A stretch of DNA of 64,000 nucleotides, from IMG/VR virus record IMGVR_UViG_3300037230_000036, positions 27,269-91,268 of that record; one strand, written 5' to 3'. Source of the DNA: a virus. The translations under genes and the position numbers were made by a program. The notes below the pieces were generated by a model. That model did not search any database. It saw only the letters and a list, made by a program, of their open reading frames with translations, and was not told the origin of the DNA. Of the stretch, positions 1-64,000 are shown one piece after another (within the stretch, counting starts at the first letter, position 1; every line of letters starts with the position of its first letter).

Positions 1-2
1 GC

Positions 3-1502
3 GCCTTCTACTGGATGCTGGGGGCGAACGCCGCGACCACCGCCAAGATCATGCTGCATGGACCTCTCCGCGGCGTCCCGATCCTGACCACCGGACTCGG
101 CGTCACCGGCCGGGCCCGTGCCGCGGCAACCTATCTCGGGGCCAGCAAGGACATCCTCAAAGGTTTCCGGATCGGCCGCGACGGGCTCCAGGTCGATATC
201 GCTGCCGGCGCTCGAGACGGGGCCGAGCGTGCCCTCGTCGCCGACGCGGAGCGCCAAGCCATCGTTCATCCGCAGACCACCGACGAAATGGCCGCAGTGC
301 GCCAGCGGGGCGAGGATGCGCTGTCGCCGCGCGCCAGGGGAATGCGCCGGTTCCTCAACATCTGGTCCTCGAACGTCTCCGCCGCGGACCGATTGACCCG
401 GGGGGCCGTGCTGCTCTCCGGCTACCGCACCGCTAAGGCCGAGGGCATGGAGACCATCAACCGGGTCTGGGATCGCGACCTGAATTGGCGGGACAACCCG
501 GAGCGCACCCCGGAAGGTTTCGCGAAGTTCCTCGTCGACCAGACCGTTGGTATCTGGGGCGACATCAACCGGATGCCGTTCATGCGGTCGCAGCTCGGCG
601 GGATGCTGGGCCAGTTCCGCCAATACGAGGTCGGCTATCTCTCGAACCTGCACCAGATGCTGACCCGCATGGGGCCGGAGGGGAAGGTGACGGCGGCGCT
701 GATGCTCGGCGGCCTCGGCATGATGGGTGGCCTCGTCGCGCTGCCCTTTGCGAAGGACGCCATGCAGGCCGGGCAATGGGCCTATGGCGCCATTACGGGG
801 ACGACGCCGGATTGGCAGGATGATCTCCGCGAATCGATGGATTGGATGATGCCGGGGGCCGGCGCCGAAATCATGCAGGGGACGCGACCGCTCGGCATCG
901 ACTGGTCCGGGATCGGCTTCGGCGACCTCATCGGCCGCAACGCGCAGTCGCCGCTCGATCTCCTCGGTGCCGCCGGGTCGATGGCGGTTGGTGCCCCGCA
1001 GCGTGCGATCCAGCGGGAGCGCAGCGGCCAGAGCGATCTCGCAGCCTTCGCCGAACTGACCCCGAACGCGGTCAAGCACATGCTGCAGGCGCTGTATCCG
1101 GAAATCAGTCTCTACTCGGCGAGCGGATCGACGAAGATCGCAGAAGCCCCGACCGAAGCGGATCGCGTCCGCACCGGGCTCGGGTTCCAGTTGGGCTCCC
1201 GCGCCGAGCATTTTCAGCAGAGCAGCGAAGCCTATCGCCGCAGCGACGCTGCGCATGCTGCGCTCACTATGGCGGAAAACCGGATCGCGAACCTGCGGGA
1301 CCGCGGGGAGCCGATCAACGATGCCCTCGTCGATGCCGAGCATGTGATCCAGCAGGGAGAGCGCAGCGGCGTCTTTTCGCCGACGGAAGTCAGCACCTTC
1401 CGCCGCGATCTCCAGCACAAGTTCCAGCAGCGCGCCAATCCCCAGGCGGGATCGCCGACGATGCGGAGAATTCAGGCGATGCAGCCGACAGTCCAGCAAT
1501 AG
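3..1502 (+). CDS. C-terminal part of a large internal virion / DNA-ejection-type protein (5' truncated by window edge)
   Basis: ORF is open from the window edge. It is helical and Ala/Gly-rich with a hydrophobic stretch (ALMLGGLGMMGGLVALPF), and sits at the end of a podovirus structural module. Confidence 0.55.
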   Translation, partial: AFYWMLGANAATTAKIMLHGPLRGVPILTTGLGVTGRARAAATYLGASKDILKGFRIGRDGLQVDIAAGARDGAERALVADAERQAIVHPQTTDEMAAVRQRGEDALSPRARGMRRFLNIWSSNVSAADRLTRGAVLLSGYRTAKAEGMETINRVWDRDLNWRDNPERTPEGFAKFLVDQTVGIWGDINRMPFMRSQLGGMLGQFRQYEVGYLSNLHQMLTRMGPEGKVTAALMLGGLGMMGGLVALPFAKDAMQAGQWAYGAITGTTPDWQDDLRESMDWMMPGAGAEIMQGTRPLGIDWSGIGFGDLIGRNAQSPLDLLGAAGSMAVGAPQRAIQRERSGQSDLAAFAELTPNAVKHMLQALYPEISLYSASGSTKIAEAPTEADRVRTGLGFQLGSRAEHFQQSSEAYRRSDAAHAALTMAENRIANLRDRGEPINDALVDAEHVIQQGERSGVFSPTEVSTFRRDLQHKFQQRANPQAGSPTMRRIQAMQPTVQQ

Positions 1503-1512
1503 CCGGCGCATC

Positions 1513-1541
1513 TTCCTTTTCACGAAACGTCGCTGTAGTAT
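1513..1541 (+). promoter_or_regulatory. Putative late promoter (TT-35 ... CACG-N9-TG-TAGTAT)
   Basis: CACG at 1521-1524 and TGTAGTAT at 1534-1541. The same spacing recurs at 60203 and 63629, and partly at 41729. Confidence 0.5.
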
Positions 1542-1573
1542 CTCCGCGCTCAACCCTGCGTCTGGAGATGGCG

Positions 1574-2995
1574 ATGTCGCGCAAACTCACGAAGCTCTTT
1601 GCGGGTGCCCTGTTTGCGGCGTCGCTGTTCCTGCTCCCGCTGACCGCCGCCATTGCCCAGAGCGGGTCTGTCGGCTGCCCGATTTCGAGTACCATCGAAA
1701 AGACGGTCGCCGGAACGTCCTACACGGTCTTGCTGTCCGACCAGTGCAAGTTGCTCGCCTTTACGAACAGCGGCTCCGTTGCGGTCACGCTGCCCAATGC
1801 GGCAGCGACCTTCCCGGTCGGGTTCCGCGTCAGCATGCGGGCGCAAGGGGCCGGCACCGTCACCGTGACACCGACCACATCGACGATCAATGCCGGCTCG
1901 ACCGTCTCGGCGGCGTCCGGCTTCGGCTTCGATATCTGGACCGACGGCGTCAACTACTGGACCCAGGGCGGCGGCGCCCCCGGCGGCTCCGGCTCCTTCA
2001 ACACCGTGACCTTCGGTGCGTCCTCGACGATCGGTGGCACTCTTGCTGGCGGCTCGACGGCCGCAACGATCGCCGCCACCGGCGCTTCCGGAAACCTGAT
2101 CGTCGGCACGGCGGATCAGAGCGGCGGCGTCTATCTCGGGGGCGGCGCGACCACCGTCGGCAATGCGGCTCTCCAGGCTGCTCCGGGCACCGGCACGATC
2201 GTCAACCAGGTCGTCGTTACCCCTGGCGCGACGGGCACGGCCCCTTCGGTTCTCGCCGGCGGATCGCTCGCCGATGCCGGAGAGGGGGCCGTCTTCGGAA
2301 CGAACGGCACCGGCACGCTCAGCTTCGATACCAGCGGATCGACGGTCCAGTTTCAGGTTCTCCGCACGGCTTCGGCGGTCAACAATCTGACCGTCACGGG
2401 GTCCACCGGAACCGGCGCCGTCACGCTCGGCACGAGCGGCACCGGGGGGACGATCCCGATTGTCATCGCACCGAAATCGACGGGTATTCTTGCGCTCGGC
2501 GGCACGACAGTCGCGAACTCCGCCGTGCAGATTACGCCGGTCGCGAGCAGCGTCGACTTTCTCGCTGCCACGGGCTCCGCCGCGGGTACGCCCGGCTCGG
2601 TTAGCCTCTACGCTGCCGGCACGGACACCAATGTCCTGCTCAATCTCGGTCCGAAGGGGTCGGGATATCTCAACCTCGCGTCGTCGGCCGGCACCCCGGC
2701 GCACATCGTCACCACGCAGACGACGCCGCCAGCGTTGACCTCATGCGGCGGCGGTTCACCGGCTATCACCGGGTCCGATACCGCCGGCATCGTCACGATG
2801 GGGACGTCTGCCACGGGTTGCGTGATTACGTTCAACGTTGCCTACACGACGGCGCCGTATTGCATCGTGAACTGGATCGCGACGCCGCTCGCTTCGCAAA
2901 GCTGGGCGACAACCAACACGGCAATCACGCTGACGCAGACTTCGGCCAGCACCAACAAGGCCGTGTATTTCTGCTCTGGCACCACCGGCGGCTGA
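1574..2995 (+). CDS. Thr/Gly/Ser-rich fibre-like protein with N-terminal signal peptide
   Basis: GGAG RBS at 1564-1567. N-terminus MSRKLTKLFAGALFAASLFLLPLTAAIA|Q; beta-rich repeats; 6 Cys in three pairs. Confidence 0.65.
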   Translation: MSRKLTKLFAGALFAASLFLLPLTAAIAQSGSVGCPISSTIEKTVAGTSYTVLLSDQCKLLAFTNSGSVAVTLPNAAATFPVGFRVSMRAQGAGTVTVTPTTSTINAGSTVSAASGFGFDIWTDGVNYWTQGGGAPGGSGSFNTVTFGASSTIGGTLAGGSTAATIAATGASGNLIVGTADQSGGVYLGGGATTVGNAALQAAPGTGTIVNQVVVTPGATGTAPSVLAGGSLADAGEGAVFGTNGTGTLSFDTSGSTVQFQVLRTASAVNNLTVTGSTGTGAVTLGTSGTGGTIPIVIAPKSTGILALGGTTVANSAVQITPVASSVDFLAATGSAAGTPGSVSLYAAGTDTNVLLNLGPKGSGYLNLASSAGTPAHIVTTQTTPPALTSCGGGSPAITGSDTAGIVTMGTSATGCVITFNVAYTTAPYCIVNWIATPLASQSWATTNTAITLTQTSASTNKAVYFCSGTTGG

Positions 2996-3066
2996 TCCGA
3001 AGTATTTGAATGCTGAAGCCGGGAGGGCTAGGTTCAGTCCTCCCGGACACCATCGGAGATGCCTCG

Positions 3067-3378
3067 ATGCGACTCATATTGACCGCGAGCGCGGTATTGT
3101 TCCTCGGCGCGGCCGGCGTATCAGCCGCCGCCGATTCCAACACCCCGAAGCAATACACGCTTACCGTGACCTCGGATGAGGTGAACGAGATCGGCGCCGC
3201 TCTCGGCAACGAACCCTTCAACAAGGTCTCCGCGCTGATGGAGAAGCTGAAGGCCCAGGTCACCGAGCAGACGCTGAAGGCCTCGGCGGCGGCATTGCCG
3301 AAATCTGACCCCGACAAGGCCGCGGGGGCGCCGGCCGCAGTTCCCGCGAAGCCCGACGAGACCGCACCCGTGAAATAG
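3067..3378 (+). CDS. Small signal-peptide protein, chaperone-like gene following the fibre
   Basis: MRLILTASAVLFLGAAGVSAAA leader; motif EVNEIGAALGNEPFNKVSALMEKL. Confidence 0.55.
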   Translation: MRLILTASAVLFLGAAGVSAAADSNTPKQYTLTVTSDEVNEIGAALGNEPFNKVSALMEKLKAQVTEQTLKASAAALPKSDPDKAAGAPAAVPAKPDETAPVK

Positions 3379-3404
3379 TCCTGGGCCCTGTTGGAAGTCC
3401 ATAA

Positions 3405-3932
3405 ATGAGCACCTGCGCCTCTCTCCCGGACTCTGCCGCGAATGCCGTTCTCGACTTTGTGTCGGTCGAGGAGAGCGACGGCAATTACGACGCCTATATC
3501 GGGCACGCCGGGGCACCGGCCGGGACGATCACGGGCAAAACGATCGCCGAGGTCTATGCATTCCAGCGGCAACTCGTCGACGATGGGGAGCCATCCTCGG
3601 CGGCTGGCCGATATCAGTTCATCCAGGTCACGTTGGAAGAATGCGTCCAGACCGCTGGCCTGCCATTGACCACCCTATTCACGCCGGCCGTACAGGATCA
3701 GCTTGCCCTTCAGCTGTTGAACACCCGCGGCTTTGCTCGCTGGAGGGTCGGGGAGTTGTCGGACGCGGCGTTCGCCCACAACCTGTCATGCGAGTGGGCA
3801 TCGCTTCCAGACCCGCAGAATGCAGGGAAGTCGCATTATGACGGTGTGGGACCGAATCATGCCGGGCGCACGCTCAGCGAGGTCTATGCAGCCCTGGCCG
3901 CGGCACGAGCCTCGACGGTGTCCCCGACGTAA
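3405..3932 (+). CDS. Endolysin, lambda-R-like muramidase/lytic transglycosylase
   Basis: ESDGNY, SSAAGRYQFIQVT, QDQLALQLL and EWASLP motifs. Confidence 0.85.
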   Translation: MSTCASLPDSAANAVLDFVSVEESDGNYDAYIGHAGAPAGTITGKTIAEVYAFQRQLVDDGEPSSAAGRYQFIQVTLEECVQTAGLPLTTLFTPAVQDQLALQLLNTRGFARWRVGELSDAAFAHNLSCEWASLPDPQNAGKSHYDGVGPNHAGRTLSEVYAALAAARASTVSPT

Positions 3933-3954
3933 AAGACCCCGCCGGAGCGGGGTC
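3931..3954. terminator. Hairpin after endolysin
   Basis: GACCCCGC-CGGA-GCGGGGTC preceded by AAAA. Confidence 0.45.
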
Positions 3955-4086
3955 AAGGTCGGGAGGAAACGCCTAAGAGACGTACAGCACGAGCGCATGC
4001 GCCCTCATACCGTGAGCGGCAATGTAGACTTTGGGATCAATTTCCGGTAGCCCTTATTGCAGAGTTCTTACCTCGCGGAGCCGGTC

Positions 4087-4458
4087 ATGGATTCAACGCA
4101 TGCGGCTGTTGGCGTCAGCGCTGGCGGTGCTGTCGGCATCCTGACGGGGCTCATCGCCGGGACCTGGAAGCTCGACCCGACGCTCGCATCCGATTGGGCG
4201 ATGGCGGTTGTCGGCACCGCAGGATTCGCAGGGGGTTGGCTGACCTGGTTCATCCGCTGGAAATGGCCGAGCGCCCCGCCGTTGCCGGGCGATACAATCA
4301 CTCTCGCCGGCCCCGTGACCGCAACCGTGGCCGAGCCGGCACCTGTGCCGCCGCTCGCAATGGCTGCAGCGAGCCCGATCCGACCGCTGGCACCCGCGCC
4401 GCTGCCGTCTACCATTATCGGGATCGGCGGCCAGCCTATTCCGGAACAGGGGCACTGA
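4087..4458 (+). CDS. Holin-like two-TM membrane protein
   Basis: Two hydrophobic segments and a Pro-rich tail, directly after the endolysin. Confidence 0.5.
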   Translation: MDSTHAAVGVSAGGAVGILTGLIAGTWKLDPTLASDWAMAVVGTAGFAGGWLTWFIRWKWPSAPPLPGDTITLAGPVTATVAEPAPVPPLAMAAASPIRPLAPAPLPSTIIGIGGQPIPEQGH

Positions 4459-4459
4459 A

Positions 4460-4627
4460 ATGAGCATCCTCCTCATCGTCGTTCTGGTCCTCGTGCTCGG
4501 TGGGGGCGGCTGGGGCTATTCCCGCTATGGCTACTCCCGATACGGCTACGGCGGCGGGTTCGGCATCGGCGGAATCCTGCTGCTGGTCCTGATCGTGTAC
4601 CTCATCTTCGGTCGCCTGCGGTTCTAG
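4460..4627 (+). CDS. DUF3309-like small membrane protein (55 aa, not in ORF track)
   Basis: MSILLIVVLVLVLGGGGWGYSRYGYSRYGYGGGFGIGGILLLVLIVYLIFGRLRF. Confidence 0.7.
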   Translation: MSILLIVVLVLVLGGGGWGYSRYGYSRYGYGGGFGIGGILLLVLIVYLIFGRLRF

Positions 4628-4636
4628 GGGTGGCGC

Positions 4637-4975
4637 ATGCTGGACCTCGGGGGAGTAGGAGAATTTCTTCTCGGCATCGCCGCCATAACGCCGACCGTAG
4701 TGTCCGGATTCGGAGCATTCGCGGCGTGGGGTGCGCGAACCGAGGCGAGGGCAGCGCACCGCTTTGGGAAGGCCGCGGCCGTGATCGCCGATGAGGTCCG
4801 CGTCGACATGAAGGAGCTTGCCGTCAACACGAACAGCAAGATGGACGCGACGATCGAGGCGATAAAAGCCGAGGGTGCCGCGCACGCGATTGTCACCGGG
4901 CTTGAGGGTGAGAAGGCAGGAATTGCAACAGGTGTCGCGCAGGAAGTGGCGCGGCAGAACAAGGAGACGACGTGA
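4637..4975 (+). CDS. Membrane-anchored protein (holin/inner-spanin candidate)
   Basis: N-terminal TM segment followed by a helical region; lysis cluster; overlaps the next gene. Confidence 0.5.
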   Translation: MLDLGGVGEFLLGIAAITPTVVSGFGAFAAWGARTEARAAHRFGKAAAVIADEVRVDMKELAVNTNSKMDATIEAIKAEGAAHAIVTGLEGEKAGIATGVAQEVARQNKETT

Positions 4976-5538
4976 TGCACAATTTACTGAACCCGTATCT
5001 TCCCGCTCGCGCCGCCGCTTGGTCGCTCAAGCTGGCCGGGGCGACGATTCTTGCTGTTGGGCTCGTGCTGGCTACGAGCGGATGCACGCTCCCCGTTGCC
5101 CCAACACCCCCGTCATCGGAGCAGGCCACATTTACGAAGGTGCTGAACCAACTCGGCAGCACGCAAATCCCGTCCCTACAAGATCAGGCCAACGCGGCGA
5201 TGGCTGAGACGCCGCCGAACACACACATCGCGCAATGCGCAGGCACGCTGCCCGACCCGGCCAATCCGCAAACCGGGACTGGCGCCATGTCGGTTGCGGG
5301 GGCCATTCAGAAGCTCGCCGCCGCTGCCGGGCCAAATCCGAGCGCGCTGGTGCAGACGACCGTTGCGCTCGCTTTTGCGCCCCACAGCGCGCAGTTTGAT
5401 TGGGCGGCCGGGCAGATCGAGCAGGGTTGTGTCCAGGCTCTTCAGGACGCTATCAATGCCGGAAAGGCGACGGCGGCTGATCTCCAGACCATGAACATCG
5501 CGACCGTTCTTGCGCTTGCGCAGGCGGGCACTCTCTGA
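4972..5538 (+). CDS. Lipoprotein
   Basis: Hydrophobic leader ending VLATSG|C. Confidence 0.6.
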   Translation: MMHNLLNPYLPARAAAWSLKLAGATILAVGLVLATSGCTLPVAPTPPSSEQATFTKVLNQLGSTQIPSLQDQANAAMAETPPNTHIAQCAGTLPDPANPQTGTGAMSVAGAIQKLAAAAGPNPSALVQTTVALAFAPHSAQFDWAAGQIEQGCVQALQDAINAGKATAADLQTMNIATVLALAQAGTL

Positions 5539-5687
5539 TGACGAGGCGCCCCAAACTGCATGCGGCGGTCCTCATTCTGGGACTGCTGGCGCTCGCCGGC
5601 TGCAACCAACTTGCGGCGGTGCAAGCCCAGGTCGATCAGCGGGCGCTTGTGCTTCCGCCGGAGCCTGGAAAGGACGTAGCGCCATGA
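5538..5687 (+). CDS. Small lipoprotein (49 aa, not in ORF track)
   Basis: MTRRPKLHAAVLILGLLALAG|CNQ lipobox; TGATG and ATGA coupling to neighbours. Confidence 0.65.
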   Translation: MTRRPKLHAAVLILGLLALAGCNQLAAVQAQVDQRALVLPPEPGKDVAP

Positions 5688-5830
5688 AAACCATCGTGAT
5701 CCTCGCTCTCCTGGCACTGGCAGCATGTGCGTCCGCTAGCGGAGGAGCCCCGCTGCCGCAAGGTTCGACCATCGAGCCGGGGTTCTCGCTCTTCTGCGAC
5801 ACGCACCCGCATCAGGGAACATGCCAATGA
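5684..5830 (+). CDS. Small lipoprotein (outer-spanin candidate)
   Basis: MKTIVILALLALAA|CAS lipobox. Confidence 0.65.
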   Translation: MKTIVILALLALAACASASGGAPLPQGSTIEPGFSLFCDTHPHQGTCQ

Positions 5831-5879
5831 CCCCCGTCCAGGCCGTCAACCTCGCCGCCACGAGCTACGGAGAATTTTG

Positions 5880-6209
5880 ATGGGAAGCATGTACCGGGAT
5901 CAATCTCAGGCAGAGATTGAGAAAGAGCGGAGGCGGTACGAGAAAGAACTGGAGAAGGAGCGCATCGAGGACATCGATGGAGAAATCAACTGGGCCTACT
6001 CGCAGATGCGGATCATCGAGGCCTGGTTGGAAGGCGCGATCGAGCGGAACGAGGCGCTGCTATCCGACAAGGACCAGAAGCGGATCGACAAGGCGATTGT
6101 CGTAACCCGGACCGGACTGAAGATGCTGAAGAAGGTCGTCAAGAGCCGCGCGCCGCATTTGGATACGGCGGCGTGGAAGGCTGAAGCCAAACAAACGACT
6201 CAGCAATGA
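5880..6209 (+). CDS. Hypothetical charged helical protein
   Basis: ORF with ATGA overlap into the next gene. Confidence 0.5.
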   Translation: MGSMYRDQSQAEIEKERRRYEKELEKERIEDIDGEINWAYSQMRIIEAWLEGAIERNEALLSDKDQKRIDKAIVVTRTGLKMLKKVVKSRAPHLDTAAWKAEAKQTTQQ

Positions 6210-6592
6210 TCCCCGATCAGATCGCCCAACTCAGCACCGTCAACACGCAGATCAACGCCGAGCCGTTTGTTCTCGACTCGCCGATGGAGCTGCCCGACAC
6301 CTGGAAATGCAAGCCTGACGGCAAGGGCTGGCTCTGCCGGGACTACGTGCAGTGCAAGGCCGAGACGTTGCGTGAGGCCGGATGGGACAACGCGGCTATC
6401 CCGCTGCTGACGATCCTCTGCTACGACGAACTCGGCGATTACCATGCCGTTCTTGGTGTCGCCGATGGGCCGGACGTGATGATCCTCGACAACCGCGCGC
6501 CCGATATCTACCGCCGCTCGACCCCGCCCTTCGCCTATCGATGGGATCGGATACAGATCGTCGGTAGCGACGAGTTCGAGCCGCTGACGTGA
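6206..6592 (+). CDS. Transglutaminase-like cysteine protease (BTLCP / peptidase C93, LapG-like)
   Basis: C-R-D-Y..K...L...G, HAVL.V and ILDN motifs give a Cys-His-Asp triad. Confidence 0.75.
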   Translation: MIPDQIAQLSTVNTQINAEPFVLDSPMELPDTWKCKPDGKGWLCRDYVQCKAETLREAGWDNAAIPLLTILCYDELGDYHAVLGVADGPDVMILDNRAPDIYRRSTPPFAYRWDRIQIVGSDEFEPLT

Positions 6593-6894
6593 ACACGAGT
6601 GTCAGACTTAACGATGCCGTTTTACTTCTCGCGCACGATCTTGTGCGACCGGAAGATGGCGGGGATCACTTGCCAGTGAAGTTGGCGTCAGCTCGATCGT
6701 CTGCCGATACCATCGCGGTCGCTACCGAAATCCAAGCTGTCGTCGATGGTCTGAGGCAATCCGAGCGCGAGGCGATCGTCAACTTCATCGAGCGCTGCGC
6801 CGATAAGAGCGGCCAGCCGGCAAAGAACGTCCTCGAAAACATGGCAAGCACGATCCAGGCGCTGACCGATGGGGAAATGGAGGAGTTTCGGTGA
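6589..6894 (+). CDS. Hypothetical protein
   Basis: Overlaps both neighbours by 4 nt. Confidence 0.5.
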   Translation: MNTSVRLNDAVLLLAHDLVRPEDGGDHLPVKLASARSSADTIAVATEIQAVVDGLRQSEREAIVNFIERCADKSGQPAKNVLENMASTIQALTDGEMEEFR

Positions 6895-7517
6895 CGCGAG
6901 TTGCCGCGCTCTTTGTGGAGGTTGGCGGCTGCTATTTCGGCCATCCAGACGTTGATCCATGGGATGAAACGCGCGACGCCAGAAAATATCATGGGCCGCA
7001 TCCAGTCGTGGCGCATCCGCCCTGTCAACGCTGGGGACGGTTCTGGCACGGCTCGACCAGGAAGCCGCATCAATTCACACTCGGCGACGACGCCGGTTGC
7101 TTTGCTACTGCGTTGAATGCCGTTCGCACTTACGGCGGTGTGTTGGAGCACCCTGCCGACAGTCGGGCGTTCGGGCATTTTGGACTACCGATCCCTAAGC
7201 GCGGATCGGGGTGGACCATCGCCGACGATCATGGCGGGCGATCCTGCTACGTCGAGCAGGGTCACTATGGCCATGAGGCGCGCAAGGCAACGTGGCTCTA
7301 TGCGGTCGGCGTAGAGTTCCCTGCGCTGAATTGGGAACGTGGCGAACAGAAAATCCCGCAGTGGATGACCGACCGCTACGGCTATGCCAAGGCTCGCAAA
7401 ATAGGCGTCGTCGCGATGGTTGGCGGCAAGGACAAGACCGCAATCCGCAACCGGACACCCGAACCGTTCCGAGACATACTGCTCAGTATCGCTAGGAGTG
7501 TGACGGCATTCCGATGA
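6891..7517 (+). CDS. DNA cytosine methyltransferase-like protein
   Basis: VVAHPPCQ (motif IV-like) and GGVLEHP (motif VI-like); SAM motif degenerate (ALFVEVGG). Confidence 0.65.
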   Translation: MTRVAALFVEVGGCYFGHPDVDPWDETRDARKYHGPHPVVAHPPCQRWGRFWHGSTRKPHQFTLGDDAGCFATALNAVRTYGGVLEHPADSRAFGHFGLPIPKRGSGWTIADDHGGRSCYVEQGHYGHEARKATWLYAVGVEFPALNWERGEQKIPQWMTDRYGYAKARKIGVVAMVGGKDKTAIRNRTPEPFRDILLSIARSVTAFR

Positions 7518-8179
7518 TAACCCCCGTCCAAGCCGTCACCCTCGCCAAAGCGATTTACAACCCAGGCCCGAGCGACTTCGACTGGCACGGCGGCTGTGGC
7601 TTCGTCACCCTCGGCGTGAGGCATCTACCGGACTGCGATGTTGTCGTGCCGGAAGGATCGATCACGACGCTGGATTGGTTCCGAGACGCGCTGTCTGAGG
7701 CTGGCGCGGCGATCCCCGGTTTTGAGGCGCTGGGGCCGATCCCGTTCGGATTCGCGCTGAAGCTGCCCGAAGCGCACCGGGATTTGGAGCCGTTGCTGCG
7801 GCCGGGAATCCCGACAGTCTACAGCGGGCACAGCCTTGGAGCCGTGACGGCCATTCTGCTAGCCGGGATGCATGTCTTAGCCGGCGGAAACCTCGGCGGG
7901 GTCTTCGCATTCGAGCCGCCTCGGGCCGGAACCGCGCTGCTAACGAAACTGCTCGCCCCGTATCCGCTCTACCTGACGATCAACGGGATGGACCCCGTGC
8001 CGCATCTCCCCACCCCGCCGTGGGAGCGCCCGCGCGAGGCTGTGCGGCTGGACGCGGCACCGGCGGGGATCCTGGCCTACGATCCAATCAAGTGGCACGC
8101 GATCGGGCTCGTTGCGGCTGGCGTCGCGGCATATGAGGCGTCTAACTCGGCGGCGCTCTCCCCGCCGGACCGCGCGTAG
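7514..8179 (+). CDS. Lipase class 3 / alpha-beta hydrolase
   Basis: GHSLG nucleophile elbow, FEPPRAG, DPVPHLP and a C-terminal His. Confidence 0.85.
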   Translation: MITPVQAVTLAKAIYNPGPSDFDWHGGCGFVTLGVRHLPDCDVVVPEGSITTLDWFRDALSEAGAAIPGFEALGPIPFGFALKLPEAHRDLEPLLRPGIPTVYSGHSLGAVTAILLAGMHVLAGGNLGGVFAFEPPRAGTALLTKLLAPYPLYLTINGMDPVPHLPTPPWERPREAVRLDAAPAGILAYDPIKWHAIGLVAAGVAAYEASNSAALSPPDRA

Positions 8180-8227
8180 CGGCATACCACAGAATCGCGG
8201 CGACGATCGGAAGCCAGGGCCAGAGGG

Positions 8228-8683
8228 TCATGGTCTGGTGGTTAGGGCGCGGATAACCGCCGAGGCGCCGTAGATTTCAGCAGCGTCCAATTCCTGCGCG
8301 CACCGCTCTCGCTCGGCGGTGGCTACTTCGGCCCGAAAGTCGTCGAGGGTGATGGCCAACTCCTCGATCATGCCATGAACGGTCGACTGTGTCGTGATCC
8401 GTTCGTACCATGCCTTGCTCGCAGCCTCTCTCGCCTCAGCGGTCGTCGGCTCGTTGGACTTGGCACGTCCGGCATCGACCAATACGCTTACTGCTCGGTC
8501 GATATTGTATGGCGCTGATGTACGGGCTTGGGCAGCGAAGTCGTCGAGATAGGCAAACAGCTCGTCTCGTGTGATCAACGCCATATCGGGATAGTCTGCC
8601 GGGCTCGTGCGATCGTCCTTCTCCAACAATCCCCGCCAGATTGCCTCTCGCGTCTCAACGCTCGGTTCACGATCTTGCGTCAT
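8228..8683 (-). CDS. Hypothetical phage protein
   Basis: GGGAG RBS before ATG 8683; ends with an ERERCA motif. Confidence 0.5.
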   Translation of the reverse strand: MTQDREPSVETREAIWRGLLEKDDRTSPADYPDMALITRDELFAYLDDFAAQARTSAPYNIDRAVSVLVDAGRAKSNEPTTAEAREAASKAWYERITTQSTVHGMIEELAITLDDFRAEVATAERERCAQELDAAEIYGASAVIRALTTRP

Positions 8684-8701
8684 TACTCTCTCCCTCTCAT
8701 C

Positions 8702-9578
8702 CATGCTTATCCGGTTAGGACACACAGGAGCTACCAGTTGCCCCTATCCGCACTCAACCCACCCGCGCCACGCCGGGTCCGGGTTTTCTCGACAGTCCCA
8801 CCTGTCCATCCTGACGCAGGCGCTCAAGATGAGGCAGAGGAGGAATAGGGCGGTTAGTTTTGTAATGTGTGCCATATCAGCTTACCGCGTGTTTTTCGAT
8901 GGCGACTGAAGCTTCTCGGCCCTTAAGTTCGGCCACTGAAAATTCATACGCCGCCAACAACGCTGCATCATCTGCCGTGCGCCAGTCATCTACATATCCA
9001 GCGACGGTTCCGATCTTCTTGTCGCCGATATCCCATTTCACGCGCGCACCTAACCTCGCCTCGAAATTGTCAGGATCGCGGCTGAACTCCGCGTAAAGAG
9101 GGGGATAAATATATCCGTCGTTATGGTCACGACATAAGCGAAACCAATGATCATTCAGCGCGTGTTGTTCGTCAGTCCAGCGCCATTCAGGATGACTGGC
9201 AACTTGGCCCGGATCGTAGATCAAGAACGAAATGTTGCACCAATCACAGACTTCGCCATCCTCGATGCTTTCCAGCCCATAAGATGGGCATGTATGGCCC
9301 GCAGGCCACTTCTGATCGACCACCCAAGACAGATACCACTTGCTCGGTGGAGCCGCCTGCATGGCCACCAATGACCCATTAGGTGCCGTATCACTAATTC
9401 TGAACGCCATATCCTCCATAGGAGGAAATGGATGTCCGCTCGCATGAATTCGGCCCAGCGAGAACTGCGCTATGTAACTCAGCAGAAGGATTCGCGCGCG
9501 TTCTTTCTTCACAGTCAAAATCCTCCAAATGCGTGTTTGGGCACAACCCAAAATCCAGCCGCAGCGTATGGTCCTAAC
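8702..9578 (+). mobile_element. Degenerate third mobile insertion cassette (left end intact, right end partial)
   Basis: Left end CATGCTTATCCGGTTAGGACACACAGGAGCTA at 8702. Complementary GTCCTAAC at 9571-9578, without the outer 13 bp or a target duplication. Lower-GC cargo. Confidence 0.5.
8877..9551 (-). CDS. Hypothetical lower-GC cargo protein (start uncertain)
   Basis: 224-aa ORF with CPSY...CDWC and atypical codon usage. Confidence 0.5.
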   Translation of the reverse strand: MGCAQTRIWRILTVKKERARILLLSYIAQFSLGRIHASGHPFPPMEDMAFRISDTAPNGSLVAMQAAPPSKWYLSWVVDQKWPAGHTCPSYGLESIEDGEVCDWCNISFLIYDPGQVASHPEWRWTDEQHALNDHWFRLCRDHNDGYIYPPLYAEFSRDPDNFEARLGARVKWDIGDKKIGTVAGYVDDWRTADDAALLAAYEFSVAELKGREASVAIEKHAVS

Positions 9579-9650
9579 ATCAACAAAGCGGCTATGTAGG
9601 GGGCCATAGATAATCCTCCTCGGCGGCGGTGCACGCGTGGTCGTCAGCGG

Positions 9651-9920
9651 TCATTGCTCGTGAAACCCAAGCCGCACCATCGCCTCCAGGAACCGGCGCG
9701 CAACGTCTCGCGGCTCCATCTTCGGGTCCATCTTGATCGTCGGCGGGGCGCCGGCGCAGATCGTCAGGCCGGGGATCGAGACGCACGCCGGCTCCAGGTT
9801 CACCGGCCCACTGATGGGCGCCACCCAGTTCTTCAGGTCAAAATGGGAGGTTTCCGCGCTCTGCCCCCACGCTGCCGGAGCGGCGAGACACAGGGCGGCG
9901 ATGAGGGCGAGGCGGGTCAT
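9651..9920 (-). CDS. Small exported protein
   Basis: MTRLALIAALCLAAPAAWG|Q signal peptide. Confidence 0.55.
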   Translation of the reverse strand: MTRLALIAALCLAAPAAWGQSAETSHFDLKNWVAPISGPVNLEPACVSIPGLTICAGAPPTIKMDPKMEPRDVARRFLEAMVRLGFHEQ

Positions 9921-10441
9921 GGCATCGGCAACCTTTTCGGGTTTTCACAGGTCGGGCACGGCTGGTAATGCCCACGAGTACACCGCGGGCACTTGATCCA
10001 ACCGTCTCCAGCGCAGGTCTCGCATCCTTGTCGAATATCGGACGCGGCACCATTCCCGCCCATCCGCGCCCGGATCGCATCGAAATCGTCGGCGGCTCTA
10101 GTGGCCATCACTCTTTCTCCGACCCAGACCGCCATCCTCCGCGACGCCGGGGGCTCATGCGTTAGCGCGATATGATCCGGAGTTTCCGATGGTGGATTGC
10201 CGCTCTCACAGGCCGGGGGTTCGTCGGTCGCGGGGTCGACCACGAACGGAATGCGAGCGCGTCGCTCAAACAAAGTCTCTATCCATCCCTGCTTCCGCCG
10301 CTCGTCGCGATAGGCGGTGATGCACGCGGTCGCGGTCTCGGCGAGCTCCTGACCCGTGAAGCATCCCATGATGATCGGGTCGTCGCGCACCATTGCGGTC
10401 ATCGCCGCTTCTAGGGCGGTGGGGTCGATAGGATCGGTCAT
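9917..10441 (-). CDS. Hypothetical protein with C-terminal Cys-rich zinc finger
   Basis: CETCAGDG..CPRC..CPTC. Confidence 0.5.
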   Translation of the reverse strand: MTDPIDPTALEAAMTAMVRDDPIIMGCFTGQELAETATACITAYRDERRKQGWIETLFERRARIPFVVDPATDEPPACESGNPPSETPDHIALTHEPPASRRMAVWVGERVMATRAADDFDAIRARMGGNGAASDIRQGCETCAGDGWIKCPRCTRGHYQPCPTCENPKRLPMP

Positions 10442-10463
10442 GTGGTCTGCCCTTCCTGGTTGC

Positions 10464-12065
10464 CTATTCCGCCGCCTCCCACGCCGCGACGTGCTGCCAC
10501 TGTCGCTCGATCGCCGTATTGGCCAGCACTCCCTCGTTCGCTCCGGCTTCTCGCTGGTACTGCTGGATCAGATCCGCGTTACGCCCGAGCAGGCGCGCGA
10601 GGTCGGCGGTGTTTTGCGCGGTCTTGAGCCGAGGCAGAAACTGCGCCGCGTACCAGGCGGACCAGTTCGCGCGGCCGGCGTGGCGGGTGGGCTCCAGGCG
10701 CAGGCTCTCCCGGTCGTACCAGTCGCTGCGGTGGGGACGCTGCGGGGGCGCCACAGCGCGGGGAGCCGAGGCGGGCGTTGGAGCAAGCGGCAACTCGGCT
10801 TCGCGGGCTGGTGCGGCTGGCGCCGGGCTTCCACCGGCCTCCCCGTGCGATACCGGGTTCGTCAGCAAGTCTGGTGCTGTGCGTGGCCGCTCGTCCTCCG
10901 CAGGGACGTACTGCCGGGCATTGGTCTCACTAAAGGTTCCAGGCGGATCATCGACGGGTTCGCCATCGGCTGTCTCCCCGCGTTTTCCCTTCGGTTCATC
11001 GGCCTCTGCCCGCTCTGGGATGGGGTCGGCCGGGGGCGGAGGGGAGCCCGCTGATCCCGGCCGCTGCACCGGGTCGCCCGGCGGCAGCTTGTGCGCGAAG
11101 GCTTCCTCGACCGCGCGGACGTGATCGGGGAACTCGCCGCGATATTGTGACAGGAGGTCGGCGCTGGCGTCGCGCATCCGCGCCACGGACTCCGGTCGAC
11201 CATCCTCGATGTTGTGCATCATCCGGCCGCGCCATTCCTCGATCGTGCCGAGCTCGATCTGCTTGGTGCCGGTGTCGATCACAAATTTGCGATGGTCGAG
11301 ATCGGTGGCAGTCGGGGCGCCGGCGCGTTCGTCCGGGGCTGGGGACGCCATGCCCTCAATCACCACGCCGCGCATCGGATCGATGTAGCTGTGTTTGCCG
11401 CGCTCCTCGTGGGCCTCTTCCATGACGGCGGCGTTGACCATCAGGTTAACCGGCATGTCGCGGGCGAGGCGACGGCGCGGCGTCTTCTCGCACATTGCCG
11501 GGAAACCAATCTCCGCGTCGTTCCACGGCGAATCGGATTTCTTCGCGCCAGGGCTGCGGCCTTTGACGAACATCAGCTCGTCGATGTCCATGACGCGGAC
11601 AATGCTGCTGTGGCCGGGCCGGCTCGCGGTGGCCCACGCGCCGAGGATGCGCCGGCCGCGACCTGCGCCGAGTTCCGGCTTGTGGTGCACGTAGGCAGTG
11701 CTGCCGAGCTCGAAATCGAATTGATCGCCTTCCCGCACGACGGCGCCATTGATCGTGAAGCCGGATCGGCCCGCGAGGGTCGCGTAGCCGCGGTAGCCGA
11801 TTACAGGCTGAGCCTTCCCGGCGAAGGGGATCATGTAGAACTGGCCGAGCGCCCCATCGGCCTCGAGCCCGAGGACGGCCGCCGTCATCGCCGCCTGGAT
11901 GATCGATGGCACCGAGCAGTTCTGCAGGCTCGGCGTCTTCTCCAGCGAGACGAGGATCGTGCGTAGCAGCTTTTCGGGGGCGAGCCCGCTACCCCTCAGA
12001 GCCTCGGCAAAATGGGGCATCAGCGGGGTAAGCTGCCGTTCGATGACGGCGAGTTCCTGGGGCAT
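10464..12065 (-). CDS. recT: RecT-family single-strand annealing protein with long C-terminal extension
   Basis: LGLEADGALGQFYMIPF, IGYRGY, VREGDQF and SPWND..MCEKT motifs; GGAG RBS upstream of ATG 12065. Confidence 0.85.
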   Translation of the reverse strand: MPQELAVIERQLTPLMPHFAEALRGSGLAPEKLLRTILVSLEKTPSLQNCSVPSIIQAAMTAAVLGLEADGALGQFYMIPFAGKAQPVIGYRGYATLAGRSGFTINGAVVREGDQFDFELGSTAYVHHKPELGAGRGRRILGAWATASRPGHSSIVRVMDIDELMFVKGRSPGAKKSDSPWNDAEIGFPAMCEKTPRRRLARDMPVNLMVNAAVMEEAHEERGKHSYIDPMRGVVIEGMASPAPDERAGAPTATDLDHRKFVIDTGTKQIELGTIEEWRGRMMHNIEDGRPESVARMRDASADLLSQYRGEFPDHVRAVEEAFAHKLPPGDPVQRPGSAGSPPPPADPIPERAEADEPKGKRGETADGEPVDDPPGTFSETNARQYVPAEDERPRTAPDLLTNPVSHGEAGGSPAPAAPAREAELPLAPTPASAPRAVAPPQRPHRSDWYDRESLRLEPTRHAGRANWSAWYAAQFLPRLKTAQNTADLARLLGRNADLIQQYQREAGANEGVLANTAIERQWQHVAAWEAAE

Positions 12066-12280
12066 CAGTCGGATTCTCCCGCGCGGACGATTTTTGAAAA
12101 TGACGCAAACTCTCCCCGCTTTTCCATGAGTTTCATTCCATGAGGAAAGTTGAAATTGCAGCAGATTGCGCCACCGTGAACCGTATACGACCTGCGCCAT
12201 GTCCAGCACGCCGTTATCTGCCATAGTCGCGCTACAAGCCGGTCACCTTCGCATAGGTCGCTGTCGTGGATTTCGGCCAT
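12065..12280 (-). CDS. Hypothetical protein
   Basis: TGATG coupled to recT. Confidence 0.4.
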   Translation of the reverse strand: MAEIHDSDLCEGDRLVARLWQITACWTWRRSYTVHGGAICCNFNFPHGMKLMEKRGEFASFSKIVRAGESD

Positions 12281-12291
12281 GAGAATCCGCC

Positions 12292-13566
12292 TCAGTACGC
12301 AATGGAAACGTGCGGGACGTGGCCCTTGGCAATCGCGACGATCGCCGCCTCAGCCGCCTGCGCGGAGAGCCCGGCCGCCATCAGCGCAGCCTTGGCCTCG
12401 CCGTTGAACTTCGCCCGGTGCTGGCGGTTCTCTTCGCGCTTCCGGGTCTCCTCGCGCTCCTGCGCCGCGGCCGCAACCTTCGCCTGCCGTTCGGCCTCGA
12501 CCGCCTCGTCGCGCGCCTGCGTCAAAGCTTCTGCATGCCGACGCTCTGCGGCCGCGGCTTCCTCGCCGGCCCGGCGTTCGCCTTCCCGCCGCGCGGCCTC
12601 GGCCTCCTGTGCCCGGCGAGCCTCTGCTGCGGCGCGCTCTTCTGCTTCGCGCTTCGCCTGCTCCTGGCGTGCGGCTTCTGCCTGTAGGGCAGCCTCCCGC
12701 TTCCGGGCGCCCTCCGCAGCGGCTTCGGCTTCCTGCCGGAACCGCTCCTCGGCGGCGACGCGCTCCTGCTCGACGAGCGCAGCCGCGGCCCGCAACTCAT
12801 CCTCGCGGCGCTTGGCCTCCGCGGTGGCTTCCTCTTCCCGGCGCCGAGCTTCTGCCGCAGCGGCCTCGGCCTCACCCGCCGCCTTTTCCTCGGCTTCGAT
12901 CCTGGCGCGCTCCGCAGCCTCCCGCGCGATCTGTTCCTCGCGCTCCCGCCGCTGCTGGGCTTCCGCCTCGACCCGGCGCAGCACCTCGGCTTCACGCTCG
13001 GCGTAGAGCGCGGCAAAGCTCTCCCGCATGTCCTTGAGCATCGTCAGCGCCGCGTCAACCGCGCGGACGCCCTTGATCTCGAATTCCTGCCAGTCCCGTT
13101 CGTAGCCGGTCAGGGAGGCGATCCGGGCGTCGATCTCATGCAGCGGCGGCTCGTCGACGTCGAAGCGAACCATCGAGGCGATCCTGGTGACCTCGGCCTC
13201 GTGCCCTTCGATCCGCGCCGCCTCACGGGCTTCCCAGCGGTCGAGCGGGCCGCGGACCTCGTCCCTGAGCGCATCGAGGTCCTCGCGGATGCGGCGGCGG
13301 TCGGCGTTGATCGCGTCGACCTGTTTCCGCATCTCGTCGCCGAGGGACTTCCCCATGTCGTCGAGCGCGGTTTTCGACCTCGCGATCTTGTAGGCGAGCG
13401 AGGCGCAGGCGGTGCGGCCAGCCTTCGTCGAGATATCGATATCGACAGCCTTTGCCTCGGCCTTGACCTTGTCGAGGATGGCGTCGACCCCGCCGGGACC
13501 GAAGACAACCGCCGGCACCAGCGCCGACGAGACGACCAGCATTCCGCCTTCGCGCGTTTCGCTCAT
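12292..13566 (-). CDS. Phage coiled-coil protein (Glu/Ala/Arg-rich)
   Basis: SLAYKIARSKTALDDMGK motif, long EAR repeats, C-terminal IAKGHVPHVSIAY. Confidence 0.7.
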   Translation of the reverse strand: MSETREGGMLVVSSALVPAVVFGPGGVDAILDKVKAEAKAVDIDISTKAGRTACASLAYKIARSKTALDDMGKSLGDEMRKQVDAINADRRRIREDLDALRDEVRGPLDRWEAREAARIEGHEAEVTRIASMVRFDVDEPPLHEIDARIASLTGYERDWQEFEIKGVRAVDAALTMLKDMRESFAALYAEREAEVLRRVEAEAQQRREREEQIAREAAERARIEAEEKAAGEAEAAAAEARRREEEATAEAKRREDELRAAAALVEQERVAAEERFRQEAEAAAEGARKREAALQAEAARQEQAKREAEERAAAEARRAQEAEAARREGERRAGEEAAAAERRHAEALTQARDEAVEAERQAKVAAAAQEREETRKREENRQHRAKFNGEAKAALMAAGLSAQAAEAAIVAIAKGHVPHVSIAY

Positions 13567-13577
13567 AGTTTCCCCTT

Positions 13578-13796
13578 TCAGATATCGTGCGCTCGTGAGG
13601 CGCTGTCATTTCCGTCGCCGCGGTAGCCGTACCTCGTCGACATGATCGTATCGACCCAGACCGAGTGCTTCGTCGCGTCGTAATGCCGGGCAGCAACGGC
13701 GAGCGTGTTCTTCCCGTTCCACGCTTTGCCGCAGTCAAAACAGCCACCTTGCTGCTGACTGATGAAGCTAAAGCCGTCGCGGTCATTGCGGGCCAT
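13578..13796 (-). CDS. Small zinc-finger protein
   Basis: CFDCGK...H...H. Confidence 0.4.
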   Translation of the reverse strand: MARNDRDGFSFISQQQGGCFDCGKAWNGKNTLAVAARHYDATKHSVWVDTIMSTRYGYRGDGNDSASRAHDI

Positions 13797-13798
13797 CC

Positions 13799-14758
13799 CT
13801 ACGCCCCCAGGTAGTCGGCAGGATCGCGTGTCGCCTTGGCGGTATCCGCCACGGGCGCGCTGTTCTCCTCGACGATCTCGATGTTGATCCGGGTCGACGC
13901 CTTCCGCGTGACCTTCGGTTCGAGGTGCGGTTCGCACATCCCGGCGGCGACCTCGGTCCGCTTGATGAACGCGGTGAAGCCATCGGTCTTGAGGATGCCC
14001 GCCGGCCCGGCGCGACCCAGCAGTTTCGCCTTCATCTGCTCCGCCAGTTTCTTCGCGAAGGACTCATCGCTCTTGGCTCTGGCGTACTGCCGCAGCACCA
14101 GCGACATTTCCTCGTCGCCGAACGCCTCGACGATCGACGCCTTCTCGCTGAGCGGGTAGAGCGCGGCGAGCATCGGCAGCTCGAGCGGCGACCCCAGCGG
14201 GTCCGGCTCCTTCCCGGTCTTCAGGCTGTCGAAGAACGATGCCGCCTCGTCGCGCAGCCGCTCCTGCATCTCGCGGTTAGGCTCCCGCTCCAGGACGCGG
14301 AGGTCGTTGCCGCCGATCAGCACCGCGATCATCCCGAGCTCGGCCTTGTCGACCATGACTTGCGTCTGCACCTGGATCTCGACGTGCATCGCGGCGGCGG
14401 TTTCGGTCCAGGTCTGTTTCCAGCGCAACCAATCGACGCACTTCGCCTCGACAATGACCTTTCCTCTGTCCGGCATCACCATCCGGCCGTCGACCGTCGC
14501 GCCGAGGAGCCCGTCGCGGACATACTCGTCGGCGTCGTTGTGCTGCATCTCCAGCCGGTACTGCTTGGCGACGGCTTCGAGGATCGGGTGCTGTAGGGCC
14601 GTGCCCCAGTCGATCCGGTCGTCGGCGTCTGGCTCGATCATGGAGAGGTCGCGCTTGCGGAAGCAGTGGAACAGCATCCACCTGGTGCAATATGGACTCC
14701 GGTCGAAGAGGGCCGGCGCTTGACTGGCGCTGACGGTCTCAAAGCTCTTATCGGGCAT
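13799..14758 (-). CDS. YqaJ-like viral recombinase exonuclease
   Basis: SAS, WGTALQ, GATVDG, VEAKC and QVQTQ motifs; upstream of recT. Confidence 0.85.
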   Translation of the reverse strand: MPDKSFETVSASQAPALFDRSPYCTRWMLFHCFRKRDLSMIEPDADDRIDWGTALQHPILEAVAKQYRLEMQHNDADEYVRDGLLGATVDGRMVMPDRGKVIVEAKCVDWLRWKQTWTETAAAMHVEIQVQTQVMVDKAELGMIAVLIGGNDLRVLEREPNREMQERLRDEAASFFDSLKTGKEPDPLGSPLELPMLAALYPLSEKASIVEAFGDEEMSLVLRQYARAKSDESFAKKLAEQMKAKLLGRAGPAGILKTDGFTAFIKRTEVAAGMCEPHLEPKVTRKASTRINIEIVEENSAPVADTAKATRDPADYLGA

Positions 14759-15207
14759 CGCCTCGTTCTCCCATAGCTCGGCCCTTTTCCGCCTCCCGAT
14801 CTGGCACTTGGCCTCGGAAGAGAGCCTTGTCCTTTGGCTCTAGGGCAGGATGCCCCGCGTACTCAGGTCCCTCCGGCTCTCGCCGCTCTGCCATAGCAGG
14901 TCCGCTGGGTGCTTTTTTCGGCGCACCCCGGCTTGGGTTCGGACTATCCCCTTGCCGTCCGTCACCGCCCTCTGGGAGGCCGCCGGTTGGAATGGGCTCA
15001 CCAGAGCCGGCGATTTTTACAGGGACGCTTTTGCTCCACCGGCTTTTTGGGAGACGGAAGCCGGGCAACGCTGGGTGGCGATCGGGCATCCGGGGATTGT
15101 GGATTGCGCTGGGCTGCGCTATATCCCCGGCAGGAATGCAGGTCGCTACCACGACTGCGATCCAGAAGGCCGGTAGACGGTTGGTGCCGTCCCGGCCTTC
15201 GCTCATT

Positions 15208-15519
15208 TCAGGATGCCGCATCGACTTCCTCGGCGCAAGGGGTTTTGTCAGCATCGTAAACCCCGCGCAGAACGATCCAATCGCGAGGAATGCGGCTCGG
15301 CGCTGGTGCCAGAGCGGCGGGAGATGTCAGCAGGGCGCCGGCGATATCGTAGAGATGATGCACGAGCATGCTTTGCCGCCCTTGCTCGATATTCACGATC
15401 GAAGGCCGACTCACCCCGACGCGCGAAGCCAACTGGCTCTGTGTGAGTGCCATGAATTTCCGACGCTCGCGAACAAGGCGGCCGATCTCGCGATAAAGCG
15501 CGACGTGCTGCTCATTCAT
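15208..15519 (-). CDS. XRE-family HTH regulator
   Basis: LTQSQLASRVGVSRPSIVNIEQGRQ. Confidence 0.8.
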   Translation of the reverse strand: MNEQHVALYREIGRLVRERRKFMALTQSQLASRVGVSRPSIVNIEQGRQSMLVHHLYDIAGALLTSPAALAPAPSRIPRDWIVLRGVYDADKTPCAEEVDAAS

Positions 15520-15580
15520 TCCGGTGTTCCGTTCCTGCGACGGCACACCTCGATCACACCTTCGAGTTCGTCGTCAGCCA

Positions 15581-16472
15581 TCACGCCACCGCCGGCAACG
15601 CAAGCCCGCAGAACCCGCTGTCCCTGGTCCCCATGATCCAGCGCCACGCCATGCAATCGGAGGCGAGACAGCGACATGATGCGAGCGCTTTTGGGCCAGC
15701 AGTTTCAGGGTCAAAGCGATTGGCCGCGCCCGAAGCGGTTTTCCATTGAACCGCATCGCCCCGAATTTCCGGATGGTAGCGTGCGAAAGGACACCACTTC
15801 TGCCGCGCTTGATCCTCGGTCATCAGTCTCGCTCCCATTCCTTCGCGTTGGCGCACTCGGCTAGAAACTCCGCATCATCCCGCCGCATCCCGTAGCCCTC
15901 GTGACCGCAATCCGTGTTCCAGCCGGGCTGATCGGGCTCTTGCGACAGCGTCCAGATGCGGGCGTGGGGATCAGCTTTTGCCTCTACATCAGCGTCGGGA
16001 TCAGCGACCACGAACCACGCCATCGAAGCCCCCCCCTATCGTCGTCCTGGCTTCATTCCGGCGCACTCTCCACGCGCACGTAGCCGCCGATGAGCCCGGC
16101 CCCGGCCAGATGCGGCGCGGCCTTCCCGGCTTCGACGAGCCGCTTCAGCGCGGCCTCGATCTGCCCCGGCTTGACGTTGCCGATCTTCTCGACCAGCGCA
16201 TCCAGCGACTGCGGCTCGGTGGTCAGGCGGTCCAGCGTCGCGGCTTCGAGGTTCCGGCGCTGGCGACTCGGCGCGTCGTGGCCGTTGGGCGCGGGCGAGC
16301 CGGCGTCCTCGCGCATGGCCTCGACGGCGCGATCGTGCGCAGCAATCGCGGTTCGCGCGACGTCAATGCTGGACTCGGCATCGGCCAAAATCAGCTTTGC
16401 CCGCTGGTAAGCCTCTACCGCGTGCTGTTGCCTGCCCAGCAGTTCGGCGCGGATATCGTCGATCTTGCTCAT
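15581..16472 (-). CDS. Three small coupled hypothetical genes (15581-15823, 15823-16023, 16053-16472)
   Basis: Same-strand ORFs. The first has KWCPFAR..CLASDCMAWRW; the last has a wHTH-like C-terminus. Confidence 0.5.
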
Positions 16473-17728
16473 GCTGTTTCTCTCTCCGGTATAAGTGCGA
16501 AAAATCTGCGGAGGCGCGGAGCCTGGCGACGCCACACCATGTCTTCGATCTCTCGGCCGTAGTGGTTGCCATAGGCGCGCTCATAGGCCTTTCGCATCTG
16601 ATCTTGGCGCGTCATGTCGTACCCAGGCTGGCGTCGCGCGAAGAAAGGACGCCCTGCGGCGACCGTCGCCGGTGCCCTTCCGGTTAGCGCCGGATGCGCC
16701 GTTCCAGCGGTGGTCATGTTGAATAGGTTTCCCGTGTTGAGAAGTTCGCCAGCATTCCCCGCCTCGACGTGGAGCGCGATGGCGACCAACTGGTCGAGCG
16801 GCGGCGTCTCGTCAAAATAGAGGCAGAGATCGGCGAGCTTCTCGCCGCGGATCGCGGTCAGCCCGACGCGGATCCCACTATGCCCCAGCGCCGTCACGTT
16901 TTCCGACCGCACCTGGAAAATAAGATCGTTCGTCGTCGGGATCGCGACAGTCTCGCCGCGAACAAATGCCTGCACCGGCGCGGGACCGAGGATCTGCGCC
17001 GCCGTTGTCGCCGATCGCGCAAGGCGCTTCCGGTTGTCGCGGATCATGCGGCGCAGCGGCTGCCCGATTCGTTTCGCTTCCTGCTCGATGAGGAATTGGT
17101 TCAGCGCCTCCGTGCGGCGCCGGCCGCGCTCTTCATCCGCAGAGGTGAAGAGCGCGTCGAGCAGTTTCACTTCGTCCGGGTGCGCCGGCCACGGCAGCGA
17201 GCAGATACCCTTCGCGAGGCGCGCATGGTGGCCAACCGCGCGGCCGGGATCGGTGCGGACGTAGCGGCGGATTGCGGCTGGCGACCGGAGCCGACGCAGC
17301 ACGCGGGGCCTCGGGCTGCCATCGGCGCGGAGGCGGATGTCGCTGCCACGGCGCCAGTGTTCCAGCGCCCCGCCGATCGTCGAATCGTCGTAGTTCCAGG
17401 CGGCCAGGACCTCGGCGAGTTCGTGGATACGATAGCGTTCGCGGATAAGGGCTGCCGCCACAAAGGCACGCTGATGAGGCGCATCGAGTTCCGTAACGAT
17501 CGCCCGGGCATAGTCGCAGAGGCCGAAACACATTGCTTGGCGTCTACCGAGGTGCGTGTCGCTGTAGTCGCCATTGCGTTTAGGGCGCTCGACCAGATTG
17601 TCGATGACCCCTCGGTCGCCCAGCAGGTTGAGTGCGGCGTGGGACAGGCCGTCGAGCTCGCCGTACTCCACCGCCCCATCAAGGACGTATTGGATGTCGG
17701 GGGGAAGCGGCGACGGCCTGATCTGCAT
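16469..17728 (-). CDS. Cys-motif partner of diGly protein (module 1)
   Basis: C-terminal LCLYFDETPPLDQLVAIALH...GN aligns with 47640-48560; TGATG-coupled to 17728-18114. Confidence 0.65.
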   Translation of the reverse strand: MQIRPSPLPPDIQYVLDGAVEYGELDGLSHAALNLLGDRGVIDNLVERPKRNGDYSDTHLGRRQAMCFGLCDYARAIVTELDAPHQRAFVAAALIRERYRIHELAEVLAAWNYDDSTIGGALEHWRRGSDIRLRADGSPRPRVLRRLRSPAAIRRYVRTDPGRAVGHHARLAKGICSLPWPAHPDEVKLLDALFTSADEERGRRRTEALNQFLIEQEAKRIGQPLRRMIRDNRKRLARSATTAAQILGPAPVQAFVRGETVAIPTTNDLIFQVRSENVTALGHSGIRVGLTAIRGEKLADLCLYFDETPPLDQLVAIALHVEAGNAGELLNTGNLFNMTTAGTAHPALTGRAPATVAAGRPFFARRQPGYDMTRQDQMRKAYERAYGNHYGREIEDMVWRRQAPRLRRFFALIPERETA

Positions 17729-18114
17729 CAGCCGCCCCTGGCAGGACGTACCGCGACGGTTGCGGGCGATGCGACGATCTCTTGGGCATTGTGCGCGATG
17801 CGGCCTTGGCGCTTGCGTGGCGCCTCCGCAGTCTCGTTGTCGGTCTTGACGACTGTCACGTCGCCAATCCCGACAAGTGCGGCGAAATCTTTATCCGCCA
17901 TCGCGAGGGCCCGCCGCTCGCGCACTTCAGCAACGTCCTGCAGCGGCACGCGCCGCGGCGGGGCAAGACCGCCCGCGACCGGTTCGAGGAGGAAGAAGAC
18001 GACGCCCTCGGCCAGCTTCTTTTCGATCACCGGCAAAACCGCAGCATCGCTCGACTCGTCCCAGATCAGAGTGGTATCGCCGGTGCGGTCAAGCATCGTG
18101 AGTGAGCGTTGCAT
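17728..18114 (-). CDS. Putative ubiquitin-like protein ending in Gly-Gly (module 1)
   Basis: N-terminal LDRTGDTTLIW, C-terminal VAVRPARGG*; similar to 47412-47636. Confidence 0.65.
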   Translation of the reverse strand: MQRSLTMLDRTGDTTLIWDESSDAAVLPVIEKKLAEGVVFFLLEPVAGGLAPPRRVPLQDVAEVRERRALAMADKDFAALVGIGDVTVVKTDNETAEAPRKRQGRIAHNAQEIVASPATVAVRPARGG

Positions 18115-18115
18115 C

Positions 18116-18280
18116 TTATCTTGCCCCTTTGCGGTCGAGTTCGTCTTCCAGCCGGACGATCTGCTGCGTGATCGGGCCGCGCCGCTTGTCGTTCATCGGC
18201 AGAGATTTCAGCTTCGCACGGAGGTCCGCCAGCGCTTCGGAAAGGCTGCGGGGTTCGTGCCGGACAAGCGGGCTTAGCAT
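18116..18280 (-). CDS. Small helical protein (54 aa, not in ORF track)
   Basis: AGGAGA RBS; first gene of the leftward operon. Confidence 0.55.
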   Translation of the reverse strand: MLSPLVRHEPRSLSEALADLRAKLKSLPMNDKRRGPITQQIVRLEDELDRKGAR

Positions 18281-18395
18281 CGTGGTTCTCCTAAATTCTC
18301 ACTTCATAGTGGGTATTCTCGGATGGGAAGGCAAGAAATAAATTATCACCACCAGGCTTGAGTTTTTCTGAAAGCGCGCCCATCGTTATGAAACT
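18281..18395. promoter_or_regulatory. AT-rich divergent control region
   Basis: Strand switch and AT-rich gap between the leftward operon and the Cro-like gene. Confidence 0.55.
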
Positions 18396-18650
18396 ATGAA
18401 CCTGGAACAACGAGCCTCCCAGATCGTCGATGCCGTCCGCCTGTGGATGGACGAGCATCGCGTCACGCCGTATCGCCTGGCGAAAATGGCCGGCATAGCT
18501 GAGTGGCAGGTGCGCTGGATCCGACGGGACGATTTCACCGCGTCAGTCGAAGTGCTCGACAGGATCGACGAGGCGCGGCGGCGAAATCCTGCGCCGACGA
18601 TTCCAAGGCCCGGCCGACCGCGCATTGCCGATAAAGCCACAGCCCAATAG
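18396..18650 (+). CDS. Cro-like HTH protein
   Basis: VTPYRLAKMAGIAEWQVRWI; first rightward gene. Confidence 0.6.
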   Translation: MNLEQRASQIVDAVRLWMDEHRVTPYRLAKMAGIAEWQVRWIRRDDFTASVEVLDRIDEARRRNPAPTIPRPGRPRIADKATAQ

Positions 18651-18658
18651 GAGAAGGC

Positions 18659-19234
18659 ATGGACACCATCGCCACCGACCAGAACCCAGGCGAAGCCGAG
18701 CCCACACCGGCACCGGGATCCAACGTCACGTCCGAAACCGCGCTGCTCCTGCACTCAAGGATGACGGTGCTGGAGAGCGAGAAGGCCGAGGCGGCTGCGG
18801 GTGTCCGCGCCTGCAGCCGCGCGATCAAGACGCTGAAAGGCGAGGTCGAGGCCGCCGGGATCGACCTCAAGGGTTTCATGCGGGCGCGCGAGGATGCCGA
18901 ACTCGCCGGCTCCGAGCGGGAGCGCATGATCGCCGAGCACCAGCGGCAACTGGCCTGGTTGAAGAAACCGATCGGGTTCGAGCCGACGCTCACCCTGGCG
19001 GAGCCGATCACCTTCACACCGACCGAACTCGAATTGATCGGGCAGAAGGGGCACGGCGCCGGCAAGAGCAACCGGAACCGCGACGCCAACCCGGAGAATG
19101 TCGGCACCGAGGCCTACGTCGCCTGGGACAACGGTTGGATGAAGGCGCAGAAGGAGCTCGCCGCTGAGATGGGCGAGGCTCCGGCGTCGGAGAAGAAGCG
19201 GAGGCCGACAGTTGCCGGCAGCGGGCGCGCGTGA
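18659..19234 (+). CDS. GapR/DUF2312-like DNA-binding protein with Rmf-like C-terminal motif
   Basis: LESEKAE..IKTLKGEVEAAGIDLKGF; G..AG..NP..W..GW. AGGAG RBS. Confidence 0.5.
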   Translation: MDTIATDQNPGEAEPTPAPGSNVTSETALLLHSRMTVLESEKAEAAAGVRACSRAIKTLKGEVEAAGIDLKGFMRAREDAELAGSERERMIAEHQRQLAWLKKPIGFEPTLTLAEPITFTPTELELIGQKGHGAGKSNRNRDANPENVGTEAYVAWDNGWMKAQKELAAEMGEAPASEKKRRPTVAGSGRA

Positions 19235-19479
19235 TGCTCACCGATCAGCAGGGGTCTCGGCTCTACGTCATTCGCCATTCGCGAAGTCAGACGGAGGACG
19301 AGCGGTTCTTGATTTCGATTATCGACGCGCTCAGCGAGGGATCGGCGCGAGAGCTCGCTGGCGAGATCGACGCGCGCCACAAACTCGAACTCGCCCTTTC
19401 CGGCAAGGATAGAGCGATGGGCGTGTTGTTCGATCGTCTCGGAAAAGCCGGCATCGACTGCTCCGACCTCATCCCCTGA
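19231..19479 (+). CDS. Hypothetical protein
   Basis: Overlap-coupled ORF. Confidence 0.5.
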   Translation: MMLTDQQGSRLYVIRHSRSQTEDERFLISIIDALSEGSARELAGEIDARHKLELALSGKDRAMGVLFDRLGKAGIDCSDLIP

Positions 19480-19514
19480 ACCATGCCTATCCGGTTGTCG
19501 CACACAGGAGCTAG

Positions 19515-19652
19515 ATGTTGATGACCAAACAGCAGTTACGAATGGAGCCACTGAGATGGTGGCAGTGGCCGGCGGTGCTCTGCGGCCTTCCGCTGTTTCT
19601 CTTGCTGGCGTGGGTCGTTCTCGGGCCGTTTGGCGTGCAGAGTAAATATTGA
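19515..19652 (+). CDS. Cassette cargo: 45-aa membrane peptide
   Basis: RBS and ATG lie in the conserved cassette left end (CAGGAGCTAGATG); one TM segment. Confidence 0.55.
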   Translation: MLMTKQQLRMEPLRWWQWPAVLCGLPLFLLLAWVVLGPFGVQSKY

Positions 19653-19828
19653 TGCAATACCCGGCGTTTAGCGGCCTGCCCGGAGGGGTTCTTTGGGACT
19701 TTATCTACGCCCATCCCTGGCTTTTGGCCCCGTTGATGTGGGTCGCTTGCGTAGGGCCATACGTCATCGGCCTCGGCGCTATCTGCTACGTTCTCTACAG
19801 GTGGTGGCGATGGGTAACAACCGGATAA
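19652..19828 (+). CDS. Cassette cargo: 58-aa membrane peptide
   Basis: TGATG-coupled, Trp-rich and hydrophobic; TAA stop lies inside the right inverted repeat. Confidence 0.5.
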   Translation: MQYPAFSGLPGGVLWDFIYAHPWLLAPLMWVACVGPYVIGLGAICYVLYRWWRWVTTG

Positions 19829-19842
19829 GCACGCCCTGAACC

Positions 19843-20496
19843 ATGTCTGGCGACGAAACTCCTCTTCCGATCGCTGGGCTGCTGGCCCTCGATATCGCCA
19901 CAGTGTCCGGATTTGCCGCCTGTTTACCCGGCGGTCAGCCGATCTGGGGTCACCGCCGTATGGGGACGCCAGAGGCACCGATGGGAGAGACGCTGCATTT
20001 CTTCGGCACATGGATCGGCATGACGCTCGATAAGCTGCGACCGAAGCATGTGATGATCGAGCAGCCCTACGTCCCGACGGGTGCGCCTGCGGGACGCCGC
20101 GCCAGGCTCGCCAACTCGAGCATGACATTGCCGATCGCCGGATTACCCCTTGACCTCGTTCCATCGATGGCGGCCCCGATCAATTTAGCGACGATCTGGC
20201 GGCTCCTGGCCATGACGGGGCGCGTCTACGAAGCCTGCTTCGAGCGCGGGATCGAGTGCCGCCATGTGCCAACGCAAACATGGTCGAAGTTCTTCGTTGG
20301 ACGCGGCTCCGGGTTCAAGACGAAGCAGGCAAAGAAGCAGGCGGCTATCGACACGGCGCTCCGTTATGGCTGGGTGGCGACGAATGACGAAGCCGACGCC
20401 TTAGGGATTCTCCTTTACGCGGAGCACATCTTCTACCCGCAGATCGCGGCAAAGCGCCGGCCGACCGGGCCGCTGTTCGCGAGGGGCGGCCGATGA
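19843..20496 (+). CDS. RuvC-like Holliday junction resolvase
   Basis: LALDIATVSGFA, VMIEQP and NDEADALGI acidic motifs. Confidence 0.75.
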   Translation: MSGDETPLPIAGLLALDIATVSGFAACLPGGQPIWGHRRMGTPEAPMGETLHFFGTWIGMTLDKLRPKHVMIEQPYVPTGAPAGRRARLANSSMTLPIAGLPLDLVPSMAAPINLATIWRLLAMTGRVYEACFERGIECRHVPTQTWSKFFVGRGSGFKTKQAKKQAAIDTALRYGWVATNDEADALGILLYAEHIFYPQIAAKRRPTGPLFARGGR

Positions 20497-20624
20497 CGAT
20501 TGATTTTGCGCCGTTCGCGATTCGGCCCCTTGAACGGGCGCCCATGGTAAGCGTAGCGTAGGGACCAAGAAAGCCGAACGCCCCGGTTCGCGTCCAACGA
20601 TCCGAGGCGTTCTCGCCGACCCCG

Positions 20625-20885
20625 ATGATCTGGATCGAGGAAATGGCTTGCCGCGTATTTAACTCACGGAAATGGCAGTTTCAAGGCGGCGGCGGTCATC
20701 GCGCCCGCATTGCGCTGCTGTCCGAGATCGCGCGCATCGACGAGACGATCGCCGAGATCGAGGAGTTCGATCCGGAACCCGACGAGCCGATCATGCTGGC
20801 GCACGTCCAGGTATCGACCCGGGCCGAGGCTGTGGCGCTGCTGCGGCGGTGCCGGCGCGAGATCGAGCGGCGGATGGCGGCATGA
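20625..20885 (+). CDS. Hypothetical protein
   Basis: ORF on the coding strand; start uncertain. Confidence 0.4.
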   Translation: MIWIEEMACRVFNSRKWQFQGGGGHRARIALLSEIARIDETIAEIEEFDPEPDEPIMLAHVQVSTRAEAVALLRRCRREIERRMAA

Positions 20886-21054
20886 GGGCGATCCGCCACG
20901 ATTTTGACTGGTCGAAGGCGCCGACGCCCTGGCGCTGGATCGGCCCCGCGTGGCGGGACGAGTGCGGGGCACGTCCGCCATCCCGTCTAAACGCAGCGCC
21001 GCTAAAAGCCGGTGACCTGCCGGAACCCCATCACCTCCGCAAAAGAGAGAAGTT

Positions 21055-22845
21055 ATGAGCGACATCTACGGTCCGCGCAGCGATTTCGGCCAACTGATGC
21101 ACGCGATGAAGTACCGCGCGCCCGAAGAGTCGTTCGACGATTACTGCGTCCGCTACGCCCGCACGACCGCCAACGACAACCAGGCTCATTTCCGCCGGCT
21201 CCTCGCATACCTGCGGGATCAGTCGATCCTGCCCGGCGGTCGGCAGCAGCTGGCCGTCGGCCGGCCTCGCGAGACGACCGCCTACCAGTGTTTCGTGATG
21301 GGGGAGATCCCGGACAGCACGCGCGGCATTTTCGACTCGGTGCGCGATACCGCGCTGACATTGCGGTCTGGCGGCGGGACCGGCATGGACTTCTCACCGT
21401 TGCGGCCGGCGGGCGAGCCGATCCGCGGACTCGGGCACGGCGCCTTCGCGAGCGGCCCGGTCAGCTTCATGGGCGTCTGGCACTCGGCCTGCGGCACGAT
21501 CATGTCCGCCGGCGAGCGCCGCGGGGCGATGATGGCGACCCTGCGCATCGACCATCCCGACATCCTTCTTTTCATCAAGGCGAAGCAGAACACGGGCGCG
21601 CTGACCAACTTCAACATCTCGGTCACGGTCACCGACGAGTTCATGGAGGCGCTGGCGGTGGACGGTCTCTACACGCTGCGGTTCGGCGGGGTGGAGTTTG
21701 GCCAACTCCGGGCGCTCGATGTGTGGTCGATGATAATGGAGTCGAATTGGGATTGGGGCGAGCCCGGCACGATCTTTATCGACAGGATCAACCGGCTCAA
21801 TCCTCTCGCTTATTGCGAAACGATCCATTCGACCAACCCATGCAGCGAGCAACCCCTGCCGCCTTGGGGCGCCTGCCTTCTGGGCTCGCTCAACATGGTC
21901 AAGTTCCTCGTCCCGATCCACGAGGCGGCCGACGGGCTGAAACTCGCCGCGGAGTCCGGCCATCAGACGGTTCGGTACGAGATCGACTTCGAGCGGCTCG
22001 ACGATGCGGTCGACGCTGCGGTGCGCGCTTTCGATGCGGTGATCGAGCGCACCATCTATCCGCTCGAGCAGCAGCGCGCCGAGGCTATTGCGAAGCGGCG
22101 CATGGGCGTCGGCGTGACCGGCATGGCCAATGCGATCGAGGTCTGCGGCGCCCCCTACGGAACGCCCGCCTACCTTGACCACCAAGACATCCTCCTCGAG
22201 CGCATCAACACGCAGGCCTATCGAACCTCGGCGGCACTGGCGCGGGAGAAGGGCACCTTCCCGCTGTGGAATGCCGAGCGCTATTGCGAGGGGGAGTTCT
22301 TCCGCACCCGGCTTCCGGATGACCTGCAGGACGAAATCCGCCGCAACGGTCTCCGCAACGGTCTCCTGACATCGATTGCCCCGACCGGCACGATCAGCAT
22401 GGTCGCCGATTATGTGAGCTCGGGGATCGAGCCGGTGTTCTCACCGCGGCTTTCCCGCACGATCAAGACGCCCCAGGGCGAGCGCCAATTCGAGGTCGTC
22501 GACTATGCGACCCAGTATTACGGCGTGAAGGGGCGCGCGGCCTCGGATGTGTCTGCCGAGGAGCACATCGACGTGCTGTGCCGGGCGCAGCGCTGGGTCG
22601 ATAGCTCGATCTCGAAAACCTGCAACGTCACCGGCCAGATTGCCGGCGAGGGCTCCGGCATGAGTTTCGCCGACTTCAAGAACCTGTACCTGCGAGCGTG
22701 GGAGGGTGGCGCCAAGGGGTGCGCGACTTTCAACTCGAACGGAAAGCGCCGCGGCATCCTGGCGCCGCTGCCCGATGCCGAGGCTGCGGATGGAGCCGCA
22801 TGCTTCATTGACCCGGAGACCGGCAACCGCGCCTGTGGGGATTAG
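21055..22845 (+). CDS. nrdJ: Class II (B12-dependent) ribonucleotide reductase
   Basis: PGGR, YQCF, GGGTG, TNPCSEQPL, ACLLGS, IAPTGTIS, SSISKTCN and KGCATF motifs; no beta subunit nearby. Confidence 0.9.
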   Translation: MSDIYGPRSDFGQLMHAMKYRAPEESFDDYCVRYARTTANDNQAHFRRLLAYLRDQSILPGGRQQLAVGRPRETTAYQCFVMGEIPDSTRGIFDSVRDTALTLRSGGGTGMDFSPLRPAGEPIRGLGHGAFASGPVSFMGVWHSACGTIMSAGERRGAMMATLRIDHPDILLFIKAKQNTGALTNFNISVTVTDEFMEALAVDGLYTLRFGGVEFGQLRALDVWSMIMESNWDWGEPGTIFIDRINRLNPLAYCETIHSTNPCSEQPLPPWGACLLGSLNMVKFLVPIHEAADGLKLAAESGHQTVRYEIDFERLDDAVDAAVRAFDAVIERTIYPLEQQRAEAIAKRRMGVGVTGMANAIEVCGAPYGTPAYLDHQDILLERINTQAYRTSAALAREKGTFPLWNAERYCEGEFFRTRLPDDLQDEIRRNGLRNGLLTSIAPTGTISMVADYVSSGIEPVFSPRLSRTIKTPQGERQFEVVDYATQYYGVKGRAASDVSAEEHIDVLCRAQRWVDSSISKTCNVTGQIAGEGSGMSFADFKNLYLRAWEGGAKGCATFNSNGKRRGILAPLPDAEAADGAACFIDPETGNRACGD

Positions 22846-22850
22846 GTGCG

Positions 22851-23768
22851 ATGCGTCTCAGCGACGAGCAGATTGCCCGCGCCCGCGCCCGCACGGACAT
22901 CTACGCAAAGGCCACGACGCTGCGTCCGCACGGAAGCTGGCTCACGGGCCGGTGTCCGCTCCACGATGATTCGAAGCCCAGCTTCGGGATCAAGAACGGT
23001 CGGTGGACGTGCTTCTCGGGATGCGGAGGCGGCGACCCGATCGCCTTCCTGCAGCGCTGGCATGGCCTCTCATTCGAGGAGGCCGTGCGCGAGCTCACCG
23101 ACGACGGACCCCTGCGCGGCACGCCGGTCGCGCCAGTGCAGGGCGCCCCACGCCGGGAGGAGGATACGACAGCGGTGCGCGACATCCTCCGCGGCTGCGA
23201 GCCGATCACCCCGACGACAGCGGCGCACCTCTATTTGTGGTCCCGCAACCTGCCGACCCGACAGCCTGGACTCCTTGCGCACCGCGGCCTGATGTGCGTG
23301 GAGCAACGCCGCCCACTGCCGGCTTTGGTGGCGCCGATCTCCGACGCCGAGGGCAACGTGACGGCGCTGCAGCGGATCTGGTGCCGGTCCAGCTTCGACA
23401 GCGACGAGAAGGATGGCCGCGCGCTCCTAGAGACGCGCCGGAAATCGTTGGGCTCGATGGGGCGCGGCGCCGTGCAGCTGAGCCGGCCCGGCCCGATCCT
23501 CGGGATTGCCGAGGGTGTCGAGAAGGCCATCGCGGCGTCGGCCATGTTCGGGGTTCCGGTGTGGGCCTCCTGCGGGGCGCAGCGGATGGCGCGGCTTGAT
23601 CTGCCGCCGATCGCCGAAAAGGTTCTGCTGTTCGCCGACAATGATGACGCCGGGCGCGCGGCGGCGCGGGACGCCGTTGACGCCTATCGTCCCCGCCGGA
23701 TCGTGCCGATGTTCCCGGAGCCCCGGTTCAAGGACTGGGAAGACCAGTACCGGGAGCAGGCATCGTGA
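22851..23768 (+). CDS. DNA primase (CHC2 zinc finger + Toprim)
   Basis: CPLHDDSKPSF..CFSGCGGGD; IAEGVE; FADNDDAG. Confidence 0.85.
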   Translation: MRLSDEQIARARARTDIYAKATTLRPHGSWLTGRCPLHDDSKPSFGIKNGRWTCFSGCGGGDPIAFLQRWHGLSFEEAVRELTDDGPLRGTPVAPVQGAPRREEDTTAVRDILRGCEPITPTTAAHLYLWSRNLPTRQPGLLAHRGLMCVEQRRPLPALVAPISDAEGNVTALQRIWCRSSFDSDEKDGRALLETRRKSLGSMGRGAVQLSRPGPILGIAEGVEKAIAASAMFGVPVWASCGAQRMARLDLPPIAEKVLLFADNDDAGRAAARDAVDAYRPRRIVPMFPEPRFKDWEDQYREQAS

Positions 23769-24095
23769 GCACGGCAAGCCTATTCCCGGCCGCGCCTCGG
23801 GGCGAAGACCGCATCCGGGTCGACCATGCCCGCGTGAGATCAGATTGGTATGTGGAGCCGTCATGGAGTGTGGGGCTGCTGCTCGATGCGGTTTCGTTTC
23901 ACGGCCCGGTGCATGATCCTTGTTGTGGGGGAGGGACGATCCCGAGAGCGGTGCTCGCGCATGGGGGAACGAGGTTTGTCTCGGCCTCCGATCTGGTCGA
24001 CCGCGGATACGGCGAGGGTGGTCGATCAAATGGGATCCCCGGAAGCGCAGGGCGCCGCACCGGTTTGAGGACAGCGCCCGCCGGGAGGGTGCCGC
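23765..24095 (+). pseudogene. Truncated DNA amino-methyltransferase N-terminus
   Basis: DWYVEP, HDPCCGGG and SDLVDRGYG are present, but no NPP(F/Y) motif follows. The frame continues without a stop into gcrA. Confidence 0.55.
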
Positions 24096-24401
24096 GTGAG
24101 GCCGCGGGTCGCCGAAATCCAGTACGCCGTCGCAGGTCGGTTCCGCATCAAGATGAGCGATATGGTTTCCCGTCGGCGCGCCCGGTGCGTGGCGAGGCCG
24201 CGCCAGGTCGCGATGTATCTGTCCCGCCAGCTGACGTCGCTGAGCCTGCCCCAGATCGGCCGGCATTTCGGGGACCGCGACCACACCACGGTCATGCATG
24301 CCTGCCGGGTCATCGAGACGCTGCGGGAAAGCCACGCCGACCTCGACGCCGCCATCACCGAGATCATCGCCACCCTATCCGAGGAGCACCCACCGATATG
24401 A
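24096..24401 (+). CDS. Stand-alone DnaA C-terminal (domain IV) DNA-binding protein
   Basis: RPRQVAMYLSRQLTSLSLPQIGRHFGDRDHTTVMHA; GGGAGG RBS. Confidence 0.9.
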   Translation: MRPRVAEIQYAVAGRFRIKMSDMVSRRRARCVARPRQVAMYLSRQLTSLSLPQIGRHFGDRDHTTVMHACRVIETLRESHADLDAAITEIIATLSEEHPPI

Positions 24402-24808
24402 GCGAGCAGCATTTTGCGTGGAACGAGGAGACCCTGGCCGCGCTTCGGCGCCTGGTCTGCGTCGAGGGGAAGACTTTTGCGGCGGCCGCGGAGAAACTCG
24501 GCACCTCCAAAAATGCGGTCGTCGGCAAGGCGCACCGGCTCGGGATCTATCCGTCCGATGCCGTGGCCTCGCCGCGGTCGGCGGCTTCGCGGCAAGCGCA
24601 GGAACGGCGCTGGAATCCGCCTCGGCCACCGGCAGCCGATCGCTTCCCACCAAAGGGATGCTGTCTCTTCCCAATTGGCGATCCCCGCGCAGATGACTTC
24701 CACTTCTGCGGCGACAAGATCGCGGCCCCTGGGGAACCCTACTGCGATGACCACCACCGGCTCTGTTGGCAGCCGGCGCGGGTGCAGCGTCTCGACGCCG
24801 CGGAATAA
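24398..24808 (+). CDS. gcrA: GcrA-family cell-cycle regulator
   Basis: W.EE.L..L, TSKNAVVGKAHRLG and CLFPIGDP..FHFCG..PYC..H; ATGA coupling. Confidence 0.85.
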   Translation: MSEQHFAWNEETLAALRRLVCVEGKTFAAAAEKLGTSKNAVVGKAHRLGIYPSDAVASPRSAASRQAQERRWNPPRPPAADRFPPKGCCLFPIGDPRADDFHFCGDKIAAPGEPYCDDHHRLCWQPARVQRLDAAE

Positions 24809-24836
24809 TGAACGAGATCAGGGTAAGGACGGCACG

Positions 24837-25988
24837 ATGGCACGCGGCGCAGAGGTCTTCCGGCCCCCGCAATGGAACGACGCGCCGGCGGCACCTCGCC
24901 CGTTCCGCCCCTTCTTTGCGGCCAGCCTTGACGGCGAGCCCGACACCAAGCCGGAGTGGTTAATCGACGGTTTGCTGATGCGGGGAACGATCGCGCTCTT
25001 CGCCGGCGTGCCGAAGGTGGGAAAATCCCTCCTGATGCAGCAACTCCTTTCCGCCGTGGCGCTGGGCAAGGATTGGCTGGGCCGGGAAACGGTCTCGGCG
25101 CGGTGCTTCGGCCTCTTCTGTGAGGACAACCACAAGACGCTCGTGAAGCGGCAACGCGACATCAACACTCATTTCGGGGTCGAGGCGCCGGACTACGAGA
25201 CGGGACTGTCCTGGGAAAGTCACGACACCGAGGATGCCACGCTGGTCGCCTTCGAGAACTGGAGCGACAAGCCGCTTTTCACCGATCTCTGGCATCAGCT
25301 CTGGCGGCACGTCGACGAGAACGGCATCGAGCTTCTGGGGCTGGACCCCGCCGGGCGCATCTTCGGAGGCAACGAGAACTACAAGCGGCAAACCTCTAAT
25401 TTCATTCTCGAATTGCACAAGAAGATATCGGAGCGCAACGGCGGTCTGATCCTTGCCGCGCACCCTCCGAAGAACGATCCCCGCGGCTATGCGGGCTCCG
25501 TGGCGTGGCACGGCTCGGTGCGGCTCGGCATGTCGCTGCAGCGGCCAAAGGGCTACAACGAGGACAAGGACGAGCCGCGGGACAGCCGCGTGCTGAAGAG
25601 TCTCGGCGGCAACTACGTGCCGGGCCGGTCGTCGGACAACATCCGCTACGAGCATGGGGTTTTCGTTGTCGACGAGCCGGAAGAAACCGAAAGACCAGAA
25701 CGCTTTAGCATGGACGAGTTGAAGTATCGCGTCATGCAGGGGATGCGGCGAGTGATTGATAACGGCGGCTTGGTCCTGGCCGACGAGATGCACCCGAAAT
25801 CGATGCCGATGCGGGCCCGGCGCAGCGGCGACGCGGTGCTGTTAAGAACGCCCTTTAACTCGTTGTATATCGCGCAGGAAACGCTGCTGCGTGAGGGGAA
25901 GGTGGTCCGGGTCAAGGTGCGGGGGCAGTGCGTGCTGCGCCCCGCTGACGCCTCGGCTTACGACAACGAGCAGCCCTGGGAAGGCTAG
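24837..25988 (+). CDS. RecA-family (AAA_25/RepA-like) replicative helicase
   Basis: Walker A GVPKVGKS, CED, LLGLDP, AHPPK and GSVAW motifs. Confidence 0.8.
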   Translation: MARGAEVFRPPQWNDAPAAPRPFRPFFAASLDGEPDTKPEWLIDGLLMRGTIALFAGVPKVGKSLLMQQLLSAVALGKDWLGRETVSARCFGLFCEDNHKTLVKRQRDINTHFGVEAPDYETGLSWESHDTEDATLVAFENWSDKPLFTDLWHQLWRHVDENGIELLGLDPAGRIFGGNENYKRQTSNFILELHKKISERNGGLILAAHPPKNDPRGYAGSVAWHGSVRLGMSLQRPKGYNEDKDEPRDSRVLKSLGGNYVPGRSSDNIRYEHGVFVVDEPEETERPERFSMDELKYRVMQGMRRVIDNGGLVLADEMHPKSMPMRARRSGDAVLLRTPFNSLYIAQETLLREGKVVRVKVRGQCVLRPADASAYDNEQPWEG

Positions 25989-28900
25989 GGGCCGGGATTG
26001 ACCGCGCCGCCGTCGTCTTCCCAGCGCGGCAGGTCGATGGTGGCGATTCAGAAGCTGATTTCCGCAACATGCGAGTTTACGTAAAGTGTAAAATCGTGTT
26101 GACGATTGAGGAGCACTTAGAACTGATCCGGCTGTCGCGCATAAGGGTTTGACCAGGAACCGGAACCACGTTCAAAGGCTCGCTCACCAGCGCGCTCCGC
26201 TTCCCAGCGGGTAGGGCAATCCCAACGATGACTCATGGCGATCTCAGTCCTTCGGGGTTGTTACAGGAAGGGCACTCGCGGAAATGTGGGTCGGCCACGC
26301 CGAGCGCGTAACATTCCCAGCCGCTCCCCTCACAGACGGGGCATGGATCGTCCTGGTAGCCGCCGCCCTCCGGCAGCAAACCTCCGCCGACGCCGCGACC
26401 GTCGCAGCAGGAGCAGAGGAAGCGCTTGCACACACCGCAGCATGCAATCTGGTCAGCCAGCGCATCGGCCATCGGCGCCCTCGTTGATGAGCCGGTCGAG
26501 CTCGCCGCAGAGCGCGCCCATCTCGCTCCACAGCCGCTCCCGGTCGTCTGGATCGCGCGCCGCGGAGATCCGACCCCCGACGTCGACGATGGCCTCCCGC
26601 ACGGCTGCGGCGCGGTCCTGTGGCGCCCGCGCGGGGAACGGGATCACGGTCATTCGTCAGCCTCTTCGAGTTCGAGCAGGTCGGCTACCGCCTCTGCCTC
26701 GGTCGAGCCCCATCCGACCTTGGCGCCGAGATCGTAGTCGCCGCGCGTGGCAGACCAGTCGGCGCTGCGGTACGGGATCGGCGGGTAGACGTGTTCGGTA
26801 ACGATCTTTTCGGCCTCGATCTCGGTCATTCTATCACCGAGAAATCGACGCCGAGGGCAACGAGTTCCTCCCGCAGCCGCGCCGCGTAGCGCTCGGCGAT
26901 CTCGCGAGCCTCGATCGTAGTGATGCGCAGCGTGAGGTGGGGGCCGGCCGGCATGTCAAGATCGATCGCCGCTGAATTACCCCTCCTCGAGGCGCGCACG
27001 AACGTCTCGACCGCCTTCAACTCGTCATCCAGTTTCATTGCGGCAGTAAGGTTGTAGCGCTTCATCGGGATTCTCCCCTCTCCGCGAGTTTCCTGCACCG
27101 ATCCCGCCACTGGAACAGAGCGTCCAAGATCGGGTCTGAGGCGCCGATGTCCTCGCGCTTTATCCGCCGCATGAACGCGAGGATCAGGTCGTTGGCGATC
27201 ACGCTCGTCTGCTGAGCGTGGCGGCGGAGGTCAGAGGGCTTCATGGCTTGTCTCCGGGCGAGGGCGAGCGAACCACAATCGTCTCGACGTGGTCGGGAAC
27301 GCCGTCAGTCGGCAGCATCGCCGTCAGCCCTGACCCTTTGCGGATCGTCTGGGTCGGGCCGAACTCCGCAAGCATCTCGACGAGTTTTTCGCGCCAGTTC
27401 TCGGAGGTGATCTGGTCCGCGCGCGCTAGCATACCGGGGGATTGTTGTTCCACCATCGCGCGCATATCTGCCATAAGCTGTTTATCGGCGAAATGATGCG
27501 TCCAGATTGGGTGTCCCATCAGGTATTCGGCCGCTTCATGGATTTCTGAAAAGCTTTTGCAGAGCATGACCCCACTCGCAATTGAAGCGATGACGCCAGT
27601 AGGAAATTCGCGAGCTTCGGGTTTCATCGGATCGCCACCAGAAAGAGGACGATCGCGCCGAACAGAAACGCCATCGCGATCCAACCGAGCAGCGAGACAG
27701 CCGCGCGCTCGCCCTGTGGCGCGATGCTGACCGGCCCACCGACAACCGCGATGTCGCTGATGTGCCGAGCCATCGCATCGCGCTGGAACTCGCCGTCGCG
27801 CGCATCCAGTTGCGCCGGCCATGGGCGCGTGATGCCTTTGTCCATTTCCAATTCCTCCGTCAAACATCATTTCGTCCCCAGCGCCCGGAGATGCTCCTGC
27901 GCGTCGGCCAGGAACAGCCTTGCATGGGCATAGTCGCCCGCTTCTGCCGCTGCATGTGCGGTCTTGAGCGCGGCGAGCATGGCGATCTTGCGAGCGGCCG
28001 GCAGCGGGGGCCGCAGCCCGAGCACGTCGACCAATTCCCGCAGCGGCTTATTCAGATAGTCCGATTGAGCGTCAACCATTGGTCATCTCCTTGGCGTTGA
28101 CGGCTTCGATCTCAGTGCGCCATTTCTCGATCAGGGCATGGATGGCGGCGATGGCGTCCTCCGCAGTGTAAAAGGCCCCATGCCGGCTCGTAACCTCTTC
28201 GCGACGGAACCGGCCGCCCGCGCTTTGATAGGCGATCCAGCCATCGGCGGTCGCGCAGACCTCGGCATCGAGGCGCCCCAGGAACGGCGCGGCGGCATAG
28301 ATCGCGTTCAGCTCATCGAGGGCCTTTGGGATCAGCGTCGAGTCCGCAAGCGCGGGGCCGGCATCTCGACAAAAGCAATGCAGGACACCGCCAGCGTGCG
28401 GACCAGGGCGAGGTTGGCCGCATCCTCGGCCAGGACGATGATTGCCCTCAAGGCGGCGTCCATCAGCGGGAGAGCCCGCATCGCCATCGCGATCTGCCCC
28501 TCGGTTTCGTCATCGATATCCCCACGCGGGTTGACCAGCGCGACCTCGCGACCGCCCCACACGATCGAGCGCGTAACGGTCCCCTCTTCTGCGGCACAGG
28601 TCCATTCGCCCCCAGGCGGGGTAGCGGCGTTGACGATCGCCTCGTCCTGGCTGTAGGGGCGCCGGGATTGGGCGGCGAAGAATGCCTGCCTGATAGCGTT
28701 CGCGTCGCTCATCGGATTCACTCCTTGTTACGGTGTCTCTGCGCGGCCTCGACGTCGCGCCAGTATTGGCCCCAATCCGCAACCACGTCGTCGAGGCGTA
28801 GGGTGCGATCGCCCCGCAGCCGGATGCCGATCGCGTTGAGGCGCTGCTCGGCCTCGCGCCACGGGGTTTCGTTGGTTCGCGCCTGTACGAAGCGGCGCTC

Positions 28901-30995
28901 TTCGGCGAGGACTTCGGGGAAGTGTTCGGCGAGGTAGCGGTTGGGGCGGGCGTAGGGGGCGGTCATCCTCGGCTCCGCTCGTTGCGATCGTTCCACACCA
29001 CCCGGCAGTTCGCCGGCGCGTTGTTGTTCCGGTTGCCATCGATGTGGTGAATGCTGAAGGCTCCAAGCAGCGTGTGCATGTAGTCGGCGCGCTCGGTGTC
29101 GCCGCGAGCGCGGTAGAACTTCTCCAGCGCCCGCAGGCTCACTAAAGCCTCGAGGAAGTCCTGCGACGCGACGAGGGGGTCGGCTTCGCGTTCCTCGGCT
29201 GGGGTGGTGGGTTTCGGCATGGGCTTTTCCTAGAGCTTTTGGGCGTCGGGATGAGGGAGGCACGGGATAAGAGCCTCGATCTCTCTCTTGGTTTCCCGCT
29301 CCGAAACGTCTTTTGACGGGGGCGCAGACGCTTTTGCGAGTCCGTCTTTGCCATACCTCTCGTCGATGCGCTGGGTATCGTAATCGAGCCAGCCCTGGAA
29401 CATGCCGCGGGTACGGCTGTCGTCCACGGACGATACCCACGGCTGCAGCGCGGCGATCTTGGATCGGCATTCCTGCACAAAAGCGGCCGGAGCGCCCTCG
29501 TCTCCGCACTGTAAATTTAATCCTGCGTTGGCCAATATCTCCAGCGCAGAACGCCTTAGCACCTCGTCGGATGGTTCTGTCGGACCGCAGAAGGTGGAAA
29601 TTTCGTCGGTGAGCCGGTGGCGCACTGCGTCGCGCGCCTCAGGCGACAGAAACCATGTTGCCGAGGAAATGCCCGCAATCGTCACGATCGTCCCGGCGAC
29701 AAGATATCCGGTCTTCATCTCAGAAATCCTCCAGAGGCGTGGCGCTTCCCGAGCGGCAAGCCGGAGCCTGCCGCCACGGAAGAACCCGCGTTCAGCACTC
29801 GACGCCGAGTTCCCTCAATTCCCGGCGGTAATGGTTGGCACGCTCGACCAGCCAATCGACCCCGGCGTCAGTGGTGGGGAACAAAGCCTCGGTGACCCGC
29901 TGATTATCCAATTGCACGATTACGAAAACGTTGGCGCGTACCGGCGTGTTTTTGTCGAGAGCCTTCAGACCGGCGTTGATCTCTTGCAGCAGGGCGTTCA
30001 ACCCCACGACGCGGGAGAGATTGGATAATTTCATCGTGTTCTCCTATGGCACGGGAAGGGTCGGTGCTTAGTCTCTATAAGCGTGTTCCCATCTTGCCCA
30101 ACGGTCGATCGCGCCGAGTTGATGAAGGTCAAGATCGGGCTGAATGCCCTTTGCGTGGTCGGATTTGATGACCTCAAGCCACGCGAGCATTGCCGCGTAG
30201 ATGAGGTGCGTGCACTCGTCTCGCGTCGCCTCCTGTAGCGCGATCGGTTCATCCAGAAGGTTGCTGCGCCAGTCGAGCGGGTGACTGGTTGCCTCGAACC
30301 CTTCGGGCCACTTCTTTCGACCCCAGTGGCAACCGCCATTGTCGTCGACGGCAGGCCAAGCGCAGCCGGCATCAAGATCCTCTTGGGCTTCGCACCCTTC
30401 CTGGTCGCAGACCGGCGGATTGGCCTCGCGCCACTCCTCGGGCGAATACATTGACAGGCTCTGGCCGCAATACCCGCATCGAGCAGTCCCTAATTCTTCT
30501 TCAAGATGCGTGATGATCTCCTCGATGAATTCGCCGATGTAAAACTCATCGTCTTCGCGGCCAGGATAATCGTTTCCACAATCCCATCCGCTGTCGCCAC
30601 GGATCACCCAGTATCGGGGGCGCTGATTGATGGTCCCGACATAGAAGAGGGCGCGACCGTCACCGTAGATTGTGTTCATCAGATAGGGGGTGAAGGTGAT
30701 CGCACCGCTCGGTGTCCAAAGATGAGCCGTGGTCTCGATCTCGATCGCAGCCTTCAGGCGCGCGTGGATCGTGTCGGGCTTTCGTCTGATAAGGTCCACG
30801 GGACAGTCTCCTACGCCACGGAAGGGTCAGTGATTAGCCTCGTAGGCCGATTGAAGCGCCTCGGCGATAACGCGAACCACATCCTCGCGCGGAGGATCAG
30901 TCAGCTTACGAGCCGGGTCATAAGCGAGCGCAATAATCCGCGCCAACGCCTCCGCCTCTTTCTGGAAACAGGCAAGAATTTTCATCGGTTTCTCC

Positions 30996-31475
30996 CATGC
31001 TTATCCGGTTGTTGCCCACGGCTGCTACCTATAGCGCCGGAATATCCGACAGCGCGAAGACGATGCCTCGGCAGTATTTTTCGCCGTCCTCTAGAACCTC
31101 GAAGGACGCGTGCGGGATCGCCGTCTCGTAGACCCAAGAGTAGCCCTCAACATCCCACTTTGCCTTAATCGGCGTTGCCGTCTTCATCAGCCGCTTGAAG
31201 TGCGGGCAGTCCTCGTTGTCGCATTCGTTGACCAGTAGACCGCTTCTCGTGAAGAAGGCTTCACCACCTTCATAGCAACCCATCTCATCGTTCACAGCGC
31301 CCCGAAATTCCATCAAGTCATCGCTGGCACCAAACACGACTACCAGGCCGCTTTTTTTGGCGATCTGATTATCGGCTGGACCCGTCTCTTTCCCGTATTC
31401 GCACCCGTTGAGGGCGATAGCGAGTTCCTGGCTATTCATCATCTAGCTCCTGTGTGCGACAACCGGATAGGCATG
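30996..31475 (-). mobile_element. Non-autonomous mobile insertion cassette (IS1595/ISSod11-type ends), 480 bp
   Basis: Left end identical to the 19482 cassette (39-bp exact match, 19479-19517 vs 31440-31478). 8-bp duplication GTTTCTCC at 30988-30995 and 31476-31483. Confidence 0.8.
31029..31442 (-). CDS. Cassette cargo: conserved-looking phage hypothetical protein
   Basis: LVVVFGASDDLMEFRGA..YCRGIVF; RBS and start supplied by the cassette end. Confidence 0.7.
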   Translation of the reverse strand: MMNSQELAIALNGCEYGKETGPADNQIAKKSGLVVVFGASDDLMEFRGAVNDEMGCYEGGEAFFTRSGLLVNECDNEDCPHFKRLMKTATPIKAKWDVEGYSWVYETAIPHASFEVLEDGEKYCRGIVFALSDIPAL

Positions 31476-32124
31476 GTTTCTCCTATGGCACGGAAGGGTC
31501 AGGCGTTGAGGTTGCGGTAGTACGCGCTTCTGGCGGTTGCCGGCGCTGGAGCGACCCGATAAATAATATGACCGTCAATCGGCCCCCATTCGGTCTCCGG
31601 GGTGTATCGAGAGTTGTCCGTCGCCTCCCGCTGCACCCGCGCGATCTCGTTGCACCGCGCCAGCTTGTCGAGGATGGCAGGCGATGCAAACACGGGTTCG
31701 GCGCAGTCGCCGCACGTTGTCCGATCCCAGCAGCCGCCCTGCGCCTCACATAGCCGGCTCCATTCGAGATCGCACGGCTCATGCCCACAGCACATGCCGG
31801 CGAGATCGACAGTGGGGTATTGGCAATCCCCATGCGGGCGCGTGGCGCCAGTGCGCGCGGGCTCAACCTCGGTCTCGACGCCGGACGGGAATAGGCGCTC
31901 GGTTACGTGGTCGCCACGGTCCGCTAGGTATCTCATCGCTCAGCCCTCCGCCGGAACTACGTGAAACCGCATCGCCTCCGTGGCGACCTCTGGCCTCAAG
32001 ATTCCGCCTTGCTCCAGGAAGATCACCAGCCGCGCAGCCCACAGTGCTGCCTCGGCGTCTTTCCCGCAGTCATGGTAGGAGAGGCATTTCGCCAGCGCCC
32101 GGTTGACCTCGCGGCGATCGAAAC

Positions 32125-32523
32125 TCATTGCGCAGCCTCCGCGCCGGCCGACAGCGCCTCGAACTGCAGCACCGACGTCCGCACCATCTTGCGCAGGGTC
32201 GCCGGCAGCCGCGCGATGCGCCCGGCGATCTCGATGGCGTCCGCGGTCGCCGCGGGGTCGCTGTCCTGCGGCAGGCTGATGTCGTCGAGGAAGAACTGCA
32301 GCGGCAGCTTGGCGGCTGCAGCGATCGAGACGAGGCGCGAGATGCTGACGCGGTTCTGGGCGGTCTCGTTCTTGTGAACCTGCGCCAAGCTGAGCCCGAG
32401 CAACTTGCCGAGGTCGCCTTGCGTCATGCTCTGGAGAGACCGCGCTGCCCGGATGCGGCGTCCCACCGCAATGTCGATCTCATGTTCGGTCTTGGTGGCC
32501 CGCGGCCTTCCGACTTTTCTCAT
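32125..32523 (-). CDS. XRE-family HTH regulator
   Basis: MTQGDLGKLLGLSLAQVHKNETAQNRVSISRL; GGAG RBS. Confidence 0.8.
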   Translation of the reverse strand: MRKVGRPRATKTEHEIDIAVGRRIRAARSLQSMTQGDLGKLLGLSLAQVHKNETAQNRVSISRLVSIAAAAKLPLQFFLDDISLPQDSDPAATADAIEIAGRIARLPATLRKMVRTSVLQFEALSAGAEAAQ

Positions 32524-32579
32524 ACCGTAGTCTCCATAGCGAGCAAGCGGCAATATGCGCTGTACGGTTATCTCTACGG

Positions 32580-32608
32580 TATATACGTGGTTGTGATACG
32601 CGATGCAA
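32580..32608 (-). promoter_or_regulatory. Sigma70-type early promoter
   Basis: TTGCAT-N17-TATATA on the minus strand upstream of the early gene array. Confidence 0.65.
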
Positions 32609-32632
32609 GGGAGTTGACCGCAGAGACGCCGG

Positions 32633-32666
32633 AAACAGAAACGCCCCGCCTGTTGGGGCGGGGCGC
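32633..32666 (-). terminator. Rho-independent terminator
   Basis: CGCCCCGCC/GGCGGGGCG stem followed by TTTCTGTTT on the minus strand. Confidence 0.6.
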
Positions 32667-33536
32667 TCTGCGAAACGGTTGACGCGGGCACGGCGGCTCG
32701 CGTATATCGCTTCGGTGATCAAGCGAAGTTTGCCGCTTCGCGAAGATCGTCGGCCGGGACGAACGGCCTTTCCGCGAAATAGCGCAGAAACCCGTCCCTC
32801 GGCAAGTGCTTTGAGGATATCGGGCGTGGGCGCAACGATCATTCATCCCCCGAAATGGTGGCTCCGCCGTCGGAGGAAGATTTCCGCGAAAGCGGTTCAG
32901 CGCGCAAATCGCCAGCTCTTGACCGCGCGCCAGGAACGCGAAACGGCCTTGGCACGGTGCGATGAAATCGGTATCGGTTTAAGGAAGCGAAGCGAGCAAT
33001 AGCGGCTTTGGCCGTCCGCGAGGACTAGGGCAGATCTGACCGGTATCCCAGGTCGTGGAAGCCCGAACGGCGCCGCACCATTCTAGAAAAGGACGCGCAC
33101 GAGCTGCGCGGACTGCCGCACCAGGGGCCTGCCATGATCGGCCCGCGGCAGTTGTTGACACCGTCATACGAGGGCAGAGGAAGCGAAAGCCAGCGGGTAC
33201 AGGATGACCGCCCGCCGCCACCGCTGGGGTGCCCTGCGAAGCCAAGCGACGCAATGCAAACCCCAGCACCAGGCGCCTCCGATCATGGAGTGTCGAGCCG
33301 GCGACCGCGCCGATTTTTCGACCTCACCGACCTCGTAGGGCGGAGTGCGTCCGGAGACACGCCTGGCGGATGTCGCTCCGCTACGCTGCGCTCTCCTACG
33401 GCCTTCGGCCTCCGGGTCTGCGATGCGCAGACTCATCCTTGGCTGAATAAGTCTCCAGATGGTGTTGAGAAATATATCGTAAATGGAATGTCATTAGGAC
33501 GCGCGCGAATCGCAATCTTTGCACGGAGGACAAGAA

Positions 33537-34004
33537 ATGGCCGGCAGCGTGAACAAAGTCATCGTTCTGGGTAACCTCGGGCAAGACCCGGAAACCCGCA
33601 TATTTCAAAACGGCGGATCGGTCACAAACCTGTCCGTCGCTACGTCGGAAAGCTGGAAAGACAAGTCGTCCGGCGAACGCAAAGAGCGAACCGAATGGCA
33701 CCGTGTTTCGATTCTCAACGATACCCTCGGCGAGATCGTCACGAAGTACGCCCGCAAAGGGGATAAAATCTACATCGAGGGACAGCTGCAGACCCGTAAA
33801 TACACAGATAACGCGGGCGTCGAGCGCTTCAGCACCGAGATCGTCGTCAAGGGCTTCAACAGCACCGTGCAGCTGCTCGGCGAGCGCCGCAGCAACGGAA
33901 ATTCCAGCACCGACCGACAGAATGGACGCGACGACGAATACCAGCCGCCACAGCCCCGCTCGCGTCCCGCGGGCAATGACCTCGACGATGAGATTCCGTT
34001 CTAG
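33537..34004 (+). CDS. ssb: Single-stranded DNA-binding protein
   Basis: SVNKVIVLGNLGQDPE, TEWHRV and DDEIPF tail. Confidence 0.95.
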   Translation: MAGSVNKVIVLGNLGQDPETRIFQNGGSVTNLSVATSESWKDKSSGERKERTEWHRVSILNDTLGEIVTKYARKGDKIYIEGQLQTRKYTDNAGVERFSTEIVVKGFNSTVQLLGERRSNGNSSTDRQNGRDDEYQPPQPRSRPAGNDLDDEIPF

Positions 34005-34149
34005 GGCGCGCATTGTCCGTTACCGCGCAAACCTCGGAACCAACTCCCCAAAACCCCCGCGAGCCGTTGAAATCCACACCGCAACGATGTAGAACCGACG
34101 CGGAACCCTTTGCGCCGCCCCGGCGTACCGAGTAGGAGAACAACGCACC

Positions 34150-34419
34150 ATGTCGATCTGGGGCCGCATGCAAAAGATCGAAGACAGGGTCGAGCAGCAC
34201 GGTACCGCCCTCACGCAAGCCGTCACCCTCCTCACCTCGCACGTCCAATCCTGCGACAAGCGCGGCGCTCGCACCGAAAAACTCGGCTATATCGCCATAT
34301 CCCTCGTCATCGCCGTCCTCGGCTTCCTCGTGAAACCGTACTTCGAACAAACCCCCAGACTTCCCCCAGGGTATTACCTCGAAGTCCCCACAAGCCCCGG
34401 AACTCCGAAGCAGCCTTGA
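34150..34419 (+). CDS. Small single-TM protein (XhlA/holin-like)
   Basis: Coiled coil followed by a TM segment; AGGAG RBS. Confidence 0.5.
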   Translation: MSIWGRMQKIEDRVEQHGTALTQAVTLLTSHVQSCDKRGARTEKLGYIAISLVIAVLGFLVKPYFEQTPRLPPGYYLEVPTSPGTPKQP

Positions 34420-34455
34420 CGGATAGCCGTACTGAACGCGACTATCCCCCGTACT

Positions 34456-35058
34456 ATGTCGGTACTGAAAAACGCTAAACACGAAGCCTTCGCCCAGGCA
34501 GTCGCCGCCGGGAAATCCCTGGTCGATGCCCATGAGATGGCCGGATATCCACGACATCGCGGCAATGCCTACTCGGTAGCGCAGCGTCTCGACATTAAAG
34601 GGCGAGTGGCTGAACTACTCAATCGCAGGGATCAGCGAGAGTTCGCGTCGACCGAGCGCGCGATCGAGAGAACGGCGATCACAAAGACCCGTGTTGCGAC
34701 CGAATTGGCGAAGATCGCCTTTGCCAGCATGGGCGATTATACGCGGGCTGAGGGCACGTCGAGGGTTCTTGACTTGACCAATGTGACGGAAGACCAACTC
34801 GCTGCTGTTCAGCAACTTGAGACTGACGTTTATGTTCAGGGTAAGGGCGAAACGGCAAAGGCGGTGGTGCGGGTCAAGAAGTTCCGGCTGCACGACAAGC
34901 GCCAGGCCCTCATGGATATCGCGGCGCTGTTCGGCTACGTCATCAAGCGGACCGAGGTTCGGGAGGTCGACGAGTTCGAGACGATGGACGCCGACGCGCT
35001 GAAGGAGCGGGTATCGGAGATCATCGCGGGGGGGCGGGCTGAGCCGACGCGGCATTGA
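34456..35058 (+). CDS. terS: Terminase small subunit
   Basis: KHEAFAQAVAAG..AGY HTH, ELAKIAF and KFRLHDKRQAL motifs. Confidence 0.8.
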   Translation: MSVLKNAKHEAFAQAVAAGKSLVDAHEMAGYPRHRGNAYSVAQRLDIKGRVAELLNRRDQREFASTERAIERTAITKTRVATELAKIAFASMGDYTRAEGTSRVLDLTNVTEDQLAAVQQLETDVYVQGKGETAKAVVRVKKFRLHDKRQALMDIAALFGYVIKRTEVREVDEFETMDADALKERVSEIIAGGRAEPTRH

Positions 35059-35068
35059 AGGAGTGGGA

Positions 35069-36019
35069 ATGATGGACGCAAGCAAGCCTGACGAGTTCGC
35101 GGCCGAGCTGGTCGACGCCTGTGCGCCTGGGATGGTCAAGAGCAAGGCGGAGGCTTTGGCGCTGTACGATCGCCACGACAGCTCCGAGGCTGCGCAGAAG
35201 CGACGGGACGAGTGGGGTGAGCAGGAACAGGGCGACCCGGCGCTTGAGGCTTTGCGGCGCGCGCTGCTGCCGGGATTGCTGATGATCGAGGAGTGCTCCA
35301 GGCAGCTCACGCGGCAGTGGACACGGGTCTTCCGGAAGGTGGCAACGGCACCCATTGGGTTCGTGGAGATTCAGTATCGCGGAGCGCTTCACCGCCTCTG
35401 CTCGATGGATAGCAAGGGAGGTGTGGCGCTTAGGACAGTGCTGGCGCCGGAGAGGGGCCTGGAGGGGTTTGTCGTTCAGGCTATTGGGATGTCGGAGTGC
35501 TCCCTCCAAGTTGAGGAAATGCGCCACGCCAACGTACTGGATGCCGGCCGGGTTGCGGACGCCGCGGAGGGTGGTGGAACTCCGCTGTTCTCGCTCAAAC
35601 ACCAGATCGACACCGGCGTTTACTCGAACATGCTCGACCCGGCTTCGGAGCTCAACGAGATGGCGGTGGAGATGGCGGCTGTGGCGGTTCGCAAGCTGCC
35701 AGACCAAGCTGGATCGCGGGCGTTGGCCAATCCGAAGCTGCTCGTGGTGCCGACAGGGTTGGAGTTCAGCGCCCATCGGCTCTGCAAGGGCGACCACGCC
35801 GCGAGTTGGCCGCAGGATGGCTATTGCGTTCTCGATTATCTCGTAAATCCGAAGGCGTGGTTTCTGACTACCACGATCAAGGGGCTCGTCAGCATCGAGA
35901 AGGCACCGTTCAAGCTGGACCTCAAGGTCGAGGGTGATGCGCTGGTGCTGGAAGGTTCGCAGTCCTACGCCGCCGGCTACATGAACCCGCGTGGGGTCTT
36001 CGGGAGCTTCCCCGGCTGA
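35069..36019 (+). CDS. Divergent paralog of the major capsid protein
   Basis: LLPGL..RQW..VF, KLLVVP..L, YL..P..WF.TTIKGLVS.E..PF.LD and NPRG are collinear with 52173-53081. Confidence 0.75.
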   Translation: MMDASKPDEFAAELVDACAPGMVKSKAEALALYDRHDSSEAAQKRRDEWGEQEQGDPALEALRRALLPGLLMIEECSRQLTRQWTRVFRKVATAPIGFVEIQYRGALHRLCSMDSKGGVALRTVLAPERGLEGFVVQAIGMSECSLQVEEMRHANVLDAGRVADAAEGGGTPLFSLKHQIDTGVYSNMLDPASELNEMAVEMAAVAVRKLPDQAGSRALANPKLLVVPTGLEFSAHRLCKGDHAASWPQDGYCVLDYLVNPKAWFLTTTIKGLVSIEKAPFKLDLKVEGDALVLEGSQSYAAGYMNPRGVFGSFPG

Positions 36020-36150
36020 GGTGCGCGGCGACTGCGGATGTGATACAAACCTCGTCTCTGAGGCTGTTCGTCGTAGCCGAGTGCGGTTGTCGGCAACGAG
36101 CTCGCTCACAGACGAGGTCTATTTTCCATAATCGCGGCACGGATGGGGAA

Positions 36151-37146
36151 ATGAGCGAGGAAGTCTGCGATATCGGCTACATCAACCCCGAGAGGAAGCA
36201 CGCGCTGATCAGCATCAAGGCACCGTCGCTGAATAGCTGCCACTGCTCATGGCAGCGCAATATGGCGCAATTTGCGATCACCATCGAGAGCGCGATCGTT
36301 CTCCGCGCGAAGCTGAATGCGTTTCTCGCCCAGCACGGAGTCACATTTCAATGAGCGACGCACCGCAGGAATGGCACCCGTGGGCCGATTATGGGGGAAG
36401 CCCGGATGAGCCTCCCGTAGCGGAAGCCGGGATCGATCTCGCCGGCCCTCCCTGTGCGGGCTGCCGTTCCTGGGCTGAGTCGACTCCTCCATCGCGCTCT
36501 GAGGAGGAGATGCCGTTTTGACCAAAGCCCGGCGCCCCACCGCAGCAGATCGTGACCTCGCCGATCACATTCGCCGGCTCCCGTTCGGCTCGTACAGGAT
36601 CGATTCGATCGATGAGGCGGCGTCCGATGGGACCGCACCGATGCGGTACTGTGGTCTGGCTCGTATGAAGCGCGAAGGGCAGCTCACGCTCGAAATTGGC
36701 GTGAAACGCATCGATATCTATCCGTCCGAGCCGTCCGCATGACCGTCATGACTCGCGAAGAAGCCGTCGCCGAACTGCTCGACAAAGCTCGTCGTCTGCA
36801 GCCTGAGACGGGGCTGCTGCCCTCCGAGCTGCCGGTGTCATCTCTGATCGCCCATGCCTTCATCGACGCCGTGAACGCCGAGTGGGACGCGCTCTACTCG
36901 ACAACCGCCGAAGTGCGCGAGATCGCCGATAGGGCGCGAGAACTTGCGCGCGCCGCGTCTGCGGCAATGGACCTCGACAAGCCGGACTTCGACTCGTCCC
37001 GCTACCTTGTGTTCGGGCTTGAGCATGCCTACCGCGCACCTGCCGGCGATGACAAGACCGTTCCGCTGCTCCAATGGATGCTCGGCTGCGCAAAGCCGCT
37101 GTGGGCGATGTTCATCCAGGACGCTGCCGCGCCGGCTGAGCCGTGA
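36151..37146 (+). CDS. Small hypothetical genes between the capsid paralog and terL (36151-36354, 36351-36521, 36518-36742, 36739-37146)
   Basis: Chain of 4-nt overlaps. Confidence 0.5.
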
Positions 37147-38930
37147 TCGACCTCGACACCCTCTCCACCGACGAACTCCGCTGGATCGCCCGCGCCGACC
37201 GCGCCATCAAGCGGAAGGCGGAAAAGCAGGCCTGCGAGGATAGCCTCCTCGAGTTCCTCCGCTGCGCCTGGCCGCACATGGGCGAGGCCGGCGAGTTCAT
37301 CCCGAACTGGCACCACGAGAAGATCGCGACCAACCTTGAGACGATGGCGTGGGATGGCGAGGTCGAGTCGCTGCAGGACGGCGACCCCGATGACCGCTTC
37401 ACGCGCTCGATCGTCTGCAACGTGCCACCGCGGACCACGAAGAGCTTGCTGATCTCGGTAGCCCTGCACGCCTGGGTATGGGCACAGCCGGAAAGCCGCT
37501 GGAGCCCGCTCTGCGGCCCACACGTCCGGTTCTTCTGCCTCAGCTATGGGGCGACGCTCGCCGAGGACTTGGCGGTCAAGGTGCGCCGGCTCATCATGGG
37601 CGCCTGGTATCAGCAGCACTGGGGCGCCCAGGTCGAGATCAGACCGGATCAGGCGGCGCGATCGAACTTCGCCAACACCAAAGGTGGGGAGCGGATCTCC
37701 TGCTCGATCGAGGGCGGCTTGCTGGGCCGCGGCGGCGACTGGCAGATTGTCGACGATCCCCACCATTTGAAGGGTGCCGAGAGCGATACCCAGCGCCGGG
37801 AAACGCTCGAAGGCATGCGCAGCCTCGTCACCCGCGTCACCGATCCCCGCATCGCCGCGCGCGTCCTCGTCATGCAGCGGGTCCACAAGGACGACTCGAC
37901 CAACTACGCGATCGAGAATTGGGGCCCGGTGAGGCATCTCATGTTCCCGATGAAGTTCGATGAGCGCCGCGCCGATCCGGAGGACGAGCGGGATACCGAC
38001 GGCGAGTTGCTGTGGCCGGAAGTCTGGACCGAGAAGGTCGTCGAGCAGGAAGAGCGCGAGCTGCGGCCATATGGCGTCGCCGGGCAACTCCAGCAGGCGC
38101 CGGTGCCGAAAGGCGGCGGCATCATCAGCCGGAACTGGTGGCGGCTGTGGCCCGGCGACTACCCGGAAGCCGCGACCTATGACCCGATCTGCTTCTGTCC
38201 GCTGTGCAAATGGCATTCGAAGGTGCCCCGGGGACAGGTCGTCGAGGAATGCCCGAGTTGCGGCTCCAGGGTCGAGCGCCACGTCCCGTTCCCGGATCTC
38301 TCCTACCGGCTGCTGTCGGTCGACACCGCGTACGGCGAGAAGGACGACAACTCGTACAGCGCCGCGACGGTATGGGGTATCTGGCACGACAAGACCGAGG
38401 CGCCGCGCGCGATCCTGATGCGGGCCTGGCGTGGCCGGCCGCGGCTGCGCGGGGTTCCGGACTCCCCGGTCGCGGCGGAACGCATCGGTCTCGTCGAGCG
38501 GATCCACATGATGGCGGTCGGCGACCAGGTCGATGCGGTGCTGATCGAGAACAAGAGCCGCGGCCAGGACCTCTACCAGGAGCTCGAGCAGCTGATGCGG
38601 GAGTGGCCGTTCCAGCTGATCTACACGACGCCGGTGGTCTCGAAGGAGGTCCGGCTGGAAAGCTGCGTCCCGCTCTTCGTCAATGAACGGGTCTGGGCGC
38701 CGGACAAAGCCTGGGCGGAACTCGTCATCAACGAGGTCGAGGAGCAGAACTACAGCCACAAGGCGCAGCACAATGATCTAAGCGACACCGTCGCGCAAAG
38801 CTTGAGATTTTTCAGAGACTCCGGGATGCTGAGCCTGGGCGACGAGTTCGCGCTGGAAACCCGGCGGTCGATGGCGTTCAAGGGGAAGAGCGGGCGGTTC
38901 GACGCCGGCGCCGCTTACGAGGGGGAGTGA
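37143..38930 (+). CDS. terL: Terminase large subunit with internal zinc-ribbon insertion
   Basis: NWHH, NVPPRTTKS (Walker A), IVDDPH (Walker B), VMQRVH, QQAP, SVDTA and HNDLSD. Confidence 0.93.
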   Translation: MIDLDTLSTDELRWIARADRAIKRKAEKQACEDSLLEFLRCAWPHMGEAGEFIPNWHHEKIATNLETMAWDGEVESLQDGDPDDRFTRSIVCNVPPRTTKSLLISVALHAWVWAQPESRWSPLCGPHVRFFCLSYGATLAEDLAVKVRRLIMGAWYQQHWGAQVEIRPDQAARSNFANTKGGERISCSIEGGLLGRGGDWQIVDDPHHLKGAESDTQRRETLEGMRSLVTRVTDPRIAARVLVMQRVHKDDSTNYAIENWGPVRHLMFPMKFDERRADPEDERDTDGELLWPEVWTEKVVEQEERELRPYGVAGQLQQAPVPKGGGIISRNWWRLWPGDYPEAATYDPICFCPLCKWHSKVPRGQVVEECPSCGSRVERHVPFPDLSYRLLSVDTAYGEKDDNSYSAATVWGIWHDKTEAPRAILMRAWRGRPRLRGVPDSPVAAERIGLVERIHMMAVGDQVDAVLIENKSRGQDLYQELEQLMREWPFQLIYTTPVVSKEVRLESCVPLFVNERVWAPDKAWAELVINEVEEQNYSHKAQHNDLSDTVAQSLRFFRDSGMLSLGDEFALETRRSMAFKGKSGRFDAGAAYEGE

Positions 38931-38932
38931 GG

Positions 38933-39264
38933 ATGCACACAAACCTCGATCTAACGACATCGGGCACCACGCTGTACTGGGCGCTCACCGTTGGCCGGTC
39001 CACGTCGTTGTCGCCGATCAGAACGGCAACCCGCTGCTGCCGACGAATGTGACCTGGGCGCTGGACTCCGCGCTTACCGGCGTCGTGATGTCCGCCGACC
39101 CGACCGGGTTCTTCTTCTCGTGTCCCGCGGCGACGCCCGCCGAGGCCGGGAATGCCACGGCCACCTATACCGGTCCCGGCGCTGCGGGTGGTTCGGTGTC
39201 CGGTGCGCTGTCGGTTGCCGTCACGATCGAAGCCGTCACGGGGCTCACATTCCTGCAGCAGTAG
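38933..39264 (+). CDS. Ig-like domain protein, apparently frameshifted near 38990
   Basis: ATG 38933 with RBS is in one frame; VVVADQNGNP..VTW..VAVT is in another. Confidence 0.4.
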
Positions 39265-39286
39265 CTCCCGCGCTGCCGCTGTGGCT

Positions 39287-39312
39287 GAGGCGCCGCTTTC
39301 GGGCGGCGTTTC
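39287..39312 (+). terminator. Hairpin/terminator
   Basis: GAGGCGCCGCT-TTCG-GGCGGCGTTTC. Confidence 0.55.
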
Positions 39313-39326
39313 TCGTTGGGGGAGAT

Positions 39327-39475
39327 GCTGCGGGCCGGTCGCTTATCTCCGGCTCCCCACCTCGGGCTTTGCGCGTTCCCGCGCTTCAGGCTTTCGCCGA
39401 TCGTTATCAGAGACCGTTCTGGTCTGGGACTAACCCTGGGCCTTCGCAGGCGCGTAGCTTCCGCGCTCCCGCAGC
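39327..39475 (-). ncRNA. Candidate structured RNA
   Basis: Closing stem GCTGCGGG/CCCGCAGC encloses several hairpins in a non-coding gap. Confidence 0.35.
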
Positions 39476-39552
39476 GGTCCCGATATACCACAGCGCTCCG
39501 CCTATGTAACCCACTGTTGCCCCGAGCAGCCGGATTGTGATACACGGGCGGC

Positions 39553-41680
39553 ATGGACGGATGGATTTCCCTGACCCAGCGCAACGGCAGAGTGCCGCTG
39601 CATCTCCCGATCGAGTTGCTCGTGTTCTCGCCGATCGCGCGACACCAGGAACAGGGCTGCTTCGTTTATCTCGGCGGCGTGAAGATCGAGGTCTGCGAGA
39701 CCGAGGCCGAGATCAAGCGGCTCGTGGGGATCAAGTGAGCGACCGCTTCACGATCCCAGAGTTGCCGGCGATGGAGGCCGCTCGTAACCAAGCGCGCATC
39801 GAGGTCCGCGAGAAGATCGCAGCGATGATGCTGCGCTGTAGCCTCTCGACCGGGCATGGCGATACCGTCGACGAGCTTCTCGCCGAGTTGGAGCCGCAGA
39901 TCATGGCGATTCAGCGCAAGGCGCTAGAGCAAACTATCGCCACTCTGGGGATGCCATGCCGCACCTCTGCGCGCTGATCCCGAAGGAGGCCGCTGCCTCG
40001 TGACCGACATCTCCGACCACGACGTCGACAAACTGCGCCCCAACGGCTTCGCGCGGCAGCTCAGGGTACGAGCGACGCCGGAGGAGCACGACACCTTTAC
40101 GCGGGCCGCGAAACTGTCCGGGGTAAAGATAAGCTCGTGGGTGCGGATGGCGCTGCGGGCCGAGGCGTCGCGGCAACTGATGAACGTCGGGGAGAAGGCG
40201 CCGTGGGTGTGAGCGAGGTCGCATTACCGAAGAATGGCGATATCTGGCGCGAAGTCGATCCGCGCTTCGAGCGATTCGTCAGGATCGAGGCGATCTACAG
40301 TGGCCGGCGCGGCTACCAAATCCGTACCGTGACCCAGACCGAAGGGAAATGGTCTCCGGCGCCGCGGAGCCGCCTTTCCTACGCTGATGCCGAGCGCTTC
40401 AATGGCAAGCGTAGCGGGTACGAGTTCCACGAGTCTGCGCGACCCTGATGCAGACCGACCGGGACCTCGCCACGATCCTTGCCAAGGCGCGGACGCCCGC
40501 CGGGTTCTCCTGGGGTCCGCTCGCGTTTGAGATCGAGGCGGCGCTGTCCCGGTACGCGCACCTGCCGCGGACGAACCCGGCAACGCTGGGAACCTGGGAG
40601 GAGGGTCGCGCCGCTGGACCGCTTCGGTTCGATGGGACGATGAGCGGTGACCCTGTCGCGCCGTTTCGGATTGGCGATGGGCCCGGCGGTCTTGTGGCGG
40701 AGTGGGTAGGCGGCGAACTCGTGGTCCACGGTGCTGGCCGATCCATCCTCGCCCTGAAGCCGACCCAGACGGAGCGGCTGATGCGCTGGCTGCGGCCGAC
40801 GATCACTGCGGGGGCCGGCAACGGAACCGGCGGTCCGCTCGTTGCCCCGCCTGGCGACTGCGACTTCTGCGACCGGCGACGGCACTACAACTCGGCGGCG
40901 ATGCGGCAGAAGCGCGGGAAGACGAAGACCGGGCGGAAGCGTCGCGCGATCGCTCCAAAGGAGACCGACGATGCCGTCCGCTGAGATGCTGGAAGCTCCG
41001 CCAGCCGAAGCCCCCCTCGGCCCGACGTTCCAGGAGCGCGTCGACACCCTGGAAGCGGAGCGCGCCGGGCTCGCGCACGCCCTGTCGCAGCACGCGGCGG
41101 CGATCGACCAGACCAGCGGGATCGTCAACGAGATGCAGAAGGCGCTTCAGCGTCTCCTCCAGCAGCGTGCGGTCGCCGAGCAGCAGATGGAGCGGCAGAG
41201 CCGGTATTCCGCGCTCGACCTCGCGATCAAGGCGGCGGGCGAGCGGCCGGAGATCGATGCGATCACGGCGTTTGCTGGGGCATTTCTCGACTGGATGAAG
41301 GCGGGGACGCAATGATGGACGCGCTAGTCCGGCGCTGGTGCGAGCAGAATGAGCATGCGCCGGCCCCATGCGGTGGCTGCGGTTGCCGCGAGTGCTTCCG
41401 GGAGCGTCAGGAGCGGTTGCCGGACGCGCTGAAGGAGATGGTGCAGATACGTCCCGGCGGGGTCGTGTCGACCGGTCCCTCGACCGCGCTCGTTAACCGT
41501 TTCATCGACATCTACTGCGGCGGTCATGCGACCTACGAGGACGCTATGATCGCGCTCGTCAAGGGACTCGCCGCGATGGCGGACGCCGCGGTTCAGGCGC
41601 AGATCGAATGGGCCTGGCAGCAGCTGGCTCTCGGAGAACCGCGAGTTCGCCGTCGAGGCGAGCGAACTGGACCAGGCTGA
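39553..41680 (+). CDS. Seven small hypothetical genes between terL and portal (incl. RHH-like 40000-40212)
   Basis: Overlap-coupled ORFs; 40000-40212 has LRVRAT.EE..F.RAA...G..ISSWVR. Confidence 0.5.
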
Positions 41681-41760
41681 GGCGCAGACGGCGTAACCCG
41701 CCGCTGTAGCGCAGTCCTGCTTTCCTTCGACAAAAACGTCCTGTAGTTTCCTCGGCCAGC

Positions 41761-44013
41761 ATGGCCGACGGCGACCACACAGTCATTCTCCCGGGGCAGC
41801 GCCCCCCGACGATCGCCCGCAACGAAGGCGGGATGGCGGAACGATTGGGCGCGCCGCTCCGGCAGCGATTGCCGAATATCCCGATCCTCAGCGGCGACGG
41901 AACCGGTCCGGATGTCATCGTTGACGTCCGGGGCGAGGACGGCTCCGGGGTCGTGGTTGGCGATGACGGCACCGTCCAGGCAGAACTGCCACACGTTTTC
42001 GTCCGCGGCACCGGCACCCAGAACGACAATCCGGCCGACTTCGGCGAGAACCTGGCGCAGACGCTCGACGAGGGCGTCCTTTCGAACATCGCCGCGGAGG
42101 TGATCGAGGGCGTCGAGGCGGACCAGCAGTCCCGCACCGCCTGGGTCGAGCAGTATACGAAGGGCATCGACCTCCTCGCCCTCAAGATCGAGGATCCCGG
42201 TCAGCAGGGCGGCGGCTCCCGTGGGGTGTCCCGCGCCGGGCATACGCTCCTCATCGAGGCCATGGTGAAACAACAAGCTGCTGCTGGGGCCGAAATGCTG
42301 CCGGCGATGGGTCCCGTCAAGGTGCCGACGATCGGCGACTCCTCGGAGGACGAGGAGCAACGCGCCGCCGACCTCGCTGCCGACATGAACTATTACCTGA
42401 CCGATGTCGCGACCGAGTATTACCCCGACACCGAGTCGATGCTGATGCATCAGGCCTATTGCGGCATCGGCTACAAGAAGATCTACCGTGACCCGATCCG
42501 GCGGCGCCCGGTCAGCGAATCCGTGCTGGCCCCAGACATGATCGTGTCGGAGGAGGCCACCGATCTCGACTCCGCGCTCCGGGTCACGCATTCGATCCAG
42601 ATGCTGAAGGGGCAACTCCGCCGGATGCAGCTGGTCGGCCACTACCGCGAGATCGACCTCGGAATGCCGATGGGCGGGTTCGGGCTCGGCCGGCAGGCGC
42701 AGCAGGCCATCAACCGGAGCCAGGGCATCTCGAACACGGCGCAGCGGCCGCAGGATCAGCCCTACGAAATCTGGGAGACCGACACCGAACTCGACGTCGA
42801 CTACCTCGGGATCGATGGCCGCTTCGAACGGCAGACACCATGGGGGTTACCGCTTCCCTACAAGATCACGCTGGATCACCAATCCCGGCAGGTGCTCGGC
42901 GTCTGGCGAAACTGGCGCCCCGAGGACGCCCTCTATCAGCGTCGGAATATGTTCGTGAAGTTCGGGATGGTGCCCGGACTCGGCTTCCACTCCTGGGGCT
43001 TCCTGCAACTCCTCGGCAACCAGACCCGGACCCTGCGCGCAATCCTGCGGCTGATGATCGATTCCGGGATGTTCTCGAACTTTCCCGGCGGGGTGAAATT
43101 CAAGAACGCGAGGACCGCCACCAACGAGATCGCGCCGCGGCCCGGCGAGTTCGTCGACATCGACGCCGTCATGGGGCCAAACGCTGACATCTCGAAGCTC
43201 TGGATGCCGCTGCCGTACAAGACGCTGGACCCCGTCTTCGTGCAGTTGGCGGAGCAGATCAAGAACGATGCCAAGAGCCTCGGCGCCACGGTCGATCTCG
43301 AGGTCGGCGAGGGTCGCACCAACATGCCGGTCGGCACCGTGCTCGCGATGATCGAGCAGCAGGTGCAGGTCATGGCGGCGGTCCTGAAGCGGAACCACCG
43401 CGCGCAGAAGCAGGAACTCCACAAGCTCCGCGAGCTCTTCGCCGAGAACCCGAGCGACCTCTCGACGATGTGCCGGGGTCGTCCGCAGGCGTCGAACGGC
43501 GAACCCCGGATGTGGCAACTCGCCGAGGAGTTCATGGACCTCGATTTGTCGCCGGCCTCGGACCCCAACGTGCCGTCGCGGGTGCATCAGATCATGGCCG
43601 CCAACATCGCGCTCCTCATCGGACAGCAGGCCGGCCCGCTGGTCGACATGACCGAGATTCTCAAAGACGCCTTCCGTGCGATCGGCCGCGACCCCGCCCG
43701 GTACGTCGTGCAGCCGGCACAGGGGGCTCCGGCGCCGCCGCCACCACCGCCGGATCCCAAGATCGTGGCCGCAACCATCACTGCGCAGCAGAAGCAGCAG
43801 CAGGAGATCATGGAGACCCAGGCGCAGCAGCAAAAACTAGAGGTCGACCGCGAGAAGATGGCGGCGCAGGCCAGCGAGGCCGCTGCGGGGAACGAGACCG
43901 CGCTCGAAATCGCCCGGACAAAGGCTGCTGCCGACACCGCGCAGCCCTATCACGAAGCAGCTGCCGCACCGCAGCCGGCCAACAATCCGTTGGGATCCCT
44001 GGGAGAGCTTTGA
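41761..44013 (+). CDS. Portal protein (P22-like)
   Basis: 750 aa; AADMNYYLT, GIGYKKIY, LIDSGMFSNFPGG, NMPVGT, PASDPN and Gln-rich barrel tail. Confidence 0.9.
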   Translation: MADGDHTVILPGQRPPTIARNEGGMAERLGAPLRQRLPNIPILSGDGTGPDVIVDVRGEDGSGVVVGDDGTVQAELPHVFVRGTGTQNDNPADFGENLAQTLDEGVLSNIAAEVIEGVEADQQSRTAWVEQYTKGIDLLALKIEDPGQQGGGSRGVSRAGHTLLIEAMVKQQAAAGAEMLPAMGPVKVPTIGDSSEDEEQRAADLAADMNYYLTDVATEYYPDTESMLMHQAYCGIGYKKIYRDPIRRRPVSESVLAPDMIVSEEATDLDSALRVTHSIQMLKGQLRRMQLVGHYREIDLGMPMGGFGLGRQAQQAINRSQGISNTAQRPQDQPYEIWETDTELDVDYLGIDGRFERQTPWGLPLPYKITLDHQSRQVLGVWRNWRPEDALYQRRNMFVKFGMVPGLGFHSWGFLQLLGNQTRTLRAILRLMIDSGMFSNFPGGVKFKNARTATNEIAPRPGEFVDIDAVMGPNADISKLWMPLPYKTLDPVFVQLAEQIKNDAKSLGATVDLEVGEGRTNMPVGTVLAMIEQQVQVMAAVLKRNHRAQKQELHKLRELFAENPSDLSTMCRGRPQASNGEPRMWQLAEEFMDLDLSPASDPNVPSRVHQIMAANIALLIGQQAGPLVDMTEILKDAFRAIGRDPARYVVQPAQGAPAPPPPPPDPKIVAATITAQQKQQQEIMETQAQQQKLEVDREKMAAQASEAAAGNETALEIARTKAAADTAQPYHEAAAAPQPANNPLGSLGEL

Positions 44014-44014
44014 T

Positions 44015-44482
44015 ATGCAGGAAGCCGCCGTCATCGAGAGGACATCCCCGCAACCGCTGCGACCCGCCGTGAGTGCGTGGCGGCTCCGCATCCGTGACCT
44101 CAGCCGCCAGATCGTCGAGACGATCCAGGCGGAAGCCGAGCCGGAGGCCGCCTATGCTGCGGCCCGCGAGGCTGCGGAGGATGTCACCCATGCGACGAAG
44201 GGATGGCTGCGCGCCGATTACGGCTGCACCTTCGACCGGCTCCTCGACGGCACCGCGGTGCCCCACATGAACACCCACGACGCCGCCGGGGTGCTGAAGC
44301 TGCTCGCCGCGCATCCGGGGGCGACGCTTGCCGAGTTGTCGATGGCTTTCGCCGACCGGCATGACGCCGCGACGATGATCGGCATCCGCAATGCCCTGAC
44401 GGCGCTCGTGCTGAGCGGGAAGGTCCGCTGTGATCGCCACACCTTCGCCAACCGGAACAAATACTTCGTTGCCCACTCCTGA
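44015..44482 (+). CDS. Hypothetical protein with wHTH-like C-terminus
   Basis: Follows portal; HPGATLAELS..IRNALTAL..GKV. Confidence 0.45.
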   Translation: MQEAAVIERTSPQPLRPAVSAWRLRIRDLSRQIVETIQAEAEPEAAYAAAREAAEDVTHATKGWLRADYGCTFDRLLDGTAVPHMNTHDAAGVLKLLAAHPGATLAELSMAFADRHDAATMIGIRNALTALVLSGKVRCDRHTFANRNKYFVAHS

Positions 44483-44794
44483 GATCGCCCAGCTGCGCCG
44501 CGAGGAGGATTTCAAAGACCTCGCGAACAGCATCGCCGATGCCGCGATCTATGTGTTCCTGTCGGAACCCCGGATCACCGGGCCGATCAAGGCCGAGGCT
44601 GTCCGCGTCGCCGCCGAGCGCTTCGGGCATCGGTTGCCACGGGGAATGATCGAGCAGATCGTTCAGGCGACGATTTCGGCCGAGCTGCTGCACCGGCGCG
44701 AGCAGGCAGCGGCCCGCGACGCGGAGATGAAAAGGCGGGCTGACGGCTCCGGTTCTTCCGTGTTACGTTCGCGGCGCATTCGAGGAGGTCGACG

Positions 44795-45700
44795 ATGGCG
44801 TTCCAGCGCGAAAGTGAATCTCGCAAGCGGGCGCGGCGTGTTGTGGCTGCTACCGGACATCACCTCGGCAAGCTAGGCGGCCACATGCGCAGCCACCCGG
44901 ACGCTGCCGAAGACAAGGAACTCATCGATCACGAGCTGCGCGAAGCTTTCAAAGAACATGACGATCAGTTGCATTCCGGGAAAAAGACCAGACTCCGCCT
45001 CGCTGCGGGCGGTTCCGCAGAAGGGGACCCATCGAAACGCCGAGGGGACCGTAGTGCGCGTGGCAAGGAGCACGGCAGAACCAATGTGAATGTCATCGTT
45101 GCCCCGCGACCCGAAGGTGGTGGCGGGATGCCGATGCCGATGGGAGGCGGTGCGCCGCCCCCGATGCCGCCGCATCCGATGCCGGCCGGGCCTCCGCCGA
45201 TGCCGCCGGGTGGTGGCGGGATGCCGCCGGGGATGCCGGTTGGCGCCGGCCCGATGCCGCCGCGACCGCCGATGGGGATGCCGCCTGGAGCGCCTCCGGG
45301 CGGGATGCCGATGCGAAAAGCCGGTGGCCGCACCAGCCACAAGCACAAGGACATCGGGGGGCCGACAACGGGGCAACCGATGACGCCGCCGCAAGGGGGC
45401 CAGCAGCTGACTCCGCAGCAGATTCAGCAGATGCAGGCGCGCCGCGCGCAGATGCAGGGTGCCGGCGGCGGCGGAATGCAGCCCGGCATGGGGATGCCAG
45501 GAGGCGGGATGCCCGGCGGAAATCCGCCGACCGGGGGAACCGCTGGACCGATGGCGAAGAAAGGTGGCCGCGCCCGTCATGCGGAGGGCGGTCGCGCCGG
45601 TCGCCCGCACATGGAAGCGGGGGAAGGTTCCGGGGAAGGCCGCGCCGAGCAGTCGCGGCAGGTCCACTACGGTGAACGCGGCGGCCGCGGGAGGGCATGA
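44795..45700 (+). CDS. Pro/Gly/Met-rich low-complexity protein with xxGG motifs
   Basis: GAGGAGG RBS; poly-PPGM tracts. Confidence 0.65.
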   Translation: MAFQRESESRKRARRVVAATGHHLGKLGGHMRSHPDAAEDKELIDHELREAFKEHDDQLHSGKKTRLRLAAGGSAEGDPSKRRGDRSARGKEHGRTNVNVIVAPRPEGGGGMPMPMGGGAPPPMPPHPMPAGPPPMPPGGGGMPPGMPVGAGPMPPRPPMGMPPGAPPGGMPMRKAGGRTSHKHKDIGGPTTGQPMTPPQGGQQLTPQQIQQMQARRAQMQGAGGGGMQPGMGMPGGGMPGGNPPTGGTAGPMAKKGGRARHAEGGRAGRPHMEAGEGSGEGRAEQSRQVHYGERGGRGRA

Positions 45701-46360
45701 TGGGAGTCCACACCAATCTCGATCCGATCACCGGGGGATGTCTTGATTGCGGCGCGCGGCGGGAGGAGATCGACGACAACCTGTTTCCGGTCTGCGAGAA
45801 GGTCGTCGGTCCGCATCGGCTCGCCATCATCGCGCTCGGACGGATTTTGCGCGAACGCCAGGGATCGGCGTACCGCATGCGACGGGCCGCAGAAGCGAGT
45901 GAGAACGCGGCAGTCGAATATTCGCGCGCATCGCGCCGGTCTCACGCCGAGGCCGAGGCAATCGCGGCGAGCGCGGCGATGTTGCGCTCACTATCGCCGC
46001 AGCCGGAATCGCCCTCACGGGTAATGCAGCGCGCCGCCGATGCGATCCTCGATCCCCCGCGTTCGTAGCGTCCGCTACAAGGACGGTCGCGCCCCGGTCA
46101 TCGGGGTTATCCGGGCGCCGGACCCCGCCATTGGTCTCGCCCGTGCCCGCGATTTTTTCGAGCAAACCCTGGAAGCGCATGGTGACTGCCGGATCGGCGC
46201 AATGGCGTTGGTGATCTGGGACCACCAGTTCAACGCAACAACGTTTCTTGGCTCCGCCTCGCACTTCCCGGCGGCGCCGGCGATGCTGCCGGACATGGCA
46301 AAGGCGGCCCTCCAGACGCACCGGATCAGATCGTTGGCCCGCGACGTTTTCAATGATTGA
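45697..46360 (+). CDS. Two hypothetical genes (45697-46068, 46040-46360)
   Basis: Coupled ORFs. Confidence 0.45.
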
Positions 46361-47346
46361 CGATGGAGATCGATATGGACGGCGAAAACGAAGGTCAGAC
46401 GAGTTATCAGCAGCCCGCGCCTGAGCTACCGCCGACGGACCTTCGTCCGGTCGACCCTCCGCTACCCGAAGGCACAAATGGTGGCGATCCGGTGTACCAG
46501 CCGCAGAACGCCAGCAACCCGGAGTACGGCTCTCCCCTGCAGCCCGTGGAAGGGGAGACCGAAATGCGGTACACCGGCCTCGCCGAGCTGAAGGCTGAAG
46601 GCGGCGACCGGGCGACCGATCCAGACGCCGATCCGTCCTACGGCCAACCCGCGCCGGACGCCGATCCGCGCGTGGACGCTGCCGCGGCGGATATCTCGAA
46701 GCGCATGACCGTGCTGATCAACAATGCTTCGGCTTTTACGGCTCAAGCCGCTCTGACCCGACCGGCGATCGACAAGGCCGTGACGATCGCGGACGAGGCG
46801 ACTACCGCGGCGGTTTCGGACGTCAGCGCCGCGCAAACTGCGGACACCGCCGCGAAGGCGGCTCACGACGCCGACGCTCACGATGCCGATTCCCTTGCGG
46901 AACTGGCGACGGCGGCCGCGACCAAGGCCAGCGCGATGGGCGAGGCGGCGGCGAAGGCATCGGCTTCCGTTGCGGCGGCCACGGCCTATGACTCAGCGAT
47001 GGCGACCGCGCTTCAGACCGCGATCGACGCCCGCACCACCCAGGCGGACGCTGACGCCGCGCTGGCAGCCAACTCTCCGGACGCCGCCCCCAAGCAGATC
47101 GCCGCCGATGCTGCGGCGGCTTCGGCACTTACCGCCGGGGAGGCTGCGGGCAAGGCCTCTGCCGACGCGAATGCCGCGGCCCAAAGCGCCGCCGAAGCAT
47201 TGGAAGCGGCTCGGGCGCCTGCGCAGTCGGCGCTTGGCAGCGAGTACCGCACCGCCTTTGCTGAACTCAAGGCCTGGACGCGCCGCGAGATCGAGCTGGC
47301 GACCGCCGGCCACTCTCGCGAGACCCGAGAAGTCATCAACAAATAG
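46357..47346 (+). CDS. Ala-rich protein containing a 15-aa capsid-derived peptide
   Basis: EMRYTGLAELKAEGG is identical to the major capsid; Ala-rich coiled coil. Confidence 0.65.
   Translation: MTMEIDMDGENEGQTSYQQPAPELPPTDLRPVDPPLPEGTNGGDPVYQPQNASNPEYGSPLQPVEGETEMRYTGLAELKAEGGDRATDPDADPSYGQPAPDADPRVDAAAADISKRMTVLINNASAFTAQAALTRPAIDKAVTIADEATTAAVSDVSAAQTADTAAKAAHDADAHDADSLAELATAAATKASAMGEAAAKASASVAAATAYDSAMATALQTAIDARTTQADADAALAANSPDAAPKQIAADAAAASALTAGEAAGKASADANAAAQSAAEALEAARAPAQSALGSEYRTAFAELKAWTRREIELATAGHSRETREVINK
46559..46606 (+). repeat. 48-bp exact direct repeat of capsid gene 52312-52359
   Basis: CCGAAATGCGGTACACCGGCCTCGCCGAGCTGAAGGCTGAAGGCGGCG at both sites. Confidence 0.95.
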
Positions 47347-47372
47347 CGCCGCCCTACGCCGATTTGTGATAC

Positions 47373-47408
47373 AAAGCCCCGGTCTGAACAAACCAGATCG
47401 GGGCTTTT
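47373..47408 (+). terminator. Strong hairpin immediately before the diGly gene
   Basis: AAAGCCCCGGTCTG-N7-CAGATCGGGGCTTT(T), ending 3 nt before ATG 47412. Confidence 0.55.
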
Positions 47409-47411
47409 CAC

Positions 47412-47636
47412 ATGGCAGGCAAAATCTACAAACTCGACCACACCGGCCACGGCGTTTTGACCGAGTGGAAGGACAAGCCGAAGGAGATCGCTGCGGCGGC
47501 TCAGATTTTCGGCGAGTTGCAGAAGGCCGGCAACCTGCTGGTCACGATCCCCGACGATGGCAGCGACGGCGAGGTCGTCGAGACCTTTCGGCCCGATGCC
47601 GAGATGCTGATGGTGCCCGCGCTGCAAGGGGGCTGA
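47412..47636 (+). CDS. Putative ubiquitin-like (beta-grasp) protein ending in Gly-Gly (module 2)
   Basis: 74 aa; LDHTG; beta-beta-alpha-beta-beta-beta pattern; C-terminus MLMVPALQGG* resembles MoaD/ThiS/SAMP tails. Confidence 0.7.
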   Translation: MAGKIYKLDHTGHGVLTEWKDKPKEIAAAAQIFGELQKAGNLLVTIPDDGSDGEVVETFRPDAEMLMVPALQGG

Positions 47637-47639
47637 ACC

Positions 47640-48560
47640 GTGGCGCTCCCGAGAACGTGGGAAGGACTGGCGCGGTATCTGCGGGCACCGGATGTGCCGC
47701 CTGTTGTCGGTGTCCTACGCAATGAATCTGATCGTCCTCCAGCCGTTGACATGCGGGCGGCTGTGTACACCGAGCGCGATATCAGGCGGATGTATGAAGG
47801 CTTGCCCGAGGGTGCCGTCATTAACCGCTCGTGGACGACGGTGTACCGTCGCGATCCGGCGCAGCGTAGTACCGACGCTGAAGTGGGACGGATCGAGAGT
47901 GTCGACGAGACGCTCGCCATGCAGCAGACGACGCAAGCGCTCGAACGATGCAACCGGGCATTGATGCAGGCCAGCGCCATGCCCATCGAGTTGCTGTCAG
48001 GTATCCGGAACGGAGTCGGCATCGCTGAGGAGATCGTGCGCGAAGGCGCTCGCCGGCTTGAGATGATGGCAGCGCGGGCTACTATAGACGTCATTCTGGC
48101 CCCTACGAGCGCGGCATCCCGTGACCGCGCCCGGTCGCTCCTGCTCCGCTTTCTCAAGCCGGAGCAGCGCGAGCAGCACGGCAAGACCGGCGCGTTCGAT
48201 CATCTCGGAAAGTACGGCACCTACACGCTTCGGCTCGGTCGCAGCTACAATGTTCGGTTCGAGCCAAAGCCCGGCGCCGCGGCATCCGTGGAAGATGAGA
48301 AGTACCATTCCGCCGCTGTCCTCTGCGCGATCCCCGCTGGTGCTGGCGAGATGCCGGTCGAGGACATTCTGATCGCGCAGCTGCTGTGGCTGCGGCGCGA
48401 CGAGGATGACTTCTGGTGGCGGGCAAATAGGGGGCCCGGCGAGATGATTGAACTCGATGCGCCGGGACGCACGGCATGGCAATGGCGTGAGTGGTGTCGT
48501 GCGGCGCGCGAGCGGGGCGAGTTCTTCATCATCGATGATCCGCAGACGCCAACCGAATGA
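47640..48560 (+). CDS. Cys-motif partner of diGly protein (module 2)
   Basis: ARSLLLRFLKPEQ..LCAIP..MPVEDILIAQLLWL..DE..F...AN. Confidence 0.65.
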   Translation: MALPRTWEGLARYLRAPDVPPVVGVLRNESDRPPAVDMRAAVYTERDIRRMYEGLPEGAVINRSWTTVYRRDPAQRSTDAEVGRIESVDETLAMQQTTQALERCNRALMQASAMPIELLSGIRNGVGIAEEIVREGARRLEMMAARATIDVILAPTSAASRDRARSLLLRFLKPEQREQHGKTGAFDHLGKYGTYTLRLGRSYNVRFEPKPGAAASVEDEKYHSAAVLCAIPAGAGEMPVEDILIAQLLWLRRDEDDFWWRANRGPGEMIELDAPGRTAWQWREWCRAARERGEFFIIDDPQTPTE

Positions 48561-49199
48561 GCCGCACCAAGATCACCGCCGACATTCCGGCGGACGCCAC
48601 GAAAGAGCGGCGGACCGCGATCGTTGCTGGCGCGTACCAGGCGGCGCTGTCGATAGCGTCGTCCGATCCAGAGGTGCGGCTGCGGATGATTCTCGGCGAG
48701 GCGTATCAACGTTACTCCGAGGTGTTTGTCTGGATGGCCCGCGAGATCGCCAAGGACGAGGAGCGCGCGCCGGGTCTCATCGCTCTTGCGAAAACGTGGA
48801 GCTCCGACAGGCGGCCGCTTCTGGTGGGATATCCGGATTTTATGGCCGAAGCCATCGGCGCGGTGCAGCAGATGCTGATCGAGGACGCCGCCGTGCTCTT
48901 GCGCGAAAAGCCGTTGGTCGTGGCGTTGCCCCCCGCAGAGCCGATCGCCGATGGCTGACGACGATTACGACCTCGGCGATGGCTGGACGCGCTTCGCCCG
49001 CAGGCTGAGAGAACAGCGCGAGGAATACGCCGGGCTTGTCCTCGCCGGCGGCTTGGAGCCCAACGAATACGCCGCTACCTGCGCCCGCGTCCGCCAGATC
49101 GACGACACGATTGCCCTCATTCACGACATCCGTTCCGGCGGCGATCGGGCGAAGAAACCGGGGCGTCTGGTGCTCCCCGAGGAGAACGGTCCGGAATAA
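48557..49199 (+). CDS. Two hypothetical genes (48557-48958, 48951-49199)
   Basis: Coupled ORFs before the GroES-like gene. Confidence 0.5.
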
Positions 49200-49285
49200 C
49201 ACACAACTTCGCTGTTCAAATCGTCGTTGACGCGAACAGCGGCTTATCGGATATTCCACCGGAAATTTGTACAATCCGGTGGTCA

Positions 49286-49702
49286 ATGGCCGAAATCGCC
49301 AGCCAAGCCCTCCAGCTAAACCTGGGGAACGATCCGGCCTCCGCCATTCGGCTGCAGGTCGCGAACTTCCTTGACGGCATCGAGATCGGCGGCGAAGACC
49401 TGCTGGTCGGCATCTTTATCCCGGATGCGAACGCCAAGACCGCCGGCAACATCATCCTGCCCGAGCAGTACCTCAAGGAATACCGCTGGCAGGGGACCGC
49501 CGGCCTCGTCTTGAAGATCGGGCCGCTCGCCTACAACACCGAGGAAACGAAGGACTGGTACGCCAAGGCACCCGCCGTTGGCGACTGGGTCATGTTCGAC
49601 GTGAAGACGGGGCACCAACTCCTCCTCGGTAAGCAGCCCTGTCGGCTGGTCCCGGCCCGCTACATCCTCGGCAAGCTCGCCAACCCAATGCTGGTGTTCT
49701 GA
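49286..49702 (+). CDS. GroES-like co-chaperonin
   Basis: KTAGNIILP, GLVLKIGPLAY and VGDWVMF motifs. Confidence 0.75.
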   Translation: MAEIASQALQLNLGNDPASAIRLQVANFLDGIEIGGEDLLVGIFIPDANAKTAGNIILPEQYLKEYRWQGTAGLVLKIGPLAYNTEETKDWYAKAPAVGDWVMFDVKTGHQLLLGKQPCRLVPARYILGKLANPMLVF

Positions 49703-50781
49703 TGCCCGACGCCCTTTCCCCGGAAACCCAACGCCTTCACGACGCCCTGGCGGCGGCGCGAAACCAGACCTCGGCCGCCGTCGCGCGGGCGACCGTCGCT
49801 GAAGGGCGCCTCCGGCAGGAGACCGGCGCCCGCTTCACCGTCGAGAAGGGCGCCGTCGAGGCGTCGATCGTCGCCACCGAGGAGCGGCAGACCGCGCTCG
49901 AGCACCAGATCGCCGAACTCAACGCCGACGGCAAGTTCGAAGACGCCGCGAAGATGACGCGGCAGATGAGCGATCTCTCCGCTTCGCTCGTCCAGTTGCG
50001 GGGTCGCAAGGAATGGATCGCGGGCCAGGAGGCCCATGCCGCGGCGCAGCCGGTGGCGACAGACCCCTACGCCCAGTTCTCCGAGTCGCAGCGCCGCTGG
50101 ATTTCCGAGAACCCGCGCTACGGCAGCGACGAGGCCTTCACGAAGAAGGTCAATGCGGCCGCGGGCTACGCCACGGAGGTTGCCGGGGTCGCTCCGGACA
50201 GCAAGGAGTTCTTCGAACACGTCGAGCGCGCCGCCTATCCGGAACGCTTCGCCAATCAGCCGGCCGGTGACGCCGGTGACGGCACGGGCGCGGGCGCCGG
50301 GGGCGACAACATCGCCCCGACCGGCGATGCCGGCACGGGTCCCGACATCGCGATCGACCGCGACCATCACACATTGCCGGCACAACCGGCTTCTCAGACC
50401 ACGACGGAACCGCCCGCGATGCGTATCGAGTTCACGCCGGAGCAGGGTGGTCCCGCCGAGCCGGTGCGGCAGCAGCCGTACCAGCCAGCCGTGGGCCGCG
50501 GTAATCAGGGCGACGCGATGCGCATGGTCGCGGCGCCGCCGAGCCGAAACATCGCCGCCGCCGCGCAGCGCGCTGCCGGCGGCGGCCGCCGCGCGATCGA
50601 GCCGACGCAGGAAGAGGTCGACACCGCGATCCAGCTTGCGCAGTCGATCGAGCCGGAAAGCGACATGGTCCGTACCAACAACACCCGCGAGATGGTGCAG
50701 TGGTACTACGCGCTGGCGCACAGCCCGACGCATCAGCACACCAGACGCCGTTCCTGGGCGCGCGACTCGGTGGTGGGGTGA
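49702..50781 (+). CDS. Probable capsid scaffolding protein
   Basis: Coiled coil, W..ENP.Y motif; lies between GroES-like and capsid genes. Confidence 0.6.
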   Translation: MPDALSPETQRLHDALAAARNQTSAAVARATVAEGRLRQETGARFTVEKGAVEASIVATEERQTALEHQIAELNADGKFEDAAKMTRQMSDLSASLVQLRGRKEWIAGQEAHAAAQPVATDPYAQFSESQRRWISENPRYGSDEAFTKKVNAAAGYATEVAGVAPDSKEFFEHVERAAYPERFANQPAGDAGDGTGAGAGGDNIAPTGDAGTGPDIAIDRDHHTLPAQPASQTTTEPPAMRIEFTPEQGGPAEPVRQQPYQPAVGRGNQGDAMRMVAAPPSRNIAAAAQRAAGGGRRAIEPTQEEVDTAIQLAQSIEPESDMVRTNNTREMVQWYYALAHSPTHQHTRRRSWARDSVVG

Positions 50782-50786
50782 TCGCG

Positions 50787-51317
50787 ATGACCGAAACCGC
50801 CGCCCGCAGCGATGGCCGTGGGGAACTCCGGCAACCGACCCGCATGCGTCCGCGGGAGCCCCACGAACGGTTCTCGATCGATGACAGCCGCCGGGATCCC
50901 AACCTGGATTACCAGTGGGTATCGCTGGCCTGCCGCGGCGAAACCAATCCAATGCTGAACGATTTCTTCGCCGCCGGGTGGGTCCCGGAGCGCGCCTCGA
51001 ATTTCCCGCGGAACAGCGGCATCGACGTTGCTCTGAGTGAACGCCTCATCGAGCTTGGCCACATGAAGCAGGTCCAGCCGGACGATCCCATCATCGACCG
51101 CAACCAGATGCTGGTCTCCCGCCCGAAATCCTTGAGCACGCAGTCGCGCAAGGAGGATGAAAGCATGGCCGTGGGCCAGGTCGACAACCACATGGGACGG
51201 CTCCGCGCCGTCTCCCGCCGCGCGATCGGCGACAAGACCCAAATCAGCCGCCGGATGACCCGCACCAACGCGAGCCCCGACGGCATGATCCCCGATGACG
51301 CCGAGGTGGAGATCTGA
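50787..51317 (+). CDS. Conserved head-region hypothetical protein
   Basis: YQWV..GWVPE..MLVSRP pattern. Confidence 0.55.
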   Translation: MTETAARSDGRGELRQPTRMRPREPHERFSIDDSRRDPNLDYQWVSLACRGETNPMLNDFFAAGWVPERASNFPRNSGIDVALSERLIELGHMKQVQPDDPIIDRNQMLVSRPKSLSTQSRKEDESMAVGQVDNHMGRLRAVSRRAIGDKTQISRRMTRTNASPDGMIPDDAEVEI

Positions 51318-51320
51318 TCG

Positions 51321-51914
51321 ATGTCGAACCCCAATATTCCGTTCGGCTTTCAGGAGTCGGGCCTCATCGACGGCATCTCGCCGAACTTCGGGATGTTCCC
51401 CGACGGCCAGATCAGCACTGCGAACACGAACAGCATCTACGGCTGGGATGTCGCGAAGCCGATCAGCGGCGGCTACTTCGATGTCTTCACGGCCCCGGTC
51501 GCCGGCGGCGCCCCGGTCGGCGGCATCTTCGTCCCGCATTTCGCGTGGCCGAGCAAGTCATACGGTGGCACCTTCCGGAACCGGGCCTACCTGAACCAGG
51601 GCTCCGATGTCGTCGCGGGCGGCGCGATCGGCTGCAAGATCGTCAACAACCCGCAGGCGAAGTTCATCGTCCGCTCGGCCGGCCTTTCCGGCGCCGCCGT
51701 TGGGCAGACCGCCATCGGCCAGAACGCGAATTTCGCGATCGGCCCGGCTCCCGGCAACAACCTCATTTCGGCGTTCTGGCTTGACGACTCGACGATCGGG
51801 ACCGGGCCATCGCTGCCCTTCCGCATCGTCGCCATCGTCCCGAACCCGCCGAGCGATCCGACCTCGATCTACAATCAGGTCGTCGTGATGTTCAACAACC
51901 TCGCGCCGCTGTAA
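51321..51914 (+). CDS. Head decoration/cement-type protein
   Basis: MSNPNIPFGF start, beta-rich, upstream of capsid. Confidence 0.6.
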   Translation: MSNPNIPFGFQESGLIDGISPNFGMFPDGQISTANTNSIYGWDVAKPISGGYFDVFTAPVAGGAPVGGIFVPHFAWPSKSYGGTFRNRAYLNQGSDVVAGGAIGCKIVNNPQAKFIVRSAGLSGAAVGQTAIGQNANFAIGPAPGNNLISAFWLDDSTIGTGPSLPFRIVAIVPNPPSDPTSIYNQVVVMFNNLAPL

Positions 51915-51922
51915 AATCCGCC

Positions 51923-52171
51923 ATGTCCCGCCGCGCCGGAAATCCGACAGACTTCGAGAGCTTCCTGACCTGGGAAGCCCTCGTCGACGTGCTGTCGTAT
52001 GACCCGGCCTACGGCGAGTTCCGGTGGCTTGGAACCTTCGATACGAAGGAAGAGGCCGTTCTCGCCCGTGCGCGCTTCGACAATGAACACATCGGTGAAT
52101 TCGCGCGGTCTGACACTTCGTTCCGCGAAGCGCCTGTAGTCGCAAGACTAGGCCAAGTAAAGGAGAAGTAA
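51923..52171 (+). pseudogene. Internally deleted HNH-AP2 endonuclease remnant
   Basis: N-terminal LSYDP..GEFRW joined directly to C-terminal LGTFDTKEEA..GEFAR; HNH core absent. Confidence 0.65.
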
Positions 52172-52172
52172 A

Positions 52173-53081
52173 TTGGCCATCACGAGAGGGTCAGAGCGCG
52201 ATTTGTTGTTACCAGGTCTAGCGGGGGTCGAGGGCAAGTATCCGCAGATTGTTCGCCAATGGCCAACGGTGTTCAACCGCGGCTTTTCGAAGATGGCCGC
52301 CGAGCGTATCGCCGAAATGCGGTACACCGGCCTCGCCGAGCTGAAGGCTGAAGGCGGCGCGACCACCTTCGACAACGCCCCCGGCGAGCGCTTTATCTGG
52401 AACATCGAGGCCAATGCCTACGGTCTCGGCACGGCGATCACCCGTGAGGCCTTGGACGACAACCTCTACAAGGACCATTTCGGTCCGATGTCGATCGGCC
52501 TCGCGGAATCCTTCGCGCAGACCGAAGAGATCGTCCACGCCAACATCTTGAACCAGTCGACGACGAACAACCCGACGATCATCGGCGACGGTCAGCCGTT
52601 GGCCTCGACCGCGCATCCGATCGACAACGGCACCTACGCGAACCGGCCGTCGCCCGACCTCGACCTCAACGAGGCCGCCGTCGAGTACATGACGCAGCTG
52701 ATCCGCGTCTTCCCCGACCAGGCCGGCAACCGCCTCTTGGCGCGCTCCCGGAAGCTCGGCGTCCCCATCGCGCTGCAGTACACCGCGGAGCGCCTCACCA
52801 AGGCCGAGCTCCGCCCCGGCACCAACACGAACGACATCACCGCGTTCCTCTCGGCGGGCGCCCTCCCCGAGGGCTACCAGGTCATGGACTACCTGACCTC
52901 GCCCTACCTCTGGTTCGTGCTGTCGACGATCAAGGGGCTGGTCAGCTACGAACGGGTGCCGTTCGAGCTCGATATGCAAGTCGATCCGATAACCGGAAAT
53001 CTTTTACTAGTAGGTTACCAGAGGTATGGAGTTGGGTGGAAGAACCCCCGCGGTATCGCCATTTCGGCTCCGACAGCCTAG
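52173..53081 (+). CDS. Major capsid protein (HK97 fold)
   Basis: AAGGAG RBS and TTG start; LLLPGL, KAEGG..FD, ITREALDDNLY, GDGQPL.STAHP and NPRGI motifs. Confidence 0.9.
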   Translation: MAITRGSERDLLLPGLAGVEGKYPQIVRQWPTVFNRGFSKMAAERIAEMRYTGLAELKAEGGATTFDNAPGERFIWNIEANAYGLGTAITREALDDNLYKDHFGPMSIGLAESFAQTEEIVHANILNQSTTNNPTIIGDGQPLASTAHPIDNGTYANRPSPDLDLNEAAVEYMTQLIRVFPDQAGNRLLARSRKLGVPIALQYTAERLTKAELRPGTNTNDITAFLSAGALPEGYQVMDYLTSPYLWFVLSTIKGLVSYERVPFELDMQVDPITGNLLLVGYQRYGVGWKNPRGIAISAPTA

Positions 53082-53244
53082 TAAGATATCGGAAATCTGC
53101 GGCAAGTAGAATTCGGAAGTAACCTTTCAGCGATAACCGAATGATGCGTATCGCTGATAACCGAGACGTAAATTGGAACACCTTGCGCCAGTCGAAAAAT
53201 TGGATATAATCCCCTTGGTGAAAAACCAGGGAAGGATTATTCCG

Positions 53245-54075
53245 ATGAAAGACCGAGTGCATCGTGTGGCGACGGCTCAGCGCCTCCGCGAGGTTATGTC
53301 CTATGACCTCGCAACCGGAGAATTCCAGTGGAAAATTCGTACCGGGTATCGTGTTCAGGTGGGCGCTAACGCGGGCTGTCTCGGCAGCGAAGGTTATTGG
53401 ATCGTCAGCCTCGACGGCATCAGCTATCGCCGTGCCAGGCTCGCATGGCTTTACGTGACCGGCGATTGGCCGAAGGGTGAGGTTGACCACATCGACCGGC
53501 GCCGCAGCAATGACCGCTGGGAGAATCTGCGCGAGGTCACCAGTGCGCAGAACAAAGAAAACACGCATCGGATGTCCAACAATACCAGCGGGTATCGGGG
53601 CGTGAGCTTTCATAGGCCCAGCGGCAAATGGCGTGCGCGGGTCACCGTGAGCGGCGTCGATCACTGCGGCAGGTATTGGAGCACTGCCGAAGAAGCGAAG
53701 ACCGAGCGCGATGAGATGCGCGCCGCATTAGGTGTCCGCGAGGCCCTCGACGCTTCGCGCCCAGACCTCATTGAACGGCATCAGATTGAATCTGGATTCT
53801 ACGCCGAAACGCTGGCCAAACAGCACGGATGCTGCGCCGCCTGCAAGAGGCCATGGTTTCCATCTGACGATGCCGCGCTGGCGTTCGATGTCGATCCTGC
53901 GACCGGGGAACTGTGTTCGCTCTTGTGCCGCGAGTGCAAAGAGATTGTTGATTTTGCGGACAAGCATCCAGCCGTGATCGGAAGTCTTTCATTGGCTCAA
54001 CTCTACCTCCAGGCCGACTCGCCTCGCTGGACGGGCTACCGTCAGCCGCTAATTCCCCAGAAGGAATCCGCATGA
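53245..54075 (+). CDS. Free-standing HNH endonuclease with AP2 domain and degenerate endonuclease VII-like domain
   Basis: VDHIDRRRSNDRWENLR; NTSGYRGVS..KWRA; QHGCCAAC..LLCREC. Confidence 0.85.
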   Translation: MKDRVHRVATAQRLREVMSYDLATGEFQWKIRTGYRVQVGANAGCLGSEGYWIVSLDGISYRRARLAWLYVTGDWPKGEVDHIDRRRSNDRWENLREVTSAQNKENTHRMSNNTSGYRGVSFHRPSGKWRARVTVSGVDHCGRYWSTAEEAKTERDEMRAALGVREALDASRPDLIERHQIESGFYAETLAKQHGCCAACKRPWFPSDDAALAFDVDPATGELCSLLCRECKEIVDFADKHPAVIGSLSLAQLYLQADSPRWTGYRQPLIPQKESA

Positions 54076-55040
54076 CCGCATCAGCCCAGCCCGGCCCGCT
54101 CAGCGTAACCGGGACGAATCCCCCCGTCAGTGGCCCCACGACCGCGACCGGCGGTGGTGCGGCGCTCGTTTCGGAGAGCAACCCCGATCTCGGCCCATCG
54201 CTGTTCTGGGCGGGCACCGGCATCCGCGATCCCGACTATCCGGCGCGGATCGGGGCCGGCGCGAATATCGCTGGCAGCTATTCGAACCAGGATGTCGGCT
54301 GGTACATGGCGACTGGCGGTCTCGTGGTTTGCGACCAGGCTCCGTCGACCGCCTCGACGACCAATCTTGCCGCAGGACAGGTCGCAGCCAGCGGAACCGC
54401 GCTGACCCTGGCGGTCGCCTCGACCGGCGTCACCGTGCTGGCGGCCCCGCTGACGATCCTTCCGACGGGGAATGTCGTGCCGGCGGGTTGTTTGGTGCTC
54501 GACGGCAACCCGGCGTGGACCGCGGCCAGCTTTGCCTTCATGAACCCGACCACCGGTATCTCGCGAGCGATTGCGGTGACGGCGGCCGGCGGGGCGACCG
54601 GCGGCGCCATCCTGCTCACCGGCTACGACTACCGCGGCAACAAGATGACGCAGACCGTGACCTCCGCTGCGGGGACGACCGTGAACTCGCTCAAGGCGTT
54701 CAAGTTCCTGCAATCGGCGGTGCCGCAGTTCAGCGACGGGGCGCACGACTATTCGATCGGCACGGCGGATGTCTTCGGTCTCGCGATCCGCGCCGACGAG
54801 TTCGCGTATGTGAACGCGTTCTGGAATAGCGTGCTGGCGCTGACGGCAGCCTTTACGGCGGCGGTTACGACGAGCCCGGCGACGGCACTGACCGGCGATG
54901 TCCGCGGTACCGTGGCCCCGGTGAGCGGCAGCGATGGCGTCAAGAAGCTGGTGGCCTTCGTCGCGCCATCGATCCAGAACGTCGCCTCGACCAGCTGGTC
55001 CACGGTCAAGCAGGGCTTGCTGGGCGTTCAACAGGCTTAG
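54072..55040 (+). CDS. Virion structural protein
   Basis: Thr/Ala/Gly-rich; ITGYD..G and TGDVRGT motifs; after capsid. Confidence 0.6.
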   Translation: MTASAQPGPLSVTGTNPPVSGPTTATGGGAALVSESNPDLGPSLFWAGTGIRDPDYPARIGAGANIAGSYSNQDVGWYMATGGLVVCDQAPSTASTTNLAAGQVAASGTALTLAVASTGVTVLAAPLTILPTGNVVPAGCLVLDGNPAWTAASFAFMNPTTGISRAIAVTAAGGATGGAILLTGYDYRGNKMTQTVTSAAGTTVNSLKAFKFLQSAVPQFSDGAHDYSIGTADVFGLAIRADEFAYVNAFWNSVLALTAAFTAAVTTSPATALTGDVRGTVAPVSGSDGVKKLVAFVAPSIQNVASTSWSTVKQGLLGVQQA

Positions 55041-55052
55041 GGCGCGGCATAG

Positions 55053-55715
55053 ATGGCCGTCCCGACTGTCCTAACCAAGACGCTTGCGGCAGCGAATGCG
55101 GCCCTCTTTGCCGCGTCGCAGACGCCGGTAAGCGGGACTGCGCTCACCCTGACGGGGACGGGCGCGGATACCCAGCGCCGGGTGCTCCTCACGTATGGCG
55201 ACGAAGCGGCCCCCCGCACGCTGGTCATCACCGGCACGACGGATGCTGGAAACACGATCTCCGAGACGCTGGCGGTTCCCAGCGGCGCCGACGGTACGGT
55301 GGCGACCCTGCAGGACTTCCTGACGGTGACATCCGCCGTTCCGGCCGGCGGCGGCTGGACTGCGGCGGTCACCCTCGGCACCGACGCGACCGGCTCGACG
55401 CGGTGGGTGGTGCCGAACATGCACATCACCCCGTTCGAGTTGACCCTGGGCTACGAGCTCGTGAGTGGCGCGCAGACCGCAACAGCCGAGCAGACCGACG
55501 ACTCGCCGCTGGCCCCGCTCCCGATCTATGTCCAGGGCTACAGCCAAACGCCCCCGGTGCCGACGCCGCAGCCCGTCACGGGCATGAGCGGGATGGTCGC
55601 GAACACGCAGAGCGCCATCACGGGTCGCGCTGCCGCTGCGGTGCGCCTCACGGTGACCGCCGGCAACGGAACCGGAACGCTGACGATCCGGCAGTCCGGG
55701 ATCGCGGGGCCATGA
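55053..55715 (+). CDS. Virion structural protein
   Basis: Thr-rich beta protein ending IRQSG. Confidence 0.6.
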   Translation: MAVPTVLTKTLAAANAALFAASQTPVSGTALTLTGTGADTQRRVLLTYGDEAAPRTLVITGTTDAGNTISETLAVPSGADGTVATLQDFLTVTSAVPAGGGWTAAVTLGTDATGSTRWVVPNMHITPFELTLGYELVSGAQTATAEQTDDSPLAPLPIYVQGYSQTPPVPTPQPVTGMSGMVANTQSAITGRAAAAVRLTVTAGNGTGTLTIRQSGIAGP

Positions 55716-56092
55716 TGCGCGCCGCTTTTATCGCAGCAGCCCTGGTCTTCGGTCTCGGCGGTTCGGCGCATGCCGGCAATCCGCCGGTCTCGATCTTCTC
55801 TGGCACGCTGACGCCGCTCGGCTACTGCCAGATCACGGCGACCTCGAGCGCGGTTGCGGTGGCCACAGCTAACTGTGCACACGGCAGCGTGCCCACCGAC
55901 GCCACTGTCGCGGACGTGATTATCGAGACCCAGGGCGTCCGCTACCGTGACGACGGAACGGCACCGACGACGACGGTCGGGATGCCGCTCGCCACCGGAA
56001 CCGAGAAGATCTTCGCCGAGCAGAACTTCGGTGCGATCCAATTCATCGCGACGACCGCGGGCGCGATCATCGATATCTCCTTCTACCAGTAG
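55712..56092 (+). CDS. Signal-peptide-bearing structural-type protein
   Basis: MMRAAFIAAALVFGLGGSAHA|G; VRYRDDGTAPT..GMPL; 2 Cys. Confidence 0.65.
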   Translation: MMRAAFIAAALVFGLGGSAHAGNPPVSIFSGTLTPLGYCQITATSSAVAVATANCAHGSVPTDATVADVIIETQGVRYRDDGTAPTTTVGMPLATGTEKIFAEQNFGAIQFIATTAGAIIDISFYQ

Positions 56093-56099
56093 GTCTCCG

Positions 56100-57380
56100 A
56101 TGCGGCGATTCACCTTCGCCCTGACTGCCGCGCTGCTGGGGCTGGTGCCCATCGCGGCGCAGGCACAACTGCCGAATCCATCGCTTTTCGGACAGCCGTC
56201 GATAGGATCAAATCCCGGAGGTGCCTGCGCGGCACTGGGAGGCGACCTCATTGGAACCTGCGGAGCGGCAACGGTCACGGCGATCGGGGGGAAGGCGGTC
56301 AGTCTCGCTGGGCCGTTCTCGACGACGGGAGCAGCGACGATCACGATGGCTATGCCGACGAGCGGGACGCTGACCTACACGTTTCCGGCCACGAGCAAGA
56401 CGTTGATGGCAACCGATTATAGCAACGGCGCCACGCTCGGAACCGCCAACTCATTTCTGACCAGCAACGGCACGGGCATCCCGAACGCGGTGGCGATCAG
56501 CGGGCTGGTCCTCGGCAATGGGGCGAGTGCACCATCCGCCTATGGTGGCACGTCGAGCGCGGGTAGCGTATTGACGGCACTTAGCGCTGCGGGCGCCGGC
56601 AGTTTTCTCGCCTATACGAATGCGGATACGGCCTCAACCCTAGTCGAACGTGATTCGAGCGGGAACTTCTCGGCCGGTACGATCACCGGCGCTACAGTCA
56701 CGGCCACGACCCTTGAACTGTCGGGGAGTCCCTTCGCGACCAATAGCGGCGGCAACTATAACACGATCTCTAGCGTCTCCGGTTCGCCTGGAACTTATCC
56801 CGATATCGAACTTGGTTACACCGCCGACAACTCGATTTATGTAGACGCCAACACCATCGAATTTCGCAATGGCGCTCACGTCGGCGTTTATCAGATGGGC
56901 AGCAGCGCGTTTCAACCGAGCAGCGACAATGCCAATACGCTTGGCGCGGCGGGGGCGCGGTGGTCCGGGGTTTATGCTGCTCTGGCGAACTCTGCGACGA
57001 CGAGCGCCGTATGCTACAATACCTCGACCGGCGCGTTCACCTACGATGGCACCCTCGGCACCTGCACCACATCGGGATTATGGGCCAAGCATATCGTCGG
57101 CACGCTGAGCGAACCCACCGCACTCAAGGGGATTGAGGGTCTCAGCATCTCCAATGACGTGTGGCGCTATCGCCAGGACGCCGAGTACAAGGGCCGCTTC
57201 GACACCCGGCTTCATGTCGGACTCATCGCCGACGACGTGGCGAAAATGGACGATCGCTGTGTCGGGTACCGCGGCGGCAAGGTCGGCGATTATGACGAGC
57301 GTTGCGTGATCGCCTATCTCGTCGGCGCGGTAAAGGCGCAGCAGCGTGAAATCGAGGCCCTTTCGGGGAGCTCCAAATGA
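56100..57380 (+). CDS. Tail fibre with signal peptide and C-terminal intramolecular chaperone (peptidase S74-like)
   Basis: MRRFTFALTAALLGLVPIAAQA|Q; TLVERDSSGNF; C-terminal S..K..I, GLIADDV, LVGAVKAQQREIEAL. Confidence 0.75.
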   Translation: MRRFTFALTAALLGLVPIAAQAQLPNPSLFGQPSIGSNPGGACAALGGDLIGTCGAATVTAIGGKAVSLAGPFSTTGAATITMAMPTSGTLTYTFPATSKTLMATDYSNGATLGTANSFLTSNGTGIPNAVAISGLVLGNGASAPSAYGGTSSAGSVLTALSAAGAGSFLAYTNADTASTLVERDSSGNFSAGTITGATVTATTLELSGSPFATNSGGNYNTISSVSGSPGTYPDIELGYTADNSIYVDANTIEFRNGAHVGVYQMGSSAFQPSSDNANTLGAAGARWSGVYAALANSATTSAVCYNTSTGAFTYDGTLGTCTTSGLWAKHIVGTLSEPTALKGIEGLSISNDVWRYRQDAEYKGRFDTRLHVGLIADDVAKMDDRCVGYRGGKVGDYDERCVIAYLVGAVKAQQREIEALSGSSK

Positions 57381-57642
57381 GAACGACCCTCGCTTGGACG
57401 GCCTCTGCGCTCAACTCCCAACAGGCGCCCTACGAGGCATGACTGACGACAACGATGGAATGGCGGGAGAGCGCGCGGGCGCAGAGCGGACGCTGCATGC
57501 CTTCGACTGCGGTGCCCAGGCGTTTCTGCGCCGAAATGACCGAAAATAACCACGTAAGTTCGCTGTGGAACACGCCTTACGATCCGGTTATAGTCGGCGC
57601 ACCAGGCAGGTGCCATTCTCCCGGTGATTGCGGAGTCGAACG

Positions 57643-58155
57643 ATGGAAATGCAGGAATCCCCGAACACCCCGCATATGAAGCGCGGCGGCGAGGACATGG
57701 AGCACGGTCGGCACGAGCATCACAAGCGGGCGAAGGGCGGCAAGGCCGTTCAAGAATATAACGCCGTCGGCAGCAAGGAAGCCGACGCCGCCGAGGACGA
57801 AGACGAAAGCTTCGAGAAGGGCGGCAAGGTCAAGCGGAAGGCCGGCGGCAAAGCCGAGGGCGAGCACGCCAAGCGCCGTGGCGACCGCGCCGCCCGCGGC
57901 AGGCACATGGAGCATGAGCCCCGGAAGGCCGGCGGCCGCGCCCATGAGGAGCACGAGGAACGCGAACGCGAGCATGAGCGCCGTGGCGGCGAAGCCAAGG
58001 AGCGCGAGGCCAAGGAGCGCGATCACCGGGCGCGGGGCGGCCGCATGGCCGGCCACAGCCCCTACAGCACGGGCCGCATGCTCGAAGGCGAAGAGGGCAG
58101 CACCGGCGCGGCCGCTGGGAAAGAGGGCCAAAAAGTGCCCGCGGAGCCTGGGTAG
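57643..58155 (+). CDS. Highly charged His/Glu/Arg-rich protein with repeated xxGG motifs
   Basis: MKRGG, AKGG, EKGG, KAGG, RRGG and ARGG; GGAG RBS. Confidence 0.65.
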   Translation: MEMQESPNTPHMKRGGEDMEHGRHEHHKRAKGGKAVQEYNAVGSKEADAAEDEDESFEKGGKVKRKAGGKAEGEHAKRRGDRAARGRHMEHEPRKAGGRAHEEHEEREREHERRGGEAKEREAKERDHRARGGRMAGHSPYSTGRMLEGEEGSTGAAAGKEGQKVPAEPG

Positions 58156-58273
58156 TCTTCGGGTCTAGATCAAACCCGAACCCGAACGCCCTGCCCCGGC
58201 ACCCTGACAACGGCCTGGCAGGGGACTACAAGAGAGGTGGTCGCCTGACTGCTGGAGATCGTCAGCATCTTCC

Positions 58274-58398
58274 GCGATCGGATTTTGCGCTGCCTGGGAA
58301 AGGCGAAGGACCGAAAGGGGCCGGCTCCGGAAGCTATCCCATCCCCGACGAGAGCCACGGCCGGAATGCCCTTGCGAGGGTGGCGCAGCATGGATCGC
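58274..58398 (+). ncRNA. Candidate structured RNA
   Basis: Nested GCGATC/GATCGC and TGCGC/GCGCA stems with GAAA/GCGA-type loops in a 340-bp gap. Confidence 0.35.
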
Positions 58399-58497
58399 CG
58401 GCAGAACAGAGGAAGGTCCGTGCCGCCGTACATCGCAAGTTTCCGGGTATCGGCGAGAGTTAGAGGGACTGACCGTCGGTCCCACTGAGATGGGTGC

Positions 58498-59802
58498 GTG
58501 ATGGCGGCTCCAATGCGCCGGACCTCCGGCACCTATAACTTCCAACCGGCCATAGCCGACCTCCTGATCGAGGCCTACGACCGCATCCAGATTCGTGGCC
58601 CGCAACTCCTCAGCGAACACATCATCTCTGCGCGGCGCTCATCGAACCTGATCCTTCAGGATTGGAGCGGAAACCGCGGCGTCAACCTCGCTCAAGTGGG
58701 CGATGAATTGCTTTGCGTGCCGCTTAATCCTGGTCAGTCGACCTACCAGCTGCCCTGGTACCTCGTCCAAATCTTCGATGCCTACCTCCGCTACTACCAG
58801 CCGAACTCGACTTTCGCGACGCTCGGCAGCCAGCTGACCCCGATGACGGCTGGGGGTGCCCCCGTGGTGACCTCGAGCGGCGAGCCGATGGTGCTGGGGC
58901 CCGGCACCGGCGTCCTGTCGACGATCGCCGGCAATCCCGAGATCGTGATGAATTGGCCCGCGCATGGGCTCATCGTCGGGGCGCCGATCTTCTGGCAGAC
59001 GCCGACCTCGATCGCGACGATGCTGCTGCAAGGCATGTCGGTGGTCGACCGGGTGATCGACAGCAACACGGTGCAGTTTCTGGGGCCGTACCCGGCGCCG
59101 GCGACCTCGACCGGCCAGGGTGCGCCGCCGCTGTTCTCGACGCTCGCCGGCTTCCCGATGGTCGACGTCATCCTGCCGAACCACGGGCAGACCGTCGGCA
59201 GCATGTTCACGACGCAGATCCCGTGTGTGGTCGGGGGGCTCACCGTGCCGCCTGGGTCCTACCCGGTGACGGCGGTGCTGTCGTCCTACGAGTTCCAGTT
59301 CGAACCCGGCATCGGCAACTTCCTGACCGCCGACTGCCAGTTCGAGAACCTCGGCCAGATCGGTGCCACCAGCCAGACCCCGCAGAACCAGTGGAACGAT
59401 GTCTACCTCTGGCCGCTCTCCCGCACCGAGTACGCGGAGCTTCCGAACAAGCTATCGCCGGGCCGGCCGACGCAGTACTGGTTCGACCGCACCATCTCGC
59501 CGTCGCTGACAATGTGGCCGGTCCCGCCGCCGAACTCGTGGTACGCCTTCATCGCCTACCGGATGCGGCAGATCCAGGATGCTAACCCGGTCGGCGGCCA
59601 GGTGCTCGACATCCCGAACCGGGCTCTACAGGCCTTCACGGCGGAGCTCACCGCCGCCGTTTCCGAGAAATACGCCCCGGCGCAGTGGGTCACGAAGATT
59701 GCCGCGGCGAAGGAAAAGTGGGATCAGTTCGCGCTCGCAGATACGGAATATGTTTCGAGTCACCTGCAGCCTGACATGAGTGGTTATTTCGGCAGCTATT
59801 GA
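58498..59802 (+). CDS. Head-to-tail adaptor-like protein with inserted beta-repeat region
   Basis: TSGTYNF..EAYDR, ARRSSNL..W.NRGVNL, SRTEY..LPNK..GRPTQYWFDR; two HG.VG repeats inserted. Confidence 0.7.
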   Translation: MMAAPMRRTSGTYNFQPAIADLLIEAYDRIQIRGPQLLSEHIISARRSSNLILQDWSGNRGVNLAQVGDELLCVPLNPGQSTYQLPWYLVQIFDAYLRYYQPNSTFATLGSQLTPMTAGGAPVVTSSGEPMVLGPGTGVLSTIAGNPEIVMNWPAHGLIVGAPIFWQTPTSIATMLLQGMSVVDRVIDSNTVQFLGPYPAPATSTGQGAPPLFSTLAGFPMVDVILPNHGQTVGSMFTTQIPCVVGGLTVPPGSYPVTAVLSSYEFQFEPGIGNFLTADCQFENLGQIGATSQTPQNQWNDVYLWPLSRTEYAELPNKLSPGRPTQYWFDRTISPSLTMWPVPPPNSWYAFIAYRMRQIQDANPVGGQVLDIPNRALQAFTAELTAAVSEKYAPAQWVTKIAAAKEKWDQFALADTEYVSSHLQPDMSGYFGSY

Positions 59803-59814
59803 TAGGAGGCAGCC

Positions 59815-60189
59815 ATTTATCCTCACGATGGGCGCAGCCCCACCGACCCAAACCATCCCGCCGAGATCGGCTACTGCGATCGGTGCGGGTTCCGCTACCC
59901 GTTGTCTCAGTTGGTCTGGCAGTACGACCAGCGCGGCGCGTCGCTTCAGAATCTGAGATTGAGGGTTTGCCCGAGGGATCTGGACGATCCAAGCACCTTC
60001 TTACGCCCAATTCGCATAGAGGGGCCGGAGGGAGTCGTGAAGGACGCCCGCCCCTTCCAAGCCTCTGGCGGATACAACTCGACCGGACCTGACCTCCCAA
60101 CCGAGCCCAACTTCCCCCTTGCGATCGACATCGAGGGCGAGGCTGATCCCGGCCCGATCGGCCCCCAGGGCACCCGCGGCGCGCAGTAG
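59815..60189 (+). CDS. Small CxxC virion-region protein with probable ATT start
   Basis: AGGAGG at 59804-59809 then ATT; in-frame TAG at 59803; encodes GYCDRCGFRYPL..VCP.D.D.P. Confidence 0.6.
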   Translation: MYPHDGRSPTDPNHPAEIGYCDRCGFRYPLSQLVWQYDQRGASLQNLRLRVCPRDLDDPSTFLRPIRIEGPEGVVKDARPFQASGGYNSTGPDLPTEPNFPLAIDIEGEADPGPIGPQGTRGAQ

Positions 60190-60194
60190 CGCCT

Positions 60195-60223
60195 TTCGGT
60201 TCCACGCAGTCGCGGTGTAGATT
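60195..60223 (+). promoter_or_regulatory. Putative late promoter (CACG-N9-TG-TAGATT)
   Basis: Same spacing as at 1521 and 63629. Confidence 0.5.
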
Positions 60224-60247
60224 GCCGTCCTCTACAGGGGATGGCTG

Positions 60248-63244
60248 ATGCGCCGGTTCGCTCTTGCGGTTCTGCTGCTGTTGGCCGGCTTCGGCCGATC
60301 CGAGGCGCAGACCTACCTGACGACGCAGACGCCGCCGTCTGGGGTCAACGGGCAGTCCTTTCCAGCCTACGTAGGGACCGCCGGCGCCGCGGGGCTTCCG
60401 CTGAGCCCGACCGACGCGCGCCCGATCATTCAGGGCGGTCTCATCCGGAAGCTGTCGGGGCAAATCCAGGCCGGCGAAATCGCGCCCGGGGCCATCACGG
60501 GGTCGATCACCGGCCCGGCGAACCAAGTCTTGGCGACGCCGAACGGGGTGTCTGGCACGGCGTCGGTGCGCGCGCTGGTGCCGGCCGATCTGCCGGTGGC
60601 GACCGCGGCATCCCTGGGTGCCGTACAACCGGACAACGCGACCATCATCATATCTGACGGCGTCATCTCATCGACCATTGCCGATCTCATCGTAGCTGGG
60701 ACGCCGATCGTAAGCGGAACCGCCAATGGCCTGCTCTACAACAACGCCGAAAAGCTCGGGAATCTCGCTACGACGGGCAATGGCGTCCTCGTAACCGACG
60801 GAAGCAACGTGCCGTCGATCTCGACTACGTTGCCGAGTGGTCTCGCGGCCACCAATCTGAGGTTGACGACGCCGATTCTAGGCATCCCTCAGTCTGGCAC
60901 CCTCACCAATGCGACCGGACTGCCCGTCTCGACGGGGCTTGCCGGGACCGGGACCGGTGTTCCAGCGGCGCTCGGGCAGACCGTCAGCGGATCCGGCGGA
61001 ATCGTGCTAGCCACGTCGCCGTCGATCTCTGGACTTACAGTGACCACCGGCTTCTCGGCACCCGGCCTCGTCTCGAATGCCGATCTCGCCAATGACCATG
61101 TTACGATAAATGGTCAGGAAGTCTTGCTCGGTGGCGCTGTCACAGTGACGGCGGTCGCCTCCTCGCTTACAGGAGGAGTCACGGGCGTTACCTCGATCGG
61201 AGCCGGCGACGCGCTCATCAACAGTGGCGGTCTTGTGGGCGGAGTTCCCATCGGGCTCACCGGTAATAGTACGCTGGTCGAGACGACAAGCGGGGGCGCG
61301 CTGAGCCCGGCCCTCGTGGGGATTAGCACGACGGGCCCACACGTCGCGACCGAAGCGATCCTCGCCGCCGCCTCGACCGTTACCTACCCGAATGGCGTTT
61401 GGGTTGACGATATGTACGGCAACGGGGCTCAGCCGTTATTTTTTAAGGCGAGTGTGTCGGCGTGCCCTCTGAATACAGGCTCGGGGGATGGCGGTTCGCA
61501 GGTTTCTAGCGTCAATAGCAAATGCTGGCTTGCTGCATTTCCGCTTAGCGGGGTCGATCTCCGCTGGTTTGGCGCAGTCGCCGACAGCGGCGTGACCGAT
61601 AACGCGCCGATCTTCCAGTACGCAGGCAACGCAGCTATTACCGCCCACCTGCCGCTGGTATGCGTGGGCAACCCCGGAGCCTCGCTCGACTATTACGCAC
61701 TGAAGACGAACCCGGTCACGCTTGTCTCGCCGATCACCGAGGATGGGGCGGCGCAGTTTCAGTTCAATATCGGTCCACAGTGCCGCATCTACTTTAACGC
61801 CGCCGCCGGGGACGCGTTTGATTTCAACCCGCCGCAAATCCTGAACTTTGCGGGGGGCACATCGGGCGGTTCGCCTAACGCGCAGACAGTCACGGCGGCC
61901 GGCTTCTCCCTGACGACGGATTACGGCGTCACCTTCGTGGCCGGGGCCACGAACACGGGCGCGACGACGCTCAACGTGGCGAGCACTGGGGTCAAGACCG
62001 TCGAGAAGTACAACAGCAGCGGCTCGCTAGTCGCGCTGGTCGGCGGGGAGATCCAGAGTGGCGATCCCGTCACCGCCATTTACAACGGCACGGCCTATGT
62101 CCTTCAGACACGCTGGAACTCGATCGTGACACAGGGTTCCGGCTGGATCGAGCCCTATGCTTCGGGTTCGGGGTGGGCGGTCGCAATCTATAGCGCCAAT
62201 CATATTTCGCTCGGCAGCACGCTCCACCTGACTAACCAGGACACGGCCGGGGCTACTTTTAACGGCGCGTTGATCAACCAGGTCTATGCCGGGCTAGGCG
62301 ATGACCCCTTCATAGACGGCGCGGCGATCGGATGGGAGTGGGCCGACGGCGGTAACTCCGTGGTGATCCTGGCTGGCGAGATTGTCGGTACGACATCGCA
62401 CGCCTTGTTCCACACCGGGACCGGAAACACCAACAAGGCGATCGGGACATATCTGGAGAGCAACGCCGGGGACGCGGTTAACTGCGTGGCGGGTGGTAGC
62501 AATCTTCAACTCGGCTACCTCTTCATCAACAGTGGCACTGGTCTGCACGATATCAGCGATAGCTGCGCCTATACCCAGGCGAATAACATCAACGACGCGA
62601 ACAGCGACACGACTGGCTCCGGCGGCGGCGAGCTTTACCTTAATGGCTCTAACCAGCGCTATGATGGGTTCTTGTCGACGGCTATCGCGTCGTCACAGAC
62701 GCCGTTGACGATTGGAGGCTCGGCGACCTATGCGCTTGCCACTAACTTCAAATCGCAGTCGAATCCCTCCGGTTGCTCCGGCGCGACCTGCTACTACAGC
62801 GATGCTGGGACTTCATCTGTCATCCGAGGATGGATCGGACCAGCAGGGCAGTACATCACGAACGATGCATATCAGGTTGCAGAAGGCGGAACCGGAGACA
62901 CGGGTACGGCGTGGACTCATACAACGCCGATTGTGACTTGCGATTCTGGGACCCCTACGACCATGACGGCGAGTGTGTATTCTAAGACGCTCGGTAAGAC
63001 GACATGGATATCTGGCGTGTTAACTGTGACAAGCGTTGGCACCTGCACGGTAGCGGCCATCGTCCCACTCCCGAACACGGCCGCCGAGGATATGACGCTA
63101 GCGGCTTATGACGAGAGTTCCGGTTTCCTGGAGGTCGCGAAAGCCGGGGCTGGCGGTTCCGGGCTTCTCGTGTTCCAACCCGGCTTTACGATTCCATCGG
63201 ACGGGATGGCCGTCAATTTCTCGGGCACTTACACCAATCAATAA
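60248..63244 (+). CDS. Tailspike/fibre with signal peptide and beta-helix (pectate-lyase-like) region
   Basis: MRRFALAVLLLLAGFGRSEA|Q; RALV.ADLP; VDLRWFGAVADSGVTDNAPIFQ; 10 Cys in 5 pairs. Confidence 0.75.
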   Translation: MRRFALAVLLLLAGFGRSEAQTYLTTQTPPSGVNGQSFPAYVGTAGAAGLPLSPTDARPIIQGGLIRKLSGQIQAGEIAPGAITGSITGPANQVLATPNGVSGTASVRALVPADLPVATAASLGAVQPDNATIIISDGVISSTIADLIVAGTPIVSGTANGLLYNNAEKLGNLATTGNGVLVTDGSNVPSISTTLPSGLAATNLRLTTPILGIPQSGTLTNATGLPVSTGLAGTGTGVPAALGQTVSGSGGIVLATSPSISGLTVTTGFSAPGLVSNADLANDHVTINGQEVLLGGAVTVTAVASSLTGGVTGVTSIGAGDALINSGGLVGGVPIGLTGNSTLVETTSGGALSPALVGISTTGPHVATEAILAAASTVTYPNGVWVDDMYGNGAQPLFFKASVSACPLNTGSGDGGSQVSSVNSKCWLAAFPLSGVDLRWFGAVADSGVTDNAPIFQYAGNAAITAHLPLVCVGNPGASLDYYALKTNPVTLVSPITEDGAAQFQFNIGPQCRIYFNAAAGDAFDFNPPQILNFAGGTSGGSPNAQTVTAAGFSLTTDYGVTFVAGATNTGATTLNVASTGVKTVEKYNSSGSLVALVGGEIQSGDPVTAIYNGTAYVLQTRWNSIVTQGSGWIEPYASGSGWAVAIYSANHISLGSTLHLTNQDTAGATFNGALINQVYAGLGDDPFIDGAAIGWEWADGGNSVVILAGEIVGTTSHALFHTGTGNTNKAIGTYLESNAGDAVNCVAGGSNLQLGYLFINSGTGLHDISDSCAYTQANNINDANSDTTGSGGGELYLNGSNQRYDGFLSTAIASSQTPLTIGGSATYALATNFKSQSNPSGCSGATCYYSDAGTSSVIRGWIGPAGQYITNDAYQVAEGGTGDTGTAWTHTTPIVTCDSGTPTTMTASVYSKTLGKTTWISGVLTVTSVGTCTVAAIVPLPNTAAEDMTLAAYDESSGFLEVAKAGAGGSGLLVFQPGFTIPSDGMAVNFSGTYTNQ

Positions 63245-63256
63245 GGGAGAGCGAGC

Positions 63257-63532
63257 GTGCCACGATTGTCCTTGCCCCTTGTCTTCCTGCTGGTTGGGGC
63301 TGTTCCAGCGGTCGCGCAACAACCTACGCTCAATCAGCAGTTCGCGGAGTGCAACAAACATCATGCGGAGTTTCCGAACTCGAAGAATCATGCGATCGAT
63401 GGGAAGCATTACGTCGCGGGCTGGCAGAAATGCGAAGCGATCGGACAACAGTGGCTCGACCGGAACAACCAGGATGCCATACCATTCGCGGCAATCTCCA
63501 AGGCGCGGCGTATTCGGCCAGATATGAAATGA
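63257..63532 (+). CDS. Small exported protein
   Basis: MPRLSLPLVFLLVGAVPAVA|Q; 2 Cys; GGGAG RBS. Confidence 0.6.
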   Translation: MPRLSLPLVFLLVGAVPAVAQQPTLNQQFAECNKHHAEFPNSKNHAIDGKHYVAGWQKCEAIGQQWLDRNNQDAIPFAAISKARRIRPDMK

Positions 63533-63620
63533 GGAAGGGTTTCGAGCGCGCGTCAGCGGCACTCAACTTGCTCGTGGCGGCGAAGAACGCCGGGACGGAT
63601 GCGGTTCCCAACACGCCGCT

Positions 63621-63649
63621 TTAAGTTTCACGTCCCTGCGCTGTATTAT
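63621..63649 (+). promoter_or_regulatory. Putative late promoter (CACG-N9-TG-TATTAT)
   Basis: Same spacing as at 1521 and 60203. Confidence 0.5.
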
Positions 63650-63675
63650 TCGGCCCCGAGAAAACGGGGGTATCG

Positions 63676-64000
63676 ATGCGCTGGCTTCTGGGGCCTATCT
63701 TTTCCGCGCTGCTCCTGCTGTCGGGATCGGCATTCGCGGCCTCGACGATCAATTCTCTCCCGACCGCCTCATTTCCACTGCCCGATGCCGGGTTGCCATC
63801 AGCCTCGACGCTGAACCTCTGGATCGCCAACGGCAACGGCGCCAACAGCGATTTCCGGATCACGCCGAACCAGCTCGGCTACATCCTACAGAACTGCTCA
63901 GCGCCGACGTCGCCGTTCCGGTATGAGCTGTGGTGGAATACCTGCGCGAACCCGGCGGTAGAAGAGGTCTACACCGGCACGACATGGGTGATCGTCGGCA
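63676..64000 (+). CDS. Fibre-like protein with signal peptide (3' truncated, not in ORF track)
   Basis: MRWLLGPIFSALLLLSGSAFA|A; APTSP..LWWNT..VYTGTTWV fibre-type motif. Confidence 0.65.
   Translation, partial: MRWLLGPIFSALLLLSGSAFAASTINSLPTASFPLPDAGLPSASTLNLWIANGNGANSDFRITPNQLGYILQNCSAPTSPFRYELWWNTCANPAVEEVYTGTTWVIVG

Follow-up and report, generated by a model that had tools for sequence, protein, structure and literature searches.

A conserved two-gene phage module pairing a Gly-Gly-ended, predicted beta-grasp-like protein with a cysteine-containing partner, and its lack of detectable relationship to a second Gly-Gly-ended pair in the same genome

The analyzed window, a 64,000-nucleotide stretch of a viral genome (IMG/VR record IMGVR_UViG_3300037230_000036, positions 27,269 to 91,268), carries on its minus strand a leftward gene cluster in which a small gene with a Gly-Gly-encoding end is directly followed by the gene of a larger cysteine-containing partner (hereafter, the early pair). 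The features of this locus are as follows:

18116..18280, minus strand: 54-aa gene with an AGGAG-type RBS, first of the leftward cluster and directly upstream of the pair
17728..18114, minus strand: small protein gene (ORF), 128 aa, predicted beta-grasp-like, Arg-Gly-Gly end
17731-17736, minus strand: Gly-Gly codons of the 128-aa protein, followed by the stop codon at 17728-17730
17726..17730, minus strand: TGATG stop/start overlap from the small gene to the partner gene, read in the sequence
16469..17728, minus strand: partner gene (ORF and homologues), 419 aa, helical in its N-terminal region and with a conserved alpha/beta domain towards the C-terminus
16694..17056, minus strand: core domain of the partner (residues 225-345), conserved according to the invariant columns of alignments A3 and A4
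16823-16825, minus strand: codon of the invariant Cys302 of the partner
16053..16472, minus strand: downstream gene, 139 aa if its start is the ATG at 16472, which overlaps the partner stop as ATGA

Both ORFs of the early pair are real, coupled genes, found where the first-pass annotation had placed them, and the motifs it quoted are all in the sequence. The TGA of the small gene, whose product ends in ...RPARGG (an RGG tail), shares one base with the ATG of the partner, and the third gene (16053-16472) is coupled to the 419-aa partner through ATGA. An identical junction coordinate or an ATGA overlap between small gene and partner is observed in the viral loci L001-L005, and such start/stop overlaps (TGATG, ATGA) imply co-translation. 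A long plus-strand ORF (16769-18277), with GC3 as high as that of the early pair, was also considered as a real gene. It was discarded, since low-GC phages conserve the minus-strand pair but lack this shadow frame. A sigma-70 promoter scan of window positions 15000-19000 yielded no site. The pair had been described as heading the cluster, a position that actually belongs to the 54-aa gene with its strong RBS (18116-18280), while early timing is suggested by the cluster neighbors (an XRE-type HTH protein, a YqaJ exonuclease and RecT).

Relatives of the small protein are numerous (442 among 50%-identity cluster representatives), and their C-terminus is highly conserved: among the best 150 representatives, 137 end in GG, with AG in 7 and SG in 2 of the remainder, and G127 and G128 are nearly invariant in the small-protein alignment (A5). 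In 32 of 36 viral loci the partner adjoins the small gene and shares its strand; the contigs span a GC range of 0.32-0.65 and in many cases exceed 200 kb. Of the four loci without an adjacent partner, two end before the downstream sequence. In the only lineage whose small protein has lost GG (L029/L057), the partner is absent as well. Beyond these two genes no flanking gene is conserved across loci (including the 54-aa upstream and 139-aa downstream genes of the window), which argues for a self-contained module. The window pair clearly belongs to this family, since both family HMMs (A5 and A4) match it with 133 and 129 bits, ranking its members first among 934 ORFs, its two genes lie side by side in one orientation, and its small protein ends in GG. 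A search of cultured phages with the small protein revealed two jumbo phage carriers, Agrobacterium phage Atu_ph07 and Sinorhizobium phage Phosso; tblastn of the early and late partners against cultured phages and a scan of genome contigs for the 419-aa partner gave no matches. One 568-aa protein (P0070) was considered as a small protein naturally fused to its partner, a reading rejected because the junction resembles a frameshifted stretch.

Thus, the early pair is a conserved diGly/Cys-partner module recurring in many phages, and this family-wide conservation (of the GG end as well as of the adjacent partner) shows that the Gly-Gly ending is not due to chance. The first-pass annotation had reached the same conclusion from the recurrence of such an ending within one genome, which is weak evidence: 5 of 760 six-frame ORFs end in GG, so that about 0.6-0.8 such ends are expected per phage genome.

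The AlphaFold2 model of the 128-aa protein (mean pLDDT 64.8) has the order b-b-a-b-[insert]-a-b-b-a-b, consistent with a beta-grasp-like topology. Its structural matches are weak, and nearly all of them are beta-grasp or ubiquitin-like (Ubl) chains, including SUMO, MoaD, TtuB, ubiquitin, ISG15 and the ThiS/MoaD-like Mth1743. The GG end is free, with no processing peptide after it. Sequence-based searches were negative throughout: Pfam Ubl, ThiS and E2 families gave no match at E 0.01 or better to 141 small-protein members (nor did PF02597 match any of them), no PDB sequence reached E 0.1 in searches with the profiles and with the late small protein, Pfam, PHROGs, NCBIfam and PADLOC returned nothing usable for both early and both late proteins, and Pfam and PHROGs returned nothing for every member of A5 and A4.

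The model of the partner (mean pLDDT 82.9) places in its core domain two helices, four strands and further helices, with Cys302 at the end of the fourth strand (297-302). Across all well-aligned partners (about 40 sequences), Cys302, Pro309, Asp312, Gly324 and Asn334 are invariant, and position 313 is a conserved Gln/His; a sub-clade additionally displays a C-x2-C...H-x6-H arrangement that could bind metal. His320 was considered as the catalytic mate of Cys302 and rejected, being Met, Phe or Tyr in many members. E2 (UBC) enzymes likewise combine Cys, Asn and Asp in their active sites and have no catalytic His. There is no HPN motif upstream of Cys302 in the partner alignment, and UQ_con/Prok-E2 and other Pfam models do not match any of 19 partner members. 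Fold searches with the full-length partner (Foldseek against PDB and others) yielded no E2 match, the long helix 181-223 and the N-terminal helices accounting for most of their results, and the top structural match in BFVD is the partner of Atu_ph07 (E 6.6e-10). The proposal that variable N-termini select substrates finds some support inside the family, where seven partners have only the C-terminal domain in common with the rest; the core (residues 225-345) is the sole region that partners with a short N-terminus share.

The head operon of this phage contains a second, late pair, which was analyzed for comparison:

47412..47636, plus strand: late small protein, 74 aa, QGG end
47640..48560, plus strand: late partner, 306 aa (269 aa from ATG 47751 in the public gene call)

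The early pair had been interpreted as a highly diverged version of the late one, both descending from one ancestral module and performing the same chemistry at two times of infection. Some superficial likeness is apparent, as in both small proteins a hydrophobic strand precedes the final GG, a true family member (L056) has the same tail, VPALQGG, as the late protein, and both small genes are followed by a gene with the pattern LC...P..D.L.A..L...N, which has no further occurrence when the window is translated in six frames (128,000 residues); as the pattern was derived from these very two proteins, its uniqueness provides no test. In the sequence comparisons, however, the resemblance does not rise above chance. 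BLASTP gives no hit between the two small proteins, and E is 4.9 or worse for hits between the partners. The proposed hhalign comparison of the early family profiles with the late proteins gives probabilities of 0.2-0.3%, so that the two pairs show no significant similarity at the level of sequence profiles, the outcome that the first-pass annotation had named as refuting its reading. Against the family HMMs, shuffled versions score at least as high as the real late small protein in 343 of 2000 cases and as the real late partner in 180 of 2000 (9-17% of shuffles), and among 934 six-frame window ORFs these proteins rank only 131st and 236th-239th, respectively. The late partner lacks the family Gln/His313 and Gly324 and differs in Cys-Pro spacing, and, as an indirect structural indication, the two partners have non-overlapping lists of nearest structure clusters in the Atlas. 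Furthermore, the late pair is an orphan, with no homologues anywhere searched, and is absent from five viral records carrying the early pair. By these sequence comparisons, the early pair has no detectable relationship to the late one; kinship is not supported, and duplication of one module appears decidedly improbable. The lesson of this negative result is that short common motifs and a second GG end in a genome do not amount to evidence of a duplicated system.

Our preferred reading, tentative and with somewhat less than even confidence, is that the two early genes form an autonomous phage module, separate from the late pair and comprising a Ubl beta-grasp protein and a dedicated enzyme or receptor. 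Its most likely putative function is that of a ubiquitin-like carrier or transfer pair. This assignment is based on the conservation of the GG end far beyond chance (137 of the best 150, with AG or SG in 9 more), the co-occurrence of both genes over a broad GC range, the concomitant absence of GG and partner in L029/L057, the five invariant partner residues, the order of the C-terminal domain (helix, four strands, Cys, helices) and the almost exclusive matching of the small-protein model to beta-grasp/Ubl chains. According to the proposed mechanism, the small protein, synthesized with its C-terminal Gly-Gly already free, would adopt a ubiquitin-like beta-grasp interrupted by an insertion, and the ~120-aa partner domain would present a single invariant cysteine accompanied by Asp, Gln/His and Asn, likewise invariant. 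The Gly-Gly tail, as the working end, may dock at the partner cysteine site, where the cysteine would take the activated tail as a thioester, like E2, and then hand it on.

A free carboxylate does not form a thioester without activation. Searches for E1 (ThiF, PF00899) found none in the complete 91-kb phage and none in five jumbo phages carrying the pair, while the positive controls matched, and no Prok-JAB (PF14464) is present in the phage. As the phage encodes no E1, the activator would have to be host-derived, presumably an E1-like adenylating enzyme such as MoeB or ThiF; we infer this activator, as well as the binding between small protein and partner, the covalent chemistry and the targets. 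The absence of E1 and Prok-JAB, of an HPN motif and of any Pfam Ubl/ThiS/E2 match argues against the carrier or transfer reading. A bolder version of it, which we consider rather unlikely, is an E1-less tagging system brought by phages, wherein host MoeB/ThiF or a defence E1 would activate the Ubl for transfer to the invariant cysteine of a new-family E2-like domain and onward to host or phage proteins, and which would be widespread from 60-kb temperate to 600-kb jumbo phages.

Among other explanations, a non-covalent complex is possible although somewhat unlikely. Here the GG tail would be a small, flexible plug in a pocket of the partner (like the MoaD tail in MoaE), the role of the complex would be regulatory or adaptor-like without any transfer, and the cysteine would be structural or a ligand. 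The lack of an activating enzyme in any phage examined fits this explanation, as do the tight coupling and co-occurrence of the two genes, the joint loss of GG and partner in L029/L057, and the potential metal-binding arrangement of the partner sub-clade. However, a lone invariant Cys near an invariant Asp and Asn is more reminiscent of an active site than of a structural core, and a conserved Gly-Gly at the very C-terminus is what reactive tails typically show. We consider very improbable a sulfur-carrier pair, in which the GG end would bear a thiocarboxylate (like ThiS, MoaD or TtuB) and the partner cysteine would relay a persulfide for phage-directed thiolation: the free, unprocessed GG end, the single invariant Cys and the presence of MoaD, TtuB and Mth1743 among structural matches are in its favor, but the pair is not accompanied by an adenylating enzyme, a cysteine desulfurase, a PP-loop ATPase or any other gene of a sulfur pathway, and PF02597 does not match the small proteins.

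A role in counter-defence, with the small protein as a decoy Ubl substrate for host conjugation immunity (Bil, CBASS type II Cap2) and the partner as a cysteine hydrolase removing host tags or trapping a host enzyme, is distinctly unlikely. The module does move among unrelated phage contexts, as anti-defence genes do, and resides in an early-type cluster in this phage; moreover, its cultured carriers infect Sinorhizobium and Agrobacterium, and a Type II Bil operon has been characterized from Ensifer aridi (PMC10557695), which counts for this explanation. On the other hand, the absence of a conserved His beside the Cys makes a papain-like hydrolase unlikely, and neither peptidase families nor PADLOC match the early proteins.

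A side-by-side comparison of the early pair with known systems reveals partial similarities, as well as substantial differences. To our knowledge, the ubiquitin-type tagging described so far in bacteria belongs to host defence operons (Bil, Bub, CBASS Cap2), each with its own E1. Bacterial Ubl operons include classes 6a-6e of Iyer, Burroughs and Aravind (PMC1779556) and the four-component BilABCD operon, encoding Ubl, E2, DUB (JAB-type) and E1 (PMC10557695). Common to these conjugation operons and the early pair are a Ubl (in the early pair, a predicted one) whose terminal glycine is conserved, a following gene for a cysteine protein, the location of the conserved Cys after a four-stranded sheet and, as in prokaryotic E2-like proteins, the absence of the HPN histidine. 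Unlike BilABCD, the early module consists of two genes only, without E1 or JAB peptidase; it is carried by phages rather than defence islands, has no PADLOC match, and its partner gave no structural match to E2 (in searches dominated by helices). The sulfur carriers and modifiers ThiS/MoaD/Urm1/SAMP/TtuB (reviewed in PMC1779556) are small stand-alone beta-grasp proteins, as predicted for the early small protein, and likewise have a free C-terminal Gly-Gly and are encoded beside a tail-handling protein, whereas the early small protein has an internal insertion of ~40 residues and no PF02597 match in 141 members, the pair has no E1-like enzyme nearby or in the genome, and its partner is an undescribed Cys domain rather than MoaE, ThiG or TtuA. 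The tail assembly proteins TAPI (Ubl) and TAPK (JAB plus NlpC/P60) of phages lambda/T1 (PMC1779556) also combine a phage-encoded Ubl (predicted in the early pair) with a conserved C-terminal beta-grasp glycine and an adjacent cysteine-containing enzyme; however, TAPI is encoded in a tail operon and continues into a further domain after the glycine, its neighbor having JAB and papain-like domains, while the tail of the early protein is free, its context is non-structural and neither peptidase family matches. The late pair resembles the early one in its small GG-ended protein, in the comparable pattern of the tail and in the Cys-containing protein encoded immediately after it, although its small protein is 54 residues shorter.

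No database describes the early pair, and its large family (442 clusters at 50% identity) is missing from Pfam, PHROGs, NCBIfam and PADLOC. A phage pair reduced to a Gly-Gly protein and its cysteine partner would represent viral use of ubiquitin-type chemistry with borrowed host activation, a means of countering the tagging of proteins by the host, or a Ubl-enzyme complex of a new kind. With two cultured jumbo phage carriers and the tractable hosts Agrobacterium tumefaciens C58 and Sinorhizobium meliloti, this question is directly testable. The family members in these phages are AUZ95013.1 (small) and AUZ95012.1 (partner) of Atu_ph07, and XYS97503.1 (small) and XYS97502.1 (partner) of Phosso, with E values of 3e-37 and 4e-42 for the small proteins and 1e-25 and 6e-25 for the partners, respectively. 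Both have the same gene order as the early pair but other genomic contexts, near small terminase and capsid genes or near methyltransferase and Thg1. All four proteins are annotated as hypothetical proteins only.

The two early genes, which encode a 128-aa small protein with a Gly-Gly end and a 419-aa partner, form a genuine module that is widespread among phages and has not been described before. In a TGATG, the stop codon of the small-protein gene overlaps the start of the partner gene; the virus record is a complete genome of 91,268 bp with direct terminal repeats, in which the pair and its surroundings are arranged as follows:

10464-12224, minus strand, RecT-family protein, unusually long at 586 aa, its RecT domain spanning residues 85-277
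13799-14758, minus strand, YqaJ-type exonuclease; like the RecT gene, it belongs to the leftward cluster that contains the pair
16053-16472, minus strand, downstream gene, 139 aa, its ATG overlapping the partner TGA (ATGA)
16469-17728, minus strand, partner, 419-aa ORF
17728-18114, minus strand, small protein, 128-aa ORF with the C-terminal end ...RPARGG
18116-18280, minus strand, upstream gene, 54 aa, with an AGGAG-type RBS, directly 5' of the pair
16769-18277, plus strand, shadow ORF, 502 aa, antisense to the pair

Since the 54-aa gene lies directly upstream, the pair forms the second and third genes of a leftward cluster and not the operon head, where the first-pass annotation had placed it. 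Farther downstream on the same strand follow an XRE-type HTH protein, the YqaJ exonuclease and the RecT protein, and these neighbors fit a putative early or recombination cluster. The ATGA coupling of the 139-aa gene to the partner holds if its start is the ATG at 16472; GGAGAGAG stands before this gene, and the C-terminal part of its product resembles a winged-helix protein. This gene is not conserved beside the pair in other phages. Third-position GC of the opposite-strand ORF equals that of the pair, so composition cannot settle the coding strand; conservation does settle it, with the minus-strand pair as the true genes. A simple GC3-based gene caller selects the shadow ORF instead.

Searches with the partner recovered seven viral and three metagenome loci, in all of which the small gene adjoins it, ending in RGG, KGG, VGG or AGG except for a single KSG; the gene order is inverted in one of these ten loci, the metagenome contig L009 (17-1451, plus strand), where the small GG protein follows the partner with an overlap of a few bases. 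Nine small proteins were built into a HMMER profile, which retrieved 442 relatives at E <=0.001 (360 at E <=1e-10) from a set of 1.84 billion cluster representatives. Among the best 150 of these 442, 137 end in GG, seven in AG and two in SG; among the rest, one seems to be a frameshift fusion and another is a read-through. Of the 48 viral stretches picked up by a degenerate DNA pattern for G-D-x4-W...K-x3-G-x2-F-F, 36 encode a family member, with a partner HMM match just downstream on the same strand in 32; the partner there usually overlaps the small gene or starts within a few bases of it, and in a few loci one or two small genes intervene. Two of the four exceptions merely lack downstream sequence, and the other two represent a single lineage (L029/L057), in which the small protein has lost the GG ending and no partner gene stands beside it. 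In this low-GC lineage, the small-protein homologue (L029, 1146-1532, minus; L057, 7998-8390, plus) ends in ...KPIIRMKRYVSN.

Carriers of the pair range in GC from 0.32 to 0.65; among them are proviruses, contigs 278-608 kb long and two cultured jumbo phages, Agrobacterium phage Atu_ph07 and Sinorhizobium phage Phosso, where all four pair genes are annotated as hypothetical. No flanking genes are common to the loci carrying the pair. Word-based searches brought up about 13 clusters of the partner, none of them named; PADLOC gave no match for the pair, and the literature searched covers the Bil/Bub systems of hosts and TAPI/TAPK of lambda, with nothing resembling the pair.

Near-invariant positions of the small protein are G12, D13, W18, K33, G37, F40, D74 and both terminal glycines. 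Its AlphaFold2 model (141 sequences; mean pLDDT 64.8) comprises an N-terminal β-β-α-β unit and a last strand at 76-85 pLDDT, with residues 47-72 and 92-101 below 50. The predicted elements follow one another as in a beta-grasp that carries an insertion behind the third strand, making a ubiquitin-like fold probable, if not proven. The partner model is confident (mean pLDDT 82.9), with helices up to residue 256, strands at 260-264, 269-275, 286-292 and 297-302, and then helices at 310-322 and 326-332. All partner invariants (F255, G258, C302, P309, D312, Q313, G324 and N334) fall in the C-terminal domain, the only part common to seven partners; a D-[IV]-[QE]-Y-x-[LIF]-D-type motif in the N-terminal region is also kept in most other partners. 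Position 313 is Gln, except for His in one sub-clade, and His320 is not conserved in the alignment. That sub-clade (loci L024, L025, L030, L032, L051, L053 and L056) has an extra Cys three residues before the invariant one and His at 313 and 320, the resulting C-x2-C...H-x6-H being a possible metal site that is absent from most of the family.

Fold searches with the whole partner model gave no identification of the C-terminal domain. In BFVD, the matches were the Atu_ph07 orthologue and, apart from that, uncharacterized phage proteins, and the ESM Atlas neighbors of the domain are unnamed clusters of 140, 166 and 309 aa (TM 0.69-0.71), two viral and one from Chloroflexota. The element order, the cysteine position and the Cys/Asp/Asn set without His recall E2 enzymes; however, the partner lacks an HPN motif, Pfam has no match for it and the structure searches brought up no E2, which makes this a resemblance and not membership. 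The two propositions we hold most strongly are that the Gly-Gly end of the small protein would be functional and that it would work together with the cysteine domain of the partner. As to mechanism, E2-like acceptance of a host-activated tail is our leading, if tentative, candidate; ThiF-type E1 and Prok-JAB (PF14464) are absent from this phage genome, and ThiF from five jumbo phages carrying the pair. Rival readings see in the two proteins a non-covalent docking complex, a counter-defense decoy/hydrolase pair or a sulfur carrier.

The first-pass annotation had further regarded the early pair as a diverged copy of a late pair using the same chemistry:

47412-47636, plus strand, late small protein, 74 aa, ending ...VPALQGG
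47640-48560, plus strand, late partner, 306 aa
52173-53081, major capsid gene, away from the late pair

The late partner start is ambiguous: GTG 47640, behind a GGGGG run and 3 nt past the small gene's stop, gives 306 aa, whereas the public gene call at ATG 47751 gives 269 aa. The motifs quoted as common to both pairs are present, and the late partner keeps the Cys, Pro, Asp and Asn, with Gln/His313 and Gly324 missing and a different Cys-Pro spacing; nevertheless, every quantitative test of kinship was negative. BLASTP found nothing between the small proteins and E 4.9 or worse between the partners, hhalign of the family profiles against the late proteins gave a probability of 0.2-0.3%, and a whole-genome six-frame HMM search at E <=1 returned the early pair only. 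Family-HMM scores of the late proteins were reached by 17% (small protein) and 9% (partner) of shuffles, and among 934 window ORFs they ranked 131st and 236th-239th, respectively. Neither late protein has homologues in any collection searched, and both are absent from five viral records carrying the early pair. Recurrence of a GG ending had been taken to argue against chance; five of 760 six-frame ORFs end this way, so that, for a genome of ~100 genes, another such ending is unremarkable. A duplicated module is an improbable origin for the two pairs. The seven-residue tail VPALQGG is identical in the late protein and the family member at L056 (7537-7914, minus), with nothing beyond it aligning, and may reflect merely the general Ubl tail shape.

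Elsewhere in the window, the head operon encodes a 301-aa protein (44795-45700, plus strand) that consists mostly of Gly/Pro/Met repeats, in runs of PPMP and GGMP, and matches no PHROG, and the head-morphogenesis block includes a GroES-like co-chaperonin (49286-49702, plus strand; phrog_3188, E 7e-8).

Follow-up and report, generated by a model that had tools for sequence, protein, structure and literature searches.

Does a virus carry its own minimal ubiquitin-like system, and if so, what would such a system do? The question is raised by two adjoining genes in the window, by which we mean the whole 64,000-nucleotide stretch of viral DNA analysed here. An earlier note, made from the sequence alone, had proposed that a small protein ending in Gly-Gly and a neighbouring protein with a cysteine motif form a minimal ubiquitin-like (Ubl) system placed in the head operon. 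We examined the two proteins, their linkage and genomic setting, and the known systems with which they may be compared.

The small protein and its Gly-Gly tail

The first gene of the pair (47412–47636, + strand) is an open reading frame encoding 74 aa with the C-terminus MLMVPALQGG, as the earlier note had read it, and the GC content of its three codon positions (0.65/0.39/0.84) is coding-like. Folded by AlphaFold2 with a 120-sequence alignment, the protein was modelled with a pLDDT of 89.9 and a pTM of 0.76 (the single-sequence fold gave a pLDDT of 58). The modelled elements, E3-9, E12-19, H23-38, E42-45 and E65-68, follow each other as beta-beta-alpha-beta-beta, which bears out the beta-grasp topology proposed before. 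In three structure searches (Foldseek-PDB, VIA wide and VIA second look) the top 50 rows consisted almost wholly of ubiquitin-like beta-grasp domains, and the best structural matches reached Z 5.1 (rmsd 3.7, 67 aligned) and Z 5.2 (rmsd 3.2, 63 aligned). Among the structural neighbours were Ufm1, SUMO, TtuB, MoaD and Mth1743, with TtuB and MoaD at Z 3.5–4.4. Since the Z values are modest (at most 5.2), they support the beta-grasp fold class only and place the protein near no particular modifier family. By its predicted structure, the small protein belongs to the ubiquitin-like beta-grasp proteins, and its Gly-Gly end is free.

At the sequence level the family has a signature of its own (LDxTGDTxxxW, FDPxAExI and PxLxGG). 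A Pfam hmmscan of all 120 members at E ≤ 0.1 returned no ThiS, MoaD, ubiquitin or Prok_Ub family, PF02597 (ThiS/MoaD) matching 0 of the 120, and the window protein had no ThiS/MoaD-type match in Pfam at E ≤ 1. Searches with the small protein likewise gave no match in Pfam, PHROGs, NCBIfam, PADLOC or PDB sequences. Its top structural match in BFVD, an uncharacterised protein, came from Agrobacterium phage Atu_ph07; as a carrier this phage was rejected, its genome being matched by neither family profile.

An exact GG end was found in 116 of the 120 small-protein homologues, the remaining chains ending in AG (2), SG (1) or GGRS (1). In the window the two glycine codons are overlapped by the Shine-Dalgarno sequence of the partner, AAGGGGG (47626–47632, + strand; read from the sequence), which lies 7 nt ahead of the partner's GTG at 47640. 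That GG is kept merely as this Shine-Dalgarno sequence was nevertheless rejected, because the tail Gly codons vary among homologues (GGT, GGC, GGA and GGG are all used) and because GG is retained even at loci where the partner lies 195–625 nt away. Judged from these conservation patterns, the free C-terminal Gly-Gly is under selection at the protein level.

Upstream of the small gene lies a GC-rich hairpin of 14 bp followed by UUUU (47373–47407, + strand), which ends 4 nt ahead of the ATG. Its RNA fold has an energy of −24.7 kcal/mol (z = −6.8 against 200 shuffles). The hairpin is terminator-like, and it may mask the site where ribosomes bind ahead of the small gene; it was not listed by a consensus terminator scan because its T run is just 4 long.

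The partner and its cysteine domain

The partner gene (47640–48560, + strand) is an open reading frame of 306 aa that starts with GTG 3 nt past the TGA of the small gene and whose stop shares bases with the ATG (48557) of the gene that follows. The position of the AAGGGGG site favours this start over a 269-aa gene call (P0001). The N-terminal ~150 aa are lineage-specific, and homologues exist for the C-terminal domain only. This conserved domain of ~110 aa (residues ~155–270; 48102–48449, + strand) was placed by HMMER matches, invariant columns and a translation check. A HMMER search with the domain against 1.84 billion representatives yielded 76 matches at E<1e-3, and the homologue P0003 is 78% identical. 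A 2393-aa protein, P0005, of which 12 stretches matched, was rejected as a homologue; it is a Calx-beta-like repeat protein, and the match is spurious since the domain HMM does not recognise it.

The cysteine motif is present as claimed, reading L228-C229, P239-x2-D242-x-L-x-A-x2-L...A262-N263, with codon 48324–48326 specifying Cys229. All 80 partner-domain sequences have C229, P239 and L172, and C229 is the sole invariant polar residue. Conservation of both the GG end and the Cys, which the earlier note had named as a check on its proposal, was thus borne out. D242 (78/80), Q176 and Q247 are each kept in at least 77 of the 80 sequences and N263 in 69, A262-N263 being among the conserved positions. 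No His is invariant in these sequences: a His at C+2 (C-x-H-P after the Cys) occurs in 44 of 80, and the window protein reads C-A-I-P, with Ile at this position. The HPN that may precede a catalytic Cys is absent ahead of the partner's. A crude Chou-Fasman profile on the partner alignment predicts two helices, four strands and a helix, with Cys229 at the end of strand 4. A UBC fold (N-terminal helix, four-strand meander, Cys loop and C-terminal helices) would agree with this profile, although the profile is not diagnostic of it.

None of 47 partner members matched any Pfam family, E2 and peptidase families included, and PHROGs and PADLOC searches with partner homologues gave no match. The window partner produced only noise against Pfam, NCBIfam and PHROGs, and sequence and profile searches of the PDB returned only repeat or coiled-coil artefacts. 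Comparison of the domain by hhalign with a Prok-E2_A profile gave a probability of 0.1%, a value that means little because the profile is thin, only 3 sequences having been found in 401 Planctomycetota genomes.

Linkage, mobility and a second pair

The two genes occur together. The small gene lay upstream in 6 of 6 loci located via the partner, the partner lay downstream in 11 of 11 testable loci located via the small protein, and the pair was present in five further records (L021, L022, L024, L025 and L026), two of them Bradyrhizobium plasmids; the co-occurrence that the earlier note had wished to see examined is therefore found. One phage (L009) carries two pairs. The gene order indicates that the second product is an obligate, usually translationally coupled partner of the small protein. 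Stop readthrough giving a fusion was rejected, since small gene and partner lie in one frame at roughly a third of the loci, which is the chance expectation.

Within ±6 kb only the two pair genes are conserved, and no third gene accompanies them. The window copy is located between the portal gene (41761–44013) and GroES-like, scaffold-sized and capsid genes (49286–53081). The neighbours in other phages are a DNA polymerase and clamp loader, UvsX/SSB/SbcCD, or a transposase, two phages having the pair within a DNA replication and recombination module, and the Bradyrhizobium plasmid copies stand among unrelated genes without virion genes. Such varied neighbours point to a self-contained mobile cassette and not to a part of head assembly, and the window copy, though amid head genes, behaves as an inserted cassette. 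The pair is a self-contained, horizontally mobile two-gene module, widespread among uncultured phages and also found on some plasmids; the families comprise ~190 small-protein clusters and 76 or more partner clusters. The head-operon framing of the earlier note is thereby weakened, and the varied location gives no indication of a role specific to virion proteins.

A tblastn search of 50,697 phage records with the window proteins found nothing significant. In the same records a typical partner had no match, and a typical small protein had Virus Rctr197k as its sole match. The window phage comes from peat, and contigs from two further peat samples contained identical fragments and so offered no variation to analyse.

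A distantly similar pair in the same order had also been reported at 16469–18114 of the window. There, on the − strand, a 128-aa protein (17728–18114) that starts MLDRTGDTTLIWD, ends RPARGG and has ~50 extra internal residues is a candidate diverged paralogue of the small protein, and a 419-aa protein (16469–17728), whose start overlaps the stop of the 128-aa gene, is a candidate diverged partner. The order, the GG end and the motifs stood up, the 419-aa protein carrying NV...LC...P-x2-D-x-L-x-A-x2-L...GN collinear with the partner and lining up on the invariant columns of the partner alignment, but the similarity itself is weak. BLASTP between the two pairs found nothing for either protein. 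Against the small-protein family profile the 128-aa protein gave an hhalign probability of 83% over 22 N-terminal residues only, and an hmmsearch E of 1.8e-4; the Cys motif of the 419-aa protein gave an hhalign probability of 8% (E = 0.004) against the partner profile. Searches of Pfam, NCBIfam and PHROGs with both proteins returned noise only, and no relatives of the 419-aa protein were present in the viral or metagenome contigs scanned. The shared order, GG end and collinear motifs make distant paralogy of the two pairs plausible.

Known systems, rival readings and a possible mechanism

The absence of an E1/ThiF or JAB gene, noted earlier for the window, extends to the whole 91-kb genome. 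Five carrier phage genomes were searched, comprising the complete 91-kb window phage and four related carriers, three of the five being at least 90% complete. ThiF E1 (PF00899) matched 0 of the 5 and 14 of 14 control genomes; Prok-JAB (PF14464) also matched 0 of the 5, the control genomes being matched; and Prok-E2_B had no match in the five. A UQ_con search matched nothing in the carriers and is uninformative, as it matched nothing in the control genomes either. No ThiF was seen among the genes adjoining the pair on the two Bradyrhizobium plasmids.

The closest parallels are the Bil operons (BilA Ubl, BilB E2, BilC JAB and BilD E1), Bub, and classes 6a–6e of Iyer, Burroughs and Aravind 2006 (PMC1779556; PMC10557695; PMC11601596). 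Like the pair, these systems encode side by side a one-Cys protein and a small beta-grasp protein that has a Gly at its C-terminus, they too occur on mobile elements, and their E2-like members also are without HPN, some having a His after the Cys (PMC1779556). However, they always contain an E1 (ThiF-like) and usually a JAB, neither of which accompanies the phage pair in the five carrier genomes. Moreover, the pair proteins match no Bil- or Bub-type Pfam or PADLOC models, and they are carried by phages and plasmids instead of lying in defence islands. E2-CBASS (type II short, a CD-NTase with a lone E2; 10.1101/2022.05.25.493364; PMC12948482) resembles the pair in being a two-protein, E1-free arrangement. 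Its Cys partner engages the Gly-containing C-terminal tail of the neighbouring product, as the partner of the pair would. The E2-CBASS thioester forms by cleavage of the residue after the Gly (10.1101/2022.05.25.493364), whereas the pair's chains nearly all end at GG and so have no peptide bond to spend. The E2-CBASS substrate is a cyclase and that of the pair would be a free beta-grasp protein, and no sequence similarity was detected between the two systems.

The small protein also shares with ThiS, MoaD, TtuB, Urm1 and SAMP a length of ~70–90 aa, the beta-grasp fold and a hydrophobic last strand followed by an x-x-G-G terminus. Unlike these, it is without a PF02597 match and has no E1, sulfurtransferase or synthase neighbour, its family signature being its own. 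Phages are known to encode another Ubl beta-grasp with a conserved C-terminal Gly beside a cysteine- or metallo-peptidase gene, namely the lambda/T1 TAPI with the TAPK JAB/NlpC peptidase (PMC1779556). TAPI continues C-terminally into a further, fused domain and lies in the tail-tip operon by J and K (PMC1779556); by contrast, the pair is free-standing, GG-ended, devoid of a JAB/NlpC domain and without a fixed position. No description of the gene pair was found in the literature searched.

The best overall explanation, which we favour tentatively and at somewhat less than an even chance, is a mobile module of a Ubl and a Cys partner in which the partner Cys carries the tail in an E2-like step. 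From its sequence features we infer that the partner may be an E2-like enzyme. It would bind the Gly-Gly tail of the small protein, and its cysteine would take the tail carboxylate as a thioester. Because the tail already ends at GG and no E1 is encoded, activation would fall either to an adenylating enzyme of the host (MoeB/ThiF-type) or to the partner itself, through some unrecognised activity. Transfer of the small protein to a host or phage target protein would follow; alternatively, the pair would compete with the ubiquitin-like defence machinery of the host. The pair may accordingly be described as a stripped-down protein-tagging or decoy kit. There is precedent for prokaryotic E2-like proteins without HPN and with a His after the Cys (PMC1779556), and for an E2 acting without an E1 in E2-CBASS (10.1101/2022.05.25.493364). 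Counted against this explanation are the placing of the Cys where a predicted strand ends, with His-Pro after and not before it, the one known E1-free E2 mechanism cleaving a residue after the Gly where the chain here ends in GG, the partner family being without a Pfam, PADLOC or PDB match, the modest Z of the small protein, and the failure of ThiS/MoaD and ubiquitin Pfam models to match any of its 120 family members. A bolder form, rather improbable in our estimate, is an E1-independent two-protein conjugation system in which the ~110-aa Cys domain, alone or via a hijacked host MoeB/ThiF, would load the free Gly-Gly carboxylate of the small protein and then transfer that protein to targets of host or phage.

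Several other readings were weighed. The pair could be a non-covalent decoy or inhibitor, a reading that we regard as somewhat unlikely: the small protein would mimic BilA, the CBASS cyclase C-terminus or MoaD/ThiS, and the pair would titrate or block a host E1 or E2 (Cap2, BilD, MoeB), thus protecting the phage or plasmid from ubiquitin-like defence, with the cysteine being structural or a trap for the host enzyme. A cassette without its own E1 or JAB that moves among unrelated phage and plasmid neighbourhoods, like an accessory or anti-defence gene, agrees with this, and anti-phage host systems conjugating via a C-terminal Gly exist (PMC10097602, PMC10557695). However, a decoy alone has no need of an obligate partner with an invariant Cys, and the PADLOC search found no likeness to any defence-system protein. 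A sulfur-carrier pair, in which host MoeB/ThiF and a sulfur donor would adenylate and thiocarboxylate the Gly-Gly and the partner Cys would help to relay sulfur to a product peculiar to the phage, for instance a modified nucleoside, DNA or a cofactor, is unlikely. The lack of any PF02597 match, of a conserved sulfurtransferase, PP-loop or radical-SAM gene beside the pair, and of any sequence resemblance of the partner to a known sulfur acceptor weighs against it, even though a free GG on a beta-grasp is the hallmark of ThiS, MoaD, TtuB and Urm1, two of these are among the structural neighbours, and two phages have the pair in their replication and recombination module.

We think it decidedly unlikely that the partner acts as a cysteine peptidase or deconjugase, taking off host-placed tags or recycling the phage's own, with the small protein as substrate mimic or regulator. 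The invariant Cys with near-invariant Asp242, Gln247 and Asn263 would suit such an enzyme, and E2-CBASS provides the precedent of an E2-like protein acting as a cysteine protease (10.1101/2022.05.25.493364), but the His expected of a peptidase is not invariant, being replaced by Ile in the window phage, no Pfam peptidase family matches, and a small protein with GG already terminal needs no processing. Lastly, a chaperone- or scaffold-like accessory pair specific to capsid assembly of the window phage has a very low probability. It would account for the position between portal and capsid genes and for the overlap of the partner stop with the next start; yet this position is not conserved among carriers, no such pair follows the portal gene in the nearest portal relative, and the pair is set off from the gene upstream by a strong hairpin.

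In bacteria, Ubl conjugation is known as a host weapon against phages that operates with an E1 (Bil, type II CBASS), and the pair is its mirror image: a widespread Ubl with a strict Gly-Gly and a dedicated Cys partner, carried by phages and plasmids without an activating enzyme. Since copies on Bradyrhizobium plasmids are present in cultured strains, among them the pair on a plasmid of Bradyrhizobium japonicum USDA 123 (CP126019.1, 219304–219966), the question is directly testable. If the pair conjugates, it would show how mobile elements tag or rewire host proteins and would reveal a minimal Ubl-transfer chemistry; should the E1-independent form be true, no smaller ubiquitin-type tagging machine would be known, and this one would serve mobile elements and not cellular defence. 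If the pair is a decoy, it would represent a new class of anti-defence. Either reading would give a function to two large protein families that are now 'hypothetical'.

The small protein and its Gly-Gly end

The small-protein gene (47412-47636, + strand) encodes 74 amino acids ending in MLMVPALQGG, and the partner ORF (47640-48560, + strand, 306 aa) begins with GTG at 47640, 3 bases past the small-gene stop. This confirms the arrangement described in the earlier note, namely an LQGG-ended protein followed 3 nt later by a Cys-motif partner. Neither protein matched Pfam, NCBIfam or PHROGs, and a word-indexed search returned only one close homologue of the small protein (78% identity). A profile built from eight of the small proteins matched 187 proteins at E <= 0.01, all of them unnamed and without Pfam domains, and the family carries the signature LDxTGDTxxxW ... 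A...F ... G ... FDPxAExI..P.L.GG. GG is the exact C-terminus in 116 of the 120 homologues listed of these 187; the remaining four terminate in AG (two), SG (one) and GGRS (one).

The partner's ribosome-binding site, AAGGGGG, sits within the Gly-Gly codons. Across loci all four codons (GGT, GGC, GGA and GGG) serve the two terminal glycines, and the GG end is retained even when 195-625 nt separate it from the partner downstream. Codon variety and distant partners thus place the constraint on the protein, and conservation of GG as a ribosome-binding site is ruled out. These results demonstrate that the free GG end of this predicted beta-grasp protein is under selection.

With regard to the fold, prediction from the single sequence was poor (pLDDT 58), and AlphaFold2 with the 120-sequence alignment gave pLDDT 89.9 and pTM 0.76, with strands at residues 3-9, 12-19, 42-45 and 65-68, a helix at 23-38 and a flexible tail. 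The model was compared with the PDB using Foldseek, with whole PDB representatives using VIA-align, and in a second-look alignment; the best 50 rows of each search were nearly all ubiquitin-like beta-grasp domains, including Raf RBD, PKD ULD, USP7 Ubl, PB1, UBX and DIX as well as SUMO, Ufm1, ISG15, TtuB, MoaD and Mth1743. The top Z of 5.1-5.2 (rmsd 3.2-3.7 over 63-67 residues) is middling according to the aligner's own notes, and at an E cutoff of 0.1 none of the models for ThiS, MoaD, ubiquitin and Prok_Ub matched any family member. The predicted structure supports the proposed membership of the ubiquitin-like beta-grasp class, and does not support kinship with any one modifier family.

The partner protein and its linkage to the small gene

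An HMMER search of 1.84 billion representatives with the partner gave 76 matches at E < 1e-3, all on residues ~150-270; one of these matches, P0005, was rejected as a repeat-protein artefact. The motif reads LC229 ... P239-x2-D-x-L-x-A-x2-L ... AN. L172, C229 and P239 do not vary across the 80 sequences aligned, Q176, D242 and Q247 are conserved in 77-79 of these, and A164, L168 and A262 are nearly invariant. The residue at Cys+2 is His in 44 of the 80 and Ile in the window phage. Searches of Pfam, PHROGs, PADLOC and PDB sequences with the partner domain were negative. Its secondary structure, as suggested by a crude propensity profile computed from the alignment, runs from two helices through four strands, the last of them ending at the Cys, to a loop and a long helix; a small E2/RWD-like sandwich would fit this order but is not proved by it. 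Profile-profile comparison with Prok-E2_A was negative, the latter profile (three domains) being too thin for this to weigh much.

The N-terminal parts are unrelated across lineages and often of low complexity, rich in Trp, Thr and Tyr. Trp/Thr/Tyr/Asn-rich heads followed by a charged helix were seen at loci L004 (3659-3950), L005 (3701-3960) and L008 (3707-3960) and in the search matches P0009 and P0013, and the window partner differs in having a unique N-terminal sequence of ~150 aa. Such variable heads might recognise targets or serve as conjugation substrate.

Searches from both sides showed that the two genes co-occur. Six phage loci were located with the partner domain, all with the small gene upstream (6/6), and 12 loci were located with the small protein, of which one was cut by a contig edge and the other 11 all had the partner domain downstream (11/11). 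The pair was also found in a Planctomycetaceae MAG contig (L021), a soil metagenome contig (L024), Virus Rctr197k (L026) and two Bradyrhizobium plasmids (L022, L025); with the queries used, no copies were found in cultured phages. The small-gene stop and the partner start are mostly only a few bases apart, a single small unrelated ORF separates the two in five loci, and all-against-all comparison of the loci revealed no third conserved gene. The partner, with its one invariant Cys, is an obligate and usually translationally coupled neighbour of the small protein.

In L026 (KX853510.1), the 142-aa small protein of the module (2815-4067) matches the family profile twice, which suggests a tandem beta-grasp protein, and ends in PG instead of GG. 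A second partner-like ORF (5129-5986) lies 3' of the partner gene, and a CRISPR array lies ~1.3 kb upstream.

Genomic setting and mobility of the pair

The window corresponds to positions 27269-91268 of an IMG/VR phage genome that is complete at 91,268 bp and carries terminal repeats; the GC content is 64%, and the phage is present in several peat metagenomes. The pair is situated between the portal (41761-44013) and major capsid (52173-53081) genes, with the large terminase at 37143-38930 (all + strand). The earlier note had framed it as part of the head operon. This framing is weakened, as the neighbours vary by locus: DNA polymerase A and a clamp loader in L011, a UvsX-like recombinase, SSB and SbcCD in L018, an IS110 transposase in L005, an oxidoreductase in L014, and recombinases, IS elements and unrelated small genes on the plasmids. 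In the closest portal relative of the window phage, no such pair follows the portal.

A strong, GC-rich 14-bp hairpin followed by UUUU (47373-47407; -24.7 kcal/mol, z -6.8) separates the stop (47346) of an Ala-rich 329-aa gene from the small-gene ATG. Since the small gene lacks a clear Shine-Dalgarno site except within the 3' arm of this hairpin, the structure could stop transcription arriving from upstream or control how the cassette is translated. The varying neighbours, the pairless portal relative and the hairpin together indicate that the pair behaves as a mobile cassette, and its head-operon position looks incidental.

Several further features were observed. On the Bradyrhizobium plasmid L022 (CP126019.1), three consecutive tyrosine recombinase genes (1-2752) form a recombinase-in-trio element, and this trio and IS1380 and IS3 copies lie within 7 kb of the pair. 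In the window, a GroES-like gene (49286-49702, + strand; Cpn10, PF00166, E 6.7e-5; PHROG 3188) lies in the head operon immediately 5' of a scaffold-sized gene and the capsid gene, and its product may assist capsid folding as a phage co-chaperonin. A single ORF of 3787 aa (genome 17407-28770, + strand), reaching window position 1502, may encode a giant virion/ejection protein or a virion RNA polymerase. Assembly contigs of the likely source run break and overlap exactly at window 46559-46606, and this 48-bp stretch therefore fits a repeat.

The module can be duplicated, as another uncultured phage (L009) carries two complete pairs (3248-3965 and 5932-6733) ~2 kb apart. The distantly similar pair reported at 16469-18114 (- strand) is the least secure part of the earlier note. 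Its 128-aa protein opens with MLDRTGDTTLIWD, the most conserved motif of the small-protein family, ends in RGG, and aligned to that family in hhalign with 83% probability, over 22 residues only; the 419-aa protein aligned to the Cys/Pro/Asp columns of the partner with 8% probability. BLASTP gave no similarity between the two pairs, and no relatives of the 419-aa protein were found in viral or metagenome contigs. The second pair may plausibly be a very diverged duplicate, and L009 shows that duplicates occur.

Possible function of the module

The reported absence of E1 and JAB genes from the window extends to the whole genome and to the genomes of four further carriers, of which three are >=90% complete: ThiF (E1), Prok-JAB and Prok-E2_B were absent from all five, and control genomes were positive in the ThiF and JAB searches. 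UQ_con matched neither carriers nor controls. These five carriers are thus without a recognised E1 or JAB, and the pair moves between contexts. We suggest that a host adenylating enzyme would activate the GG carboxylate of the small protein, that the partner Cys would then take it as a thioester, and that the small protein would subsequently be transferred to a target. E2-like proteins known from prokaryotes can be without HPN and have His after the Cys (PMC1779556), which keeps an E2-like reading of the partner open. E2-CBASS, the one documented E1-free route, forms the thioester by cleavage of the residue after Gly (10.1101/2022.05.25.493364); its substrate has a residue beyond Gly whereas the chain here terminates at GG, so that this route is inapplicable.

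Alternatively, the small protein may act as a non-covalent decoy against a host Ubl-type defence, the two proteins may form a sulfur-carrier pair, or the partner may be a deconjugating peptidase. The full-text literature searched does not describe the pair; what it yielded concerns Bil, Bub, CBASS and TAPI. The earlier interpretation as a ubiquitin-like conjugation module is partly supported, and the module itself is real, widespread and unnamed.
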